Source: Armatimonadota bacterium
Lineage (GTDB): Bacteria; Armatimonadota; UBA5829
Reading direction: 5' to 3'
NCBI GenBank assembly: GCA_039679645.1
Contig: JBDKUO010000009.1
Span: forward strand, 7,168-71,167
Length of the DNA stretch: 64,000 bases
The notes under the pieces are model-generated. The model made no database searches. It saw only the letters and a list, made by a program, of their open reading frames with translations, and was not told the DNA's origin. The translations under genes were made by a program, and so were the position numbers. The stretch's first letter is position 1, and every line of letters starts with the position of its first letter. Below, in pieces: positions 1 to 64,000 of this stretch.

Positions 1-237
1 TTGCCTGTAAAAGGCATTTCGAACAAAACCTGTCATTAAAACGCTTAAAAGCAGATTCCTCACATCCGTTCGGAATGACAGTGTGCGTTTTGTCATGCTT
101 GATATAAAACAAACCAGCGCCCAATTGCAGAAGCTCAAGAAATCCCGATCGATTGTATCAATCCGGACCTCCCGACCTTAAGCTATTGGACGCTGGGCGA
201 CAATCTAATTTATTATTGATTATTTTATATTGATTAA

Positions 238-600
238 TTAAGCGCTCGCCAACTGGGCTTTCGCTCTCTCTACAAGAGAAGCGAAACCCTGCGCGTCTAC
301 AACCGCCATCTCTGCAAGAACTTTACGATCCAGATTTATTTCGGCCTTGCTCAAGGCCTCGATAAACCTGCCGTAGGGCATACCGTTCATGCGGCAGGCG
401 GCGCTGATGCGCGTGATCCACAGCCGACGAAAATCGCGCTTTTTGGCTCTTCTATCGCGGAAAGCGTAGTTGCCCGACTTCATCACCTGCTCTTTGGCAG
501 TCTTGAAAAGCCTGCTCTTTGCGCCCCAATATCCACTTGCTTGCTTTAGTATCTTAGCATGACGCTTATGCGTCATAGTCCCGCGTTTCACGCGTGGCAT
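238..600 (-). CDS. rplT: 50S ribosomal protein L20 (bL20)
   Basis: 120-aa very basic ORF. N-terminus [22 protein letters not shown] and [10 protein letters not shown] motif are bL20 signatures. It is the last gene of the conserved infC-rpmI-rplT string. Confidence 0.95.
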
Positions 601-648
601 ATCTTAAATCCCCTTACTCAGAAATTGTTTATAATTGCAACCCGACCT

Positions 649-846
649 TTAAATTCCGGGGATCAAACGTCTTATGACGCGCTTCTCACCGGTGGTTACT
701 TCACTCTTCATAGATAGGCGGCGCTTCGCACTCGAAGACTTCTTCATCTTCAGGTGGTTCATGCCGGTGTTGCCTCGGCGAATCTTGCCGTTGGCCGTAA
801 CCTCGAACCTCTTCGCCGCTGTTTTTCTTGTCTTAATCTTAGGCAC
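649..846 (-). CDS. rpmI: 50S ribosomal protein L35 (bL35)
   Basis: 65-aa basic ORF beginning MPKIKTRKTAAKRF.VT..GK, a bL35 signature. It lies between infC and rplT. Confidence 0.93.
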   Translation of the reverse strand: MPKIKTRKTAAKRFEVTANGKIRRGNTGMNHLKMKKSSSAKRRLSMKSEVTTGEKRVIRRLIPGI

Positions 847-890
847 GTGTATACCTCATTATCTTACCCCGTCCGGGGTCTGTACTTACG

Positions 891-1475
891 CTACTTTGTC
901 GGCGCATCAACAGCCGGAGCAAGGATCATTGTCATGGTCCTGCCCTCCATTATAGCCGGTCTCTCGACGATCCCCGCGCCTTCTTCTTTAACGATCTCGC
1001 CCATCCGGTTCAGAGACTCTCTTGCAAACTCCGGATGAGTGAACTCCCTGCTGCGGAAGATCACCGTAATCTTTACCTTGTGCCCGGCCTTGAGAAACTT
1101 TACCGCATTTCGGAGCTTGAACTGGAAGTCATGCTCGTCCGTGCCCGGCCGCATCCGAATGCCCTTGAGTTCGGTCATCTTCTGCTTCTTCTGGGCATCT
1201 CGGTCGCGCTTACCCTGCTCGTAACGATACTTCCCGTAGTCCATGACCCGGCATACGGGCGGAGCGGCATTACCTGCCACCTCGATAAGATCAAGGCCAC
1301 GCTCCCTGGCATATGCAAGAGCCTCGCGAAACGGTATTACACCCACCTGGGCGCCGTTCTCATCGATAAGCCTTACTTCCCGCGCACGAATGCGTTCATT
1401 TACCCTGAGGTCCTTTTGTATAACTATATCACCTCTGATGATTCTCTGCCGGTCGAGCGGATGCGTTCCTCTCAT
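891..1475 (-). CDS. infC: translation initiation factor IF-3
   Basis: The C-terminal ~180 aa read as IF-3 (VRLIDENGAQ.GV, ALAYARERGLDLIEV, PPVCRVMDYGKYRYEQ, IRMRPGTDEHDF..K...KFLKAGHKVK). The ORF-track start at 1577 adds an implausible N-terminal extension. The first internal ATG is at 1475. An ATC-ATC pair at 1442-1437 sits where IF-3 genes usually carry a non-canonical AUU/AUC-type start, so the true 5' end is uncertain. Confidence 0.85.
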   Translation of the reverse strand: MRGTHPLDRQRIIRGDIVIQKDLRVNERIRAREVRLIDENGAQVGVIPFREALAYARERGLDLIEVAGNAAPPVCRVMDYGKYRYEQGKRDRDAQKKQKMTELKGIRMRPGTDEHDFQFKLRNAVKFLKAGHKVKITVIFRSREFTHPEFARESLNRMGEIVKEEGAGIVERPAIMEGRTMTMILAPAVDAPTK

Positions 1476-1595
1476 CCGACAGGCCGACCTTAAGTATAGC
1501 GAAAATGCCTGGCCATTGTCAAGTAATAATTTATACTTATACCGGGTCGAAGCATTTGCTGCTGAAATTGACAGCAAAACCTTTACGAACCTGTA

Positions 1596-3944
1596 TTACC
1601 ACACAAACGTCCCACGCAATGGCAGGTCTCTTGACGATGAGCCGACCCACGCGGTGAACTCGCCCGGTTCGACGATCCACGAGCGCGTGTTGACGTCGTA
1701 AAATGCAAGACCGTCTTTGCTTAAAGTAAAGCCGGCGGTCTTTGTCTCACCCGGCTCGAGAGTCAGCTTATTAAAGCCTTTAAGCTCACGTATCGGTCGA
1801 GAAACGCTGCATTCGACATCGCCTACATAAAGCTGAGCGACTTCGGCTCCTGCACGGCTGCCTGTATTCTTAACTGAGCAGGTGACCTCGATTGTTTTGG
1901 AAGCACCGCTGCCATGTTCGGTAATCTTAAGATCACCGAACTCGAAAGTCGTGTATGACAGTCCATAACCAAAGCAGAACTGCGGCTCCACTTTGTTCTT
2001 ATCATATCCCCTGTAGCCGACAAATATACCTTCGGCGTATGGGGTCTTGCCGTTATCGTTTATATTGTAATACGGCGCTGTCGGGTTGTCCTGCTCATGC
2101 TTTTCGAAGGTAGCCGGAAGTTTACCTGACGGGTTTACATCTCCAAAGATAGTCTCCGCAACAACCCTGCCGACCTCCTGGCCGGGGTACCAGGCCTCTA
2201 TTATAGCCGGCACGCTATCCAGCCAGCCGTCCCATGCCACGCCGCCGCCGGTATTCAGCACGACTATAACATTCGGATTGACCTCCGATATAGCCTTAAT
2301 CATCTCGATCTGCTCTTTGGGAAGCTCGAACGGTCTGTCGTAACCTTCGCCTTCACTGTCCTGATTGAACCCGGCGCAATAGACAATTGCATCGGCGCCC
2401 TTGACATCCGTCAACATCTCGATCGAGGCCAACCGCCATGTAAATGAAACCAATGCGGCATGTTCTTGCTGGAAATACTCTATCCGAACATCGTATTCTC
2501 GCTCTTCAAGATCGACCATTGCCTCCGCCACACGCGCCGCGTGCTCGCACCAGTCCTCGGCGATGAGCTTGTTGTCCAGATATATTCTGACGCCATCATC
2601 GGCTATTGCTGTGAGCATATACTTGCCTGCACGCTGCGGTCGTATCTTGCCTGTCCAACGCACGGAATAGTGGTATAGACTGTTTGCTCCCGGGGCAGGG
2701 TTGTCGTTCCAGACGAAGTCTATGTTATCAACATAAAGAGTATTGTCAGGCTCACCAGCCAATTCCTGGTTGTTGAACACTTCCATCTTGAATGGGGATT
2801 CAAACCCAAGATACTCAGGCAGGAGAACCTTGACGCAGTCTCCGCCGATTTCGCGCATGCCGTCGGCTATGCTGGTCGAGTGGAAAGTGTCTGTAAACGC
2901 GCTGCCGCCGCCGCAATAGACCGCCGGATGCGCATTCGGTCCCAGCACAACAACATTCTTGGCCTCGCGCTTCAATGGAAGTATGTTGCTCTCATTCTTT
3001 AGCAAGACAATGGACTGACGCGCGACCTCAAGGGCCGTCTTCGCGCACTCGGGGTTGTCTTTAAGTATGGACTCATCGAGCTGGGGTCTATCCAGGAAAC
3101 CGGCGGCAATAAATATACGCAGCAAGCGGCGGACTTTATCGTCTATGGTCGATTCCTTGACCCTGCCGTCTTTGATAGCAGGCAGGAGGTTCTCTTTGTT
3201 CATGAACTTGCCTGTAGGCATCTCCAGGTCCAGACCATTGTTGGCCGCGTTAACGGCATCGTAGACCGAGTCCCAGTCGGACATGACGAAACCGTCGAAC
3301 CCCCACTCTTCCCTCAAGACTTTGTTGAGGAGCCAATCGTGCTCGGAGCAGTGGATGCCGTTAAGCAGGTTATAGGAGTTCATAAGGCATCTGGACTTGG
3401 CCTTTTGGATCGCTGCTTTGAACGCGGGCAGATATATCTCGCGCAAAGTCCGCTCATCAACTTCAGAGCTGATATTGTTGCGGTCCCACTCCTGATTGTT
3501 GCATATGAAATGCTTGACCGTCGCCAGCACTTCCTGCGACTGAATACCCTCAATAAGAGGCACGACCATAGTGGAAGCCAGATACGGGTCCTCGCCCATA
3601 TACTCGAAGTTTCTGCCGCACTTGGGTGAGCGGTATATATTGACGCCCGGGGCAAGCAGAATATGCACGCCTCGCGCGCGGCAGTCTTTGCCCAGTGCTT
3701 CACCTATCCTGCGTGCAAAATCCGTATTCCAGGTAGCCGCTAGGGAGATACCTGCCGGGTAGGCAGTGGTCAGGCCGTAGCAGCGGCAGCCCATAGGGCC
3801 ATCAGACATAACTATCTCGGGGATGCCGAGTCTTTCGACAGCCCTAACAGCAAATCCGGTGCCGCCGATATAATCGATCTTCTCCTCGGGTGTCATTTGA
3901 GCGAGAAGCTCATTTGCGCGCTTGTCAGAATTTTCGACCATCAA
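1596..3944 (-). CDS. GH3 family beta-glucosidase with PA14-like insert
   Basis: 782 aa with GH3 motifs (GIPEIVMSDGPMG, KHFICNNQE, GFDGFVMSDWDS with the SDW nucleophile region). It has a PA14-like insert (YHYSVRWTGKIRP..GKYMLTAIADDGVRIYLDNKLI) and a C-terminal Fn3-like tail. No signal peptide was seen. Confidence 0.9.
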   Translation of the reverse strand: MMVENSDKRANELLAQMTPEEKIDYIGGTGFAVRAVERLGIPEIVMSDGPMGCRCYGLTTAYPAGISLAATWNTDFARRIGEALGKDCRARGVHILLAPGVNIYRSPKCGRNFEYMGEDPYLASTMVVPLIEGIQSQEVLATVKHFICNNQEWDRNNISSEVDERTLREIYLPAFKAAIQKAKSRCLMNSYNLLNGIHCSEHDWLLNKVLREEWGFDGFVMSDWDSVYDAVNAANNGLDLEMPTGKFMNKENLLPAIKDGRVKESTIDDKVRRLLRIFIAAGFLDRPQLDESILKDNPECAKTALEVARQSIVLLKNESNILPLKREAKNVVVLGPNAHPAVYCGGGSAFTDTFHSTSIADGMREIGGDCVKVLLPEYLGFESPFKMEVFNNQELAGEPDNTLYVDNIDFVWNDNPAPGANSLYHYSVRWTGKIRPQRAGKYMLTAIADDGVRIYLDNKLIAEDWCEHAARVAEAMVDLEEREYDVRIEYFQQEHAALVSFTWRLASIEMLTDVKGADAIVYCAGFNQDSEGEGYDRPFELPKEQIEMIKAISEVNPNVIVVLNTGGGVAWDGWLDSVPAIIEAWYPGQEVGRVVAETIFGDVNPSGKLPATFEKHEQDNPTAPYYNINDNGKTPYAEGIFVGYRGYDKNKVEPQFCFGYGLSYTTFEFGDLKITEHGSGASKTIEVTCSVKNTGSRAGAEVAQLYVGDVECSVSRPIRELKGFNKLTLEPGETKTAGFTLSKDGLAFYDVNTRSWIVEPGEFTAWVGSSSRDLPLRGTFVW

Positions 3945-3971
3945 ATATCCTCTATTGCTTAATAAACAGTA

Positions 3972-4270
3972 GATCAGGGACTAAAGTCCCACATACGCAG
4001 CGTCGGGGATTTAAGTCCCGACATTCATTAAACGTGCGTCTAGGAAAAGATTCCCCCGAACGATCATCAAAATATCATTCAATACAAAATATAAATTACC
4101 AAATCAGTTGCGCCCTCACCCTAACCCTCTCCCCCAGGAGAGGGAACAAGGTTAGCGTTCCAGCACGCACTGGCAAATAATCAATACAAAATACTAAATC
4201 CAATATCTTTGGGATCAGGGACTAAAGTCCCGCATAAGCTGCGTCGGGGATTTAAATCCCCGACGATCAC
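3972..4270. repeat. composite intergenic repeat block: two copies of the double-hairpin module plus AT-rich module copies
   Basis: GATCAGGGACTAAAGTCCC-N10-CGTCGGGGATTTAA(A/G)TCCC(C)GAC occurs at 3972-4024 and 4213-4270, with a third copy at 14632-14689. CAATACAAAATA(TAAATTAC)(C/T)AAATC occurs at 4080-4107 and 4182-4200, with a third copy at 13103-13130. An extra hairpin CCCTCTCCcccaGGAGAGGG lies near 4126-4146. Confidence 0.85.
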
Positions 4271-4289
4271 GGAATTTGGCCCGGCAGGC

Positions 4290-6026
4290 TTATTGCTCCA
4301 ATTCCTGTTTCAACTGGTTTATCAGGTCACCTACAGGCACTGCGCCTTTGTCGCCTTCGGCGCGCGACCGCACGGATACCGCGTCTGCTTCGGCTTCGCG
4401 GTCACCGACCACCAGCATATACGGGATCTTCTGCATCTGAGCCTCGCGGATCTTATAACCGGTCTTCTCGTTACGGTCATCGACCTGGACACGGAAACCC
4501 TCGGCTTTAAGTTTTGCCGCAACTTTTTCGGCATATTCGGCGTGCCTGTCGGCAATAGGTATTACCATAGCCTGAACAGGGGCCAGCCAGAGCGGAAATG
4601 CGCCTGCATAGTGCTCTATCAAAACGCCCATGAAGCGCTCCAACGAGCCGAAAAGGGCTCTGTGGATCATAATAGGTCTGTGCTGCTGGTTGTCCTGGCC
4701 GACATAGGTGATATCGAACCGCTCGGGCTCGTTGAAGTCGACCTGGATGGTGCTGCACTGCCACACACGGCCTATGGCGTCCTTAATCTTGACGTCGATC
4801 TTAGGGCCGTAGAACGCTCCGCCGCCCTCGTCGATCTTATAATTCAGACCGAGGCTATCCAGAGCCGCCTTGAGCGAGTCCATAGCCTGCTCCCAGACAT
4901 CGTCCTCGCCAACCGACTTCTCCGGCCTGGTGGACAGATAAATCTCGAACTGCTCGAAGCCGAATCGCTTCAGGATCATTAGGACAAAATCAAGGACACG
5001 CTTGGTCTCGGAGTCGAGCTGATCGCGCGTACAGATGATGTGGGCATCGTCCTGTGTAAAGCCGCGCACGCGCATCAGGCCGTGCAATACGCCGGAGCGC
5101 TCGTAGCGATATACCGTGCCAAGCTCGGCCCAGCGGATCGGCAGTTCGCGATAGCTGCGCACTGTTGATTTATAGATAAGCAGGTGGAACGGGCAGTTCA
5201 TCGGCTTGATCAGATACGGCTGCCCCTCAACCTCCATCGGCTGGAACATGTTCTCGGTAAAGAAATCCAGATGGCCGCTGGTCTTCCAGAGGTCCTGGCG
5301 GGCGATATGCGGCGTATAGACCAGCTCATAGCCATTGGCATAGTGCTCGTTGCGCCAGTAGTCCTCTATTATCTTGCGGACAAGCGCGCCCTTGGGATGC
5401 CAGAACACCAGACCCGGCCCGGCCTCTTCCTGGATCGAAAACAGGTCCAAATCGCGGCCCAGTTTGCGGTGGTCGCGCTTTTCGGCCTCTTCAAGTTTGA
5501 GAAGGTATGCATCAAGGTCTTCCTGAGAGGCAAAAGCTGTGCCGTATATTCTCTGGAGCATCGGGTTCTTTTCGTCGCCGCGCCAATACGCGCCCGCAGC
5601 ATGCAAAAGCTTATACGCCTTGACCTCGCCGGTGTTTGCGAGGTGCGGGCCGCGGCACAGGTCGACAAAGCCGTTCTCCTCATAAATGCTGATAGTCTCG
5701 CCCTCGGGAAGTTCGTTGATAAGCTCGGTCTTATACGGCTCGTCCTTAAATATCTCCAGAGCCTCGGCGCGAGATACCTCTTTGCGGACAAACTCGCTCT
5801 TGCCCGCGATTATCTTTGCCATCTCCTCGGAGATGCGCTCCAAATCCTCAGGAGTGAATGCGCGGCTGACCCCGAAATCGTAATAGAAGCCGTCCTCAAT
5901 AGACGGGCCTATCGCGATCTTTGCCTCCGGAAAGAGATTCTTGACCGCATGCGCCATTACGTGCGATGTGCTGTGTCTGAGCGTTGATAGTTCCTGTTCC
6001 GTCATCTTCTTGTCCATTCCCCTCAT
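4290..6026 (-). CDS. thrS: threonyl-tRNA synthetase (short form lacking N-terminal TGS domain)
   Basis: 578 aa. It starts directly in the editing/SAD domain (RHSTSHVMAHAV = HxxxH motif; GPSIEDGFYYDF; CRGPH; AGAYWRGD..N.MLQRIYGTAF). Class II catalytic core and anticodon-binding domain follow. Which of the three N-terminal Met codons is used is unclear. Confidence 0.95.
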   Translation of the reverse strand: MRGMDKKMTEQELSTLRHSTSHVMAHAVKNLFPEAKIAIGPSIEDGFYYDFGVSRAFTPEDLERISEEMAKIIAGKSEFVRKEVSRAEALEIFKDEPYKTELINELPEGETISIYEENGFVDLCRGPHLANTGEVKAYKLLHAAGAYWRGDEKNPMLQRIYGTAFASQEDLDAYLLKLEEAEKRDHRKLGRDLDLFSIQEEAGPGLVFWHPKGALVRKIIEDYWRNEHYANGYELVYTPHIARQDLWKTSGHLDFFTENMFQPMEVEGQPYLIKPMNCPFHLLIYKSTVRSYRELPIRWAELGTVYRYERSGVLHGLMRVRGFTQDDAHIICTRDQLDSETKRVLDFVLMILKRFGFEQFEIYLSTRPEKSVGEDDVWEQAMDSLKAALDSLGLNYKIDEGGGAFYGPKIDVKIKDAIGRVWQCSTIQVDFNEPERFDITYVGQDNQQHRPIMIHRALFGSLERFMGVLIEHYAGAFPLWLAPVQAMVIPIADRHAEYAEKVAAKLKAEGFRVQVDDRNEKTGYKIREAQMQKIPYMLVVGDREAEADAVSVRSRAEGDKGAVPVGDLINQLKQELEQ

Positions 6027-6095
6027 CTACAAATTGAGGGATACTAAATATGATTTTCCCAGCATTCCCAGCTCATACTAAGGATATGCTGCATG

Positions 6096-6168
6096 CCCTC
6101 CAGGTAAGATACCTGGAGGGATATCTAACTTATCTTAATTATGCCTCCAGGTATCCCTACCTGGAGGC
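6096..6168. repeat. two adjacent copies of the CCTCCAGG-N8-CCTGGAGG palindrome family
   Basis: CCCTCCAGGTAAGATACCTGGAGGG at 6096-6120 and GCCTCCAGGTATCCCTACCTGGAGGC at 6143-6168. The same palindrome recurs at 10648-10672, 14699-14722, 19159-19182 and 37350-37374. Confidence 0.9.
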
Positions 6169-6173
6169 GATAA

Positions 6174-7160
6174 CTAACTGCCGTAACCATTTGGATGTTT
6201 GCTGTGCCAGTTCCAGGCTGTCTCGATAATTGTCTTAAGCTCAGGATACTTAGGCGACCAGCCAAGCTCCGACATGATCTTTTTGGAGCTTGCCACCAGC
6301 ACCGCCGGGTCTCCCGGACGCCTCGGGGCGTCGACTACATTTATCTTCTTGCCGGTCACCTGCTCGGCTGTCGCAATTACTTCGCGGTTAGAGTAACCGC
6401 TGCCGTTGCCGAGGTTATATACACTGGTCTGCTTGCCGTTGCGCAGTGCCTCCAGGCCCAAAACATGCGCCTGGGCCAGATCGGTGACATGGACATAGTC
6501 ACGTATGCAGGTGCCGTCGGGAGTCGGCCAGTCTGTGCCGAACATGCTGAACTTCTCTCTTTTGCCCGACGCCACTTCAAGAACCAGTGGAATAATATGA
6601 TGCTCGGGCTTATGGTCCTCGCCTATCAGGCCGGAAGGGTCGGCACCGGAAGCATTGAAATATCTGAATGAGATCGACCGCAGGCCGTATGCGCGCTCAT
6701 ACTCCTTCAAGATCTCTTCGAGCATGAGCTTGGAACGGCCGTAGGGGTTGGTCGGGTCTTTGGGATGGTCTTCTGGAATTGGAATCTCCTTAGGCTCGCC
6801 GAAGGTAGCTGCGCTGGATGAAAAGATCATCATCTTGATATCGAACTCCAGCATGACATCGAGCATGGCAAGGCTCTTGGAGACGTTGGTGACATAATAC
6901 TTCTTTGGGTCGGCGACGGACTCGCCAACGTCCGCAAACGCTGCAAAGTGCATCACCGCTTCGATCTTATGACTGGAAAATATCTTCCTGAGCAGGTCTT
7001 TGTCACCAATATCGCCGACTACGATCTCGCTGCCGGATGCAGCCTCTTTGTGGCCGAATACAAGGTCATCGAGGCTGACAACACTTTCACCGCGCTCCAT
7101 CAGCATCTTCACGGCGTGGCTGCCTACATAGCCCAGCCCGCCTGTCACCAGAATAGCCAT
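6174..7160 (-). CDS. galE: UDP-glucose 4-epimerase
   Basis: 328 aa with a Rossmann motif ILVTGGLGYVGSH, a catalytic YGRSK (YxxxK), and the DGTCIRDY.HV motif typical of GalE. Confidence 0.9.
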   Translation of the reverse strand: MAILVTGGLGYVGSHAVKMLMERGESVVSLDDLVFGHKEAASGSEIVVGDIGDKDLLRKIFSSHKIEAVMHFAAFADVGESVADPKKYYVTNVSKSLAMLDVMLEFDIKMMIFSSSAATFGEPKEIPIPEDHPKDPTNPYGRSKLMLEEILKEYERAYGLRSISFRYFNASGADPSGLIGEDHKPEHHIIPLVLEVASGKREKFSMFGTDWPTPDGTCIRDYVHVTDLAQAHVLGLEALRNGKQTSVYNLGNGSGYSNREVIATAEQVTGKKINVVDAPRRPGDPAVLVASSKKIMSELGWSPKYPELKTIIETAWNWHSKHPNGYGS

Positions 7161-7355
7161 TCACATCCCCCATAATGCAAACTGGTAGAGCAGGCACTCT
7201 ACCAGTCTTATTAACCGTGGTCATTATAACACTTCGCGCGAAGGGATATCAAGGAATACCTTGAGCGTGGGTGTATGTCAAATCTATGGGAATTTGAGAT
7301 GGGGGCTTTGCCTCTGGACTCCACCAGGGAACCAGGTTCCCTGAATCTTCTGACT

Positions 7356-7403
7356 CGAAATTGGTTATCTCCCGGCAATTTTGCCGGGAGATAACCAATT
7401 TCG
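7356..7403. repeat. 48-nt near-perfect palindrome (23-bp arms)
   Basis: CGAAATTGGTTATCTCCCGGCAA-TT-TTGCCGGGAGATAACCAATTTCG is the longest perfect inverted repeat I found in the window. It is flanked by smaller hairpins (GGGAACCAGGTTCCC at 7327-7341; GAGGGTgaaACCCTC near 7466-7480). Confidence 0.85.
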
Positions 7404-7574
7404 TAACGGGGTCTGGAGACGCGTCCCCAGCGGGTTCCAAGGGCGGAGGCCCTTAGTCAAGAGTTTGAGGGTGAAACCCTCAATACAGAAATCCGTAAAT
7501 ATGACACGCACCCGTTGAGCGTGGATTGCCGGTCTTTTTCGATACACGATCAACGATCAAACAATCCATGTTTC

Positions 7575-7602
7575 TTGACAGCAATCACCTAGGTGATATA
7601 AT
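7575..7602 (+). promoter_or_regulatory. sigma70-type promoter for tRNA-Arg
   Basis: TTGACA (7575-7580), a 16-nt spacer, then TATAAT (7597-7602). It ends 12 nt upstream of the mature tRNA 5' end. Confidence 0.65.
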
Positions 7603-7614
7603 CATAGGGTCGAT

Positions 7615-7690
7615 GCACCCGTAGCTCAGTGGATAGAGCGTCTGCCTCCGGAGCAGAAGGCCGCGCGTTCGAATCGCGCCGGGTGCACCA
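7615..7690 (+). tRNA. tRNA-Arg (anticodon CCG)
   Basis: Folded by hand. Acceptor GCACCCG/CGGGTGC, D arm GCTC-AGTGGATA-GAGC, anticodon arm TCTGC-CTCCGGA-GCAGA (anticodon CCG), variable AGGCC, T arm GCGCG-TTCGAAT-CGCGC. Discriminator A and an encoded CCA follow. Confidence 0.93.
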
Positions 7691-7703
7691 AATACGTTAC
7701 AAA

Positions 7704-7734
7704 GCTCGTTGGGTCTATCCGACGGGCTTTTTTT
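7704..7734 (+). terminator. intrinsic terminator after tRNA-Arg
   Basis: 9-bp stem (GCTCGTTGG / CCGACGGGC with two G-U pairs), a 6-nt loop, then TTTTTTT at 7728-7734. Confidence 0.7.
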
Positions 7735-7855
7735 GTTGCATAACTACCAAACACATATATGTCACCATTGTTTATATTCGCGTCACCAAAGGGTACATCG
7801 CGAGATACGTGCAATGTCTTGGTAGGCTGAAAAACTGGGCAATGGAGGACATAAT

Positions 7856-9082
7856 ATGAGGTCAGCTTGCATAACAATATGCATCGCCTTTGCGATGCTC
7901 GTTGTAGTGTCTGCTCAAGCAGATGTGGTAACCGACTGGAACACATTCACACTGAATCTGATAAAAGCTCACAATGTGCCGCCTCCCGCAGCATCACGCG
8001 TTTTAGCGATGGTCCATGTGGCCATATATGACAGCGTAAATACGATTGGCCGGCAATACAAGCCGTATTTGATCAGGACATCATGTCCGTCCGGCGCTGT
8101 TTCATGGGACTGCGCAGCATCGACGGCTGCTTATCGTGTGCTGATATATCTATTTCCACAAGACTACAACGCAATACAGGCGGAGCTTTTATACTACCTC
8201 AACAAAGCTCCCAACAAAAGCGCGCAGATGAATGGGTTTTGCCTCGGCGCATATATAGGCAATCTGGTCGTATCATGGCGCAAGAACGATGGTGCGAATA
8301 AGATCGTGCCATATGTGCCGGGCACACAGCCAGGCCAGTGGCGTCCCACCCCACCTGCTTATGCTCCGGCACTGCTGCCTAACTGGCCGTATGTAAAGCC
8401 GTTTGCCATGACCAGCGGTTCGCAGTTTCGAGTGACTGGTCCACCGGCATTGGACTCTGAAGAATATGCAGACGCGCTCGAAGAAGTAAAGAGCCTGGGA
8501 GCCATCGACAGCACAATTCGAACAGAAGATCAGACCCAGATTGCCTACTTCTGGGCGGACGGAAGCGGAACAGTTACTCCTCCAGGACACTGGAACCTGA
8601 TCGCTCAGCAGATAGCAGAGATGGAAGGCAACAGCGTATATGAAAACGCCAGGCTCTTCGCGCTTCTAAACGTCGCGTTGGCCGATTCGGCAATCTCCTG
8701 CTGGGACGACAAGTACTATTTCAACTTCTGGAGACCGATCACTGCAATTAAGGAAGGCACGGTCGACTCGGATCCAAATTGGCTGCCGCTGCTTGTTACG
8801 CCGCCGTTTCCTGAGTGTGTGTCGGGACACAGCACCTTCAGCGGGGCAGGATCGACAATACTGGCACAGTTTTTCGGTGACGATATCAGTTTCACTTTGC
8901 CATCGTTTTCACCTGAAGCAGGGCCTAGATCGTATAATAGTTTCTCGGAGGCAGCAAACGAAGCAGGTAGAAGCCGCATATATGGCGGGATTCACTTTGA
9001 GTTCAGCAATGCAAAGGGACTCGGCGCTGGCAGAGCGTTGGGGAAATATGTTTGGAATAACTTTATGCAGACCGTAAAGTAG
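7856..9082 (+). CDS. secreted PAP2-superfamily / vanadium-haloperoxidase-like phosphatase-fold protein
   Basis: 408 aa with an N-terminal signal-like segment (CITICIAFAMLVVVSAQA). C-terminal PAP2 motifs are present: RPITAI, PFPECVSGHSTFSGAG, SRIYGGIHF. SD GGAGGA lies 6 nt upstream of the ATG. Confidence 0.7.
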   Translation: MRSACITICIAFAMLVVVSAQADVVTDWNTFTLNLIKAHNVPPPAASRVLAMVHVAIYDSVNTIGRQYKPYLIRTSCPSGAVSWDCAASTAAYRVLIYLFPQDYNAIQAELLYYLNKAPNKSAQMNGFCLGAYIGNLVVSWRKNDGANKIVPYVPGTQPGQWRPTPPAYAPALLPNWPYVKPFAMTSGSQFRVTGPPALDSEEYADALEEVKSLGAIDSTIRTEDQTQIAYFWADGSGTVTPPGHWNLIAQQIAEMEGNSVYENARLFALLNVALADSAISCWDDKYYFNFWRPITAIKEGTVDSDPNWLPLLVTPPFPECVSGHSTFSGAGSTILAQFFGDDISFTLPSFSPEAGPRSYNSFSEAANEAGRSRIYGGIHFEFSNAKGLGAGRALGKYVWNNFMQTVK

Positions 9083-9260
9083 ATGGGTCGGGCAAATGAC
9101 GCGCAATCCGAAATTGCAAGATTCTGTTTCGGACGCGATCAGACATCGCGTCCGAACACTGAATGACAGTGAATCGCTGAGACACAGAATAATACGGAGG
9201 CGCTGAATACGGATTATTTTATTTCAGCGTCTCCGGCTATTCCGCGATTATTCCATTCGA

Positions 9261-10421
9261 TTATACGGCCGACGCAATGGTTGTTGCTGCTGTGTTTGAT
9301 CTTGTTCCGAACGTTTCCAAGTAGTTGACCAACTCGTCTCGCCCAAAACGCGCTCCCAGAACATAGGCATCAGCCCCGCCATAGAGCAAGACAACATCCT
9401 CGCCATGTTCAAAGCTGCCTGAAGAAAAGACACAGTTAAGGTTCTTCTCGTGAGGCCATGGTGAATGAAGCTCATATGGCGTCTGAGGCTCTATTATGCT
9501 GCTGCATCGGCACTCGACCACGCTGGACGGATTGTCGGTATCTATATCGTTTAAATTCAGGATAGCATAACCCGAGAAATAATCTCTCTCTCCACCAGGA
9601 AGGTAGTTGCCGGTATGAAAATCCGCCAGATAGCGATTATTACCCAGAGAAATCGGCGCGGAACCGGCTCCCATCCACGACTTGCAGTATCGCGGGTCGA
9701 CCTCGGCTTTCATAATGGTTCCAAGGTCTTTCCACTCGCCGGTCGGGCTGTTGCTGACGGCAAGGGAGACGCCATAGTCGTTCTGCGTGCCTATCATGGG
9801 CCTGTGAAACATCATATACTTTCCGTCCACCATATCCGATAACAGAACACCGTCCTTGTTGGGATAGTTGTTCACATCTCCGCTTATCGGGCCGAGTTTG
9901 GTCCAGTGCAGCAGGTCGGTTGAGACGGCCATGCAGATGTGTATGTTGTGCTCTATGGGTAAATTAGGATTAAAGCCGCAGTAGAGCATATAGAACGTAT
10001 CGCCGATACGGGTAATGCGCTGGTCCTCGACTCCATTATAATCATAGCCCATCGGATCGTCTGTGGGAACGACGAGTGGATATGCAAACCTCTTAATGAG
10101 CTGCATGGTCGGTGTGAAAACCGCCAATCCCACGGATGATCTGAGGAGCGGGCGACCCGGAACCTCTTTGGGTATGCCCCGATAAAACACTGCGATCACG
10201 CCGTCCTGAAGGCCGCTGCCGTTTAGAGCATGCCGACCGAGCAGACCCCTGATCAGATCGTCATTGACGGGCGAGCGCTCCAGACGGACCGCAGTCGGGT
10301 TGAGGGTGAATCCGTTGTCCCAGCCATTGGGATCGGCGGAAATTAGCGGAAGTCCGTGATTTATGCGCTCCACATTGAGCCTTGTTCTCAAGCCTTGTGT
10401 CACGTTTACCCTCCTTGTCAA
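9261..10421 (-). CDS. GH130-like (DUF377) beta-propeller glycosidase/phosphorylase
   Basis: 386 aa. Motifs resemble GH130: GVEDQRITRIGDTFYMLY, ICMAVSTDLLHW, NKDGVLL...GKYMMFHRP, and C-terminal VVLLYGGADAYV. Confidence 0.55.
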   Translation of the reverse strand: MTRRVNVTQGLRTRLNVERINHGLPLISADPNGWDNGFTLNPTAVRLERSPVNDDLIRGLLGRHALNGSGLQDGVIAVFYRGIPKEVPGRPLLRSSVGLAVFTPTMQLIKRFAYPLVVPTDDPMGYDYNGVEDQRITRIGDTFYMLYCGFNPNLPIEHNIHICMAVSTDLLHWTKLGPISGDVNNYPNKDGVLLSDMVDGKYMMFHRPMIGTQNDYGVSLAVSNSPTGEWKDLGTIMKAEVDPRYCKSWMGAGSAPISLGNNRYLADFHTGNYLPGGERDYFSGYAILNLNDIDTDNPSSVVECRCSSIIEPQTPYELHSPWPHEKNLNCVFSSGSFEHGEDVVLLYGGADAYVLGARFGRDELVNYLETFGTRSNTAATTIASAV

Positions 10422-10602
10422 TGGGCGATACTCAGCCCATTGTTGCTGATATTTAATTGACTGCCTGACTGCTCAGGTTAGTATGTCAATATTCTGCAAA
10501 TGCCATACCAGACGGGCATTGATGAGGTGGAAACAGGTATTTGGGGGTGAAAACAGGCGTTATTAACAGGTTTTTGGGCTAGTAATCGGGCTAGTTCCTG
10601 GT

Positions 10603-10690
10603 AAGGTTACGAGGAGTGTCTAGAGATGTCTATGGCGTAGATTCTTGCCCTCCAGGTAAGATACCTGGAGGGATATAAAAGGTTACGAGG
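10603..10690. repeat. palindrome-family copy flanked by a 12-bp direct repeat
   Basis: AAGGTTACGAGG at 10603-10614 and again at 10679-10690 brackets a 64-bp segment. That segment contains CCCTCCAGGTAAGATACCTGGAGGG (10648-10672). Confidence 0.8.
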
Positions 10691-10807
10691 GCTGATGGTT
10701 TGAGGGTTCTCATGGAGAAAAATGGCGGTGCAGGAATGCCCCTTACATACTTCGTCCGAGGCAAGAATACCTCGGACGATCTTATCCTGTTACCTATTGC
10801 CTATTAC

Positions 10808-12757
10808 CTATTTCCTGTTTTCTGTCGATGCGGCTTTTAGTGTTTGTGCTTCACGTTCGGCTGACCAGACTGGAAAAGCGAGAAGAGGACCGTATACAGG
10901 TATGCTGTGGTCTTCGCCGTTCAGCTTATAGTTTATCATTAAATCATAACCGGAGAGGTCGAGTCCTGTTGGGATTTCGACTGATGTCCCCGCTCCATTG
11001 ACTGTTGCATATCTATCCTTTGCCGGTTTCTTCGAGACATGCATTACCATGGTCGAAATGATCGCAGGATCAGTCAGCGCCAGATTGTTCTGCTTGAAGC
11101 TCTCCTTGCCGGCTTCAGCGTCAGATTCAGATGATGTGGAGAATGCGGGCTCGGGAGACGGATGTTGCCGCATTTTTTCAGCGCGGAAGAAGTCGGCTAT
11201 CCAAGTTGAGTCGAACTTGCCAAGCGGCAGGCCATCGTTCGACTTGGCAAGCTGCTTATCTTCGGGTGTGAGCGCGTCATAAAGTCTCCACGCAGGGTTC
11301 AATTTCCACTGATACAAGTTCTGAAAATCATCTGTATAAACCACCCATTCGATCGCCGATGGTTCCGGAATGTTCGACAGGTGAATTGCATCCTCCAGTG
11401 TAATACCGTCTCCGTTGAGTTTTGCCTTGAGGTCATTGAGATATTCCTCAGACAGCAGATTGACATGGTGGTCCCGCCAGTTTTGCCGTCCGTTATTTTG
11501 CCAGCCTACAACCAGCCTGTCACCCTCATTGGCGAACCAGGTGCTGCCATTAAACTTGTTGAGAAAAGTAAGTATGGCGGACTCTGGAGGGACACTGAGA
11601 ATACCGTCTATTCTCTGACGTTCCCGAGTCTGCTGGCTGATGAAATCCTCGGTCACAATATTGCACTTACCAGCCTGCGCGATGGCACGGATCGCTTTGG
11701 CGAAGGTTAAGTCTTTCGCACTCAGAGACTTTTCAAGCGTGATTTTGTTCACCAGAAATGATTCGCTTGTTGTGTCATCGGACTTACGGTCTGATAATGG
11801 AGCCATTTCAGGGTTAGCCATGTCATCTTTCAGGCTCGGTATTGGCTCTGCCTTTGGACGCAATGACAAGCCCGCGACCTTGTCCTGCAACGGTGCGGTA
11901 TCAGGAAGATCGCCTAAAATACAAAAGCTGGTATAACCACCGTCGTCAGTTTTTATTGGTCCTGGCTCAAACTCCGCTAGGATGCTGGCTTCAGCTCCAT
12001 CATCTACTAACTTAATACCCAAAAGGACATTCTGCATTTTCTCAAAAGGAGGATAAGACATATTCGAAGGATTGTACGCTTCTTTGCTTATAAACTGGTA
12101 ATGCTGCTCCATGTATGCGCTGTTTGCAGGATCGCTGCCCCGGAGTGTGAGCGTGTCACCATTGAGCAATTTGTCCTTGGAATCGGGGCCGAGACTGGAA
12201 ATCATTTTCGCCATGACCCACGTTTCTTTGAGCGAAGGATCGTCAGGGGGATTGTCGTTGGATTTGCCATAGGCTGTCAGAGCATCCCACTGCCATGCGG
12301 CATCTTCCATGGAATGGTCGTGCTTCTTTTGTATGTAAGTATTTATACTGTCTTGATCTGCTGACCTGCGATAGATACGGTAGCTCTTCTTAGGATTATC
12401 GCCTATCTTCTCAGATATAAACCTCGTGTGTGTCGCGTCTGCTATCGCCCTCAGGAGCTTGGCAAGCGGCAAGTCTTTTACGCAGACCACGACCGGTATG
12501 TCGCGTACTTTCCAATCATTCTTGTTCTGACCGCAGAGTATATCTACGCCGGTCATTTGGCTCAGATCATCCGTAACATTATGAAGGCGTTTGTAGCCGC
12601 TGTCGTAGGTGATCTTTTGCGCCAGGCGGGAGTCTACCTCCGGCTTGGGCTTTGCTATGGTATTGGGATCGACTCTGACCACACCCACAGCTCCAGCTTG
12701 CACATGCATTGAAATCAAAACCGCAAAACACAGAATTGCCGATTGCAAATACCGCAT
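10808..12757 (-). CDS. secreted hypothetical protein
   Basis: 649 aa with a signal peptide MRYLQSAILCFAVLISMHVQAGA. There are two internally similar segments (KDLPLAKLLRAIADATHTRFI and KDLTFAKAIRAIAQAGKCNIV) reminiscent of STN/secretin-N-type short domains. I recognise no family for the rest. Confidence 0.6.
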   Translation of the reverse strand: MRYLQSAILCFAVLISMHVQAGAVGVVRVDPNTIAKPKPEVDSRLAQKITYDSGYKRLHNVTDDLSQMTGVDILCGQNKNDWKVRDIPVVVCVKDLPLAKLLRAIADATHTRFISEKIGDNPKKSYRIYRRSADQDSINTYIQKKHDHSMEDAAWQWDALTAYGKSNDNPPDDPSLKETWVMAKMISSLGPDSKDKLLNGDTLTLRGSDPANSAYMEQHYQFISKEAYNPSNMSYPPFEKMQNVLLGIKLVDDGAEASILAEFEPGPIKTDDGGYTSFCILGDLPDTAPLQDKVAGLSLRPKAEPIPSLKDDMANPEMAPLSDRKSDDTTSESFLVNKITLEKSLSAKDLTFAKAIRAIAQAGKCNIVTEDFISQQTRERQRIDGILSVPPESAILTFLNKFNGSTWFANEGDRLVVGWQNNGRQNWRDHHVNLLSEEYLNDLKAKLNGDGITLEDAIHLSNIPEPSAIEWVVYTDDFQNLYQWKLNPAWRLYDALTPEDKQLAKSNDGLPLGKFDSTWIADFFRAEKMRQHPSPEPAFSTSSESDAEAGKESFKQNNLALTDPAIISTMVMHVSKKPAKDRYATVNGAGTSVEIPTGLDLSGYDLMINYKLNGEDHSIPVYGPLLAFPVWSAEREAQTLKAASTENRK

Positions 12758-12892
12758 TTGTATTCTCCTCGCTGCTGTTTAGAGATTAGATGTAAGAGGT
12801 TAAAAGCTCGCTTGCTATTGTAAGACGCAACTCGCGCGTATTTTGTTGCACTAGATTCGGAGGAAAACTTATGGACACGAAAAGGGTGTTGC

Positions 12893-13130
12893 GGGTGAAG
12901 CATTTGCGACTAAATCTCAACAGTCCACCGAATGTGATCGGCAAATACTTCGCCCCTACGGGTATATGGATGGCAAAGCTGCAACTTGGGGATTTGAAAT
13001 CTAAAGGTTCTGTTTCGCACGCGATCGGATATCGCGCGCGATCTATAGGGTTCTCATGGAACAAAATGCCGGGGCGGGATACCTCGGACGATCAGCAATA
13101 CTCAATACAAAATATAAATTACTAAATCAG
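12893..13130. repeat. composite intergenic repeat block
   Basis: Contains a degenerate copy of GGGTGAAGCATTTGC...GCAAAT.CTTC.CCC (12893-12955; perfect copy at 30549-30611). Also TTCTGTTTCGCACGCGATCGGATATCGCGCGCGATC (13008-13043), AGGGTTCTCATGGAACAAAATGCCGG..GGATACCTCGGACGATCA (also near 10697-10786), and the AT-rich module at 13103-13130. Confidence 0.8.
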
Positions 13131-13131
13131 A

Positions 13132-13908
13132 CTACCATTTCTCTCTGGTCGGCACACCAGCCTTGACCAATTCGTCCTTAATCTGCCGGATAGTGTATTC
13201 GCCTGTATGGATCATGCTGGCAATGATAGCGGCGTCGGCTTTGCCTTTGTTGAAGACGTCGACGAGGTGTTGCGGCGAGCCTGCGCCGCCTGAAGCGACT
13301 ACTGGTATATGCACGCTGGTTGATATCATTCGGGTAAGATGAAGCTCAAAGCCGTCGCGAGTGCCGTCTGCATCCACTGAGTTGACTACAATCTCCCCTA
13401 CCCCGAGGTCTTCTGCGCGCTTGGCCCACTCAAGAGCATCCATGCCGGTGCGCTCACGGAAGCCCCGAATAGTGATCTCATAGCCGCTCGGAAACTTAGG
13501 ATCGTCGGCCTTAACAGGGTCCATACCCAGCACTATGCACTGTGAGCCGAATATCCTTGCCCCCTCGGCGATGATATCGGGGTTCTTGACTGCAAGCGAG
13601 TTCACCGACACCTTTTCCGCGCCCGCGAGGAGCACGCGATACATATCGTCCAAGGTCTCTATGCCGCCGCCGACTGCAAACGGGATATGCACGACACGCG
13701 CGACATCGCGGACCATCTCAATATCGATCGGTCTGCGCTCGGCTGAGGCTGTGATATCGTAGAAGACAAGCTCATCGCAGCCGCCGTCGGAGTAGGCAAC
13801 AGCCATCTCGACCGGGTCGCCCAGTTCGACATTATTCTTGAATTTCACGCCCTTGGTGACTTTTTTATTGCGCACATCCAGGCATGGGATTATTCGCTTG
13901 CTTAACAT
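13132..13908 (-). CDS. hisF: imidazole glycerol phosphate synthase, cyclase subunit
   Basis: [12 protein letters not shown] start and the GADKVS-like motif GAEKVSVNS identify HisF, together with a full-length (beta/alpha)8 HisF pattern. The ATG at 13908 overlaps the hisH stop (ATGTTAA). The ORF track offers a GTG at 13920 as an alternative start. Confidence 0.93.
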
Positions 13909-14525
13909 TTGCCGTCCCACTTGCTGAAGTTTTCGAGGAGCCGCAGACCTATACGACCCGAGCGCTCCGGGTGAAACTGAGTCGCGATGAGATTATCTTT
14001 ACCTACAGCCGAAGCAAAGCGCACACCCGCATACTCCGTCTCGCCGACGATATAGGCTTCATCCGAGGAGTCGGGATAGTAGCTGTGGACAAAGTAGAAC
14101 TCGCTGCGGTCCTCTATGCCGTCAAAAATTGGATGCGCCCGCTTGAACTCGACTGTATTCCAGCCCATCTGCGGAATCTTGCACGAACGGTCAGTCGTGA
14201 CAAAGCGCTTGACCTCGCCAGGCACAAGACCAATGCAGTCTACCCCGCCGTCCTCTTCGGAATGCTCAAATATAACCTGTGTGCCAAGGCATATGCCCAG
14301 AAACGGCCTGCCGCTTTTGACAGCGTCTTTGAGCGGATCAAGCAGGTTGAGCTTACGGATATTTCGCATAGCCTCGGCTGCTGCTCCGACGCCGGGGAAT
14401 ATTACCCGGTCGGCAAGTTGAATCCTCTCGGGATCGTTTGTGACCTCGCACGCGGCACCTATATGCTCCAGGGCGAGCCGCACGCTTGTCAGATTGCCTG
14501 CTTTATAGTCTACTATCGCTATCAA
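13902..14525 (-). CDS. hisH: imidazole glycerol phosphate synthase, glutaminase subunit
   Basis: 207 aa: [12 protein letters not shown], catalytic GICLGTQ, and HSYY...FHPE triad region. Confidence 0.93.
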
Positions 14526-14559
14526 GAAAAACCTCGTTGTCGGTTGTCAGTTGCGATGG

Positions 14560-14722
14560 TTCGGGATTTGAATCCCGGACCTATGTATGGGGGATTTTAA
14601 TCTCCAAAACCTGCTGCGCCTTTTACTCTGCCTCAGGGACTAAAGTCCCGAGAATGTGCGTCGGGGATTTAAATCCCCGACGATCAAGGACTCCGTATCC
14701 TCCAGGTAAGATACCTGGAGGG
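14560..14722. repeat. composite intergenic repeat block
   Basis: Contains hairpins CGGGATTTGAATCCCG and GGGGATTTTAATCTCC, the double-hairpin module at 14632-14689 ending CCCCGACGATCA, and the palindrome CCTCCAGGTAAGATACCTGGAGGG at 14699-14722. Confidence 0.85.
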
Positions 14723-14847
14723 ATCAAACAATCGCTGAGTTCTCTTTCGGGCTGGATCAGATATCCAGCCCGAACAAAAGCTCACGATTATCGGGGATTA
14801 CCCCTAACGATCAAGACACTGTTGCCTATTGCCTGTTATCTATGACC

Positions 14848-16605
14848 TCAGTCCTCTACGCACTCTATATGCAACTCCTTGAGCTGCGCATCATCTACCG
14901 GTGAAGGCGCGTTGGTCATCGGGTCGATGCCGCTGGCTGTCTTCGGAAAGGCCATGACCTGGCGGATGTTGTCATCATCCGTAAGCAGCATGACCAGCCT
15001 GTCGATGCCGGGGGCGATGCCTCCATGCGGCGGAGCGCCGTATTCAAACGCATCGAGCATATGGCCGAACCGCGCCTGGACTTCCTCATCGGTGTAGTTC
15101 ATCAGGTTAAAGACTTTGTTCTGAATATCTCTTCGATGAATTCTGATGCTGCCGCTGGCCAGTTCGCTGCCGTTGCAGACCAGGTCATACGCCTGGGAGC
15201 GGACTTTGCCCGGATCGGTGTCCATCAGGTCCATATCCTCTTCCATAGGCATAGTGAACGGATGATGAGCGGCGTCCCAGCGTCCCTCTTCTTCTTTCCA
15301 CTCCACTAGCGGGAAGTCTATGACCCATGCCATAGCAAGAATGCTGTCGTCACGCAGGCCGAGGCGCGTGCCCATCAGGTTGCGCAGATTTGCCAGAGAG
15401 TCAGCCACGACCTTGGGCTTGTCGGCGACGATAAGTATCAGGTCGCCTGTCTTTGCTCCCGCGCGCTCTATGATAGACTTGATCTCGTCTTCTTTGAAGA
15501 ACTTGGCTATTGGCGACTTGATGCTGCCGTCCTCGGTAAGTGCGATGGTTGCCAGACCCTTAGCGCGATGCTTCTTAACAAAGTCGGTTAGCTCGTCTAT
15601 CTGGCTACGGCTGTAGTTTGCGCAACCCTCGGCTGTGATACCCTTGACCTGCTCGGCGCTCTGGAAGACTTTGAACTCGCTGGCATGGCCGATATCGGTG
15701 AGGTCGAAAAGCTCCATGCCGAAGCGCAGGTCGGGCTTATCGATGCCGTAGCGATCGATCACGTCCTGATATGTGAGCCTCGGGAAGGGCTTGAACATCA
15801 GTTTCTTGTCCGAAATCTTCTCCACAATCTCGGTCATCAGAGGCTCCATTATATCGAAGAGGTCCTCTTTCTTAACGAACGACATCTCTACGTCGAGCTG
15901 GGTGAACTCAGGCTGCCTGTCCGCACGCGGGTCTTCATCTCGGAAGCACTTGGCAATCTGGAAATATCTATCGATCCCGGACACCATCAGGAGTTGTTTG
16001 AGCTGCTGCGGGCTCTGCGGCAGGGCATAGAAACTGCCCGGATACAACCGTGCGGGCACAAGATAATCCCGTGCGCCCTCGGGTGTGCTCTTGATCAGGA
16101 CCGGGGTCTCCACCTCGATGAAGCCGCGCTCGTCCATATAGTCGCGCATGAGCTTGACCATCTTATGGCGCAGTATCAGCCGCCTCTGCATCTCCGGACG
16201 CCTGAGGTCGAGATAGCGGTATTTGAGCCTGACCATCTCGTCGGTTGTGATACCGTCCTGAATCGCGAAAGGCGGCGTGAGCGAGGTGTTGAGTATATCC
16301 AGTTTCTCGATATGGACTTCTACCTGGCCCGTCGGTATATTGGGGTTTTCGGTGCCCTCCGGTCGATGCGCGACAGTGCCGACGACCTCCAGCACAAACT
16401 CACTTCGCACGCTCTCGGCGATCTTGAACGCCTCGGGCTGCTCTTCGGGGTCGATAACCGTCTGCACCAGGCCCTCACGGTCACGCAGGTCAATAAAGAT
16501 AAGCCCGCCGTGGTCGCGATTGCTGTTGACCCAACCGTGCAAGGTCACCTGCTTTCCGATATCTTCAGCGGATACTTCACCGCAGTATTTTGTTCTGTGT
16601 TCCAT
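14848..16605 (-). CDS. aspS: aspartyl-tRNA synthetase
   Basis: 585 aa with an OB-fold N-terminus (VTLHGWV...RDHGGLIFIDLRDREG). Class II motifs are present (QSPQQLKQLLMVSG, FRDED.RADRQPEFTQLD, GSIRIH...GGIAPGIDRL). Confidence 0.95.
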   Translation of the reverse strand: MEHRTKYCGEVSAEDIGKQVTLHGWVNSNRDHGGLIFIDLRDREGLVQTVIDPEEQPEAFKIAESVRSEFVLEVVGTVAHRPEGTENPNIPTGQVEVHIEKLDILNTSLTPPFAIQDGITTDEMVRLKYRYLDLRRPEMQRRLILRHKMVKLMRDYMDERGFIEVETPVLIKSTPEGARDYLVPARLYPGSFYALPQSPQQLKQLLMVSGIDRYFQIAKCFRDEDPRADRQPEFTQLDVEMSFVKKEDLFDIMEPLMTEIVEKISDKKLMFKPFPRLTYQDVIDRYGIDKPDLRFGMELFDLTDIGHASEFKVFQSAEQVKGITAEGCANYSRSQIDELTDFVKKHRAKGLATIALTEDGSIKSPIAKFFKEDEIKSIIERAGAKTGDLILIVADKPKVVADSLANLRNLMGTRLGLRDDSILAMAWVIDFPLVEWKEEEGRWDAAHHPFTMPMEEDMDLMDTDPGKVRSQAYDLVCNGSELASGSIRIHRRDIQNKVFNLMNYTDEEVQARFGHMLDAFEYGAPPHGGIAPGIDRLVMLLTDDDNIRQVMAFPKTASGIDPMTNAPSPVDDAQLKELHIECVED

Positions 16606-16626
16606 TGTTCCCTCCGGGGAGTTGGT

Positions 16627-16900
16627 ACGTCACAACGTCACAGCGTCACAACGTCGAAAACTGAACGGCGGGGGTATCCTTCCCCCGTCGGATATTTTGG
16701 GGATTCTATCCCCGGATTATGAATATCCACCGGATAGAATCCGACTTATGTGCGTCCGGGGAAAGATTCCCCGGACGATCATGATCATAAGGATTCCCTA
16801 GACGATCATAACGTCAGGTTCAAAGCAGATTCCTCGCATTCGCTCGGAATGACTAAATTTAACAGCATTTCGTGCTTTCGTAATTTCGTGTTTTCGTGAT
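16627..16900. repeat. composite intergenic block with tandem microrepeats and hairpins
   Basis: ACGTCACA(A/G) x3 at 16627-16655. Hairpins with GGGGA..TCCCC stems are each followed by (G)ACGATCA (16757-16812). GCAGATTCCTCGCATTCGCTCGGAATGAC at 16825-16853 has a second copy at 51-80. TTTCGTG-type heptamer x4 at 16867-16900. Confidence 0.8.
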
Positions 16901-16915
16901 AAAAATCTCTAATGA

Positions 16916-18187
16916 TTAAGAAGCCAATACCTGTGCAAGTTCGGAAAATGGCACGCTCTGTTGCTCGGATGTAGCCATTGTCCGTACGGTGGCAAGCTGA
17001 TTTTTCACTTCGTCCTCGCCCAGGATGATTACGTATTTGGAGCCGAGTTTGTCGGCAATTTTCATTTGAGCCTTGAGACTGCGGCCTGTGTAGTCCATAT
17101 CAGCCGATATGCCATCATGCCTGAGCGTGGCAATGAGCTTAACGGCTGCATCATGCGCTTCGTCTCCGATGGTGGTGATAAACACTGTAGTGCTGGAATC
17201 CACAGGAAGATCGATACCCATAGAGTCCAGTGTCAGCATGAGCCTGTCCAGACCAAGGCCGAAACCCATCGCAGGGGTCGGCTGGCCGCCTATCTCATGG
17301 ACCATATTGTCATATCTGCCGCCGCCGCCTATAGCATTCTGCGCGCCCAGCTCACCGGAGACAAACTCGAAGGCGGTCTTGGTATAGTAATCAAACCCGC
17401 GCACCAGGTTAGTGTCGAGAGTATAATCGATACCCAGGGCCGTAAGATAGCTCTTTACTTTATTGAAGTGCTCAGAGCACTCGTCGCACAGATAATCCGG
17501 CAGCTTGGGCGCGTCCAAAAGCAGGGCTTTACAGTCCGGGTTCTTGCAGTCGAGCATCCTCATCGGGTTCTGCTCGTAGCGCTGTGCGCAGGACTGGCAA
17601 AGCTTATCGACTCTGCTCTTTGCGAACTCGAGCAGCGCCTGGCGATATTTGGGTCGGCAGTTCGGGCAGCCTATCGAGTTGAGCTTAAGCTCATATTTTT
17701 CGATCCCGATGCTGGTGAAAAACTGCGCGGCCATCGAGATTATCTCAGCGTCGATAGCGGGGTCTTCTGAACCAAACGCCTCAATGCCGAGCTGGGTGTG
17801 CTCGCGGTATCTGCCTGCCTGAGGCCGCTCATATCTAAAAATTCTACCAATATAGTAAGCCTTATTGACCGGAAGTGATGCGCCCAGGTTGTGCTGAACG
17901 TAGGCGCGGACTGTCGGAGCCGTGCCCTCGGGCCGCAGGGTGATAGAGCGCCCGCCGCGGTCTTCGAAGGTATACATTTCTTTGGAGACTACATCGGTGG
18001 CCTCGCCCAGGTTTCGCGTGAAGAGCTCGGTGTGCTCGAAGGTAGGCGTGCGGATCTCACGATAGCCATAGAGGCCACAGGTATGCCTGAACTTCGATTC
18101 CACATACTGCCAGCGCGGAGTCTCGTCCGGCAGGATGTCTCTGGTGCCGCGAGGGGCCACATACTCGGTCATTTGATATTGCTCCAA
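16916..18187 (-). CDS. hisS: histidyl-tRNA synthetase
   Basis: 423 aa: PRGTRDILP, FRYERPQAGR.REH.Q, GGGGRYD, and a C-terminal anticodon-binding domain. Confidence 0.95.
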   Translation of the reverse strand: MEQYQMTEYVAPRGTRDILPDETPRWQYVESKFRHTCGLYGYREIRTPTFEHTELFTRNLGEATDVVSKEMYTFEDRGGRSITLRPEGTAPTVRAYVQHNLGASLPVNKAYYIGRIFRYERPQAGRYREHTQLGIEAFGSEDPAIDAEIISMAAQFFTSIGIEKYELKLNSIGCPNCRPKYRQALLEFAKSRVDKLCQSCAQRYEQNPMRMLDCKNPDCKALLLDAPKLPDYLCDECSEHFNKVKSYLTALGIDYTLDTNLVRGFDYYTKTAFEFVSGELGAQNAIGGGGRYDNMVHEIGGQPTPAMGFGLGLDRLMLTLDSMGIDLPVDSSTTVFITTIGDEAHDAAVKLIATLRHDGISADMDYTGRSLKAQMKIADKLGSKYVIILGEDEVKNQLATVRTMATSEQQSVPFSELAQVLAS

Positions 18188-18446
18188 AATAGTTGAGAGA
18201 TGAGAGTGGAGAGCAAAGAGCCCGGATTTCCACTGCTCAGTTACTTCATATTATTAACAACAAAACGAGGAACGCCATGCATCCCCCGCCCTACTTTATT
18301 CTACGGTAAGCGGCTGGGACTGTCAAACGTGAAGGGCAAGTTCTCAGCGCACGAATATGCTTCAGATACGGTTGTGCCGAAGCAGTTCCACAAGATGACA
18401 AACCTTCGGGGCATCCGCCCGCGAAGTATAAATGTCACTTTTTGCT

Positions 18447-19130
18447 CTAGACAAACATATTCTCACATTCTTCTTTTAGTTCTACTTGCCTTGGCCTCTC
18501 ACCGCGCAGGAAGAAGAATGCCAAGGCAGCCGTGATCACTCCAGCCAAAGCCCAAGTATAAGGAGCGATTGCAAGTGCGCCCTGAGCTGTCCTGAATATG
18601 CCGAAGCCTAAAAATATCATACCGGCGCCGATCTTTATGGGGCGCTCCGGCAGGTGTTTGCCCATCAACTGACCCACCATGATTGCGAGGCCATCGGCGA
18701 CCACCATTCCAGTAGATGAGCCGAGCCAGACAGGTATCAACGGCTTGTCGGCAGCGAATGCGACCGTGCCCAGCATCGTCTTATCGCCGAGTTCGGCAAG
18801 GAAAAATGTAGTAAAGATCAGCCAGAACGGCGATTTGCTCTGGATGTTCTTACACTCGTTGTCTTCCAAGCTGTCGCCGCGCAGAGTCCACAGCCCAAAA
18901 CCGATAAAAGCCAGCCCTGCCGTAAATCCAACCCACTCAGGCGGCAAAAGCCTGCCTACCCCGCCTCCAAGCAGCACTGAAAAGACATGCACGACCAGAG
19001 TGGCACTGAATATGCCGGCGAGTGTGACACGCGTGTTATAACGGCTGGCAAGACACAAGGCGACAAGCTGCGTCTTATCTCCCATCTCCAAGCCGAATAC
19101 ACCGGCCATCGATACCCAGAATGATCCCAA
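18447..19130 (-). CDS. UPF0016 / GDT1-TMEM165 family cation (Mn2+/Ca2+) transporter
   Basis: 227-aa polytopic protein with the duplicated family signature E-x-G-D-K-T (LEMGDKTQL and AELGDKTML). Confidence 0.85.
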   Translation of the reverse strand: MGSFWVSMAGVFGLEMGDKTQLVALCLASRYNTRVTLAGIFSATLVVHVFSVLLGGGVGRLLPPEWVGFTAGLAFIGFGLWTLRGDSLEDNECKNIQSKSPFWLIFTTFFLAELGDKTMLGTVAFAADKPLIPVWLGSSTGMVVADGLAIMVGQLMGKHLPERPIKIGAGMIFLGFGIFRTAQGALAIAPYTWALAGVITAALAFFFLRGERPRQVELKEECENMFV

Positions 19131-19367
19131 TCCATGTCCTCCAGTGTGGCAGCATCAACCTCCAGGTAAGGATACCTGGAGGTATAGAAAAAGCGAGTTA
19201 ACGGTTTGCGATTGACAGTCATCGGTTTCCGATGATGACCGGATACTGCATAACAAAAAGACCTTGCGTCCAAAAAACAGAGCGCAAAGGTCTCGCTTAG
19301 CCAATCATAGCCGACGCTTCCCATTGTTACTACATTTAATTATAGAGCGAGACGAGGATAAGAGCAA
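19131..19367 (-). promoter_or_regulatory. promoter plus ~200-nt structured leader of the UPF0016 gene
   Basis: On the minus strand: TTGCTC (19367-19362), 17 nt, TATAAT (19344-19339). The leader contains a terminator-like hairpin GACCUUUGCG..CGCAAGGUC followed by UUUUUGUU (19250-19295). It also has a second hairpin and the CCUCCAGG/CCUGGAGG palindrome (19159-19182) just 5' of the SD GGAGGAC-AUG. Confidence 0.5.
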
Positions 19368-19455
19368 ACAGCATGACGACGTATAATCTTTCATCCTGCG
19401 CGCAGACTGTGATGTGATATAATATTTTTTATATTAGAACTTCAGGGTCATCAAA

Positions 19456-21192
19456 TTGAGCAGCAGTCAGCGATCAAAACTTCTCATATCAGCCCTATTG
19501 GTATTGGTGACGGGCATCGTATATGGACAGGTAGCCGGTTTTGGATTCCTCAACTATGATGATAACTTGTATGTCATCATCAACCGCCATATAGTCGGCC
19601 TTACCGTCCAAAACCTGCGATGGGCCGCAACCGGGGTAATAAACAGCAACTGGCAGCCGCTTGTATGGCTGTCATATATGTTCGATTCGCAAATAGCCGG
19701 ACTTGATCCCGGAATCTTTCACCTCACCAACCTGATGCTGCATATCGCAAACACTCTGCTCCTGCTCTTCCTATTGCACCGGATGACCGGCTCGCTGTGG
19801 CGCAGCTCATTTGTGGCAGCCCTGTTTGCGCTGCACCCGCTGCATGTGGAGTCCGTAGCATGGGTTGCCGAGCGCAAAGATGTACTCAGCACTCTCTTCT
19901 GGCTGCTCACCATTCTCCTTTACGTTCGATATGTCGAAAAGCCGTCTTTGGGCAGATACGTTTGGGTGCCCGTTGTCTTTGCCCTCGGCCTTATGGCTAA
20001 GCCCATGTTGGTCACGCTGCCGATCATTCTGCTTCTGCTCGATTACTGGCCGCTTGGCAGGCTTCAGAGCAAACAGATAATCACTCAGCAAAAGCCTAAC
20101 AGTAATGATTCCACACCGGTTCCGTTGAGGCAGCTTATCATGGAAAAAGTGCCGCTGCTGCTGCTTTCGACAGCTGTGGGGATTGTGACGGTAATAACGC
20201 AAAAGTCGAGCGGAGCGATTAAGGAACTTGGTATATTCTCGATGGGAGTAAGAACGGCGAATGCCGTGTTCAGCTACATTGCATACCTCTGTAAGACAAT
20301 ATGGCCGACTAATCTTGCGCCTTTTTATCCGCATCCCGAAAACTCACTGCCGACGTGGGAGGTCGCGGGCAGCGCAATTCTCGTTATTGCTATAACATGG
20401 TTTGTCGCACGGTCTCGACGGCACCCCTATGCGCTGGTCGGCTGGCTTTGGTATCTGATTACGCTGCTGCCCGTGATCGGACTGGTCCAGGTCGGAGCAC
20501 AGGCAATGGCCGACAGGTACACATATGTCCCTATGATAGGGATCGGCATAATGATCGCGTGGGGCATTCCGAGCATTATTCCACAAAGACAGTATAAAGC
20601 AATTGCGGTGCTTGCCATCGGAGTAATCGCAGCTTTTTCGATATGCACGTATCAGCAGGTCGGGTATTGGCGTAATGACACTACGCTGTTCAGCCATTCG
20701 GTCGAAGTTGTAAAAGACAACTTCGTAGCGCACAACAACCTCGGAACGGTGCTGCTGCTTAGAGGTAAAAATGAAGCAGCGTTAGCGCACTTCCGTGAGG
20801 CGGCGCGAATCGAACCCAGGTGCATGCGCGCTCAGTTTAATGTAATCAATCTGTTATACATCATGGGCGACGTGGATGGAGCCATTAAACAGACATATAA
20901 CCTGCTTAATCGCTTTCCACACGAAGGACGCGCATACTTAAGGCTCGGCATTATATACCTCAGGCAATCAAAGCTGGACCTTGCGGAAAAGAACATCAGG
21001 CAGGCGCTGCGCGAATCCCCCGACGATCCCAAGGCTCATCAAGCTATGGGAATGCTGCTTCTTAAAAGAGGAAAAGCCGACGAGGCCGTTATTAGGCTAT
21101 CGGAGGCTGCCAAGCTTTCGCCGGACGACACCGACATACGAAAAAGGCTCAAATATGCGAAATCGCTGAAAGCTCGCAAGGCTGCAGACTAA
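19456..21192 (+). CDS. GT-C-fold membrane glycosyltransferase (TMTC/PMT-like, DUF1736-type) with C-terminal TPR domain, paralogue 1 of 4
   Basis: 578 aa, TTG start. The polytopic N-domain carries NYDD, FHLTNLMLHIANTLLL and HPLHVESVAWVAERKDVLSTLFWLL. The C-terminal ~170 aa form TPR repeats ending YAKSLKA. Confidence 0.75.
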   Translation: MSSSQRSKLLISALLVLVTGIVYGQVAGFGFLNYDDNLYVIINRHIVGLTVQNLRWAATGVINSNWQPLVWLSYMFDSQIAGLDPGIFHLTNLMLHIANTLLLLFLLHRMTGSLWRSSFVAALFALHPLHVESVAWVAERKDVLSTLFWLLTILLYVRYVEKPSLGRYVWVPVVFALGLMAKPMLVTLPIILLLLDYWPLGRLQSKQIITQQKPNSNDSTPVPLRQLIMEKVPLLLLSTAVGIVTVITQKSSGAIKELGIFSMGVRTANAVFSYIAYLCKTIWPTNLAPFYPHPENSLPTWEVAGSAILVIAITWFVARSRRHPYALVGWLWYLITLLPVIGLVQVGAQAMADRYTYVPMIGIGIMIAWGIPSIIPQRQYKAIAVLAIGVIAAFSICTYQQVGYWRNDTTLFSHSVEVVKDNFVAHNNLGTVLLLRGKNEAALAHFREAARIEPRCMRAQFNVINLLYIMGDVDGAIKQTYNLLNRFPHEGRAYLRLGIIYLRQSKLDLAEKNIRQALRESPDDPKAHQAMGMLLLKRGKADEAVIRLSEAAKLSPDDTDIRKRLKYAKSLKARKAAD

Positions 21193-21194
21193 AA

Positions 21195-22958
21195 ATGAAG
21201 TTGAACACCAGCAGGCAGACGACTATTATTATATGCGCTCTCCTTGTAATCCTGACAAGCATTGTATATTGCCAGGTGGCCGGCTTCAAGTTTCTGGTAT
21301 ATGACGACCCGCTGTATGTAGTCAATAACCCCAAAATTAATGGCCTTACTGCCTCTAACTTAAGCTGGGCTATAAAAGGAGTGGTAAACAGCAATTGGCA
21401 GCCGCTGGTATGGCTGTCATACATGCTCGATTCGCAAATCGGCGGGGTCGATTCGGGAGTATTTCATCTCACAAACCTGTTACTGCACATAGCCAATACG
21501 CTGCTTCTGCTTTATCTGCTCAAGCGAATGACCGGCTCATTATGGCGAAGCGCGTTTGTGGCGGCGATATTTGCGCTTCATCCGCTGCATGTGGAGTCTG
21601 TCGCTTGGATTTCGGAACGCAAAGACGTGCTCAGCACGCTATTCTGGCTGCTGACTATGCTGGTCTACATTCGGTATGCCGAAAAACCGAGTTTGCGGCG
21701 GTATGTTCTGGTGCCGATGGTCTTTGCCCTCGGCCTTATGGCAAAACCCATGCTGGTCACGCTGCCGGTCATTCTGCTTCTGCTCGACTACTGGCCTCTT
21801 GGCAGGCTGGGGACTAAGCAAGATATCGCAGGGCAAAAAACGAGCATCAAAGAATATCCGAAAACCCCATTGAAAAACCTTATATATGAGAAGCTGCCAT
21901 TATTTGCGCTTGCGTTTGCTGTGGGGATCGTGACCATATTGACTCAGAAGGCAAGCGGCGCAATGCAGGAACTCGACAAGTATCCTTTTGGTGTGAGGGC
22001 GGCAAACTCGGCTTTCAGTTGTGTGACATACCTGAGGAAGATGCTCTGGCCGAGTGATCTTGCGGCATTTTATCCGCATCCCAAAAACTCGCTGCCGTCC
22101 TGGCAGGTAGTGGTCTGTGTAATGCTGATCGCTGCTCTGACCTGGCTCGCCGCACGCGCAAGACGACATCCGTATGTGCTGGTCGGCTGGCTCTGGTATT
22201 TAATTGCGCTGCTGCCTGTAATTGGGTTAATTCAGGTCGGCATGCAGGCAATGGCAGATAGATATGCATATATCCCTATGATCGGGATCGCTGTAGTGGT
22301 CGCGTGGACTGTACCTGACCTGGTCTACAAAAACACAAATCCGAATAAGCGCAGGATCGGTATTGTAGCGTCCGCCGCGATCATTGCAATTGCCGCCTTT
22401 ACAATCTGCACGTATTATCAGATAGGCTACTGGCGCGATAATGCGGCGCTGTTTGGTCATGCGATAGAGATTATTCCAAACAACTACACTGCGCACAACG
22501 ACCTAGGAGTGGCGCTGATGTATCGCGGAGAAAACCAGGCCGCTCTGGAACAGTTTCGCGAGGCAGTGCGGATCGAACCGGGCTGTTTGCGCGCTCAATA
22601 TAACCTTATCAATCAGTTGTATATCATGGGCGATACAGACGGAGCTATAAAGCAAACACATACTCTGCTTAGGAGCTTCCCTCATGAAGGACGCGCTTAC
22701 TTAAGGCTCGGCATAATGTATCTTCGGCAGTCCAAACTAGAGCCTGCGGAAAAGTATATAAGGCAGGCGCTGCGCGAATCCCCGAACGATGCCAAGGCTC
22801 ATCAAGCGATGGGAATGCTGCTTCTTAAGCAGGGAAAGATCGACGAGGCCATTATTAGGCTATCGGAGGCTGCAAAACTCTCGCCGGGAGACCCAAATAT
22901 TAATAAGAGGCTTATATACGCGCAATCGCTGAAAGCTCGGAGCAAAGCAACCAGATGA
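21195..22958 (+). CDS. GT-C-fold membrane glycosyltransferase (TMTC/PMT-like) with TPR domain, paralogue 2 of 4
   Basis: 587 aa, starting 2 nt after the stop of paralogue 1. It has the same motif set (VYDD, FHLTNLLLHIANTLLL, HPLHVESVAWISERKDVLSTLFWLL). Its TPR domain is nearly identical to that of paralogue 1. Confidence 0.75.
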   Translation: MKLNTSRQTTIIICALLVILTSIVYCQVAGFKFLVYDDPLYVVNNPKINGLTASNLSWAIKGVVNSNWQPLVWLSYMLDSQIGGVDSGVFHLTNLLLHIANTLLLLYLLKRMTGSLWRSAFVAAIFALHPLHVESVAWISERKDVLSTLFWLLTMLVYIRYAEKPSLRRYVLVPMVFALGLMAKPMLVTLPVILLLLDYWPLGRLGTKQDIAGQKTSIKEYPKTPLKNLIYEKLPLFALAFAVGIVTILTQKASGAMQELDKYPFGVRAANSAFSCVTYLRKMLWPSDLAAFYPHPKNSLPSWQVVVCVMLIAALTWLAARARRHPYVLVGWLWYLIALLPVIGLIQVGMQAMADRYAYIPMIGIAVVVAWTVPDLVYKNTNPNKRRIGIVASAAIIAIAAFTICTYYQIGYWRDNAALFGHAIEIIPNNYTAHNDLGVALMYRGENQAALEQFREAVRIEPGCLRAQYNLINQLYIMGDTDGAIKQTHTLLRSFPHEGRAYLRLGIMYLRQSKLEPAEKYIRQALRESPNDAKAHQAMGMLLLKQGKIDEAIIRLSEAAKLSPGDPNINKRLIYAQSLKARSKATR

Positions 22959-24730
22959 AGCTAAAAAGCCCAAAATATAAATCCGGCAGTCATACTACAT
23001 TTTTCATATGCATTCTGCTTATAGTTCTGACATCTGCAGTATACTGGCAGGTTACCGGGTTCAAATTGCTGTCTTTTGACGACACAAAGTTTGTCACCAA
23101 CAACTCGCATATAAAGGGCCTGACGGGACCGAATCTGCGATGGGCCATGACCGGATCCATAAACGGCAACTGGCAGCCGGTTATCTGGCTCTCATATATG
23201 CTGGATGCGCAGTTTCATGGGCTCGATGCCGGAGCATTTCATCTCACTAACCTGATACTGCATATAGCCAATACGCTGCTATTACTGCTCCTGCTTTATC
23301 GAATGACCGGCTCACTCTGGAAAAGTGCGTTTGTAGCGGCGGTATTTGCGCTGCATCCGCTGCATGTGGAATCGGTCGCGTGGATATCAGAGCGCAAAGA
23401 CGTGCTCAGCACTCTCTTTTGGCTGCTCACTATGCTGGCCTATATTCGATATGCAAAAAAGCCGAGTTTACGAAGGTATATTCCGGTGCCGATAGTCTTT
23501 GCACTTGGACTAATGGCTAAGCCTATGCTGGTAACGCTGCCTGTCATACTGCTTCTGCTGGATTACTGGCCTCTGGGCAGGCTGCAGATCAAGAAAAATG
23601 CAACACAAGACGCCAAAACTACCAAGCTGAAACACGCGATAAGTGAAACCCCGCCCGCGTCGCTGAAACTGCTTGTTCTGGAAAAAGCGCCGCTGGTTTT
23701 ACTTGCGCTGGGAGCTTCGATTGTAACCATACTTACTCAAAGATCAAGCGGCGCAATGGATGAATTTAACATCTACCCACTTGGCATGCGAGCAGCAAAT
23801 GCAGTATTCAGTTATATCGTCTATCTCAGAAAGATGATTTGGCCGAATGACCTCATCGCGTTTTATCCGCATCCGGAAGGCACACTGCCGGTCTGGATGG
23901 TGTTGGGAAGTGTGATTCTGATTGCTGTTCTGACGTGGCAAGCAATTCGATCTCACAGATACCCGTATGCATTATTCGGCTGGCTGTGGTATCTGATCAC
24001 TCTTATACCTGTGATCGGGCTGGTACAGGTCGGCGCACAGGCTATGGCCGATAGATACACATACATCCCTATGATCGGGATCAGTATTATTATCGCCTGG
24101 GGCGTGCCGGACCTATTACATAACAGGAACAAGCCCGGGCGCAGCGTTGCGTTCGCTGCAATCGCAGTAATTATCACGCTCACAGTATGCACTTATCGGC
24201 AGGTCGGCTACTGGCACGATGATATTGCACTTTTTAGCCATGCTATTGATGTTGTCCCAAATAATGCTCCGGCACATAACAATCTCGGTGGAGAATACTA
24301 CAGGCAGGGAAATGTGGACGCCGCCGAGTTACAGTTTCGCGAGGCAGTGCGTATTAATCCACGGTTTGATGGATTTCAGCACAACCTTGCTTCGCTGCTG
24401 TATGAGCAAGGACGTTATGACGAACTGGCGACTTGCCTGCACAAGGCTCTGAAATTCTTCCCTGAAGACGACCAAGCTCACGCGTTGCTCGGCATAATAT
24501 ATATACAGCAATCCAAGCTCGATCTTGCAAAAATTCACCTTAGAAAAGCTGTCAGACTGAAACCGACTAACTCTATGGCACAAGGATTTCTGGGGGGATT
24601 GTTGACCAGGACAGGTGAAATTGATGAGGCTATCGACCATCTGTCTAAAGCAGTGGAGCTTTCACCCGAAAATGAAAATTACCGGGACGGGTTGGAATAC
24701 GCAAAATCAATAAAGCTCAAAGTGGATTAG
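22955..24730 (+). CDS. GT-C-fold membrane glycosyltransferase (TMTC/PMT-like) with TPR domain, paralogue 3 of 4
   Basis: 591 aa with an ATGA start/stop overlap with paralogue 2. It has SFDD plus the same membrane-domain motifs. Its TPR domain diverges from those of paralogues 1 and 2. Confidence 0.75.
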   Translation: MKLKSPKYKSGSHTTFFICILLIVLTSAVYWQVTGFKLLSFDDTKFVTNNSHIKGLTGPNLRWAMTGSINGNWQPVIWLSYMLDAQFHGLDAGAFHLTNLILHIANTLLLLLLLYRMTGSLWKSAFVAAVFALHPLHVESVAWISERKDVLSTLFWLLTMLAYIRYAKKPSLRRYIPVPIVFALGLMAKPMLVTLPVILLLLDYWPLGRLQIKKNATQDAKTTKLKHAISETPPASLKLLVLEKAPLVLLALGASIVTILTQRSSGAMDEFNIYPLGMRAANAVFSYIVYLRKMIWPNDLIAFYPHPEGTLPVWMVLGSVILIAVLTWQAIRSHRYPYALFGWLWYLITLIPVIGLVQVGAQAMADRYTYIPMIGISIIIAWGVPDLLHNRNKPGRSVAFAAIAVIITLTVCTYRQVGYWHDDIALFSHAIDVVPNNAPAHNNLGGEYYRQGNVDAAELQFREAVRINPRFDGFQHNLASLLYEQGRYDELATCLHKALKFFPEDDQAHALLGIIYIQQSKLDLAKIHLRKAVRLKPTNSMAQGFLGGLLTRTGEIDEAIDHLSKAVELSPENENYRDGLEYAKSIKLKVD

Positions 24731-24735
24731 GTCTG

Positions 24736-26535
24736 ATGAAACTGGGCAGTCACAATAAAACGTTTCTTCTGATATCCGTTCTGCTGGTAATTGTAACCGG
24801 TATCGTATACCGGCAGGTGACCGATTGCAAGTTCCTGGCCTTCGACGATCCGGGGTTTGTCACCAACAACCCGCATATTAAGGGCCTGACGGGACCGAAT
24901 CTGCGATGGGCCATGACCGGAGTGGTAAACGGCAACTGGCAGCCTGTAATCTGGCTCTCGTATATGCTGGACGCGCAGTTTCATGGGCTCGACGCCGGAG
25001 CATTTCATCTCACTAACCTGATACTGCATATAGCCAATACGCTGCTGTTACTACTTCTGCTTTATCGGATGACAGGATCACTCTGGAAAAGTGCGTTTGT
25101 GACGGCGGTGTTTGCGCTGCACCCGCTGCATGTGGAATCGGTCGCGTGGGTATCCGAACGCAAAGACGTGCTCAGCACTCTCTTTTGGCTGCTCACTATG
25201 CTGGCTTATATTCGATATGCTAAAAAACCGCGTTTTCGACGATATGTATGGGTGCTGGTAGCATTTGCTCTAGGTCTTGCAGCTAAACCAATGCTGGTGA
25301 CGCTGCCGATAATACTGCTTCTGCTGGACTACTGGCCTTTGGGCAGGATGCAGTTCAATAAAAATGTAAAACCTGATTCCAAAGTAAATAAGCAAAAACA
25401 GAGTATTGATAAGTCGCCGTCGGTGCCGTTGAAGTTGCTTGTATTGGAAAAATTACCGCTGATAGTATTGGCATTGGGCGCATCAGTTGTAACCGTGTTG
25501 ACTCAGAGATTATGCGGCACGGTACAAAAAATTGATACATATCCGATCGGAGTAAGGGCAGCAAACGCGGCTTTCAGTTATGTCGTATATCTTAGGAAAA
25601 TGATATGGCCGAGTGACCTTACCACATTCTACCCGCACCCAGGCGCCTCACTTGCACTTTGGCAGGTCCTGGGAAGCGCGGCCCTGGTAATTGCCCTGAC
25701 ATGGCTTATAGCGCGATCTCGCAGACAACCTTATGCAATAGTCGGGTGGATGTGGTATTTGATAACGCTTGTGCCTGTGATCGGGCTGGTTCAGGTCGGC
25801 GCACAGGCGATGGCGGACAGATACACATACATCCCTATGATAGGGATCGCAATTTTGATCGCATGGTCCGTGCCGGACATTCTCCTTCGAAATAGGGAAA
25901 GTTCAATTAAGCACAAAAGAGTCAGCCGTGGTAAAGCAGGTATGGCTCCGGTTGCATTTATTGCAATCGCCGCTATCGCCGCGCTCGCAGTCTGCACGTA
26001 TCGACAGGTCGGCTACTGGCAAGACGACTTCGCGCTGTTTAATCAAAATACTAAAATCGTCGGCAGGAACAGCTTGGCGAACGAAATCATTGGCAACGCA
26101 TATTACAAACAGGGGAAACTAGACATAGCAGAGCAGCATTTTCGTGAGGCTATAAGTATCTTGCCTGATTATTTCGACGCGCGACAAAGTCTTGCTTCAA
26201 TGCTGATAAAACAACAACGATACGAAGAAGCGGAAAGCTTCCTGAACGAAACACTGAAGTATTATCCAAATAACGCCCAAGCCCACATGCAGTTGGGCCT
26301 CGCATACTTAGAACTGGCCAAGTTGGATTCGGCTCAGGAACATCTTTGCGAGGCTATTAGGATAAGACCACGCAAAGCTATGGCACATGAAATCCTTGGT
26401 ATTGTGCTGGTTAAAAAGGGAAAAATCGACGAAGCGATAGAGCATTTATCAAAGGCAGTGGAGATATCTCCCGATAATGCAGGATTCCAGGAAGGTCTTG
26501 CATACGCCAAATCACTTAAGCTCGGGAAACAATGA
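24736..26535 (+). CDS. GT-C-fold membrane glycosyltransferase (TMTC/PMT-like) with TPR domain, paralogue 4 of 4
   Basis: 599 aa with AFDD plus the same motifs. The first ~170 aa are almost identical to paralogue 3, including at DNA level. Its TPR domain differs from all three others. Confidence 0.75.
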   Translation: MKLGSHNKTFLLISVLLVIVTGIVYRQVTDCKFLAFDDPGFVTNNPHIKGLTGPNLRWAMTGVVNGNWQPVIWLSYMLDAQFHGLDAGAFHLTNLILHIANTLLLLLLLYRMTGSLWKSAFVTAVFALHPLHVESVAWVSERKDVLSTLFWLLTMLAYIRYAKKPRFRRYVWVLVAFALGLAAKPMLVTLPIILLLLDYWPLGRMQFNKNVKPDSKVNKQKQSIDKSPSVPLKLLVLEKLPLIVLALGASVVTVLTQRLCGTVQKIDTYPIGVRAANAAFSYVVYLRKMIWPSDLTTFYPHPGASLALWQVLGSAALVIALTWLIARSRRQPYAIVGWMWYLITLVPVIGLVQVGAQAMADRYTYIPMIGIAILIAWSVPDILLRNRESSIKHKRVSRGKAGMAPVAFIAIAAIAALAVCTYRQVGYWQDDFALFNQNTKIVGRNSLANEIIGNAYYKQGKLDIAEQHFREAISILPDYFDARQSLASMLIKQQRYEEAESFLNETLKYYPNNAQAHMQLGLAYLELAKLDSAQEHLCEAIRIRPRKAMAHEILGIVLVKKGKIDEAIEHLSKAVEISPDNAGFQEGLAYAKSLKLGKQ

Positions 26536-26536
26536 T

Positions 26537-27295
26537 ATGTTTCAGAATAAAAAAGTAGTTGTAGTAATGCCGGCGTATAATGCCTCCGAAACTCTGCGCA
26601 AGACACATGATGAAATCCTGGCTCAGGGCGTTGTGGACCTGGTAATAGTGGTCGATGACGCGAGCAATGACGAGACTGTTGAGATCGCCCGAACTCTGCC
26701 GAACACTGTTGTCATGGTGCATGAGAAAAACAAGGGATACGGGGCAAACCAAAAGACATGTTACAGGCTTGCGCTTGAAGAAGGCGGCGACATCATAATC
26801 ATGGTCCACCCGGACTACCAGTATACGCCCAAGCTGATACCCGCTATGGCATGCCTCATAGGAAATGGACTCTATAGCTGCGTCATTGGGTCGCGCATAC
26901 TGGGAGGCCATCAGCGTGCAATAAAGCAGGGCATGCCCATCTGGAAATATGCAGCCAACCGTTTCTTGACTGCGACTGAAAACGTAATGATGGGAGTCAA
27001 ACTTTCAGAGTACCACACCGGCTACCGGGCTTTTTCAGCCGAACTGCTCAGAGAATTGCCGCTGGAGAAAAACTCGGACGACTTTGTGTTTGACAACCAG
27101 ATGCTTGCGCAGATTATCTGGCTTGGTTACCAGATAGGCGAGATAAGCTGCCCGACCAAATATTTCCCCGAGGCTTCGTCCATCAACTTCAGAAGAAGCG
27201 TGGTCTACGGCTTCGGCTGCCTGCGAACTGCCGCTGAGTTTCTTTTGACAAAGCTCGGCATCATAAGGGCCGGTTATCTGCCTGATAGGAAGTAG
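26537..27295 (+). CDS. GT2 glycosyltransferase, DPM1/GtrB-like (candidate polyprenyl-phosphate hexose synthase)
   Basis: The ATG at 26537 lies 1 nt after the stop of paralogue 4; the ORF-track upstream extension overlaps that gene. Motifs: VVVVMPAYNASETL, VIVVDDASNDET, GYGANQK, IIMVHPDYQY, plus an amphipathic C-terminus. No TM segment was seen. Confidence 0.8.
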   Translation: MFQNKKVVVVMPAYNASETLRKTHDEILAQGVVDLVIVVDDASNDETVEIARTLPNTVVMVHEKNKGYGANQKTCYRLALEEGGDIIIMVHPDYQYTPKLIPAMACLIGNGLYSCVIGSRILGGHQRAIKQGMPIWKYAANRFLTATENVMMGVKLSEYHTGYRAFSAELLRELPLEKNSDDFVFDNQMLAQIIWLGYQIGEISCPTKYFPEASSINFRRSVVYGFGCLRTAAEFLLTKLGIIRAGYLPDRK

Positions 27296-27298
27296 AAT

Positions 27299-28564
27299 TC
27301 AGCTTTCTACAAGATACATAAGCTCCTCAACCGACTTGCAGCCGCAAGCTCCATTCTCCAGCATCTCATCAACAAGTCCGCTCGCCATGCCGTCAGTGAA
27401 GTCCCTGTCCTTAATCAGATCGGGCTTAAGTAAGATCACTCTCTTACCGGACAGCGCGGCGTCATGCACCGCTTCGATGTTGAGAATATTGCCGTGGCCT
27501 ATCGGGACATCGGTGAGTATAATCACATCAGCGGATTTGATGAGTTCCAGGTGCTTTGCATGAGAGTCGGGCGCTATCTGAGCAAAGAGCTGCTGCGGCA
27601 CATATTCTATATCCAAAGCATCCGCCACTTCCTGATCGGCATCACTTTGATTGAGAACACCCGAGGTGACCTGATAACCCCGGCGCAGGAGTTTTGCAAA
27701 TATAGGCGCCGCAGTGCCTCCGCCCCCGACCACATGAACACGTATGGGTTTATCAAAATGCGCATCCGGTCTTTTTGACTTCGGGCTTATGCCGGAGATC
27801 ACATACGGCCTGCGTGTAGTCGGGTGGCGGCGGACCCATACCTCTGCCCCGTACACACGACGGATGTTCTCGGATGTGATCACTTCTTCGGGTGAACCGC
27901 TCGCCTGCACGCATCCCTGACCTATAATGACCAGCCGGTCACAATATGACCCAGCTAGATTGAGATCGTGAAGAACTGCTAAAACCGTCAACCCTCGATC
28001 CCTGTTCAGACCCTTCACCAGGTCCATTATCTCAAATTGAAAGCTGATGTCCAGGTGGGATGTAGGCTCATCGAGGAGTAAAACTTCAGGCTCCTGGGCC
28101 AGCGCACGAGCCATCATGACCCGCTGCCTCTCACCGCCCGAGAGCGCGTTTATAGGCCGGTCCTTTAGGTGGTCAGTGCCTGTCCGGCGGAGAGCATCAA
28201 GGGCTATTGCTTCATCTCTGGAAGACTCGACAGCGAACCGTCCCAGCCTGGGTGAACGCCCCATCAGCGCGACTTCCATCACGGTGAAGTCGAACGCGAC
28301 CATGGTCTCCTGGGGAACAACGGCGACCTTTCTGGCATACTCCCGGGCGGGGATTTTGTATACGTCTTTACCGTCGATCTGCACAAGACCCGACTGCGGC
28401 GCAAGCGCGCGAGAGATTGTTCGCAGCAGTGTGGTCTTGCCGCTGCCGTTGGGACCGATAATGCCAACAAACTCTGAGTCGGCAAGCTCCAACGAAACGC
28501 CGTTCAGGACCTGCGCTCCGTTATAGCCTGCATGGACATCTTCAACTTTAATCTTTGCACTCAC
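27299..28564 (-). CDS. ABC transporter ATP-binding protein (FepC/BtuD-like) fused to a C-terminal Rossmann-like domain
   Basis: 421 aa with Walker A GPNGSGKTTLL, signature LSGGERQRV and Walker B LLLDEPTSHLD in the first ~255 aa. A ~160-aa extension follows (VHVVGGGGTAAPIFAKLL..SADVIILTDVPIGHGNILN). There is no permease or binding-protein gene nearby. Confidence 0.85.
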   Translation of the reverse strand: MSAKIKVEDVHAGYNGAQVLNGVSLELADSEFVGIIGPNGSGKTTLLRTISRALAPQSGLVQIDGKDVYKIPAREYARKVAVVPQETMVAFDFTVMEVALMGRSPRLGRFAVESSRDEAIALDALRRTGTDHLKDRPINALSGGERQRVMMARALAQEPEVLLLDEPTSHLDISFQFEIMDLVKGLNRDRGLTVLAVLHDLNLAGSYCDRLVIIGQGCVQASGSPEEVITSENIRRVYGAEVWVRRHPTTRRPYVISGISPKSKRPDAHFDKPIRVHVVGGGGTAAPIFAKLLRRGYQVTSGVLNQSDADQEVADALDIEYVPQQLFAQIAPDSHAKHLELIKSADVIILTDVPIGHGNILNIEAVHDAALSGKRVILLKPDLIKDRDFTDGMASGLVDEMLENGACGCKSVEELMYLVES

Positions 28565-28663
28565 ACGGTTTCATTCGACCCCCGCAAATACTTATCCTCC
28601 GATTGCTTCAAAACAGGCTCTTGCGGGTATACATCAATCACTACAGTTTCGGGGGAGGCTATT

Positions 28664-29428
28664 ATGAAAATCGAACCGCTCTCGACAACAAATCTCAAAG
28701 ACGGCATTTACTGTGCGGCCCAAAAACCCAACAGCAAGGAAATATTCAACCAGCTTGAAGTCTGGCTGGAAAGCAACACTCTCAGGGGTCTGGTTGCGCG
28801 CGACGAAAGTGGCGAGGTCACCGGTTTCGTCCTGTATTATCCGATTGAAAGCGCTCCACTCGATGTGGAGGGCGAAGGCCTGTATATGGTCCAGTGCTTA
28901 TTTGTAAAGCCGCATTATCAGGCAAAGGGAGTCGGGCGGATGTTGGTTGAGGGCGCTGTGGCGGATGCGCGCGCAAGTGGAGCCTCGGGGTTGGCGGTTG
29001 AGGGCTATAAGAGGCGCACAGCAGCCGGATACGACTTCATGCCCGCGGCATTCTTCCGGCATCTGGGAATGGTTGAGGGTGAGTCGCACGACCAGGGCAC
29101 GCTCTACTATTTCAGCTTTGATGATAAGGCTCAGCCAAGATACTCTCCGGAAAACTCACCAAAGGTCAAGATTGATATGATCGACTGCCGCAGGTGCTAT
29201 GTGGGAGTCAGCGACCGCAAAGTCGTGGATGTCGTTATGGAAACCGAATCGCCCAAGTCAGCCGGATTACTGGTGGATGTCGGCCAAGCAGAGACCGACA
29301 AAAATATGTCCAGTGGAGTATTTGTAGACGGCAAGCTTACATATTTCAGTGGACCGATATCCGAAGACGGCGTGCTTGATGCAATTGAAGCGGCTGACTC
29401 AGCGCGCGACAGATCGATGGACCAATAA
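28664..29428 (+). CDS. GNAT family N-acetyltransferase with C-terminal extension
   Basis: ATG at 28664 is preceded by GGGGGAGG. The acetyl-CoA motif is QAKGVGRMLVEGAV. A ~90-aa tail (CRRCYVG...GVFVDGKLTYFSGP) may be YoaP-like. Confidence 0.75.
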   Translation: MKIEPLSTTNLKDGIYCAAQKPNSKEIFNQLEVWLESNTLRGLVARDESGEVTGFVLYYPIESAPLDVEGEGLYMVQCLFVKPHYQAKGVGRMLVEGAVADARASGASGLAVEGYKRRTAAGYDFMPAAFFRHLGMVEGESHDQGTLYYFSFDDKAQPRYSPENSPKVKIDMIDCRRCYVGVSDRKVVDVVMETESPKSAGLLVDVGQAETDKNMSSGVFVDGKLTYFSGPISEDGVLDAIEAADSARDRSMDQ

Positions 29429-29677
29429 AGCTGATGTTTAACATCTATCAGAGTAGGGTATAAAAAGCCTGGTAGACACATCACATCCAAACTTGGCGGA
29501 GGCGGCAGCTTTTGACAAAAAGCGAGCCGCCTCTGTCCGTACGCTGCCTCTTACCTAGACACAAAGTAAAATTCCTGATATCTTTAGTCAACACGGCAGA
29601 AATTCACTTTCTAACCGCGCCTCAATGCAGGCATAATATGATAGCAAGACCAATTTTAGAATCTTGGAGATGCAATA

Positions 29678-30478
29678 ATGAAAAAACACATGTGCAATAT
29701 TACACTCCCATGTATGGTAATTATATGGACTTTGGCGCTTGCTGCGTCCTGCGCCGCAGACATCGCAAGCGACGGGCGCGCTGTCGCGGATAAATACAAG
29801 GACGCAATCGTGACGGTGAACCTGGTGTTGGAGACAAAGGTTTCATATCAGGGCGGCAGCGACAATGAACAGCAGAAAGTCACCAGCACCGCAACTATTA
29901 TCGATCCGTCGGGGCTGGCTGTAACGTCACTCTCAGATATCGACCCGACTCTATTTTCATCATATATGGAACATGACGACAGCTTCAGCATGTCCGCTGA
30001 TGTGATCGACCTCAAGATCAAGCTCTCTGACGGCACCGAGGTCCCGGCAGATATCGTGCTGCGCGACAAAGACCTCGATCTTGCATTTATCAAGCCGAAG
30101 ACCGCTCCCAAAGCTGCTATGACTTACATCGATCTGTCCAAAGCGAGCACACCTCAAATGCTGGATGAGTTGATCGTGATCTCCAGGCTGGGTCAGATTG
30201 CAAACCGAGCGCTCGCGGCGTATGTGGACCGCGTGCAGGCCGTGTTGACTAAACCGCGCACGCTATATGTAGTGACAGGCATCTTCGGCCTGGGCAGCCC
30301 TACATTTACACCGGACGGTAAAATCGTAGGAATAGTGGTTGTCCGCGTTGACCAAAGCAAGGACAACGACTCCACTTCGCGATCAATGGGTTATGGAGAT
30401 TCCTTATACGTAGTCTTACCTGCCTCAACTATTGCTAAAGCCGCCGCGCAGGCCAAGGAAGCCGCACCGGCTAAGTAA
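29678..30478 (+). CDS. secreted trypsin-like (S1C/HtrA-like fold) protein, probably catalytically degenerate
   Basis: 266 aa with a signal peptide (MVIIWTLALAASCAA). The layout resembles the HtrA protease domain (AIVTV..., IIDPSGLAVTS, RDKDLDLAFIK, GLGSPTFTPDGKIVGIVV). No His appears where TNxHV normally is, and GLGSP replaces GNSGGP. Confidence 0.4.
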   Translation: MKKHMCNITLPCMVIIWTLALAASCAADIASDGRAVADKYKDAIVTVNLVLETKVSYQGGSDNEQQKVTSTATIIDPSGLAVTSLSDIDPTLFSSYMEHDDSFSMSADVIDLKIKLSDGTEVPADIVLRDKDLDLAFIKPKTAPKAAMTYIDLSKASTPQMLDELIVISRLGQIANRALAAYVDRVQAVLTKPRTLYVVTGIFGLGSPTFTPDGKIVGIVVVRVDQSKDNDSTSRSMGYGDSLYVVLPASTIAKAAAQAKEAAPAK

Positions 30479-30548
30479 CCAACATCTTTGTTTCAATGAG
30501 ATGCACCTTCGGGAAATTAAAGTAGTCAAAACCCATAATGCAGGGAGC

Positions 30549-30611
30549 GGGTGAAGCATTTGCGATTTAGCTTGTAAAGCCAGCTAAATGTGAACGGCAA
30601 ATGCTTCACCC
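30549..30611. repeat. 63-nt nested inverted repeat (15-bp perfect outer stem, 7-bp inner stem)
   Basis: GGGTGAAGCATTTGC-GA-TTTAGCT-tgtaaagcc-AGCTAAA-tgtgaacg-GCAAATGCTTCACCC. It ends 12 nt before the SD GAAGGAG of the hydrolase gene. A degenerate second copy lies at 12893-12955. Confidence 0.85.
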
Positions 30612-30634
30612 CTAGCCGAAGGAGCGTGATATCC

Positions 30635-31279
30635 ATGAGAACTGCGATTGATCGGCTGGTTTATATCGAAGCAAAGGGAATACGCCTGGAAGGAATGCTG
30701 GGTGTGCCTGAAAATGCAATCGGGGTAGTCCTTTTCGCACACGGAAGCGGCAGCAGCAGGCTCAGCCCAAGAAACCAGTTTGTAGCAAAATATCTCAGAA
30801 GTGAAGGCCTTGGAACCCTCCTGATCGACCTGCTTGAACCGGAAGAGGCCGAGGATCGGAGCAAAGTCTTCAATATAACGCTGCTTGCAGACCGCCTCAA
30901 AATCGCAACAGACTGGCTCCAGAAAAACGACTCCACTGCCGACCTGCAAATAGGCTACTTTGGCGCAAGCACAGGCGCTGCCGCTGCTCTTATGGCAGCC
31001 GCCGATAGACCGGAGATAGGTGCGGTCGTTTCACGAGGCGGCAGACCCGACCTTGCAATGAAATCCCTCCCGCTAGTCAAATCTCCCACCCTGCTGATTG
31101 TAGGCGGGATGGACGTGCCTGTAATCCAAATGAACAGGGAGGCCTACGATATGCTGGGCGGGCAAAAGCAAATGATAATCGTCCCCGGCGCGACACATCT
31201 TTTTGAGGAACCCGGCACATTGGAAGAGGTCGCTCGATTGGCAGCGGAGTGGTTCGGCAGGTATTTGGAATCGGAATAA
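30635..31279 (+). CDS. dienelactone hydrolase-family alpha/beta hydrolase
   Basis: ATG at 30635 follows GAAGGAG. Motifs: VVLFAHGSGSSRLSPRN, nucleophile-elbow-like GYFGASTGA, LLIVGG.D, and PGATHLFEEPG. Confidence 0.8.
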   Translation: MRTAIDRLVYIEAKGIRLEGMLGVPENAIGVVLFAHGSGSSRLSPRNQFVAKYLRSEGLGTLLIDLLEPEEAEDRSKVFNITLLADRLKIATDWLQKNDSTADLQIGYFGASTGAAAALMAAADRPEIGAVVSRGGRPDLAMKSLPLVKSPTLLIVGGMDVPVIQMNREAYDMLGGQKQMIIVPGATHLFEEPGTLEEVARLAAEWFGRYLESE

Positions 31280-31325
31280 TTCTTAAACTGCATTCATAAA
31301 TTTTAATAAATGATTAAAATTGGGG

Positions 31326-31354
31326 TTGACTGCCTGCTAAAAACCTAGTATAAT
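31326..31354 (+). promoter_or_regulatory. orphan consensus sigma70-type promoter
   Basis: TTGACT (31326-31331), a 17-nt spacer, then TATAAT (31349-31354). No plus-strand ORF lies downstream. Confidence 0.5.
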
Positions 31355-31360
31355 TACCAG

Positions 31361-31434
31361 TGCTTCTTTTTCTCCTTTCACTATCTGTATTTGTTGAGAC
31401 TTGGCTGGACGCCCAACGGCCAGGTCACTTTTTT
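31361..31434 (+). ncRNA. candidate ~75-nt small RNA (promoter-to-terminator unit)
   Basis: It starts about 7 nt after the TATAAT. It contains a pyrimidine tract CUUCUUUUUCUCCUUUC (anti-SD-like). It ends in the hairpin GACUUGGCU..GGCCAGGUC (31398-31426) followed by ACUUUUUUG. The hairpin and U-tract overlap the last codons of the convergent DUF362 gene. Confidence 0.3.
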
Positions 31435-32585
31435 GTCAGATTGTCAAACACTTTCCCCAACCAGCCGCGCTTTAGTCCTATGGCCGAAAAATTGCATACC
31501 TCATGGCAGCAATAACAGCGTATGCATTTGTTGAGATCAATAACCGGAGGCCTGCCGGGAGTAATGGCATGCACGGGACAAGCACGGGAACAGTCGCCGC
31601 AGCCGATGCACTCAGAGGACTTCACCTTTGGCACGGCCACAAGTTGACGCCGTAGAACTTTGCGTATCGGCAATGGGATCCTGTTCCAGTCATTCCTGCC
31701 GGATGAAAGCTTGAAATCGTTGACTCGAACAGAGTCGATCGACTCGCCGCGAATATCAATCGAGTCCAAGTCGGCGCACCCGAGGCCCTGCTGATGGGCG
31801 AGTCTGGTCGTGTCTATAGACATCGGGTCGATGCCTATTATACTGCATGCCACTGCATCCATGGCGACTGCATCATTCGACGCAATAATCAGCCCCACAT
31901 GCTTTGGACTCCCTGCATTGGGACCATCACCCTCCATCGCAATGACTGCGTCCATCACGTTCACCTTAGGTTTGAACACACGCAGCAGATCGACCAGCAT
32001 CTGCGCGAAAGTCTGACGGTTCTCTGCAGACTGAACGTGGAAGAGGCCCTTGCGCACACCAGGAATGCACCCGAAGATATTCTTCACAGCGCCCGTATAT
32101 GCAGTGAGGCCATGAGTTTTGAGTTTGGGAATATTTATGATCAGGTCTGATTCGAGAGCTTGGCGCGATACATCAAACGATCGGTAGAATCTGCCGTCCG
32201 GGTTGGCAGCCGTCACTGCATCTTCCTCGAACCTGATAAGTGGAATACCAAGTTCGCTCGCGACTGCCGACATGCCGGTTCGTTCGCAGAGCTTTGCGTA
32301 CTTTTGAGCGTTCTCACCCGCAAACGGCGGGCTATCTCCAAGCGCGACCCGGCTCCCCATCGATAGCACGTATTGCCCCAGCGCGCGAACGACTGCCGGG
32401 TGAGTGGTCACAGCCTCTTCAGGCAGGCGTGTGGAGAGCAGGTTAGGCTTCAGAAGTATGTTTTGAGCCTGGCTGATAGCTTCATCCAGACCCGCTAGCT
32501 CCAGAGCCTTTGCGACAGCCGATGAAACATGCTCGGTCTCATAATCCGCACACGACACTATGGATACTATCGATTGATTGCTCAT
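31425..32585 (-). CDS. DUF362 domain protein with C-terminal 2x[4Fe-4S] ferredoxin domain
   Basis: 386 aa with a DUF362-type N-terminus (VSIVSCADYE..V..AV.KALELAG). Two CxxCxxCxxxCP-type clusters are present (CIGCGDCSRACP, CIRCYCCHEVCN). Confidence 0.8.
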   Translation of the reverse strand: MSNQSIVSIVSCADYETEHVSSAVAKALELAGLDEAISQAQNILLKPNLLSTRLPEEAVTTHPAVVRALGQYVLSMGSRVALGDSPPFAGENAQKYAKLCERTGMSAVASELGIPLIRFEEDAVTAANPDGRFYRSFDVSRQALESDLIINIPKLKTHGLTAYTGAVKNIFGCIPGVRKGLFHVQSAENRQTFAQMLVDLLRVFKPKVNVMDAVIAMEGDGPNAGSPKHVGLIIASNDAVAMDAVACSIIGIDPMSIDTTRLAHQQGLGCADLDSIDIRGESIDSVRVNDFKLSSGRNDWNRIPLPIRKVLRRQLVAVPKVKSSECIGCGDCSRACPVHAITPGRPPVIDLNKCIRCYCCHEVCNFSAIGLKRGWLGKVFDNLTKK

Positions 32586-32858
32586 AGGCTAATACTCTAG
32601 ACGAATAGGCTAGTTATTGCAAGCACAAAGCTATGGATATCCATTTGCAGTTGCATTCAATCAGCTACAATTATCTTCACTCAACTCATCTAAAAAATAT
32701 CATAATGAGTTATATATCATACATCATATAAAAATATCCAAAATTGCGTTGCATAATGCGGAACTTTTTTTGTCTGCAGGTATTCTTATATGTATTGCGG
32801 GCAGGCACAAAAAACACGAATAGTGGAGTCTGATGACCTCCACGGAAAGAGGAAAAAG

Positions 32859-35693
32859 ATGAAGCTTAAAGAAAAGTTAGTCATCAGTTTTGTGCTTGTA
32901 TTATTATTTCTTACTTCGAACGTTTGGGCAGCAAAGGTCATTGCAGTGACGGCTGGCAGCGGTCATACAGTAGCCTTAAGGAGCGATGGCACAGTATGGG
33001 CTTGGGGACACAACGACCGTGGTCAACTTGGCGACGGTACCGAAGTTGATAAGTCGGCTCCAGTACAAGTCTCAGGACTTGATGGAGTAGTTGCCATCGC
33101 GGCTGGTTGGTGTCACACAGTAGCTCTAAAAAGTGACGGTACGGTATGGGCTTGGGGAGACAATACTCAAGCTCAGCTTGGCGATGGAACCGGCAACAAT
33201 GTACGATTGACTCCAGTGCAAGTCTCGGGCCTTAATGGAGTAGTTGCAATCGCGGCTGGCGAAAATCATACAGTAGCCTTAAAGAGTGACGGCACTATAT
33301 GGGCTTGGGGATCCAATGGTTGTGGCCAGGTTTGCAGTGGAACCACATGTTATGAAACTCCAGTACAGGTTACGGGGTTTACAGGAGTGATTGCCATTGC
33401 GGCTGGTGCAAATCACACGGTGGCAGTAAAGAACGATGGCACTGTATGGGCTTGGGGCAATAATGGTTTTGGTCAGCTTGGAAATGGAACTACCAGTAAT
33501 AATAATAGTTCGCTATCGACTCCGGTGCAAGTTTCCGACATTACTGGAGTTATCGCTGTAGCAGCTGGCGGGTGTCAAACATTTGCCCTAAAGAGTGATG
33601 GCACAGTAATGGCTTGGGGATTTAATGGAAATGGCGAACTTGGTAACGGAACTAGAACTAATGAGTCGACTCCTGTACAAGTCGCAGGGCTTACAGGAGT
33701 GGCTTCTATTGCGGCAGGCTCTTATCATACTGTGGCCGTGAGAAATGATGGCACTGTATGGGGTTGGGGAAACAACAGCTATGGCCAACTGGGTAATGGA
33801 AATAGTGCAATTCCAGTGCAAGTCTCCAACTTAACCGGGGTTGTTGCTGTTGCCGCGGGTTATGGACACACGGTTATTTTAACGAATGACGGCACAATTT
33901 GGGAATGTGGATATAATAAATATGGCCAGCTTGGCAATGGGTTTGATGCAGGTGGTACTCCAGCACAAGTACCCGGCATTACTGGAGTGGTTTCTATTGG
34001 GGCAGGCTTCTGTGACACAGTAGCATTAAAGAACAACAAAACTGTATGGACATGGGGGTGCAACTGGTATGGTCAGCTTGGCGATGGAACCACAACTAAT
34101 AAGTTAACTCCGATGCAAGTTCCCAGCCTTGACGCAGTAGCTGCCATTTGGGCTGGCTTTCATCACACGATTGCTGTAAAGAATGATGGCACAGTATGGA
34201 CTTGGGGATATAATGCCTATGGACAGCTTGGTGATGGGACCACTATAGACAAATCGATTCCGGTGCAAGTTTCCGGTATTAGCGGAGTAGTGGCCGTTTC
34301 GGGTGGTTTCTATCACACAACAGCCCTGAAGAGTGATGGCACTGTATGGGCATGGGGGCGCAACAACTGTGGCCAACTTGGAGACGGGAGCACTATAGAC
34401 AAATCGACTCCGGTGCAGGTTTCAGGCCTCGACGGAGTTATTGCCATAGCTGCTGGCGGCTCTTACACAGTAGCCCTTAAAAGTGACGGCACTGTATGGG
34501 CTTGGGGATACAATGGTTTGGGCGAGCTTGGCGACGGAACCACAACTAATAAGTTAACTCCGGTGCAAGTTTCAAGCCTCACTGGAGTAATTGCCATTTC
34601 GGCTGGCAGTTACCACACAGTTGCATTGAAAAATGATGGCACAGTATGGACTTGGGGATTTAATGGCCAATGCCAACTGGGCTATCTTACATATAATATG
34701 AGTATGTCGACCCCAATGCAAGTCACCAAGATTACCGGAGTGACTGCTATTGCGGCTGGCAGAGATCACACAATTGCCTTAAAAAGCGATGGGACGGTAT
34801 GGTGTTGGGGAGACAATTTTGCTGGCCAGCTTGGCCCCGTATATGGAAGTGGTGGGGTAAGCCCAAATCCATTACAAGTTCACAACCTTACAGGAGTTGT
34901 TGCTATCGCGGGCGGCAATGGTCATACAGTAGCCATAAAGAGTGACGGCACTGTATGGACATGGGGAAGCAATTCATACGGTGAGCTTGGCAATGGAGGG
35001 GCAACTAATAATCTAATCCCGCAAGTAGTTTTGGGATTTGAACCATTATCTACATCCAAAGCCAGAGCAAGTGAAAGCCGGATTATGGCTCTCGAATGTG
35101 TGGTCACAGGCAAATTCGATGACTGCATATATGTAGAAGACACTGACAAGTTGTGCGGGATCAAAGTAACTCCCGCTCCAAGCGATGCAGAGCTTGGAAA
35201 GCTGATAGATGCATACGGCACCCTGACTACAGTCGATGGAGAGAAAGCCATTTCGCTATCCTCATATAAAATGCAGACAGCTACAGGGTCAGTCAATCCA
35301 CTGGGCATGACCAATCAGAGCCTCGGCGGCGGCGATTTCATGTATAACCTGCTCACCGGCGAGGGCCAGGAGGGTGTATTCGGCTGGCAGTTGGTAAATA
35401 ACCCGGATACCGGTAAGTTTGAGCTTAAGCGGCAAAAACTGGCCGGGATCAACAACATCGGTCTGCTGGTGCGTGTATGGGGAAAGGTTATAGATATCGA
35501 TCCTGCTTCAATTCCAAGCTGGTTTAAGATATCTGATGGTTCGCTTACTAATGTAAAGGTGAGTGTCCCGACAGGGGTAAGTGTCCCGAACGAGGGCGAC
35601 TTTGTGAGCGTAACCGGAATAAGCTCATGTGAGATGTCTGGAGCTGAGCTGACCAACCTTGTAAGGGTCAGGCAGCAATCGGATATTGAATAG
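32859..35693 (+). CDS. secreted RCC1-repeat protein (14 blades, two predicted 7-bladed propellers) with ~290-aa C-terminal domain
   Basis: The likely start [24 protein letters not shown] at 32859 follows AGAGGAAAAAG. I counted 14 consecutive ~50-aa repeats of the form [26 protein letters not shown].....PVQVSGL.GV. The C-terminal region has no repeat. Confidence 0.85.
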
Positions 35694-35750
35694 ATAGCAT
35701 TTATGGTGTCGGCGTTGTCTACCACACGCCGACACTATTTACGACTTTGC

Positions 35751-37334
35751 TTAGTGCGCCCCAGGGACAGGCTGCGAATGGCGCGGTGGACGCCGCATCA
35801 GAAATACCAGCGGCAGCAGAACAATCATCACTACACCCAGCAGCCAGAACGCGTCTACAAAAGACATCATAGCGGCCTGACGTATTACCATTTGGTACGC
35901 AATACCAATAGCCTGTTTTTGGGCATTGAGATAGCTCTGGCCTGCTGCGGTAAGTCCTGCAACGGCTCCGTTGAACCACTGTTGAAAGGTTGGGTTGAAG
36001 GTAGATATGTTTTCTACCAGCCTGGACTGGTGAAACTGCTCGCGGCGGGCAAGGAGCGTGTTTACTGCCGCAATCCCTACACTGCCACCGATGTTGCGCA
36101 TGAGGTTGAATATGCCCGTTGCGCTGCCTGTCCTTTCTCGTGAAAGGAATGCGAAGGTCACTGTCGCGAGGGGCACAAACAAAAACGCAAGGCCGATGCC
36201 CATGATTATTCTCGGATAGGCCGCATCCCAGAAGCTGATCTGCAGGTTATAACCGGACATTATAAACATGGACACAGAGAGCATTGACAACCCAAAGATT
36301 ATTAAATACCTCACGTCCCATCGTCCGACCAGATAACCCACCACCGGCATACAGATCAGCGTCCCTATGCCTCCCGGAGACATTGCAAGCCCGCTTTGTA
36401 GTGCAGAGTATCCAAGCAGAGTCTGCAGCAGGACCGGCAAGAGGACCATGCTCCCATACAATGCTATGCCGAGCATGAATATGAGAAAGACTCCGGGCGC
36501 GAAGTTGCGCACCTTGAAGACTGTGAGGTCTATGATCGGGTGCTGTGTGTATAACTCCCACACGACCAGTGCGATCAGGCTGACTGCAGAAATAATCGAG
36601 AGATGCAGTATCCACGATGTCTGGAACCAGTCGTGCTTCTGACCGGTGTCCAGCACAACCTGAAGAAAGCCGATCCCCAACGCAAGCAGGCCAAGACCGA
36701 TATAATCGATTTTTATCGCGCCGCGCTGCAAATATGGCGGATCGACGACATATATCTGCGCCATGATCATCGACAAGATGCCTATCGGGATGTTTATATA
36801 GAATATCCAGCGCCAGGAGTAGTTGTCGGTGATCCACCCGCCGAGCGTTGGCCCTATGATCGGCGCAAACACAACCCCTATCCCGAATATGGCCATGCCC
36901 ATCCCGCGCCTGCTGACCGGAAAACACTCGAGCAGGATCGCCTGAGATATAGGCTGGAGCGCGCCGCCGCCCAGACCCTGCAGCACACGGTAAAAGATCA
37001 ACGAATGCAGCGAGGGCGCCAGGCCGCACAAAAACGACGAGATCACAAATGCAGTGACTGAGATCATATAATAGCGCTTGCGCCCGAAAAGTCTGCTGAG
37101 CCAGCCTGTGGCAGGCAGGACTATCGCATTTGAAACCAGGTATGAGGTCAGAACCCATGTGCTCTCGTCAATTGTTGCGGAGAGGTTGCCCGCTATGTGC
37201 GGCAGAGAGACGTTTACGACCGTGCTGTCCAGCACCTCCATGAAGGTCGCCAGCATGACGGCAATGGCGACCACACCTGGTGTGCCGACAGGACACCATC
37301 CCTGCTCCTGTAAGTTATCTGCTCTCTCTTCCAT
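35751..37334 (-). CDS. emrB: MFS transporter, DHA2 (EmrB/QacA) drug-efflux family
   Basis: 527 aa with ~14 TM segments. It has LDSTVVNVSLPHIAGNL and the G.LS..FGRKR motif typical of the EmrB/QacA subfamily. It lies downstream of the HlyD-family gene. Confidence 0.85.
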   Translation of the reverse strand: MEERADNLQEQGWCPVGTPGVVAIAVMLATFMEVLDSTVVNVSLPHIAGNLSATIDESTWVLTSYLVSNAIVLPATGWLSRLFGRKRYYMISVTAFVISSFLCGLAPSLHSLIFYRVLQGLGGGALQPISQAILLECFPVSRRGMGMAIFGIGVVFAPIIGPTLGGWITDNYSWRWIFYINIPIGILSMIMAQIYVVDPPYLQRGAIKIDYIGLGLLALGIGFLQVVLDTGQKHDWFQTSWILHLSIISAVSLIALVVWELYTQHPIIDLTVFKVRNFAPGVFLIFMLGIALYGSMVLLPVLLQTLLGYSALQSGLAMSPGGIGTLICMPVVGYLVGRWDVRYLIIFGLSMLSVSMFIMSGYNLQISFWDAAYPRIIMGIGLAFLFVPLATVTFAFLSRERTGSATGIFNLMRNIGGSVGIAAVNTLLARREQFHQSRLVENISTFNPTFQQWFNGAVAGLTAAGQSYLNAQKQAIGIAYQMVIRQAAMMSFVDAFWLLGVVMIVLLPLVFLMRRPPRHSQPVPGAH

Positions 37335-37349
37335 GTCAGCCTCGCTCAG

Positions 37350-37477
37350 CCCTCCAGGTAAGATACCTGGAGGGATATTAATCGGAATTTGAAATCCTAC
37401 TCTTCTGTTTCGGGCGCGATCGGAAATCGCGCCCGATCAAAGACGTTGTGACGCTATGACGCTATGACGCTGTGACG
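37350..37477. repeat. composite intergenic repeat block between emrA and emrB
   Basis: CCCTCCAGGTAAGATACCTGGAGGG (37350-37374), then TTCTGTTTCGGGCGCGATCGGAAATCGCGCCCGATCA (37403-37439). A tandem (G/A)TGACGCT octamer x4 follows (37441-37477), which is the reverse complement of the 16627-16655 repeat. Confidence 0.85.
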
Positions 37478-37480
37478 CAT

Positions 37481-38938
37481 TCAGCGCAGATAGACAGTCG
37501 CGATGACGTTTTGTCCCGGTCTGAGTACTACCCCCTTCGGCAGTGATTGGTCCAGAACTATCTTCACAGGGATGCGCTGCACCACCTTGACGAAGTTGCC
37601 TGTCGCATTCTCCGGCGGCAAAAGACTGAACTGGGCTACCGTTGCCGCCCCGATGCTGTTTACGCGGCCTCTGAGCCTTATGCCGGGGTATGAGTCCACG
37701 GTAAATGTCGCCCTCTGGCCGGGGTGCATGCGGCCTGTCTGAGTCTCTTTGAAGTTGGCGACCACCCAGACATTCGTAAGCGGGACTACGGCCATCAGCA
37801 TCTGGCCGGGCTGGACATATTGACCGATCTGAACACCCTTCTCGCTGACAACTCCCCTGACAGGCGCTTTTATATTTGTGTATGAAAGCAGCAGGCGATC
37901 ATTATTTAGTTGAGCAATGCTCTGCTTGACTGCTGCCTTGGCAGCGCCTCTTTGAGACTTGCTGATAGATATCTGCTCGGGAACCGTCTGAGTGCCTGCA
38001 AAAGCAGCCTGGGACTGTTTAAGGAGCGCACGCGCACGCGCAGCTTCCGACCTGGCGGTCTCAACGCCTGCCTTAGCCTGATCGGATGCATCCATTGCAG
38101 CGGCTAACTGGGAATTGTCGCGTTTCAGGACTGCTTTTGTACCCGCAAGGCTCGCTATGGCACGGTTTAGGGCTGCTTTGGAGCCGGCTACCTGTTGTCG
38201 GGCCGCGTTGAGCGCCGCCTGGGCGCTGGTATTTGTGGTCTGAAAGCTTTCGAACTGCTGTGCGGACGCTGCACCTGCGGTATAGAGTTCTTTGTATCTG
38301 GCATAATCGCTGGCAGCTTTTTTGGCCTGAGCAGCAGCAGATGCCGCATTCGCCTCAGCGGCTTTCACCGCCGCCTCGGCTGCAGTGACCTGAGCGGCGG
38401 CGGCATTGACATCCGTGCGCGCCGCCTCGACCACATCCCGCGAGGCTCTTACTTGAGCGTCTGCTGATCTTGCCTGCGCAATCGCGGCGATCACCTGGTT
38501 GTTCGCGCTCGATACAGTAGCCTGGGCGTTCTTTACGGCTGCCTTGGCCTGATCCAGCGATGAAGGAGCAGTCTTACCGACAACCGAGACCTGCCTGTTG
38601 CTTACAGACTCCTGCGCTATCGCCGCATCCACCGCTGCTGAAGACTTACGGACCCGATCCACATACTCTTTTCGATCGAGCCTAACAAGGAGATAACCCT
38701 TATCCACAAGCTGGTTGTCGTTTACGTTGATCTCGACGACGTGACCCGCAATGCGAGGACTAATCGGAACGAGGTGGCCTGCGACCTGGGCGTCATCGGT
38801 CGATTCCTTGCCTAGGCTCAGAATCCAATACACCAGCACACCAATGCCGACAAGAAGGATTACGCCGATCACGATGATGGCTCTTTTGCGGGCCGCAAAG
38901 AACTTGCTCAGCCTCGATACTTGCTGCTCGTCGTTCAA
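37481..38938 (-). CDS. emrA: HlyD/EmrA-family membrane fusion protein with extended Ala-rich coiled coil
   Basis: 485 aa with an N-terminal TM segment and a lipoyl-like motif (VAGHLVPISPRIAGHVVEINV.DNQ.V.KG..L..LD). A ~230-aa A/Q/K-rich hairpin region and a C-terminal beta-barrel (VPLTNVWVVANFKETQ) follow. Confidence 0.85.
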   Translation of the reverse strand: MNDEQQVSRLSKFFAARKRAIIVIGVILLVGIGVLVYWILSLGKESTDDAQVAGHLVPISPRIAGHVVEINVNDNQLVDKGYLLVRLDRKEYVDRVRKSSAAVDAAIAQESVSNRQVSVVGKTAPSSLDQAKAAVKNAQATVSSANNQVIAAIAQARSADAQVRASRDVVEAARTDVNAAAAQVTAAEAAVKAAEANAASAAAQAKKAASDYARYKELYTAGAASAQQFESFQTTNTSAQAALNAARQQVAGSKAALNRAIASLAGTKAVLKRDNSQLAAAMDASDQAKAGVETARSEAARARALLKQSQAAFAGTQTVPEQISISKSQRGAAKAAVKQSIAQLNNDRLLLSYTNIKAPVRGVVSEKGVQIGQYVQPGQMLMAVVPLTNVWVVANFKETQTGRMHPGQRATFTVDSYPGIRLRGRVNSIGAATVAQFSLLPPENATGNFVKVVQRIPVKIVLDQSLPKGVVLRPGQNVIATVYLR

Positions 38939-39106
38939 AGTCCCTTCCTCTCAATTACAGATGAAGTTTTACCAAGGAATACTGTGTGTGAAACTTTAAC
39001 GGAACTATCAAGGGAGCTGACTGCGTATCCGTATTTGTATGCTTGCAACAAATTATTGATCAGAGCGTATAAATTGCTTGACTATAAGCCCAAGCGCAGG
39101 AATAAT

Positions 39107-40273
39107 ATGTATGGAATCTCGGCTCACGGAGGCTACCGGCTGATGAAGGCTACTTATATTGTAATAGCGATATTGATGCTTGTCGGTTCTATACTGCCTA
39201 TGGCGGCTATAGCGGACGGCTCGAAGTTGGCTGTAGGTGACGTGATCGACGTGGCTGTCGACGGCGAGAAGGACTTCTCCAAGCACTATCAGATCAACAG
39301 TGACGGCTGCATACTAATGCCGATGGTCAACTCCGTGAAGATCGAAGGCCTCAACACATCGGACGCATCTGCTGAAATCACCAAATCTCTTAAGAGCGTG
39401 CTCGTAAACCCACAGGTAAGTGTGTCTTTCGTGGAGCGCGCGAAGATGCAGGTGTTTGTGGTCGGTCAAGTCAACAAACGCGGGTTGATTGAAATAGGAG
39501 TCGGCGACAGGGTTTTACAGGCGCTAGCGCAGGCCGGTTATGACGATACAGCAGATCTCTCGCGTGTAAATATCAGAAGAGGCGACGAGATAATAGACCT
39601 GGACCTCACCAAATACTTATCCGGTGAAGATTTGACCGTTAACAGACAGTTGGAGTCGGGAGACACCGTAGTCGTATCTCGATTGGATATGATAGGCACG
39701 GTAATGGCGTCAGGGCAGGTCAGCAAGGTCGGCTCAATCCCACTCAAACGCAACATGACTTTTCGTGAGGCTATTGGCCTGGTGGGTGGAATTACTGTTG
39801 AGGCCGATCCGGCGAAGATTACTGTAAAAAGAGAAGGTATCGCCGAACCTATTAAAATCGACTATGAAAAGGCTATGGCGGGAGATCCCACCGCAGATAT
39901 CGCGCTCGCGCCCGGTGACATAATATATGTGTCCGAACTGGAGATATCCTATTTCACGATATGGGGCGGAGTCAACAAACCTGGACAATACCCTATTAAA
40001 GGGAAGCTGGCGCTCAGCGAAGCAATCGGTGTAGCGGGAGGCGCAGTTACCAATGTTGGAGACATCCGTGCAATCAAGATCATGCATGCCTCCGGACCCG
40101 AGGCAAAGGTTGGCGAATCGGTCACGGTTGACCTTACACAGGTCATCAAAGGCACTGCGGACGAACCCCAAGTCAGGCGCGGAGACGTTATATACGTAAC
40201 GGAGCATAAGCAAAAACCAAATCTCTGGAATGCGCTCCAGACGCTCTCGCCGTTTTGGTGGATTTTCAGGTAG
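39107..40273 (+). CDS. polysaccharide export protein (Wza-like: Poly_export + SLBB repeats)
   Basis: Signal/TM segment MKATYIVIAILMLVGSILPMAAIA, a Poly_export-like segment (LAVGDVIDVAV.G....S..YQINSDGCI.MP.V..VKIEGL), and repeated SLBB-like units (V.V.G.V.K.G). The start is either ATG 39107 or ATG 39143. The ORF-track start at 38921 overlaps emrA and is unlikely. Confidence 0.7.
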   Translation: MYGISAHGGYRLMKATYIVIAILMLVGSILPMAAIADGSKLAVGDVIDVAVDGEKDFSKHYQINSDGCILMPMVNSVKIEGLNTSDASAEITKSLKSVLVNPQVSVSFVERAKMQVFVVGQVNKRGLIEIGVGDRVLQALAQAGYDDTADLSRVNIRRGDEIIDLDLTKYLSGEDLTVNRQLESGDTVVVSRLDMIGTVMASGQVSKVGSIPLKRNMTFREAIGLVGGITVEADPAKITVKREGIAEPIKIDYEKAMAGDPTADIALAPGDIIYVSELEISYFTIWGGVNKPGQYPIKGKLALSEAIGVAGGAVTNVGDIRAIKIMHASGPEAKVGESVTVDLTQVIKGTADEPQVRRGDVIYVTEHKQKPNLWNALQTLSPFWWIFR

Positions 40274-40449
40274 GGTGCGCACGATTATTTGTCACAAATC
40301 CATACACATTACGGTCCACCAGACAGACACGCATATATATTTCAGACCAATTATTAATATCATGCACGCATATAGCGACTGTATTACACACAAAGCTCTG
40401 CCTGCTCGCTTTATCACCTGTTAGAATTACTAGTTTTTTACCTCTGGCA

Positions 40450-40478
40450 TTGACATTTACTTCAATCTCGGCTATTAT
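40450..40478 (+). promoter_or_regulatory. sigma70-type promoter of the PEP-CTERM protein gene
   Basis: TTGACA (40450-40455), a 17-nt spacer, then TATTAT (40473-40478). This predicts a ~130-nt 5' UTR before GAAAGGAGGA-N10-ATG. Confidence 0.55.
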
Positions 40479-40615
40479 CAAAAAGTATGCTCGGCTGTGA
40501 ATACCTGCACGACAATTTGACTTTGCGGGATTTGCCGTCAGTTAGTGCGTCGGGTCGATATGCCGGCAAGCAAAACGGACGTATTGATTCATTGGGAAAG
40601 GAGGATGTAATTACT

Positions 40616-41128
40616 ATGGCAAAAAGAATCGTATTAATTGCTGCGGTTGTAATGCTCATTGGCATGGCTATGTCAGCACATGCGATGGCATACAACTCAA
40701 TTCTCACAGGCACCCTCGGCAATGTAAACGTAAATGCCACTGCCACTCTCACAGGCGGCATTTGGGACTATGTTTACGTTGTATCCCCGACGAACGTGCC
40801 CGCCCTGAATGGCCAGTTGCACAGTTTCAGCATAGGCAATCCTGGGCTGTTTCCGTATTTCGGAACCGCATCCAGTGACCCCACTTTCACATGGGCCAGC
40901 ACTCTGGTAGATACCGTGCGATGGGAGAATGGACTTCCGACGTCAAGTCCTGTAACATTCAGTTTCAAGTCCATATATGAACCCGGCTATGTTGACTGCA
41001 GCGCACAGAACGGCGGTCATGCAAGCACAGGTAAGACACTGGGAATGGTGCCTGAGCCGATAAGTATGATCCTGGGATCACTTGGCCTTTGCTGCGTTGC
41101 GGGGCTAAAGAGGCTGCGAAGAAAATAA
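40616..41128 (+). CDS. PEP-CTERM sorting-domain protein (exosortase substrate)
   Basis: 170 aa with a signal peptide MAKRIVLIAAVVMLIGMAMSAHA. The C-terminus VPEPISMILGSLGLCCVAGLKRLRRK gives the PEP motif, a TM helix and a basic tail. Confidence 0.85.
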   Translation: MAKRIVLIAAVVMLIGMAMSAHAMAYNSILTGTLGNVNVNATATLTGGIWDYVYVVSPTNVPALNGQLHSFSIGNPGLFPYFGTASSDPTFTWASTLVDTVRWENGLPTSSPVTFSFKSIYEPGYVDCSAQNGGHASTGKTLGMVPEPISMILGSLGLCCVAGLKRLRRK

Positions 41129-41169
41129 AAACTAGAGCTATCAAGCTTGGTGCGAGTTATAGTAATTTT

Positions 41170-41193
41170 GGGCGGAGTTAATGTGCTCCGCCC
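41170..41193. terminator. hairpin between convergent genes (possible bidirectional terminator)
   Basis: GGGCGGAG-ttaatgtg-CTCCGCCC, followed by a T-rich ATATCTTTATT on the plus strand. It lies between the PEP-CTERM gene stop (41128) and the minus-strand gene stop (41210). Confidence 0.5.
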
Positions 41194-41209
41194 ATATCTT
41201 TATTGCTTA

Positions 41210-42997
41210 CTACTGAAGAGCTGGTTGATAAATCTGCAGTTCGTCCGATGCAAAAGGCCCCAGATCCGTCTGCTTATACCCTTTTATAGAATCAAACACT
41301 TCCGCATTTCTCTGGTTTTGTTGAAAAAATTTATTAGCTGCTTCTGTCTGTTCAGGGCTTCGGCCTATATCTTTTGCATATGCGCGAATCCGACTAAGAA
41401 CCTTATCAGGATTAGCAATGTATTCACGCTGTATCTTTGTTGTGTAAAGCTTATACCACGTCTCATCAGTTGGATAACTGCGAGACTCGGACGTTAGAAC
41501 AATAACATTCATCGAATACCCATCTTGGACTAGCTTCGAAATGTCTGCATCAGAACGAGGCAGCCAGACAGCAACCTCATTTTCGGTTCGCCATGCAGCA
41601 AGCCATGGAATATCCGTATACATGCATGTCACACCTAATTTGTCTCCCTGAGACATTATAGCTGATGCCTCAAGCATTTTATCTGCTTGTTCATTGGTTG
41701 CCCATACAATTGCACTTACCGCCGGCCAGGAAGTGATTAATATAACCCCTATTAATATGCCTTTCAAAAAGATTGGGTGAAGTTTTTTTGCATCTAGAAG
41801 CAAGAACAAGTATGCACTACCGAATACGGATGCAGCGGGGGCAATTAATATCAAAGCATTATTTCCAAGGCTGAAAAGTGCAATACACATGAGAAAAATT
41901 GGAGCAAGGACATAAAGCACTCCCCTGACCGCGTTTGCAGACGGCGATTTGAACTTATATAGCATGCTCACGACCGCAAGCGGCAGTATTACCATCCCCA
42001 GTATCGACAGCATATCGCCGACCGCACCGGAGGTGCCTGCCATCAACTTTTGCGAGAAAGATGAGAAGTGCTCCATGGGATATAGTAAAACTCCGGCAAT
42101 ACCACGACCTGCCGCATCTATGCTCCTGTAAAACGTATTGCCGGGAAACTCGCTTGTATCGGCCATTATGTCCCAGGCATTGGCGCCCAGAATAGATCCG
42201 CCGGTCAGTTCTGCATTCCTGTATGCCCATGGCGCGACTGCAATTGCTGTTACCATCATAAATAAAACCAGGTGCTGTATACGTCTGGAACCGGTTACTG
42301 CAAAATACAGAGCAACGGGAATAAACAAAAACAAGAGAGCCTGATGGGTCATATAAAGCAGGCAGATCAGTATGGCTGATGCAACTACATAAAAATAGCC
42401 TGCCCTGCCGCCGCCGGACAGGGAGTTCTTATGGTGCGCTGCAATTGCAAGCATTAGCAAGACAAACCAGAATGCTGCCATCGGCCACTCACTTGCCGAT
42501 GTGGCTGACTGCAGGACAAACACAGAAGTGCCCATGCCCACCGCAGCCAATATACCGATGCGCCAGTCAAAGAGCATTCTTCCAAGAATAAATGTCGCTA
42601 TCAAAGTAAGAAAACCAAATATCATCGACATTCGCACAACTGCCTGGTCAGATACTTGGGTATATCTGAAGGCAGCAGCAACAACATATGGGTAGAGGGG
42701 TCCATGGTTTATTTCAGGCAGAGGAGCAGGCACATCCTTCAACAGCCCTGCGTTGAACGGCCTGACAAAGCGCGTCGTAAAACCTTTGCCGGTCGATATG
42801 TTCAAAGAAATCTGCGCAATGTCCATCTGATCGCGGGTAGTCAGCCAGGGATGGTTCTGCAGATAATACCCGCCCATGACCGCTCCCAGCACAACAAATA
42901 TCCCGACCATTGCAAGGATATGGTTCCAATTGATGCCACGATCCTGCAAAGTGAGCCTCTTCGCTTTACTAATGCGGCTTCCCTCTGCGACACTCAT
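41210..42997 (-). CDS. polytopic membrane protein, probable GT-C (ArnT/PMT_2-like) glycosyltransferase
   Basis: 595 aa with ~12 TM segments and a ~150-aa soluble C-terminus. The first loop has acidic residues (TRDQMDIAQ) and an hPPLY-like INHGPLYPYVVAAAF, as in ArnT/PMT_2 enzymes. Confidence 0.5.
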   Translation of the reverse strand: MSVAEGSRISKAKRLTLQDRGINWNHILAMVGIFVVLGAVMGGYYLQNHPWLTTRDQMDIAQISLNISTGKGFTTRFVRPFNAGLLKDVPAPLPEINHGPLYPYVVAAAFRYTQVSDQAVVRMSMIFGFLTLIATFILGRMLFDWRIGILAAVGMGTSVFVLQSATSASEWPMAAFWFVLLMLAIAAHHKNSLSGGGRAGYFYVVASAILICLLYMTHQALLFLFIPVALYFAVTGSRRIQHLVLFMMVTAIAVAPWAYRNAELTGGSILGANAWDIMADTSEFPGNTFYRSIDAAGRGIAGVLLYPMEHFSSFSQKLMAGTSGAVGDMLSILGMVILPLAVVSMLYKFKSPSANAVRGVLYVLAPIFLMCIALFSLGNNALILIAPAASVFGSAYLFLLLDAKKLHPIFLKGILIGVILITSWPAVSAIVWATNEQADKMLEASAIMSQGDKLGVTCMYTDIPWLAAWRTENEVAVWLPRSDADISKLVQDGYSMNVIVLTSESRSYPTDETWYKLYTTKIQREYIANPDKVLSRIRAYAKDIGRSPEQTEAANKFFQQNQRNAEVFDSIKGYKQTDLGPFASDELQIYQPALQ

Positions 42998-44181
42998 TCA
43001 TTTCCTCCAATTGCAATCACTTCTTCGTATATATGTTCCAGACTACGCACGCTCGACTCCCATGAGAACCTTTTGATCACTTCTAGGCGACCCAAGCGAC
43101 CGATATCGTGCGCAGCTTCCGGGGTATCCAGCAGACTTATCACCTCATCCGCAACCTTCTCGGCACCCTGAGCACACACTGTGCCGGGGCATCCATCACC
43201 AAATGCACGCAAGGCGATGGGCGTGGCGACAACCGGCAATTCCATAGCCATCGCCTCCAGAACCTTGTTTTGTATGCCGACCGCAACCTGCATCGGCACA
43301 ACCGCAACCTGAGCCGAATCCAAATATGGACGAATGTCCGGCACATATCCGGTAACCGTTATGCCCGGCACTGCGGATAAGCTCATAATATCTTCAGATG
43401 GACCGCTTCCCACAATCACGAACTCGGCATCCGGGTGCTTTTGCCGGACTGTCGGAAAACACTCCTTTGCAAACCAGACCGCTGCCTGAGCATTTGGGTG
43501 ATAACCCATCTTGCCGCTGAATATAATCCGTTTCGAACAGCGCGCCGCACCCCGCGGAGCAAAGTAATCCGTATCAACTCCGTTTTCGATGACATCCACA
43601 CGGATATCGGAGTTCATTGCCAGAAGCTCGGCACGCTCCGTCTCGGCGGTAATTATAACACGAGCAAACCGCCGCAGAACTCGCGGCTCATATCTGCTGA
43701 GTTTAATCGCTTCTTCGAGCATGACAAGCTTTGATATTGGGTTCCTATGCTCAGAAGCCATCTGGCGAAACAGGCTCGTCAGGCAATCGACTGAGTCGAA
43801 AACAACAGGCACATCGCCCATCATCGATGCAAAGTGGGCAGCCCTGAGATGCTCTATATGAACGATATCGAACTTACGTTGACGCATTACCTCAGATATC
43901 GCTCTTTTCATCGCTTGCGACCGGCAGAATGCGGCGCACATAGGTACCGGAGTCGGCAGAGCAATCAGAGACTGCAAATATCCGCGCGGCTTAGAGTGCG
44001 GCACCACATGCAGATCGGCCACAATCTCGGGCAGTTCATCCGCTCCTTCGACTTTGCGGCCGTCAGTTTCACCCAATGCAATAACAGTAACTTGATGGCG
44101 CTTCGAAAGCTCCTTAATCAGGTGAAACGGCCTTACTCTGATCCGGCTCGGCACGTATGGCGCGATAAAGAGTATGTTCAT
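42994..44181 (-). CDS. GT4 family glycosyltransferase
   Basis: 395 aa with a GT-B layout. The C-terminal Glycos_transf_1 motif is present (VAVVPMQVAVGIQNKVLEAMAMELPVVAT). It has 4-nt overlaps with both neighbouring genes. Confidence 0.85.
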   Translation of the reverse strand: MNILFIAPYVPSRIRVRPFHLIKELSKRHQVTVIALGETDGRKVEGADELPEIVADLHVVPHSKPRGYLQSLIALPTPVPMCAAFCRSQAMKRAISEVMRQRKFDIVHIEHLRAAHFASMMGDVPVVFDSVDCLTSLFRQMASEHRNPISKLVMLEEAIKLSRYEPRVLRRFARVIITAETERAELLAMNSDIRVDVIENGVDTDYFAPRGAARCSKRIIFSGKMGYHPNAQAAVWFAKECFPTVRQKHPDAEFVIVGSGPSEDIMSLSAVPGITVTGYVPDIRPYLDSAQVAVVPMQVAVGIQNKVLEAMAMELPVVATPIALRAFGDGCPGTVCAQGAEKVADEVISLLDTPEAAHDIGRLGRLEVIKRFSWESSVRSLEHIYEEVIAIGGNE

Positions 44182-45392
44182 GAGCCTGCTCCATCAGTCA
44201 GCCTGCCATATGCCGAGAGCAGTTGGCGCCCTACCCTCTCCCACGAGTACTTTTCGCATACCAGAGCGCGGCCGCCTCGACCGATCCTGTCGGCAAGCTC
44301 ACGATCCTTGAGCACTTTGACCACTGCATCTGCAAAGTCCTCTGGCGTGTCGGCAAGCATAAGGTGAGTGCCGGATTCTACTTCAAGCCCCTCAGCTCCC
44401 ACTGAAGTAGAAACGACAGGCAGGCCCATCGCGAGAGCGTTCAATATCTTGACTCGCACACCGCTGCCGGACCGCAGTGGGACTATAAATACGCCGCAGT
44501 CTTTCGAGATTTCGCGAGAATCGCTGACGTATCCGATCACCGCAATCGAAGGATCGGAGGCGAGAGAGCGAATCGACTCCACAGGCTTTTGACCGGCTAT
44601 AGTCAGCTTGCACTCGGGAATCTTAGCCTTAACGAGTGGGTAAATTTCACGATGAAAATACAGCATTGAATCGATATTGGGAGGCCAGTACATAGTGCCT
44701 ATGGAGAGAATATTGTTCGAGCCCTGCACCCGGTCGATATGTTGGAAGTAATCAACGTCCGCACCAATCGGCACAGCCTCTATATTGGTTAGTTCAGGAG
44801 AAAGATCGGTAAGGGTTGACCTATCCTCTTCGCTCACAGTCAGGACCATCGAAGCCCTGCGGCAGATATCCAGCTCATATCTCTGAAGCTTTGGCCACTC
44901 CATCCCCGCATACATCCGCACAGGCAGGCTCTCTGATGTGTCTGCAAGGCGCTTTATAATCATCGACTCTACGTTGTGATGGTCCAGAACGGTCTTGTAC
45001 GCACCATCAAAATCAACAAACTGAGCCATTTGAAGATGGTCAATATGGACCACGTCCGGCTGGAAGTCTGCTATGATCCGATTACACGCGGAGCGCATCT
45101 CATCTCTATAATCACGGCTGACGATGAATGACCTGCCGAGTGTTATCGCACGCAAGAGGTCGGATGCCTGTCTGAACTTGCCGCGCTTTAACGTCACCAG
45201 ATCGACCTTGCAGATCGATTCAAGCTCTTTCAGATGCGCAAGCTCATCGTCCGACCTGATAAACGCCAGCGCTCGCACGTCGTGTTGAGATGCCAGCGCT
45301 TTGAGGGTGTAATACGACTTGATCTTGCCGCCTGAGTCCAGAGGCAAGGGAAATAAATGCGCCAGGAATAGAATTTTGAGGCGTTTAGACAA
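44178..45392 (-). CDS. GT4 family glycosyltransferase
   Basis: 404 aa: FIVPLRSGSGVRVKILNALAMGLPVVST..GAEG, an EX7E-type region. Confidence 0.85.
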   Translation of the reverse strand: MSKRLKILFLAHLFPLPLDSGGKIKSYYTLKALASQHDVRALAFIRSDDELAHLKELESICKVDLVTLKRGKFRQASDLLRAITLGRSFIVSRDYRDEMRSACNRIIADFQPDVVHIDHLQMAQFVDFDGAYKTVLDHHNVESMIIKRLADTSESLPVRMYAGMEWPKLQRYELDICRRASMVLTVSEEDRSTLTDLSPELTNIEAVPIGADVDYFQHIDRVQGSNNILSIGTMYWPPNIDSMLYFHREIYPLVKAKIPECKLTIAGQKPVESIRSLASDPSIAVIGYVSDSREISKDCGVFIVPLRSGSGVRVKILNALAMGLPVVSTSVGAEGLEVESGTHLMLADTPEDFADAVVKVLKDRELADRIGRGGRALVCEKYSWERVGRQLLSAYGRLTDGAGS

Positions 45393-45410
45393 GACGAGCT
45401 TCCTCTTGCA

Positions 45411-46055
45411 CTACTTCATTGCTCGTATCATAGGGTCGGAGGCCGAACGTATGAAGTTTCTGATGTAAGTCATAGTCTCTTCTTCAGAGCCGTAAACACC
45501 GCTTGTGACACGGATGAATGACCAACCTTCTTTCGACGGATGCATACGCGCCAGAGCCATCGAAAACTGCTGCTTTGCGAAACTAGATTCTGCGTGCCTG
45601 CCTTGAGCCATCCAGTAGACCGATATAACCTTGGAGCGGGTGTTCGTATCCACGGCAACCAGCTTCACAGCCGGGGATTTGTGACCGGCATATGGAACAA
45701 GTATGCGTGTCTGAGTGACATTATAGCCAGATCCGCTGAAACACATCTCCGACATGTGCCAGCCGCGCCTGTCTTGACCTTTGTAAACCATCAAAAGGTT
45801 TATCTGGTTGCCGTAATCATCAACATAATCGCGTATAAGGAAATCCTTTTTAACTACCAGCCAGCCCTCCAATGCATCTTTTGTCGGCTCGACATCAGGA
45901 CCATCCGCACGCCAGACTCCGATATGCCTTGGCACTGACGCAAGGTCGGCACTAACCGGCAGCACGGGAGGTTTGCTCCGCGCCCAGTACGTAATGCCGG
46001 TCGATATAACGAGCAATATCAGGACGAGGCAGTAGTTCGGCGTGCGCTTAGCCAT
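45411..46055 (-). CDS. epsI: EpsI-family exosortase-associated protein
   Basis: 214 aa with an N-terminal TM segment. Motifs: VPRHIGVWRADG, LLMVYKGQDRRGWHMSEMCFSGSGYNV (equivalent to the HSP..CLPG.GW motif). It overlaps the exosortase 3' end by 37 nt. Confidence 0.75.
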   Translation of the reverse strand: MAKRTPNYCLVLILLVISTGITYWARSKPPVLPVSADLASVPRHIGVWRADGPDVEPTKDALEGWLVVKKDFLIRDYVDDYGNQINLLMVYKGQDRRGWHMSEMCFSGSGYNVTQTRILVPYAGHKSPAVKLVAVDTNTRSKVISVYWMAQGRHAESSFAKQQFSMALARMHPSKEGWSFIRVTSGVYGSEEETMTYIRNFIRSASDPMIRAMK

Positions 46056-46891
46056 TCAAACCCCCAGTTGATCACGAAAAGCAATATAATAGCCACCAGA
46101 AACAAGATTGGGCTGGACCAATCGTGATATATATGCATCGCATTCTCCCAACCCCACTGGTAACCGACCAGAGCAATAGTAGTAATACGAACTATATTCG
46201 CCGCGAGAGCAATCGGAAGCGACAGTGCAAAGAGTGTCCACTTAAGTGCAGGCCGCAGACGCGTCAGATAGGCAAAGACCGCACTCACACCAACAAGCGC
46301 GACAAGTGAACTCATACCACTACAGGCCGGAGCCACTTCAAACTGGTAACCTTCGACCGATATCTGGATGCCCGCACGAGAGACATCAAGCCCGAGGAAA
46401 CTGAGTATGTGGGCAGTCGATCCGCTGGCAAGAAGCTGCATCGGCAACCCCACACGGTCGATCAGCCCACCAGGCACAGGGATCATAAAGACCATATAAG
46501 CAAGCGGAAATGCCATCAGCTTGAGAAGCCCCTTGCCATGAAAATAAAGGCATCCGCCGATCAGCACGATTATTATTGATACGCCGGACGGACCCGACAG
46601 GTCCAGGAGTGTGCCTGACAGGTGTAATAACAGCCCAATGAGAATAAGCACAAGCCCCCATATAGATGGCGACTTTGTGAGCCCTGCAGTATCCGGCCAC
46701 TTCTTCCATACAAAATAACCGGATACGAGTGGTACCAGAAATCCCAGGCTGTACTGTGCATCTTCTATCCATTTATCACGCAAATAGCCCAGTGTCGGGA
46801 TATACATTATGACGGCAGCCGCTATAATCACGAAAACCCATGCACGCGCTCGCCGATCATGCCCTTTGCCGATGCCATCGATAGTTGACAT
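46019..46891 (-). CDS. exosortase (XrtA/EpsH-type)
   Basis: 290-aa polytopic protein with the catalytic-triad context: APACSGMSSLVAL (Cys), ANIVRITTIAL (Arg), and HIYHDWSSPILF (His). Confidence 0.85.
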   Translation of the reverse strand: MSTIDGIGKGHDRRARAWVFVIIAAAVIMYIPTLGYLRDKWIEDAQYSLGFLVPLVSGYFVWKKWPDTAGLTKSPSIWGLVLILIGLLLHLSGTLLDLSGPSGVSIIIVLIGGCLYFHGKGLLKLMAFPLAYMVFMIPVPGGLIDRVGLPMQLLASGSTAHILSFLGLDVSRAGIQISVEGYQFEVAPACSGMSSLVALVGVSAVFAYLTRLRPALKWTLFALSLPIALAANIVRITTIALVGYQWGWENAMHIYHDWSSPILFLVAIILLFVINWGFEWLSARRTTASS

Positions 46892-47278
46892 ATTGTTGAC
46901 TCCAAATCGCCTGCCGCTTGTATTGGAATTATACTAAATAGACTAATATACCTTCTGATATTCAGTGAATAATTCCATATTGCGTCATCAAGCCGTTAGT
47001 CTTCGTTTCTCGTGTTGTCGCTCAACATCTGCCACTTTTCGCTGAGGCATTTCTTTTCTGTAATATGCCACGAAAGCACGGTAAACAAGAGAGTATCAGA
47101 TCGAAAAGCAGCATTCAAAGCGAAACGTTTATGGGATCAGGAAGGGAATTTGTCACAAATACACACGTTAACACATTGGAATCATGCTGCAACAATGTGC
47201 CGAAGCATTTGCAGACCTATGCTCACGAAAATAGCCGACAAACGGCAAATCCTAACCGGCGGACCGAGCACAAATGCC

Positions 47279-48202
47279 CTAAGCATCTATGTTTTTTCGA
47301 GCAACGACTGCAATAATGTCTCTGAAATTCAGCTTAATGAACCCTGAGGCACGAGGTTCACGGGAAAGATTTTCATCGTGACTAGCCGAACCGGCATTAC
47401 CAGTCAGCCGTCTTAGCCATCCCAATAAATGCTCCGCAGTCATCAGCCTTGACGGATACCACAAATCAACAGGTAAAAAACCACTGTCCTCAAGAGCCTT
47501 TTCCAGCGTTCGGCGATTAAAGAAATTAAGATGGTCTTTCACAAAGTGCCTGTGATATCCCCTGAAGAGCTTAGCCGCAAAAACACTTAAGTTAGGAACC
47601 TCAATCACCACTATTCCACCAGGTTTAAGCAGACTGTTGATTATACGCAACTCGCGCACAGGATCGACTAAATGCTCAAACACCTGAAAACTGGTAATTA
47701 CATCAAAACTACCCTGTTCGAATGTATCCTCGCTTAAAGTATTAGTGACTACATTCAGTCCATAATGACTACGGGCATAAATTGATGGCCCCAGTAACGG
47801 TTCGACACCCTGACAAGTCCAACCAGCTTGGCCGGCAACATCCAGGAACACTCCGCAAAAACACCCAATGTCAAGCAGCCGACCGGGAGGCGAAATTGTG
47901 CAGCTTATTCTCTGCAAAGCAGACTGAGCGTTTTTTCTCTTCGCGTACTCCTCACTCATATAATTGCTGATCAATGACTTTTCCCACTGTGTAAGGTGGG
48001 AAAGGTCTGAACTATTCAGTAGATCTATTGGCTGCCCACTAAGAACAGGTCCATCTTCAATTAGTGCTTTAGTATCTTCTATTGGGCATATAAAAAGAAA
48101 GTCACAAGATGCACATTTCACCAAAGGGCCAGGTGACTTCTTTGAACGGTAAAGCTGCATATAGTCGGTAGACCCACAAAGTGGACAACATTGTCTGTTC
48201 AT
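47279..48202 (-). CDS. class I SAM-dependent methyltransferase with N-terminal zinc ribbon
   Basis: 307 aa: CPLCGS...CASCDF, SAM motif I LLDIGCFCGVFLD, and LKPGGIVVIEVPN. Confidence 0.8.
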   Translation of the reverse strand: MNRQCCPLCGSTDYMQLYRSKKSPGPLVKCASCDFLFICPIEDTKALIEDGPVLSGQPIDLLNSSDLSHLTQWEKSLISNYMSEEYAKRKNAQSALQRISCTISPPGRLLDIGCFCGVFLDVAGQAGWTCQGVEPLLGPSIYARSHYGLNVVTNTLSEDTFEQGSFDVITSFQVFEHLVDPVRELRIINSLLKPGGIVVIEVPNLSVFAAKLFRGYHRHFVKDHLNFFNRRTLEKALEDSGFLPVDLWYPSRLMTAEHLLGWLRRLTGNAGSASHDENLSREPRASGFIKLNFRDIIAVVARKNIDA

Positions 48203-48218
48203 AATCTCCCTTTACACT

Positions 48219-51200
48219 TCAGTGCACAACCGCACTGAATGTTCTTGTTCCGGTCTGTTGAGCCGGTAAATAATCAATAACCCAACTTACATATCCTGTC
48301 TGCGCGTTCAACGTGCCGCCGGATTTTTCTGCGCTTCCAGAAACGTAGTCCATTTCAGCCGGAACTCGAGCAGAAATCGTTACATTGTGTGCGTCAGTTG
48401 ACCCACTGTTTGTATATTCTACAGTGATGGTAACAGCCTGACCTGGAATAACTTGCGCCGACGGCACGATCACTCGCAAGTCGATCTTGGCCGGCTTGAG
48501 ATATATCTTATAGGCCGCATCCGAAACCAGGCTGTCGACATGAATTGTTATGTTTCCATCACTGCACGTATAAGCACCCGTGGAATCGATTGCGCCGGTG
48601 GATGTATTCCACTTCTCGATGACATATTCCCCGTTCTTAAAACCGGATATCGTGACATCACCCGTCGCTTGAGCGACACTTACTCCGTCCACTACATTCT
48701 TCCAGTTGTATGGGATATTATCGACCCATATGTGGGCGCAGTTGTTTGTAAGGTCTTTTTGACCAATCGCGCGGATGCTGGTATTCGAAACACTGGCCGA
48801 TGCATCCACGTAATGGGAATTTGCCAAAGGAATGCCTGAAATGAAGCTTTGGAACGCCCTAAAATAGTTCCACTTGTTCTTTCTGGATATGTTGTCATTC
48901 CAATAATAGAGCATAGTTGGGCACTGCGCGCCGCAGTGGGCCCATATCATTTTCTTCAGGTGAATGACATCAAGATCGTCGACCAAGTGCTGATTCTCAT
49001 CATCAAAGGTGTAGCCTTTATATGGCGAGCCAAGTTCATTAGTGCCATCAATTCCCGTCTCGCCCCACACACAAGGCTTCGAGATTCTGCCGGCATAGCT
49101 ACGCAACAGCCTGCCGAATTTTAAGGTTGCCGCGGCAGTATCATTATCGATGCGCTCAGACTCGAAGCCGCCGTCAAAAAACAGATTCTCACCAGTGGTC
49201 TCATCTATAAATTCGATGTCGTCAATCCAAAAGTGGCTTGAACCTGAAGCCTGCCTTGTACACATCGGATATATCGTTGCAGTATTTGCCGCTGAAGCAG
49301 GAACAATACCCTTCTGAGTAAAGCATGTCCAGCTATAGGTTCCATAATCCGCTGATATCCAGGTCTGTGCAACAAAATCATTTTCGTGATATGCTTTTGA
49401 CCAGACCAGATATATGCCTGGATGCACTGTGTTTATGGGATTTGAGACATTGTCAGCCTTGGCCCAAAAACGGACTGTGTAGCTGTGCGAAGGATTAATG
49501 CCGACATGATACGCTCCACCGGGCAAGTATTGAAACACACCAGGACCAGTGCTCGGTTGAGGGGTTAGTTTGAGTGATTGCACACCATTGTGATGCTCAG
49601 CGGCATCGAATTCTATTGTTCCCGCACTACTGGATGAGGGCAAAGCAGATATCCCGTCCAAAGCGCCATACACTCGTGGACCGTGGCTGAAGACTCGAGG
49701 ACCTATGTACTCGTGACAATCCAGGTAATCACAGGAAGACGATTTCCAAAACTCCATCGGGATGGAGTGCCAAAATGATGTTGCACACAGAGACTTGTTG
49801 GGACTAATCGAGTGAACAAAGTCGGCCATTGCATTTGCGGCATCATAGTGGCTAGCATCGAATGGGTCTCCCTCATTGCAAAACTCCCATGAGTGCATGG
49901 ACGCATAACAACTCCAGCGGGCAACCATATACCGCCACCAGGCTTTCTGCAGCCAGCGTGAAGGATGGGTTGTTGAGGCATACACATTGCTGACGGAATA
50001 AGACCCGGTTGTGCCGTCAGGATTTATGCAGCCGAGTGTATAATCAGCCTTTTCCAGCATTACCGCCTTAATGTAGACTCCGTCATTTTTGGCGGCTGAG
50101 TATATGTGGTCTATTTTCCATGCGTTTATTTGATCCACATAGTTCTGAGCGTCGAAATCCCCCTTGGACAGATAGTCACCAGACCAGGTCACTCCACCGT
50201 CCGTTGACTTCTTGAGGGAAATATCGTCAAAATAGGCGATCCCCGCAGACCCTTCATTGCGGCAGCCGATCGAAATTTGAGCACTTGATGCAGGTGTGTA
50301 ATCCAAAGTGATCGTCTGCCAGTCATTATCGCCGGTAAGATTGGTGCTCTTTACGTTATTGATGTAGAAGTATGCACCGGTCCCGGTAATGCCCGATGTG
50401 CGGATATGACCTGTGAGTCTGTATAACGCGCCGCTGCCAAGGTATACTCTCTGAAATGTATTCGCCCCCGCAGCCACACTTGCGCAATATCTGTCTGAAG
50501 GCTTAAACCCACCTGTGTTCGACAGGGATAGACAGAAGTTCCATATCGCGTTCCAGCTTGATAACCCGAACGGTGTCTGCCACTGAATGTTCGTAAACAT
50601 AACACGCACTATCTTTACATCGTTGTCACCACACGTCTGAAGCAATGAATCGGCGAGGTATGTTGTCTTGATGTCAGGCAAGTTCATTCCTGGTCCCGAG
50701 AGCACTGTGCCGTCAGACAAACAAAAATACCGCGGGTCCATCTCGCTCACTTGAACAAGGCCGTGGTTAGTTGATGATACACATACAAACGAGGATTCAC
50801 TGCTGATGGTGGTACCGCCGGAGTCGGTAACGCGAATTTTACACTTCCACGTTCCGGTTATAGTAGGTGCAAACCTTATAAGCCACAATGGACTGCCGAC
50901 CGGGGTTATGGACTCATCCAGAAAGTTGGAGCCATCGCCGGTAACCAACTGTCGTTCGCAATCCTGATAATAGAAACCAGGCACTACAATGGTCGTAGCC
51001 CAGTCGTCATTTGAAAAAAGACCGTCGACAGTAACTCCTGCCTTTGCATTGATTCCCGCAGGAGGAGATTCATCGTATGGCCAATATGGATTGGTAGCCG
51101 TAGTATCAATCTCTGCCGACAACTCAATAACATCATACAGGCCAACACTCTCGGTCGACAGTTGCAAATTGTGCACAGATGGAGTGCAGTGAGCCGGTGT

Positions 51201-51263
51201 TGATACTATTAGACCAATCAATAATACGAAAAGAACCTGGCAGCAACGCATTATTGCTTTCAT
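48219..51263 (-). CDS. secreted multidomain glycoside hydrolase-like protein (clan GH-A TIM barrel + two CBM-like jelly rolls + C-terminal DUF11/CARDB-like domain)
   Basis: The probable start is MKAIMRCCQVLFVLLIGLIV at 51263, preceded by GGGAGGGAG (the ORF track starts at 51281). WEFCNEGDP is an NE acid/base-like motif and VWGETGIDG an nucleophile-like motif. CBM4_9-like segments end in IAYFDDISL and FWIDDIEFIDE. The C-terminus reads VTITVEYTNSGSTDAHNVTISARVP. Confidence 0.55.
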   Translation of the reverse strand: MKAIMRCCQVLFVLLIGLIVSTPAHCTPSVHNLQLSTESVGLYDVIELSAEIDTTATNPYWPYDESPPAGINAKAGVTVDGLFSNDDWATTIVVPGFYYQDCERQLVTGDGSNFLDESITPVGSPLWLIRFAPTITGTWKCKIRVTDSGGTTISSESSFVCVSSTNHGLVQVSEMDPRYFCLSDGTVLSGPGMNLPDIKTTYLADSLLQTCGDNDVKIVRVMFTNIQWQTPFGLSSWNAIWNFCLSLSNTGGFKPSDRYCASVAAGANTFQRVYLGSGALYRLTGHIRTSGITGTGAYFYINNVKSTNLTGDNDWQTITLDYTPASSAQISIGCRNEGSAGIAYFDDISLKKSTDGGVTWSGDYLSKGDFDAQNYVDQINAWKIDHIYSAAKNDGVYIKAVMLEKADYTLGCINPDGTTGSYSVSNVYASTTHPSRWLQKAWWRYMVARWSCYASMHSWEFCNEGDPFDASHYDAANAMADFVHSISPNKSLCATSFWHSIPMEFWKSSSCDYLDCHEYIGPRVFSHGPRVYGALDGISALPSSSSAGTIEFDAAEHHNGVQSLKLTPQPSTGPGVFQYLPGGAYHVGINPSHSYTVRFWAKADNVSNPINTVHPGIYLVWSKAYHENDFVAQTWISADYGTYSWTCFTQKGIVPASAANTATIYPMCTRQASGSSHFWIDDIEFIDETTGENLFFDGGFESERIDNDTAAATLKFGRLLRSYAGRISKPCVWGETGIDGTNELGSPYKGYTFDDENQHLVDDLDVIHLKKMIWAHCGAQCPTMLYYWNDNISRKNKWNYFRAFQSFISGIPLANSHYVDASASVSNTSIRAIGQKDLTNNCAHIWVDNIPYNWKNVVDGVSVAQATGDVTISGFKNGEYVIEKWNTSTGAIDSTGAYTCSDGNITIHVDSLVSDAAYKIYLKPAKIDLRVIVPSAQVIPGQAVTITVEYTNSGSTDAHNVTISARVPAEMDYVSGSAEKSGGTLNAQTGYVSWVIDYLPAQQTGTRTFSAVVH

Positions 51264-51286
51264 ATATACACTCCCTCCCATAAAGC

Positions 51287-52174
51287 CTACAGCCGTACAG
51301 TTTCCTTTAGCAAACCGAAAATCGACCTTGGGCGTCGCAAATCACCGGATAAAGCCGAACGCAAGCCGACAGCGCAGAGTAACACCCCGGTCCTCAGCAT
51401 CAGTAAAAACTTGAATGCAGAAGCATAAACCCTGCCGTAATGACGCCGCATAAAGTTTGTCTTGCTCCTATAGAGCTGCACCAGCATTTTATCTGCCATC
51501 TGCCTAGTGCTCTGCCCGCCGAAGTGAGTAATGGTAAGACCCGGCCAATGACAAATCCTCCAGCCTCGTCTTCTAATTCTGTAACACCAATCGGTCTCCT
51601 CGGAATACATAAAGTATCCCTCATCCATTGAGCCAACCTGCTCAATACAAGCACGTCTTAGCGTCATGCACTGCCCGCCAATCCATTTGGTATCAAAGGT
51701 CTCGTCCACAGATCGATTATAAATGAGTTTGTAGGCCGCCAAACGCATCGATTCCGGCAGCAACTCCCAACAGATAGATGGATAATAATCATACCAGTTC
51801 TGCTGCAAACTGCCGTCAGCATTTAGGCAATGACAACCGGCCACTCCAATCGACGGGTTATTGCGTAGAAAATTGACCACACTCTCAAGGCTTGACTGAA
51901 CAATAGTATCAGAATTAAGCAACATAAAGAAGTCGCCACTCGAAATGCCGTATGCCTGATTGTTTGCAGACGCAAACCCGACATTAGAGTGATTTACTAT
52001 AACTTTTACCTCCGGATAACGATTCGAGACCATCTCGACGGAACCGTCGGAAGATGCATTGTCAACAACGATGACCTCAAAATCGATCGACCCGGCATGA
52101 CTATATACGGATTTCAGGCAGGCGTCCAAAATGTCGCGTGTATTCCAACTGACTATCGAAATAGACAGATCCAT
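51287..52174 (-). CDS. GT2 family glycosyltransferase
   Basis: 295 aa: ISIVSWNTRD, VIVVDNASSDGS, LLNSDT, and the GGQCMTLRR region. Confidence 0.85.
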   Translation of the reverse strand: MDLSISIVSWNTRDILDACLKSVYSHAGSIDFEVIVVDNASSDGSVEMVSNRYPEVKVIVNHSNVGFASANNQAYGISSGDFFMLLNSDTIVQSSLESVVNFLRNNPSIGVAGCHCLNADGSLQQNWYDYYPSICWELLPESMRLAAYKLIYNRSVDETFDTKWIGGQCMTLRRACIEQVGSMDEGYFMYSEETDWCYRIRRRGWRICHWPGLTITHFGGQSTRQMADKMLVQLYRSKTNFMRRHYGRVYASAFKFLLMLRTGVLLCAVGLRSALSGDLRRPRSIFGLLKETVRL

Positions 52175-52180
52175 AGTACT

Positions 52181-53311
52181 TTAACACCTGCCGGCAGAGC
52201 CTAGATTTGATGGCAATCTTGTACCTGTAAGTACATAATATGGTGATACGGCCAACGCAGACCGGTTGTTCATCAACGTTATAGCTTTATTAAGCAGTCC
52301 GCATAGTGCCCGCCTGGCCGGATTTGACCCAAGCCTCCAGTAACCGCACAAAACATCAAACTCAAAGCCCTGCGAAACAAGGGTTTTGCCAAGTTCATAC
52401 GGGTCCATCAGATGCTCCGCCCAATTTCCACTATAGGGGTCACATGTATTGGTGGGATGCTGCAGCCCGTTAGGCATCTTGCCGGTATCCAAAAGATTGT
52501 CCACCGCTGCTTTTATGTCATCCATCGCCAGTCCGCGAGTCCGACGCGCCAATACCGCCAGTTTGCTATCATCCATGGTACGGTCGAGTTGGGTCAGATA
52601 TGTCTTGATAATGGACTCGCGCTCACGAACAAATGCCTTTGAACAATCAGCATCTCTTAACCCAGGATCAGGATCGCGATCATAGTTTTCAACCCGGTGT
52701 TGATGCTTCATCAGCCTGCGCCGAACCAACCAATTGAACGGATTTGCACCGGTTGCCATAACAAAACGAATGAAGCCGTCAGTAAGATGGCAGCACTCAC
52801 AGAGAAAACTCTCGATGTCATATATATGCTCGATGACCTCATTCGATATCAATACGCAATATTCCGGTCTTATATTGCGTAAAACACCGGCCAGTTGGTC
52901 GATGTCTCCGCACACATATTGATCCGCACGCAAGCCGACAGCGTCCGCAATAGTCTGAGCGTCACGACAAGACTCATCGCAAATGTCATTGTAAATCACG
53001 TTGCCGAAACCAATGCTTTTGGCAAGCAGCGAGGTAATCCCCGTGCCGCCACCGTGGTCGACAAACGACATTCGCTCAATTTGATCCTCCACACCCGCCG
53101 ATGCTAAAGCAATCTCATAGGTAAAACGCATGACCCGCTCGTCATAGTTCCGCACATACTCGGAAAAGCTCTCAGAGCAGTATCCAGAAACGGGCAACTC
53201 CGATAAATTCAAAGAGCACAGCGTACCCTTCAGTTCATCGGCAGCATTTTCAATTCGAGAAAGTGCTGCGTCCGATATTGGATATATTAAATTGTCGTAG
53301 AAGTATTTCAT
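52181..53311 (-). CDS. SAM-dependent methyltransferase-like protein
   Basis: The start MKYFYDN at 53311 forms an ATGA overlap with the upstream gene's stop; the ORF-track start at 53377 would overlap that gene by 70 nt. The glycine-rich motif is FVDHGGGTGITSLLAKSIG, followed by YNDI. Confidence 0.6.
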   Translation of the reverse strand: MKYFYDNLIYPISDAALSRIENAADELKGTLCSLNLSELPVSGYCSESFSEYVRNYDERVMRFTYEIALASAGVEDQIERMSFVDHGGGTGITSLLAKSIGFGNVIYNDICDESCRDAQTIADAVGLRADQYVCGDIDQLAGVLRNIRPEYCVLISNEVIEHIYDIESFLCECCHLTDGFIRFVMATGANPFNWLVRRRLMKHQHRVENYDRDPDPGLRDADCSKAFVRERESIIKTYLTQLDRTMDDSKLAVLARRTRGLAMDDIKAAVDNLLDTGKMPNGLQHPTNTCDPYSGNWAEHLMDPYELGKTLVSQGFEFDVLCGYWRLGSNPARRALCGLLNKAITLMNNRSALAVSPYYVLTGTRLPSNLGSAGRC

Positions 53312-54756
53312 AAGCACTCCGAACCTGACGTACCCGCCAGCCGTACGTGCGCCACGGCCAGTCCCCATATCAGCCAAGAATAAACCGTCGTCGAGAAAGT
53401 GATCAAACCACCGTTATGATATGTCGGGATGATGTAATCTCCCAAAATCGCAGCTGCTGAAATGCCGACCATCTGCCCCATTGCTGCCAGAATATACGCC
53501 CTGGAAAAAGAATCTGAGATCCTGTGATAATTCTTTTTCAGCCAGAGAAACCCCTGCACCAGGATGCCCAAAAACAGAACGGTGCCCGGAATGCCGGTCT
53601 CCGCCAGGTGCTGAGAATACGTGCCATGTGCGGAAGAGTAAGTTGTTGTACCCCATTTCTCTCCATAGTAAAAAGAATTGTAAGTGCGGTAATTGCCCAA
53701 GCCGACACCCAAAGGAAATGTAGTGGCATATTTCATTGCACTATTCATCAGGCTGAAGCGGTCAAAATCGCCCTCGGTTTTAGATTGCTCCACAACATTT
53801 GCATGCAGAAATGGCCATGCAACCAGTATAATGATTGAGACGCATACTGCTGTCACGTAAAACAACTTACGGTTGCTTAGAAACACTACAGTCCCCAACG
53901 CCGCCAACATAGCAAGCCATCCTGATACCCAGGATATTCCGAGCACAACAACGATGACAATCGACAATGCCACAACAGCCAGGCAGCCAATTCGTTTCGC
54001 ATTCCACTGCCGTGTATGTAAAGCCACAGCACAACAATAGCTGGCTGTCATTACAATTAATAGAGATGACCATGGAGCCTCGAGCGGTATGCGGTTGCCG
54101 ATTGCGGTGTTAAAAAGATTGTAGCTACAAGCGGCAATTAGAGACAGAGTGATTATTCTCAACCACTTGCGATTGCTGACTGATGTGGCGATCATAATCA
54201 GTGCGCCGGCACTCAAAACATGCAAACCAAGTTCGATTACATTCACCTGGGGTTTCTGAAACATCTTATTGACATGCACATCCCAAAACAAAAGCGAATT
54301 CACCACATTCAGCACGCAATATGCCAAATAGAGCGCCATCGGCACATAAAAGCCGGATGATATGCGCATTTTGGGCAATGATCTCAGGAAATATTTGCCT
54401 GCCCATACCACAAGCAAAAAGCCCAGCATGATTTCGCTGATGAACACCCCTTTGCCCACACCTGAACCACCAACAGCCAGGTCCGGCGTCTCGCCCCATG
54501 GAATAAATGCGACCAAAACGTACAGTGCAATAGCAGCCTCAAAATGCCATGCAGTCACAAATACAAGGACCGCTCCAAAAATGGCTGCCGCAACATAATA
54601 CAAATTGACAGCGGCTGTAAATAACCCTAAGAACACCCCAAATAATAGTATAACAAGAGTATTCCGCGTTACCGCAGATATGCGCTCCGGGGTCCACTGC
54701 TGTTCTTCTCGGAAGCCGCCTGATTCCTGACGGGTTTCTGTCTTTTTATATTTCAT
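53308..54756 (-). CDS. O-antigen ligase/polymerase (Wzy_C) family membrane protein
   Basis: 482 aa with ~11 TM segments and a large loop. The motif SAHGTYSQHLAETGIPG is typical of the Wzy_C/O-antigen ligase family. Confidence 0.65.
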   Translation of the reverse strand: MKYKKTETRQESGGFREEQQWTPERISAVTRNTLVILLFGVFLGLFTAAVNLYYVAAAIFGAVLVFVTAWHFEAAIALYVLVAFIPWGETPDLAVGGSGVGKGVFISEIMLGFLLVVWAGKYFLRSLPKMRISSGFYVPMALYLAYCVLNVVNSLLFWDVHVNKMFQKPQVNVIELGLHVLSAGALIMIATSVSNRKWLRIITLSLIAACSYNLFNTAIGNRIPLEAPWSSLLIVMTASYCCAVALHTRQWNAKRIGCLAVVALSIVIVVVLGISWVSGWLAMLAALGTVVFLSNRKLFYVTAVCVSIIILVAWPFLHANVVEQSKTEGDFDRFSLMNSAMKYATTFPLGVGLGNYRTYNSFYYGEKWGTTTYSSAHGTYSQHLAETGIPGTVLFLGILVQGFLWLKKNYHRISDSFSRAYILAAMGQMVGISAAAILGDYIIPTYHNGGLITFSTTVYSWLIWGLAVAHVRLAGTSGSECL

Positions 54757-54807
54757 ATTTTACAATGATTTCTCAATAATGAACCAAACAAGGTGATGTG
54801 CAGCCCA

Positions 54808-56013
54808 CTACAAAATAGGTTGTTCCATGTTTTTGTGAACCATAGAGTCAATTAAGTTGCAAAAACGTTCACCAACCGCTGACCACGAATAGTTCTCCTC
54901 AATAAGTCGGCGTGCGTTGGCAGAAAGCATAGACGATAATGAATGATCCGAGCGAAGTCTCGCAATGGCGCACGCAAAATCCTCGGCAGTATCGGCAATA
55001 AGCAGATGTTGACCGTTCTCAACACACAAGCCCTCCGCTCCGACAGAAGTAGACACGACAGGAATCCCTGCAGCCATTGCCTCAAGTATTTTTATGCGGC
55101 TTCCACCGCCTTCTCTGAGTGGAACAATGCACATCTGGCTGCGCCGAAGTGGAAAGCGTATATCGTCAACATATCCGGTCAGCTCCACTCCGGGGCAATC
55201 TGCTATCTGCCCTACCCCCTCAGACGGCAATTTGCCCGTAACATGCAGCATAACACCAGGAGATAGCCTAGACACTATGGGATATATCTCTTGAACATAA
55301 TAGCTCACAGCATCCCGGTTCGCACCATAAGTCAGCGCGCCATTATATATCATATAGCCGTCGATAGGCTCACGTTCGTTTGGGGAATAATGGAAGTGGT
55401 CTATAGCATTTTGAAGCACAATTCCCATTTTGCTGGACTGATAGCATTCGGCTATCAACTTCTTCTCCTGCTCGGAGACACACGTATACGCATCACAGCG
55501 TGCGAGCAGATCGCTTACACAGTACCGCCACTTATAGTAGCGGGCAAGCCAGCTTATACGCGCTAAGAGCCCACCATTGCGGCATTGACCGTGCAGCCAA
55601 CCCACTTCAAGCTCCTCGAAAAGCACAGGGCAATCGACTCTATGAGGCACATAATCCATTGCCACAAACTGAGATGCCACAATAATGTCCGGCCTAAGAG
55701 TCTCAATGCAGCGCGCCACACTCTCTTCCATACGCTTATCTCGCGAGCTCACCATAAAACTGGGCCTCAGAGAAAACAGCCCTTTGAGGCGGACAAGACG
55801 GCCTGAAGGATACCAGTGGTTTCTGTGACACGAGACTACATCACAGACATCCGACAGGTATCGAATATCGTTCTCCCGCGAATCGTCCTGAAGTACCGAG
55901 ATCAGTGATACATTGTGATGCCGCGAAAGCGCCTTTATCAAATTGTAGACTCGTATCCGAGCCCCATTATCCTGAGGATACGGAAACCAGGTCGAGATAA
56001 ACAGTATATTCAA
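54808..56013 (-). CDS. GT4 family glycosyltransferase
   Basis: CIVPLREGGGSRIKILEAMAAGIPVVST..GAEG. The longest ORF (to 56115) would overlap the upstream acetyltransferase gene by 83 nt. A TTG at 56013 is preceded by GGAG with 5-nt spacing and gives the usual (M)NILFIS GT4 N-terminus. Confidence 0.8.
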   Translation of the reverse strand: MNILFISTWFPYPQDNGARIRVYNLIKALSRHHNVSLISVLQDDSRENDIRYLSDVCDVVSCHRNHWYPSGRLVRLKGLFSLRPSFMVSSRDKRMEESVARCIETLRPDIIVASQFVAMDYVPHRVDCPVLFEELEVGWLHGQCRNGGLLARISWLARYYKWRYCVSDLLARCDAYTCVSEQEKKLIAECYQSSKMGIVLQNAIDHFHYSPNEREPIDGYMIYNGALTYGANRDAVSYYVQEIYPIVSRLSPGVMLHVTGKLPSEGVGQIADCPGVELTGYVDDIRFPLRRSQMCIVPLREGGGSRIKILEAMAAGIPVVSTSVGAEGLCVENGQHLLIADTAEDFACAIARLRSDHSLSSMLSANARRLIEENYSWSAVGERFCNLIDSMVHKNMEQPIL

Positions 56014-56032
56014 TAAGTCTCCGTGCGCCGTA

Positions 56033-56629
56033 TCAATGAAATGCCTTCGCGCAGTTGAGTTCGTACTTGAGATCACGACATCGCTCGCCGATCTTTCGTG
56101 CAGGAACTCCACCAACTATCTCATATTCAGCCACATCTTTTGACACCACAGCACCTGCTGCAATACCAGCCCCCTCACCTACATCTACTGCAGGCAAAAT
56201 CATTGCTCTAGAACCGGTGAACACATAATCGTGCAACACCACAGGACCACCCTTGCCGCCGAAGTGTGGACACTTCGGGTCGTGCTGTAAAGTAAATATA
56301 GCAGTCTCGCCAGCTATATTTACATTATTGCCTATCGTTATCCCTTCTCTGGCGTCTAAGAAACAGTGATCACCTATAACACAGTGATCGCCGATCACGA
56401 TATTCCACGGCTGATAGAAACGACAGCCGAAGTGGATATAACTCTTCTTGCCTATCTTGATGCGGAACACATACCTGTAAAAAAACAACCTGGCGTGGTG
56501 GCTCGGAACATAGCCGATTAAATCGCAAGCGAATTCCACTCCGTCCAGCACCAGCCATCCTGCTTTACGTAGCATTGAGTGTCTTTTACAGAACGCCACA
56601 GACCAATCTTTTAGTTTCATCAAAGCCAT
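56033..56629 (-). CDS. hexapeptide-repeat (LbH) O-acetyltransferase
   Basis: 198 aa: IGDHCVIGDHCFLDAREGITIGNNVNIAGE...VFTGSRAMILPAVDVGEGAGIAAGAVV. Confidence 0.85.
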   Translation of the reverse strand: MALMKLKDWSVAFCKRHSMLRKAGWLVLDGVEFACDLIGYVPSHHARLFFYRYVFRIKIGKKSYIHFGCRFYQPWNIVIGDHCVIGDHCFLDAREGITIGNNVNIAGETAIFTLQHDPKCPHFGGKGGPVVLHDYVFTGSRAMILPAVDVGEGAGIAAGAVVSKDVAEYEIVGGVPARKIGERCRDLKYELNCAKAFH

Positions 56630-56635
56630 CCTAAG

Positions 56636-57760
56636 TCAAGTTCCAGGCTGCAGAATCGATCGATAGAGTGAAAGCGTTGAGGACATCATCTTGTCAAGAC
56701 TGAAAGATGACATCGCACGTTTATATCCAGCGTTCCCGAGAACAGTCATTCTCTCGCGTGAACCGATCAAATCCGCCAGTGCTGCATACAATGCCTCGGG
56801 GTCACGCGGACTAACCAGCACACCGGTCCTGCCATCGTCAACTGCTTCTCGAACGCCTCCAACATCAGTAGCTACAACCGGCTTGCCCGCCATCATCGCT
56901 TCTACAATTGTAAACGGAAAGCTCTCAAAAAGTGATGGAAGAACGAACACATCGAACACGCTCATCAAATCGCGTGAATCACTCCGCCAGCCGCAAAATC
57001 GAACGCTGTCAGATATTCCCAGATCGGCTGCCATATCTTTCAGTTCATTTGACTGACTGCCGTCACCCACCAAACACCAGACTATGCGGGCCGATGTGCG
57101 CTGCCGGAGCAACCTGAGCGCGCGTAAAAGATAAGCCAAGCCTTTTTGGTTCTCAAGGCGCGCAACAGTGCCCAAAACAATGTCATTACTGTTGATCGAC
57201 AACTCCTCACGCAGCCTGGCGACCACCTCTGGACAGGTAATATGTTCCTCGACACCATTATATACTGTTGTGATTTTGGACTCCGGCAATCCTCGCCCAA
57301 TTAGAAATGCGCGCGCTGACTCACACACTGTTATTATGTGGTGCGCATATCGCAAGCTGACTCTGTCCATGATTGTTTCTTTTGCCGTATGTGCTATTGT
57401 TGGAAGGTGAGTAGTAACAATGATCTTGCTTCTCCCCGCCATTCTTGCAGCAATGATGTCTGCTGTGGAAGCACACGGATGACACAAGTTGAAGTGCAAA
57501 ATGTCGGTCTGCACCTTTCGATAGAATCGTAAAGAACGAATTATATCTGCAGGCTTGACGGCAAATCCGTTTGTAGGTAGATTCTTGACCCCAATGTGAT
57601 CCGGGACAGGCCGTATTGCAGGTGAGTCTGGACCTCCAGGCAGATATACGGCTCTTACACACTCACCCAAACCCCGTGCAAGCATATAGAGATACCGCTC
57701 GGCGCCGCCATATTCGTGCGTATTTGCTATCAAGCTGACAGACATCGCCTCGTTCATCAA
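56636..57760 (-). CDS. GT4 family glycosyltransferase
   Basis: 374 aa: VFVLPSLFESFPFTIVEAMMAGKPVVATDVGG..E. Confidence 0.85.
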   Translation of the reverse strand: MMNEAMSVSLIANTHEYGGAERYLYMLARGLGECVRAVYLPGGPDSPAIRPVPDHIGVKNLPTNGFAVKPADIIRSLRFYRKVQTDILHFNLCHPCASTADIIAARMAGRSKIIVTTHLPTIAHTAKETIMDRVSLRYAHHIITVCESARAFLIGRGLPESKITTVYNGVEEHITCPEVVARLREELSINSNDIVLGTVARLENQKGLAYLLRALRLLRQRTSARIVWCLVGDGSQSNELKDMAADLGISDSVRFCGWRSDSRDLMSVFDVFVLPSLFESFPFTIVEAMMAGKPVVATDVGGVREAVDDGRTGVLVSPRDPEALYAALADLIGSRERMTVLGNAGYKRAMSSFSLDKMMSSTLSLYRSILQPGT

Positions 57761-58908
57761 AGACCTGCCGCATCTTCCAAGATACTTCGCAACTGGGCGA
57801 TGGACTTATCCCAACTCCAGTTATTTGCAACACTCTCGCGTCCGGCTTTGCCCATCGAATCAGCCAAGTCAGGATCACGAACAAGTCTTTCGACGTATCC
57901 TCCAAACTCATCAGGGTCACGCTCTGCAAGAAAACCGTCGACGCCATGCGTAATTGTTTCGCGCACCCCACCCTCGCAAATGCCGACTACAGGAGTTCCG
58001 CAAGACATTGACTCCAATGGCACCAGCCCGAACGGCTCAAGCACGGGCGCATAGACAGTGCAAATCGCAGAATTATATAATCCGACAAGGCTGTCATCGG
58101 TTATATCCGAGTGAAAAGTGATCCTCACTCCTAACGCCTCGGCCTTTGCACATAGTTCAGCTTCATATGGATCATACGGAGCATACACAATATGCAATCT
58201 TGGCCGGTTACACTCATCTATGCGTGCCAGGCTCTCAATAATAAACTCGTGTCCCTTAAGCATAGAAAGCCGACCGACCGATAACACATAATTTTGTTTT
58301 TCTTGCCCTGTTGGGTGAAACAGAGCCGAGTCTATGCCGAGATAATTCACTTTGGCGTTCACTCCATAAGTACTCAGCATATATTCTCTGGTGTAATATG
58401 AGTTGCACAGCACTGTGTTTGCCGAAGTTAACGCAGCATACTCATTTTGCACAGCAGCCCTTGTGTAGAGCATTCTGGCCGGATCTTTGTATGAAGGGTG
58501 AGGGCCGCCTGCCAACAGCGCCTCGTGCATCGCTCGGAACGGCTCGTCGGCGTAATATACAACCGGGGTTTTCAAGAATCTCAACAGCGCCGGAGTTTGA
58601 GTTATTCGACAGATGCGTGCAAAGACGACATCATAACCGCCAGCGTCTATGTCCGCTGCAATCTGCCTGCACGACTTTGCCATTTCGGCCAGATTATGAA
58701 TATTGACCAAGCCGTTAAGCCTGCCAAACGGCGAATGAAAAATCCGCCGCAGTTTCACGGGATAATAATGAACTTTAGCAGCAATAGAACAGCTCGTATC
58801 CGAGTTTGTGTATATATCAGTGACACAATCTCCCAGACGGGTAAACTGCTCCATAGCAGCCCGATAAGCTCCTCCGTGCATCAGATTGTGATATGCTGCC
58901 ACTCTCAT
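57757..58908 (-). CDS. GT4 family glycosyltransferase
   Basis: 383 aa: VYAPVLEPFGLVPLESMSCGTPVVG..EGG..E. Confidence 0.85.
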   Translation of the reverse strand: MRVAAYHNLMHGGAYRAAMEQFTRLGDCVTDIYTNSDTSCSIAAKVHYYPVKLRRIFHSPFGRLNGLVNIHNLAEMAKSCRQIAADIDAGGYDVVFARICRITQTPALLRFLKTPVVYYADEPFRAMHEALLAGGPHPSYKDPARMLYTRAAVQNEYAALTSANTVLCNSYYTREYMLSTYGVNAKVNYLGIDSALFHPTGQEKQNYVLSVGRLSMLKGHEFIIESLARIDECNRPRLHIVYAPYDPYEAELCAKAEALGVRITFHSDITDDSLVGLYNSAICTVYAPVLEPFGLVPLESMSCGTPVVGICEGGVRETITHGVDGFLAERDPDEFGGYVERLVRDPDLADSMGKAGRESVANNWSWDKSIAQLRSILEDAAGL

Positions 58909-59903
58909 GACGTATTACTCTTACACTTTCTTGATCCGTCCACACAGCCGGAAGGCAACCCAACACTCAAACCCAAAGCCAGCTTTATTGCATTCTTCCA
59001 TACGTGAGGCTCAGTTTTCCACATTAGCGGATCATGCAGCAGAGCACGACACAACAACGCAACCCTATTGCACCTAGATATGCCGACCGGTGCATAGGCC
59101 GTGGTGACAAGTGCTGATGCAAGAACCAGCCTAGTGGCTCGGCGAATGAAGTCCGACCTGACTGGATCATCGGCAACCATTTTGAGCGTCTTTTCAGAAA
59201 GGCGCTTGACGCTGTCAAACATAACCTGCAGACGTCTGTGGCTCAGGTTCGCTGCGTGAACGCGATAACTAGACCTGACTGCCGGAAACCTTTCCACACA
59301 GCCGCTGTAAGCCAACCGCATCCATAGATCCGCATCTTCAACAAACACTAAACCGGTGTCAAAATGCCCAACTCTGTCCAGAGCAGGCTTTCGCACGACA
59401 ACAGTAGAAGTCTGAATAAAACATCGCAGAAACAGTTGACAGACCAGGTCGCCAGTCTGATCAATATCCGGAATAACTCTTCCATCTTTAATAAAACACC
59501 GGTCTGCCACAGCCGCATCAGGTATCAAGTTGCCGTGCTCATCGATGCATTCGTAGTCCGTATAGGCCATCTGTAAGTCAGGAATGCGGTTGAACATATC
59601 CATCTGATCAGATAACTTTGTCTGATGCCAAACATCATCCGCGTCCAAAAAAGCTATTATATCCCCATGTGAGGCATCTATGCCGACATTTCGTGCAATT
59701 GACGGATGCCCACTGTTTTCAGTACGTATATACCGAACCCGCTCACCATACGAACGAACGATATTCGGGGTATCATCCACCGAACCATCATCAATTACGA
59801 TTATTTCCTGTGGAGCAAGCGTCTGATTCAGTGCCGAGTCAATCGAATGGCGGATAAACCTCTCGCAGTTATATACCGGTATTATAACGCTGATGCCGCT
59901 CAT
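58905..59903 (-). CDS. GT2 family glycosyltransferase
   Basis: 332 aa: ISVIIPVYNCERFI, IIVIDDGSVDDT, and FLDADD. Confidence 0.85.
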   Translation of the reverse strand: MSGISVIIPVYNCERFIRHSIDSALNQTLAPQEIIVIDDGSVDDTPNIVRSYGERVRYIRTENSGHPSIARNVGIDASHGDIIAFLDADDVWHQTKLSDQMDMFNRIPDLQMAYTDYECIDEHGNLIPDAAVADRCFIKDGRVIPDIDQTGDLVCQLFLRCFIQTSTVVVRKPALDRVGHFDTGLVFVEDADLWMRLAYSGCVERFPAVRSSYRVHAANLSHRRLQVMFDSVKRLSEKTLKMVADDPVRSDFIRRATRLVLASALVTTAYAPVGISRCNRVALLCRALLHDPLMWKTEPHVWKNAIKLALGLSVGLPSGCVDGSRKCKSNTS

Positions 59904-61156
59904 GCCGGCACCTCATGCTCCGCGGACATATCCCTAAGCTTTGACAGATAAGTCTCAATCTCGATCTGGTACGGCAGAGGCACACTTTTGGAGCACGGGC
60001 TCATCACCAAAGCCGCAGCAGACCGCATTGCGCTGACAAACACGCCGCGATCCACATGACATATGCCACCGGACATTACCAAATTGACGAATGCACGTAC
60101 AGCCGTACGATAATCGCCCACGCCGCGGCAAGCATGCACTGCGGCGCCCCAAAACATACCGCTCCATACTCTAACCGATTCATGCCCACCCAATGAATTG
60201 ACTAAGTGTACACAGTTCTTCAACCATCCGGCTCTGGTGCGATAGTCACTAAGGGAATAGACATCAGCCAAAGCACAACCAACAAATGCACTGCGGACGG
60301 CATTGTCGTCACACAATTCCGCTGATCGTTCGATTGCGACCTTAATCCACTCAGTCGCAATTTCCATCTTGCAATACGCTGCCCTGGCAGCATATGCCGC
60401 ATATGAAAAAAGCTCTGCCTCAAGTCTGTTACTATTATCGAGTTCCGAGCGTCTAAGCCGCGTCTTCTCTATCACCGCAAGGCTTCCTTTCAGCAAAGCA
60501 GGCAAGTTGTTTATGCTCTGATCCGAGTGAATCCGCACTGCCGAGACCGGAACCTGAACACTGCAAAACGGCCCAAGTTCGGAAACGCGAATCCAAAAAT
60601 CCCAATCTTCCGAAAATGAGAGCGAAGGGTCAAATCCGCCTGTCCTGTCAAACTCAGTGCGCCTCATCAGCATGGACACCGCGGTCAGAGGACAACTCAA
60701 TAAGAGATCGTCACTGAAATTCTTAACCACCGGTTCGTCGCTCTGATTTAACAGATCGTGTGGAGTCAGCAAATGGTTTCTTTCATCCATATGAACGTCC
60801 GACCCGTACACCAGAACCACATCCGGAAACCGATCCATCAGATCGACTTGCATAGCCAGTTTGTGCGGCAGCCAAACATCATCCGAATCGAGAAACGAGA
60901 CAAACTCGCCGTTTGATGCATTCACACCGTTGTTTCTCGCCATGGAACGTTCCTGGTTCACCTGACGGATATATCTTATACGCGGGTCGGAAAATGATGC
61001 AACGACATCGGGCGTATTATCTGTCGAGCCGTCATCAACCACAATCAACTCGAAATCCTGATAGGTCTGGTCGAGCACGCTTTGTATTGCCTGACGCAGC
61101 ATTCGAGCTCTATTGTATGTAGGTATAATAACACTGACTCTGCTCATAGTAGTCAT
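59900..61156 (-). CDS. GT2 family glycosyltransferase with ~170-aa helical C-terminal extension
   Basis: 418 aa: VSVIIPTYNRARML, LIVVDDGSTDNT, FLDSDD, and EDWDFWIR. Confidence 0.85.
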   Translation of the reverse strand: MTTMSRVSVIIPTYNRARMLRQAIQSVLDQTYQDFELIVVDDGSTDNTPDVVASFSDPRIRYIRQVNQERSMARNNGVNASNGEFVSFLDSDDVWLPHKLAMQVDLMDRFPDVVLVYGSDVHMDERNHLLTPHDLLNQSDEPVVKNFSDDLLLSCPLTAVSMLMRRTEFDRTGGFDPSLSFSEDWDFWIRVSELGPFCSVQVPVSAVRIHSDQSINNLPALLKGSLAVIEKTRLRRSELDNSNRLEAELFSYAAYAARAAYCKMEIATEWIKVAIERSAELCDDNAVRSAFVGCALADVYSLSDYRTRAGWLKNCVHLVNSLGGHESVRVWSGMFWGAAVHACRGVGDYRTAVRAFVNLVMSGGICHVDRGVFVSAMRSAAALVMSPCSKSVPLPYQIEIETYLSKLRDMSAEHEVPA

Positions 61157-62382
61157 TCAGCATTAACCAGGGCCGCCAAATACTCACCCGCCATAAGAGC
61201 GCGCCGCTTCATTTCGGGGACCACGGTAATAAGCCTGCCCTTAACATCATTCTCCGCTTGAAGCAGGTCCGACATCAATGACGACAGACCTCGCGGTGTC
61301 AACTCAGACACTGGAACAACCCAGTCGGTTGAGCCAAAAAGATCTTTGTTTATTCCAATAGACTTGGTGCTGTATGAAATGGAGAGTGTCGGAACACAGG
61401 TCGAAAAAGCGGCAATCGTTGCATGTGTCCGGGCTCCTACAAACGCGCGCATCCGTGAGATCAGCCATTTATATTCCGACGCACACAGCCCTTGCGGAGC
61501 CAGCATTATTTGATCAGTCGGTTCTCCCAGACCCTGGAGAACTGCTTCCATAAACGCATAGTCATCGTTTCCTGACTGCATCACATGAGGAATCAGCAGT
61601 ATTGGCCCCATATCTGCGGATATGAGTGACTTAATACATTCTTGGGCTGTTGACAGCCAAGCATCGTAACTCAAACCCACACACTTGCCCAACAAGGGAC
61701 TGATATTAACGCCAATAGGCTGCCGGTCGATAAACTCAAGAAGCTGTGATGACAACTCAGGGCAAGATGGCAGCAGTAGAAAAGCAGGGTCTGCCATAAG
61801 TTTCACGCGGTCACCCAGTCCCAGTTTGCAGAGGTAATCGAATGTGACACTCTCTCTGGCAAGGATCAATCCAAACCTGCCCAAATGCCGGGCAATTGTC
61901 TCCTCAAATGACGAATCTGTCGAAAACGGACCTACGCTTGCACCCCACAGCACAACGGGTATCCCCGAATCAAGCATGACTTTGTCCAAAGCCATGTGAT
62001 GTAACGGTTTTCCATAGTCGAGCGTGTAGTTGTCGCCTCCTATCTGCAATGCGCACAATGCATTTCGGGTAGCCTGAAATTCGACACGGAAACCCAAAGC
62101 ATTCTGCCAAACTGGCGAAGCTCGATGGATCACTCTATAGCGCCACCAATCAGCATCAAACCGCTTGAACCATGAATCGTTATGAGGTTTGTGAACAATC
62201 CTTTTATCCGATTCATTTCTTGCGTCAGCCAGGCAGTCAGCATCCCCAAAGCTGCTCAACACAAATTGTGTGCGTGGGAATGACCTAGACAATATCTCAA
62301 CTGTGCCGCGAACGATGGCCTCACATCCGCGGTTCGAATAGGGCCCATTGCCTACCAGCAGAACGCATTTGTGTGTCATCAT
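61153..62382 (-). CDS. polysaccharide pyruvyl transferase family protein
   Basis: 409 aa: LLVGNGPYSNRGCEAI, GGDNYTLDYG, and GARTHATIAAFSTCVPTLSISYSTK. Confidence 0.7.
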   Translation of the reverse strand: MMTHKCVLLVGNGPYSNRGCEAIVRGTVEILSRSFPRTQFVLSSFGDADCLADARNESDKRIVHKPHNDSWFKRFDADWWRYRVIHRASPVWQNALGFRVEFQATRNALCALQIGGDNYTLDYGKPLHHMALDKVMLDSGIPVVLWGASVGPFSTDSSFEETIARHLGRFGLILARESVTFDYLCKLGLGDRVKLMADPAFLLLPSCPELSSQLLEFIDRQPIGVNISPLLGKCVGLSYDAWLSTAQECIKSLISADMGPILLIPHVMQSGNDDYAFMEAVLQGLGEPTDQIMLAPQGLCASEYKWLISRMRAFVGARTHATIAAFSTCVPTLSISYSTKSIGINKDLFGSTDWVVPVSELTPRGLSSLMSDLLQAENDVKGRLITVVPEMKRRALMAGEYLAALVNAE

Positions 62383-63533
62383 TTTGTTTTTGCCCCAAAC
62401 AGTGAAGTGCTGAGCGATGGGAACAACGTATCTCTGATACTAAGCATCGGAATTTCCACTAGCCTGGCAACCACGATTCCCCAAACCACACTGCCAATTA
62501 CATATATGAAAAACGACTGCCAATAACCGCCTATTCCATAAAACCTCCCGATTTTTGGAAGCCACCAGGCAAGGAGAGAAGCATGCCAAATATATATGGG
62601 ATAGGAGCACGTCCCAATATATGCCAGTGGGCCAACGACCGCTGTGAGAAACTTCGGGCATTCTGCAAGTTCACAAACAAAATAGATGAGAACACCACCA
62701 AATCCAAGATATACCAGGGTGTGACCAACAGAATACATAAATGGCACATGCACCGGAAAGATCGCACTCGTTGAAAGCAAGGCGAGGCCACAGACCACAA
62801 TAATATACCGATATCTATGAACCACATCAAGCGTAGCTTGCCTGTGAAAGTAGTAGTAATATGAAAACCACACGCCGAACATGAGAGCGTCCATTCGCAA
62901 GTGAGTGGGCATTGAATGTATCTTGGGATCATACGGCAATGCCATAATTCTTTGGACCCTCATAAGAATACACGCAACAGCCACCACAGCGTATATCCAC
63001 CTAATGGCTCCAAAAATATCGGTGTTTGCCGCACTCCTCCGCGCACGCCAATATACGTATAATCCCAAAAGTATATAGAAATGCTCTTCCACCCCGAGTG
63101 ACCAAGTGTGCCACCACAATTGCGCTCCATAATTCTGTACAAAAAGCGTCTCGCAAAGCACTGCGCTCCACCTGAACGGAAGAGAACCGTCTAAATGCAG
63201 CATGTAGTGAACCAGCACGGTAGCCAATACGAATATGTAGAATACGGGATATATTTTGAACGCCCGGCGGATGAAGAAACGTTTGAGACGGACATTACCA
63301 TTTTTCTTATATTCATTAAATAACAAGCCCGACACCAGAAAGCCACTCAGCACGAAAAACATATCCACTGCTACCCATGCGCTCATCTTCCAGACTTTCT
63401 GAAGCTGGTATACAAAAAACGGCCCATGCCCTGGCTTCGGCACCCAGTGCGCACCCAGCACCAGAAATACCGCTATGCCTCGAAATGTATCCAAGTGCCA
63501 CATACGTTTCTTCATATGCAATCCCCAAGGCAA
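62379..63533 (-). CDS. acyltransferase family 3 (OafA-like) membrane O-acyltransferase
   Basis: 384 aa with ~10 TM segments. It has an LDTFRGIAVFLVLGAHW N-terminal motif and a WSLGVEEHFY motif. Confidence 0.85.
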   Translation of the reverse strand: MPWGLHMKKRMWHLDTFRGIAVFLVLGAHWVPKPGHGPFFVYQLQKVWKMSAWVAVDMFFVLSGFLVSGLLFNEYKKNGNVRLKRFFIRRAFKIYPVFYIFVLATVLVHYMLHLDGSLPFRWSAVLCETLFVQNYGAQLWWHTWSLGVEEHFYILLGLYVYWRARRSAANTDIFGAIRWIYAVVAVACILMRVQRIMALPYDPKIHSMPTHLRMDALMFGVWFSYYYYFHRQATLDVVHRYRYIIVVCGLALLSTSAIFPVHVPFMYSVGHTLVYLGFGGVLIYFVCELAECPKFLTAVVGPLAYIGTCSYPIYIWHASLLAWWLPKIGRFYGIGGYWQSFFIYVIGSVVWGIVVARLVEIPMLSIRDTLFPSLSTSLFGAKTK

Positions 63534-63538
63534 ATTAC

Positions 63539-64000
63539 CTAAAAGACAAAGTGCAGCCTGTTAAGCAAGCCTCTTGCCCAGCCTCTCGCCTGTACGCCTA
63601 TAGGCGCATGGCCCTGTATCGCCCTCATTTGCGACTGAAATGACTCTGTGCTTATACGTTTGTTCCAAAGCTGTATGCCGGAGCGCGATCGATAGACTTG
63701 AGCATTCCACTGCATTTCAGCACGCCAGTCTTTCACTTTGTATGGAACAACCCTCTTGGCAAGAATATCATGGCGCCGTCTCGACGCACTCCACAGCCTG
63801 TGAGCAAGTCTCACACTCTTGAACTCAATTACATCTCGTTGACTTTCTAAAACTCGCGTCAAGTCAATGCTGCTCAACGCCATGTGGCCTTCCGCAACTG
63901 CCTTCTCAACAGCAGTTTTTGCACGCTCAGACCGGATAATTGCAATGCTGGTGCCTCTGTAATCCTGCGCGAACTCAGGCAGCCATGCATCCATGAACGA
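63539..64000 (-). CDS. partial gene (5' end outside window), possibly FrhB/FdhB-C-terminal-like protein of polysaccharide loci
   Basis: The reading frame stays open to the window edge. The C-terminal part (DAWLPEF..DYRGTSIAIIRSERA) resembles F420-dehydrogenase-beta-like proteins that often accompany pyruvyl transferases. The assignment is weak. Confidence 0.35.
   Translation of the reverse strand, partial: SFMDAWLPEFAQDYRGTSIAIIRSERAKTAVEKAVAEGHMALSSIDLTRVLESQRDVIEFKSVRLAHRLWSASRRRHDILAKRVVPYKVKDWRAEMQWNAQVYRSRSGIQLWNKRISTESFQSQMRAIQGHAPIGVQARGWARGLLNRLHFVF

Follow-up and report, generated by a model that had tools for sequence, protein, structure and literature searches.

A candidate operon for two-step extracytoplasmic glycosylation: four tandem TMTC-like GT-C-TPR proteins and a DPM1-like GT2

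The nearest characterized relatives, by sequence, of the proteins considered here are the protein O-mannosyltransferases TMTC1-4 (CAZy GT105; PMC7801869, PMC10214176), which operate in the ER lumen of animal cells. [quoted passage not shown] Protein O-glycosylation by a GT2 together with a GT-C is established in streptococci (GtrB/PgtC2 and PgfS/PgfM1; PMC11092751). In these systems, as in the actinobacterial Ppm1/Pmt (GT39) pair, a GT-A/GT2 enzyme first loads a monosaccharide onto polyprenyl phosphate, and a GT-C then delivers the sugar to Ser/Thr of extracytoplasmic proteins. The GtrABV, ArnC/ArnT + ArnEF and GT136 systems (PMC11127046) likewise combine a lipid-phosphate sugar synthase with an extracytoplasmic GT-C; their substrates are O-antigen or lipid A, and they encode a dedicated flippase.

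The operon

Five genes in the window (the entire 64,000-nucleotide stretch of DNA that was analyzed) constitute one operon:

Paralogue A, 19456..21192, + strand: 578 aa, TTG start; TMTC-like GT-C domain (residues ~1-405) and ~5 TPR repeats, predicted periplasmic
Paralogue B, 21195..22958, + strand: 587 aa; TMTC-like GT-C and TPR domains; the protein chosen for modelling
Paralogue C, 22955..24730, + strand: 591 aa; TMTC-like GT-C and a divergent TPR domain
Paralogue D, 24736..26535, + strand: 599 aa; TMTC-like GT-C and the most divergent TPR domain
GT2, 26537..27295, + strand: 252 aa, no TM segment; predicted polyprenyl-phosphate hexose synthase (DPM1/Ppm1-like)

Open reading frames and junctions verify what the sequence-only reading had described, four tandem same-strand genes that abut or overlap, followed after 1 nt by the GT2 gene: A and B are separated by 2 nt, B and C overlap by 4 nt (ATGA), C and D are separated by 5 nt, and 1 nt lies between the TGA of D (26533-26535) and the ATG of the GT2 gene at 26537. 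The program-made GT2 reading frame begins upstream, at 26477; the start is placed at 26537 because homologues of 247-256 aa begin MF..KKV. Each paralogue consists of a polytopic membrane domain of ~410 aa followed by a TPR part of ~170 aa (578-599 aa in all), very nearly the ~400 + ~170 aa originally read from the sequence. The five-gene operon encodes no flippase.

The membrane domains and their kinship with TMTC1-4

The membrane domains of A-D are GT-C enzymes and genuine bacterial homologues of TMTC1-4, the protein O-mannosyltransferases of animals, which they presumably resemble in transferring sugar. Membership in the GT-C superfamily, as initially proposed, is borne out by profile and by structure. 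All four proteins pass the Pfam PMT_2 cutoff of 26.1 bits (A 31.3, B 32.3, C 29.4, D 30.4; range 29-33), and TPR families are matched as well in paralogue A. AlphaFold2 models of B were obtained at full length (pLDDT 91.5, pTM 0.90) and for the membrane domain only (pLDDT 89.6, pTM 0.91); the top 27 Foldseek matches of the latter are all GT-C enzymes (PglB, Pmt4, STT3, AftD, AglB, ArnT, Pmt1/2, ALG9), with query-normalized TM-scores of 0.38-0.53. The proposed kinship with TMTC is firm: when the family profile is aligned with TMTC1-4 of human and fly, hhalign reports a probability of 99.7 % (E 1e-25, 385/410 columns), the family HMM matches all eight TMTCs (E 1e-15 to 1e-26), and BLASTP of B finds DmTMTC2 (E 1e-20) and HsTMTC1 (E 1e-14), identity to TMTC1-4 being 22-27 %. 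The BLASTP/HMM comparison that picked up the TMTCs detected no similarity to ArnT. A relationship to DUF1736 (PF08409), also suggested at the outset, is not supported by Pfam: the paralogues have no match to that family even at E <= 10.

Every motif quoted in the sequence-only reading is present in the array: (F/Y)DD of the first loop in its four forms (NYDD, VYDD, SFDD and AFDD), N.(H/K)I.GL, FHLTNL.LHIANTLLL and HPLHVESVAW..ERKDVLSTLFWLL. Catalytic-motif residues do not vary among A-D, and across 60-62 homologues there is no variation in the TMTC motifs M1 (DD), M3 (RxD) and M7 ((D/E)RxxY). Alignment with TMTC1-4 shows that, in the bacterial family, M5 (DW, a proposed metal ligand) is replaced by F-Y, the Glu of M4 by Pro, and H-K of M2 by S-N. 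Because these motifs are changed and DUF1736 is not detected, donor or metal binding may depart from that of TMTC.

The modelled membrane domain has 11 TM helices, with the TPR domain on the side opposite the N-terminus. With the N-terminus cytoplasmic, this topology would place the ~5 TPR repeats in the periplasm, the catalytic DD in periplasmic loop 1, and the conserved R-K-D, K184 and D-R-Y.Y in periplasmic loops 2, 3 and 5; the anticipated periplasmic location of the TPR domain and DD loop agrees with it. So do the topology of TMTC (PMC7801869) and that of TfpW, which has experimental support (bioRxiv 10.1101/2020.04.19.049825).

Donor, acceptor and division of labor

The reading that we hold probable, if not strongly so, is that this one operon specifies two-step extracytoplasmic glycosylation, likely of proteins: 1) The GT2, soluble or peripheral, would work on the cytoplasmic side of the inner membrane and charge polyprenyl (undecaprenyl) phosphate with one sugar unit, most likely hexose, taken from a nucleotide sugar; DPM1, Ppm1, GtrB and ArnC carry out this kind of reaction. 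2) The lipid-linked sugar would be flipped to the periplasmic leaflet. 3) A-D, their fold and homology in hand, would move the sugar from its lipid carrier to acceptors held by the TPR domains.

What is the acceptor? Most likely it is protein, and the likeliest sites are Ser/Thr of periplasmic, outer-membrane or secreted proteins, the basis being homology to TMTC1-4 at 22-27 % identity. The candidates put forward earlier from within the window (an RCC1 protein, a PEP-CTERM protein, the EPS itself) are not supported: in a survey of 80 GT2 orthologue loci, the RCC1, PEP-CTERM and EPS export proteins are linked in none. The same enzymology might instead serve a glycan or lipid acceptor (exopolysaccharide, LPS core/lipid A or peptidoglycan), after the manner of ArnT, O-antigen glucosylation by GtrABV-type systems and the GT136 three-component systems, with the TPR domains docking onto export or assembly machinery or binding the polymer. 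We consider this rather unlikely. GT2 orthologues pair with YfhO-family GT-C proteins too, and the YfhO-family enzymes of B. subtilis and Listeria glycosylate teichoic acids. The occurrence of YfhO-family members in these two hosts is documented (PMC11092751), and for many GT2 + GT-C systems of bacteria the target is a polysaccharide or lipid A (PMC11127046); however, the nearest sequence relatives of A-D are TMTC1-4, with ArnT undetected, and the best Foldseek matches, PglB, Pmt4 and STT3, are enzymes that modify proteins and outrank ArnT. The TPR part weakly matches the polysaccharide export proteins PgaA, BcsC and PrsT (NCBIfam), and a large exosortase/PEP-CTERM EPS locus does lie in the same window, but 15 kb from the array with unrelated genes between, and EPS genes are linked to the GT2 in 0/80 other genomes.

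The GT2 is most likely, to judge by its sequence, a lipid-phosphate-sugar synthase making the donor for A-D. It contains PF00535 (76.6 bits), and the best PDB match of its family profile is the Pyrococcus Dol-P-Man synthase 5mlz (E 5e-13; ArnC, E 1.7e-5), which upholds its description as DPM1-like. A scan for hydrophobic segments found none of TM quality; the GT2 is therefore not a processive polysaccharide synthase, in agreement with the first assignment. Soluble members of this class are human DPM1 and mycobacterial Ppm1, the latter a soluble catalytic domain that resembles the GT2 of the operon. Orthologues 63-79 % identical occur in Desulfobacterota, Planctomycetota, Verrucomicrobiota, Acidobacteriota and other phyla, and the expected co-occurrence with GT-C genes is found across phyla: a PMT_2-type GT-C gene lies within 5 kb in 34/80 (directly adjacent and on the same strand in 29/80), additional loci, that of cultured Desulfonema magnum included, contain YfhO-type GT-C genes, and ~45 % of the 80 genomes have some GT-C, drawn from three families, within that distance. 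This proximity to GT-C genes of three families supports the proposed donor-synthase role; against it, no GT2 lies near any of three GT-C-TPR homologues that were sampled from long contigs. Might the GT2 be a mere neighbor, an ordinary GT-A enzyme of the cytoplasm with a soluble or lipid-diphosphate-linked acceptor, the donor synthase being encoded elsewhere? Its best NCBIfam matches (AglJ, Dol-P-hexose transferase, PpgS) all fall far under the family cutoffs; its DxD motif is an atypical H-P-D at the position of D-A-D in DPMS; it has no membrane helices at the C-terminus, unlike GtrB and ArnC; and more than half of its orthologues (55 % of the 80 loci) are without a recognizable GT-C neighbor. 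Nevertheless, we judge this improbable: the best sequence matches, PgfS among them, are polyprenyl-phosphate glycosyltransferases, the gene starts only 1 nt past the stop of D, and the linkage recurs in distant phyla at a frequency that chance proximity, by rough estimate rather than computed control, falls well below, even with many GT-C paralogues per genome.

Pairwise identity among the membrane domains of A-D is 64-73 %. Among the TPR domains, A and B are 71 % identical and the other pairs 34-47 % (C against A, B and D, 43-47 %; D against A-C, 34-47 %). In the syntenic relative L081 the four-gene array recurs together with a GT2 91 % identical, with positional orthologues of A (80 % membrane, 76 % TPR identity), B (82 %, 81 %), C (70 %, 52 %) and D (66 %, 54 %); each paralogue is nearer its L081 orthologue than any paralogue. 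Judged by these identities, the four copies predate the split from the L081 lineage and the array was present in the common ancestor; with its closely similar membrane domains and its retention together with the GT2 in L081, the array is beyond chance. The proposal of one catalytic chassis carrying four acceptor modules survives in its first part; the modules are of three TPR types (A≈B, C and D), not four. A shared catalytic module with three distinct TPR types suggests, by analogy with animal TMTC1-4, that the paralogues serve different clients. That tandem amplification merely left four redundant copies with no division of labor is very unlikely: similar membrane domains, the A/B TPR resemblance and the tandem arrays of 2-3 copies often carried by other genomes would fit, but all four have been retained as positional orthologues since the ancestor shared with L081, and C and D have diverged in their TPR domains while the catalytic residues are invariant.

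The array among known systems

The bacterial GT-C-TPR family comprises >18,000 clusters, and the literature searched held no biochemical or genetic data on its members. Because the family is so large, the locus is regarded as a typical member of an uncharacterized bacterial branch of an already known kind; the operon exemplifies a bacterial system that is very common yet experimentally untouched. The sequence-only reading had called the module a candidate undescribed one and bacterial TMTC-like proteins devoid of a defined substrate. The architecture does have bacterial precedents, in TfpW and in the streptococcal GT2 + GT-C pairs.

Compared with GtrABV, ArnC/ArnT + ArnEF and GT136, the operon is without a flippase gene of its own, and its GT-C proteins have no detectable similarity to ArnT. 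The streptococcal and actinobacterial systems belong to Gram-positive hosts, and their GT-C enzymes come from different families (YfhO; PMT, which has a MIR domain) that lack a TPR domain; the GT2 of the operon falls in a separate family, highly conserved and carrying the H-P-D motif. TfpW shares the overall architecture, has a protein acceptor, and matches the array's DD with its own motif, but no pilin or Araf genes flank the array. The array proteins differ from TMTC1-4 in being bacterial and periplasmic, in having only ~5 TPR repeats, in not conserving M5 (DW) and the M4 Glu, in a donor lipid that must be a bacterial polyprenol, and in having the presumed donor synthase encoded in the same operon. 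[quoted passage not shown]

The operon and its closest relative

Four tandem genes encoding TMTC-like GT-C-TPR paralogues (A to D, the array) are followed directly by the gene for a GT2 glycosyltransferase, and the five together make up the operon:

Genes of the operon
19456-21192, + strand: paralogue A, 578 aa, TTG start
21195-22958, + strand: paralogue B, 587 aa
22955-24730, + strand: paralogue C, 591 aa
24736-26535, + strand: paralogue D, 599 aa, TGA stop at 26533-26535
26537-27295, + strand: GT2, 252 aa, ATG start, PF00535

The genes are packed as tightly as the sequence-only reading of this DNA had them: A and B are 2 nt apart, B and C overlap by 4 nt (ATGA), C and D are 5 nt apart, and 1 nt separates the stop codon of D from the ATG of the GT2 at 26537. 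(A technical note: the mechanical ORF of the GT2 opens earlier, at 26477; its start was fixed at 26537 because homologues of 247-256 aa begin MF..KKV.) The motifs listed in that reading are all there: NYDD, VYDD, SFDD and AFDD; N.(H/K)I.GL; FHLTNL.LHIANTLLL; and HPLHVESVAW..ERKDVLSTLFWLL. A-D are the only copies of the TMTC-like family in the window. No promoter or terminator was detected by scanning upstream of the operon, and the operon itself gave no Rfam match. The flanking genes encode GDT1, HisRS, an ABC ATPase and a GNAT protein; among these and the five abutting genes of the operon there is no flippase gene of the GtrA, ArnEF or MATE type.

A metagenome-assembled genome, GCA_021371935.1, holds a syntenic relative (locus L081): HisF, HisH, AspRS, HisRS and GDT1 lie upstream of four GT-C-TPR genes (r1-r4) and a GT2, and an ABC ATPase, GNAT, protease, hydrolase, DUF362 and RCC1 lie downstream, as in the window. 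(One candidate for a GtrA-like flippase, a 111-aa ORF at 18200-18535, was rejected because it lies antisense to GDT1 and overlaps it, and because L081 has no gene call at this place.) The GT2 proteins of the two loci are 91 % identical, and A-D each find their closest counterpart in the L081 gene of corresponding position:

Identity of the window paralogues with their counterparts in L081
A and r1: membrane domain 80 %, TPR domain 76 %
B and r2: membrane domain 82 %, TPR domain 81 %
C and r3: membrane domain 70 %, TPR domain 52 %
D and r4: membrane domain 66 %, TPR domain 54 %

The four copies are therefore older than the split between the two loci and have been individually maintained, with the TPR domains of C and D evolving fastest. 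Within the window, the membrane domains of A-D are 64-73 % identical in all pairs, and the catalytic-motif residues are invariant; the TPR domains of A and B are 71 % identical, those of every other pair only 34-47 %. Sequence comparison thus supports one catalytic chassis fitted with differing TPR modules. That much of the earlier proposal of four acceptor modules stands; the number is better put at three TPR types, since A and B are so alike.

Fold, topology and kinship of the paralogues

Pfam places PMT_2 (PF13231) at residues ~80-200 of all four proteins, with 29-33 bits against a cutoff of 26.1, and TPR families over residues ~410-590. In sequence searches of the PDB the membrane domain by itself gave no match, and for the full-length protein TPR matches drowned out all others. 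Full-length B, modelled by AlphaFold2 on 60 homologues (pLDDT 91.5, pTM 0.90), retrieved only TPR proteins in Foldseek, and the membrane domain (residues 1-410) was therefore modelled separately (pLDDT 89.6, pTM 0.91). The top 27 PDB matches of this second model are all GT-C proteins (probability 0.93-1.00, query-normalised TM-score 0.38-0.53). The structures matched include PglB, Chaetomium and yeast Pmt4, the STT3 subunits of yeast and human OST, AftD and AglB, with ArnT, Pmt1/Pmt2, ALG9 and PIGU as further GT-C matches. Profile and fold together bear out the assignment of the membrane domain to the GT-C superfamily. Resemblance to the PMTs (CAZy GT39) goes only so far: PMT_2 is above threshold, but neither the luminal MIR domain of GT39 nor any other PMT-specific domain is found, and a TPR domain is present instead.

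Helix boundaries were taken from the model, Kyte-Doolittle prediction being crude and too noisy. In the model of B, 11 helices span the membrane, and the 10 after them make up ~5 TPR repeats. The DD motif, present in all of A-D, directly follows TM1; in this first extracytoplasmic loop D37 is invariant and D38 at least 90 % conserved among 60-62 homologues. On one side of the membrane lie the DD loop (31-86), the RKD turn, K184, the 255-301 loop and the DRY loop; on the opposite side lie the basic loops (KR 110-111, RR 168-169, 200-225, 322-325 and KRR 385-387). Oriented by the GT-C fold and by the basic residues of cytoplasmic loops, the model would put the N-terminus in the cytoplasm and the DD loop and TPR domain in the periplasm, where the sequence-only reading had also placed them. 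The predicted 11-helix topology agrees with that of the TMTCs.

How close is the kinship with animal TMTC1-4? The reference set, the N-terminal domains of TMTC1-4 from human and Drosophila, was taken in aligned form from the supplement of Eisenhaber et al. 2021 (PMC7801869), a paper that also mentions TMTC homologues "even among prokaryotes". Against it, the bacterial family profile scores an hhalign probability of 99.7 % (E 1e-25) over 385 of 410 columns. BLASTP with B finds Drosophila TMTC2 at E 1e-20 and human TMTC1 at E 1e-14; seven of the eight TMTCs fall between E 1e-20 and 1e-10, with DmTMTC3 at 1e-5. The family HMM matches all eight (E 1e-15 to 1e-26). ArnT, from the same supplement, goes undetected in the BLASTP and HMM comparisons. 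The relationship therefore goes beyond general GT-C membership: judged by their sequences, A-D are genuine bacterial homologues of TMTC, the family that CAZy names GT105 (PMC10214176). Conservation of the TMTC motifs of Eisenhaber et al. is uneven:

TMTC motifs M1-M7 and their counterparts in the bacterial family
M1, DD: D37 D38; conserved, invariant or nearly so in 60-62 homologues
M2, SHKSYRP: NSNWQP; partial
M3, RxD: R142-K-D144; conserved, invariant
M4, KE(T/Q)xxT: K184-P-M-L-V-T189; partial
M5, DW: F-Y; not conserved
M6, PxxP: A..P341; partial
M7, ERxxY: D355-R356-Y-x-Y359; conserved, invariant or nearly so

The TMTC half of the proposed TMTC/DUF1736 kinship is thus upheld. The DUF1736 half is not: Pfam DUF1736 (PF08409) has no match in A-D even at E <= 10, and the TM7-TM8 loop that constitutes the DUF1736 segment is ~75 aa long in TMTCs versus ~47 aa in the bacterial family. 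PDB searches with the membrane domain (sequence and Foldseek) returned no solved TMTC structure.

The GT2 and its GT-C partners

The GT2 matches PF00535 with 76.6 bits (Pfam). Among solved structures it is closest to the Pyrococcus dolichol-phosphate-mannose synthase (5mlz; E 1.9e-10 for the single sequence, 5.4e-13 with a 28-sequence profile), followed in the profile search by ArnC (E 1.7e-5); its top NCBIfam matches, all far below cutoffs, are AglJ, a haloarchaeal Dol-P-hexose transferase family, PpgS and PgfS. By sequence, then, the catalytic domain is most similar to polyprenyl-phosphate glycosyltransferases (DPM1/DPMS, Ppm1, GtrB, ArnC, AglJ), which agrees with its having been called DPM1-like. 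No TM-grade hydrophobic segment is found in its 252 residues, and a processive membrane synthase is therefore ruled out. GtrB, ArnC and archaeal DPMS, in contrast, have C-terminal transmembrane helices; the GT2 presumably resembles the soluble DPM1/Ppm1 type. Residues 91-95 read H-P-D-Y-Q, invariant across the GT2 family, where Dol-P-Man synthase has D-A-D-L-Q: the second Asp of the DxD motif and the Gln are retained, and the first Asp is replaced by His.

The GT2 is remarkably conserved: orthologues with 63-79 % identity are present in no fewer than 594 species-level genomes, and the phyla represented are Desulfobacterota, Planctomycetota, Verrucomicrobiota, Acidobacteriota, Hydrogenedentota, Lentisphaerota, Gemmatimonadota and Nitrospirota. 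Eighty orthologue loci were surveyed, with flanks of at most 10 kb per side. In 29 of the 80 the fetched stretch includes a gene of the TMTC-like family, and in 22 such a gene is among the two nearest to the GT2; at other loci PMT_2-type GT-C proteins lacking TPRs (clusters 1, 5 and 9) are encoded directly upstream. With HMMs for the TMTC-like and TPR-less groups, a PMT_2-type GT-C is found within 5 kb of the GT2 at 34/80 loci (21/49 where at least 3 kb is available on both flanks), and a GT-C gene directly adjoins it on the same strand at 29/80. At further loci (L015, L031 and L086, the last in cultured Desulfonema magnum, CP061800, where the GT2 orthologue is 74 % identical and 160 nt lie between it and the YfhO gene after it) the partner is a YfhO-family GT-C instead of a TMTC-like one. 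The genomic partnership of the GT2 with GT-C enzymes is conserved, as its casting as the array's own donor synthase had implied, and the pairing of one conserved GT2 with three GT-C families is what would be expected of a lipid-phosphate-sugar synthase. On long contigs, three TMTC-like homologues that were sampled stand alone, with no GT2 in their vicinity, which fits one synthase supplying many dispersed transferases. As an example the operon is clean, uniting four paralogues with the synthase, yet it is not an unusual one for the family.

The donor of A-D would be a polyprenyl-phosphate-linked sugar, as the DPMS-like GT2 next to them indirectly suggests; to our knowledge dolichol is absent from bacteria, while TMTC O-mannosylation uses dolichol-phosphate-mannose. 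At one locus (L007) a fused sugar 4,6-dehydratase/DegT aminotransferase precedes the GT2, a hint that lineages may differ in the sugar they use.

Acceptors, mechanism and known systems

What do the paralogues glycosylate? Candidate acceptors had been named within the window, whose other features include the following:

Neighbouring features
10808-12757, - strand: 649-aa ORF, no Pfam match; 648-aa counterpart in L081
18447-19130, - strand: GDT1/UPF0016 cation transporter gene, divergent from the array; syntenic in L081
27299-28564, - strand: ABC-transporter ATPase, 421 aa, converging on the operon (stop codon 3 nt from that of the GT2), an orphan with no adjacent permease gene; syntenic in L081
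32790-35693, + strand: 967-aa protein, signal-peptide-like N-terminus, no NCBIfam match; L081 counterpart with RCC1/WD40_RLD repeats
38921-64000, mostly - strand: large exosortase/PEP-CTERM exopolysaccharide (EPS) locus, annotated up to 46.9 kb
38921-40273: EPS export protein, in the EPS locus
40487-41128, + strand: 213-aa protein ending in a PEP-CTERM sorting signal (VPEP, hydrophobic helix, RLRRK), no NCBIfam match
41210-42997, - strand: 595-aa ORF, no NCBIfam match
42994-45392: two TIGR03087-type PEP-CTERM-system GT4 glycosyltransferases, in the EPS locus
45411-46055: EpsI, in the EPS locus
46019-46891: XrtA-like exosortase, in the EPS locus

The acceptors proposed, the RCC1 protein, the PEP-CTERM protein and the EPS, are not supported: each is linked to the GT2 at 0/80 loci (the EPS by way of its export protein). 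GDT1, GNAT, protease, hydrolase, DUF362 and EmrAB genes are likewise found at 0/80 each, and the ABC ATPase matches at 9/80, by a rough estimate not above what a generic ABC domain would give. In eukaryotes, GDT1/TMEM165 provides Mn2+ for glycosylation in the Golgi; the position of GDT1 next to the array is probably a coincidence, because distant GT2 loci do not share it.

The mechanism that we propose has three steps: 1) the GT2 would place a monosaccharide on polyprenyl phosphate at the cytoplasmic face of the membrane; 2) a flippase, encoded outside the operon, would carry the lipid-linked sugar across; 3) the four TMTC-like enzymes would pass the sugar, in the periplasm, to acceptors held by their TPR domains. 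Homology with TMTC1-4 makes Ser/Thr of envelope proteins the favoured acceptor, and we lean, by a little, towards the scheme in this complete form. A serious rival, on balance unlikely, has the sugar going to a glycan or a lipid, as in the glycan-modifying GT2 and GT-C combinations GtrABV, ArnC/ArnT and the GT136 three-component systems (PMC11127046). Protein is the acceptor of other such combinations, the streptococcal GtrB/PgtC2 and PgfS/PgfM1 (PMC11092751).

Taken further, glycosylation of proteins would make the array and the GT2 the core of a general periplasmic O-hexosylation (possibly O-mannosylation) system, evolutionarily continuous with animal TMTC1-4 and widespread in Desulfobacterota, Planctomycetota, Verrucomicrobiota, Acidobacteriota and related phyla, in which one highly conserved, soluble polyprenyl-phosphate-sugar synthase feeds many TPR-addressed paralogues, each with its own envelope clients. 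This larger proposal is tentative, and we would put it at somewhat under an even chance. If the predicted glycosylation is borne out, 1) a very large block of "tetratricopeptide repeat protein" annotations is periplasmic glycosylation machinery; 2) bacterial members could be tractable structural and mechanistic models for human TMTCs; and 3) the pattern of TPR swaps among paralogues could be used directly to learn how the choice of clients is encoded.

How much of this is new? The general kind, a lipid-phosphate-sugar GT2 working with an extracytoplasmic GT-C, is already established. It is established that GT-C enzymes O-glycosylate proteins by way of lipid-phosphate monosaccharides in eukaryotes (PMT, TMTC, TMEM260), in actinobacteria (the protein-modifying Ppm1/Pmt system) and, since recently, in streptococci; we know of nothing comparable described in Gram-negative environmental phyla. 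The locus belongs to a very widespread, experimentally uncharacterised bacterial TMTC branch: the TMTC-like family numbers 18,566 clusters at 50 % identity (E <= 1e-30), whose members have no annotation beyond "tetratricopeptide repeat protein", "TadD" or "protein O-mannosyl-transferase", and our literature search found no paper characterising it or its GT2 partner. The sequence-only reading was largely right about the identity of the enzymes; its candidate acceptors are unsupported, and it overstated the novelty, given the streptococcal precedents, the size of the family and TfpW.

Three-component periplasmic systems have a dedicated flippase gene, which the operon lacks. TfpW of P. aeruginosa, the architectural analogue that was the sole exception when the literature was searched for characterised bacterial TMTC homologues, differs in its setting: its gene lies directly downstream of pilA, with D-Araf genes, whereas the array is flanked by housekeeping and unrelated genes. 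In design the two are alike: TfpW, too, combines an 11-TM GT-C part with TPRs on the periplasmic side, in a bacterium and with a protein as its target, and the topology predicted for A-D agrees with its experimentally supported one.
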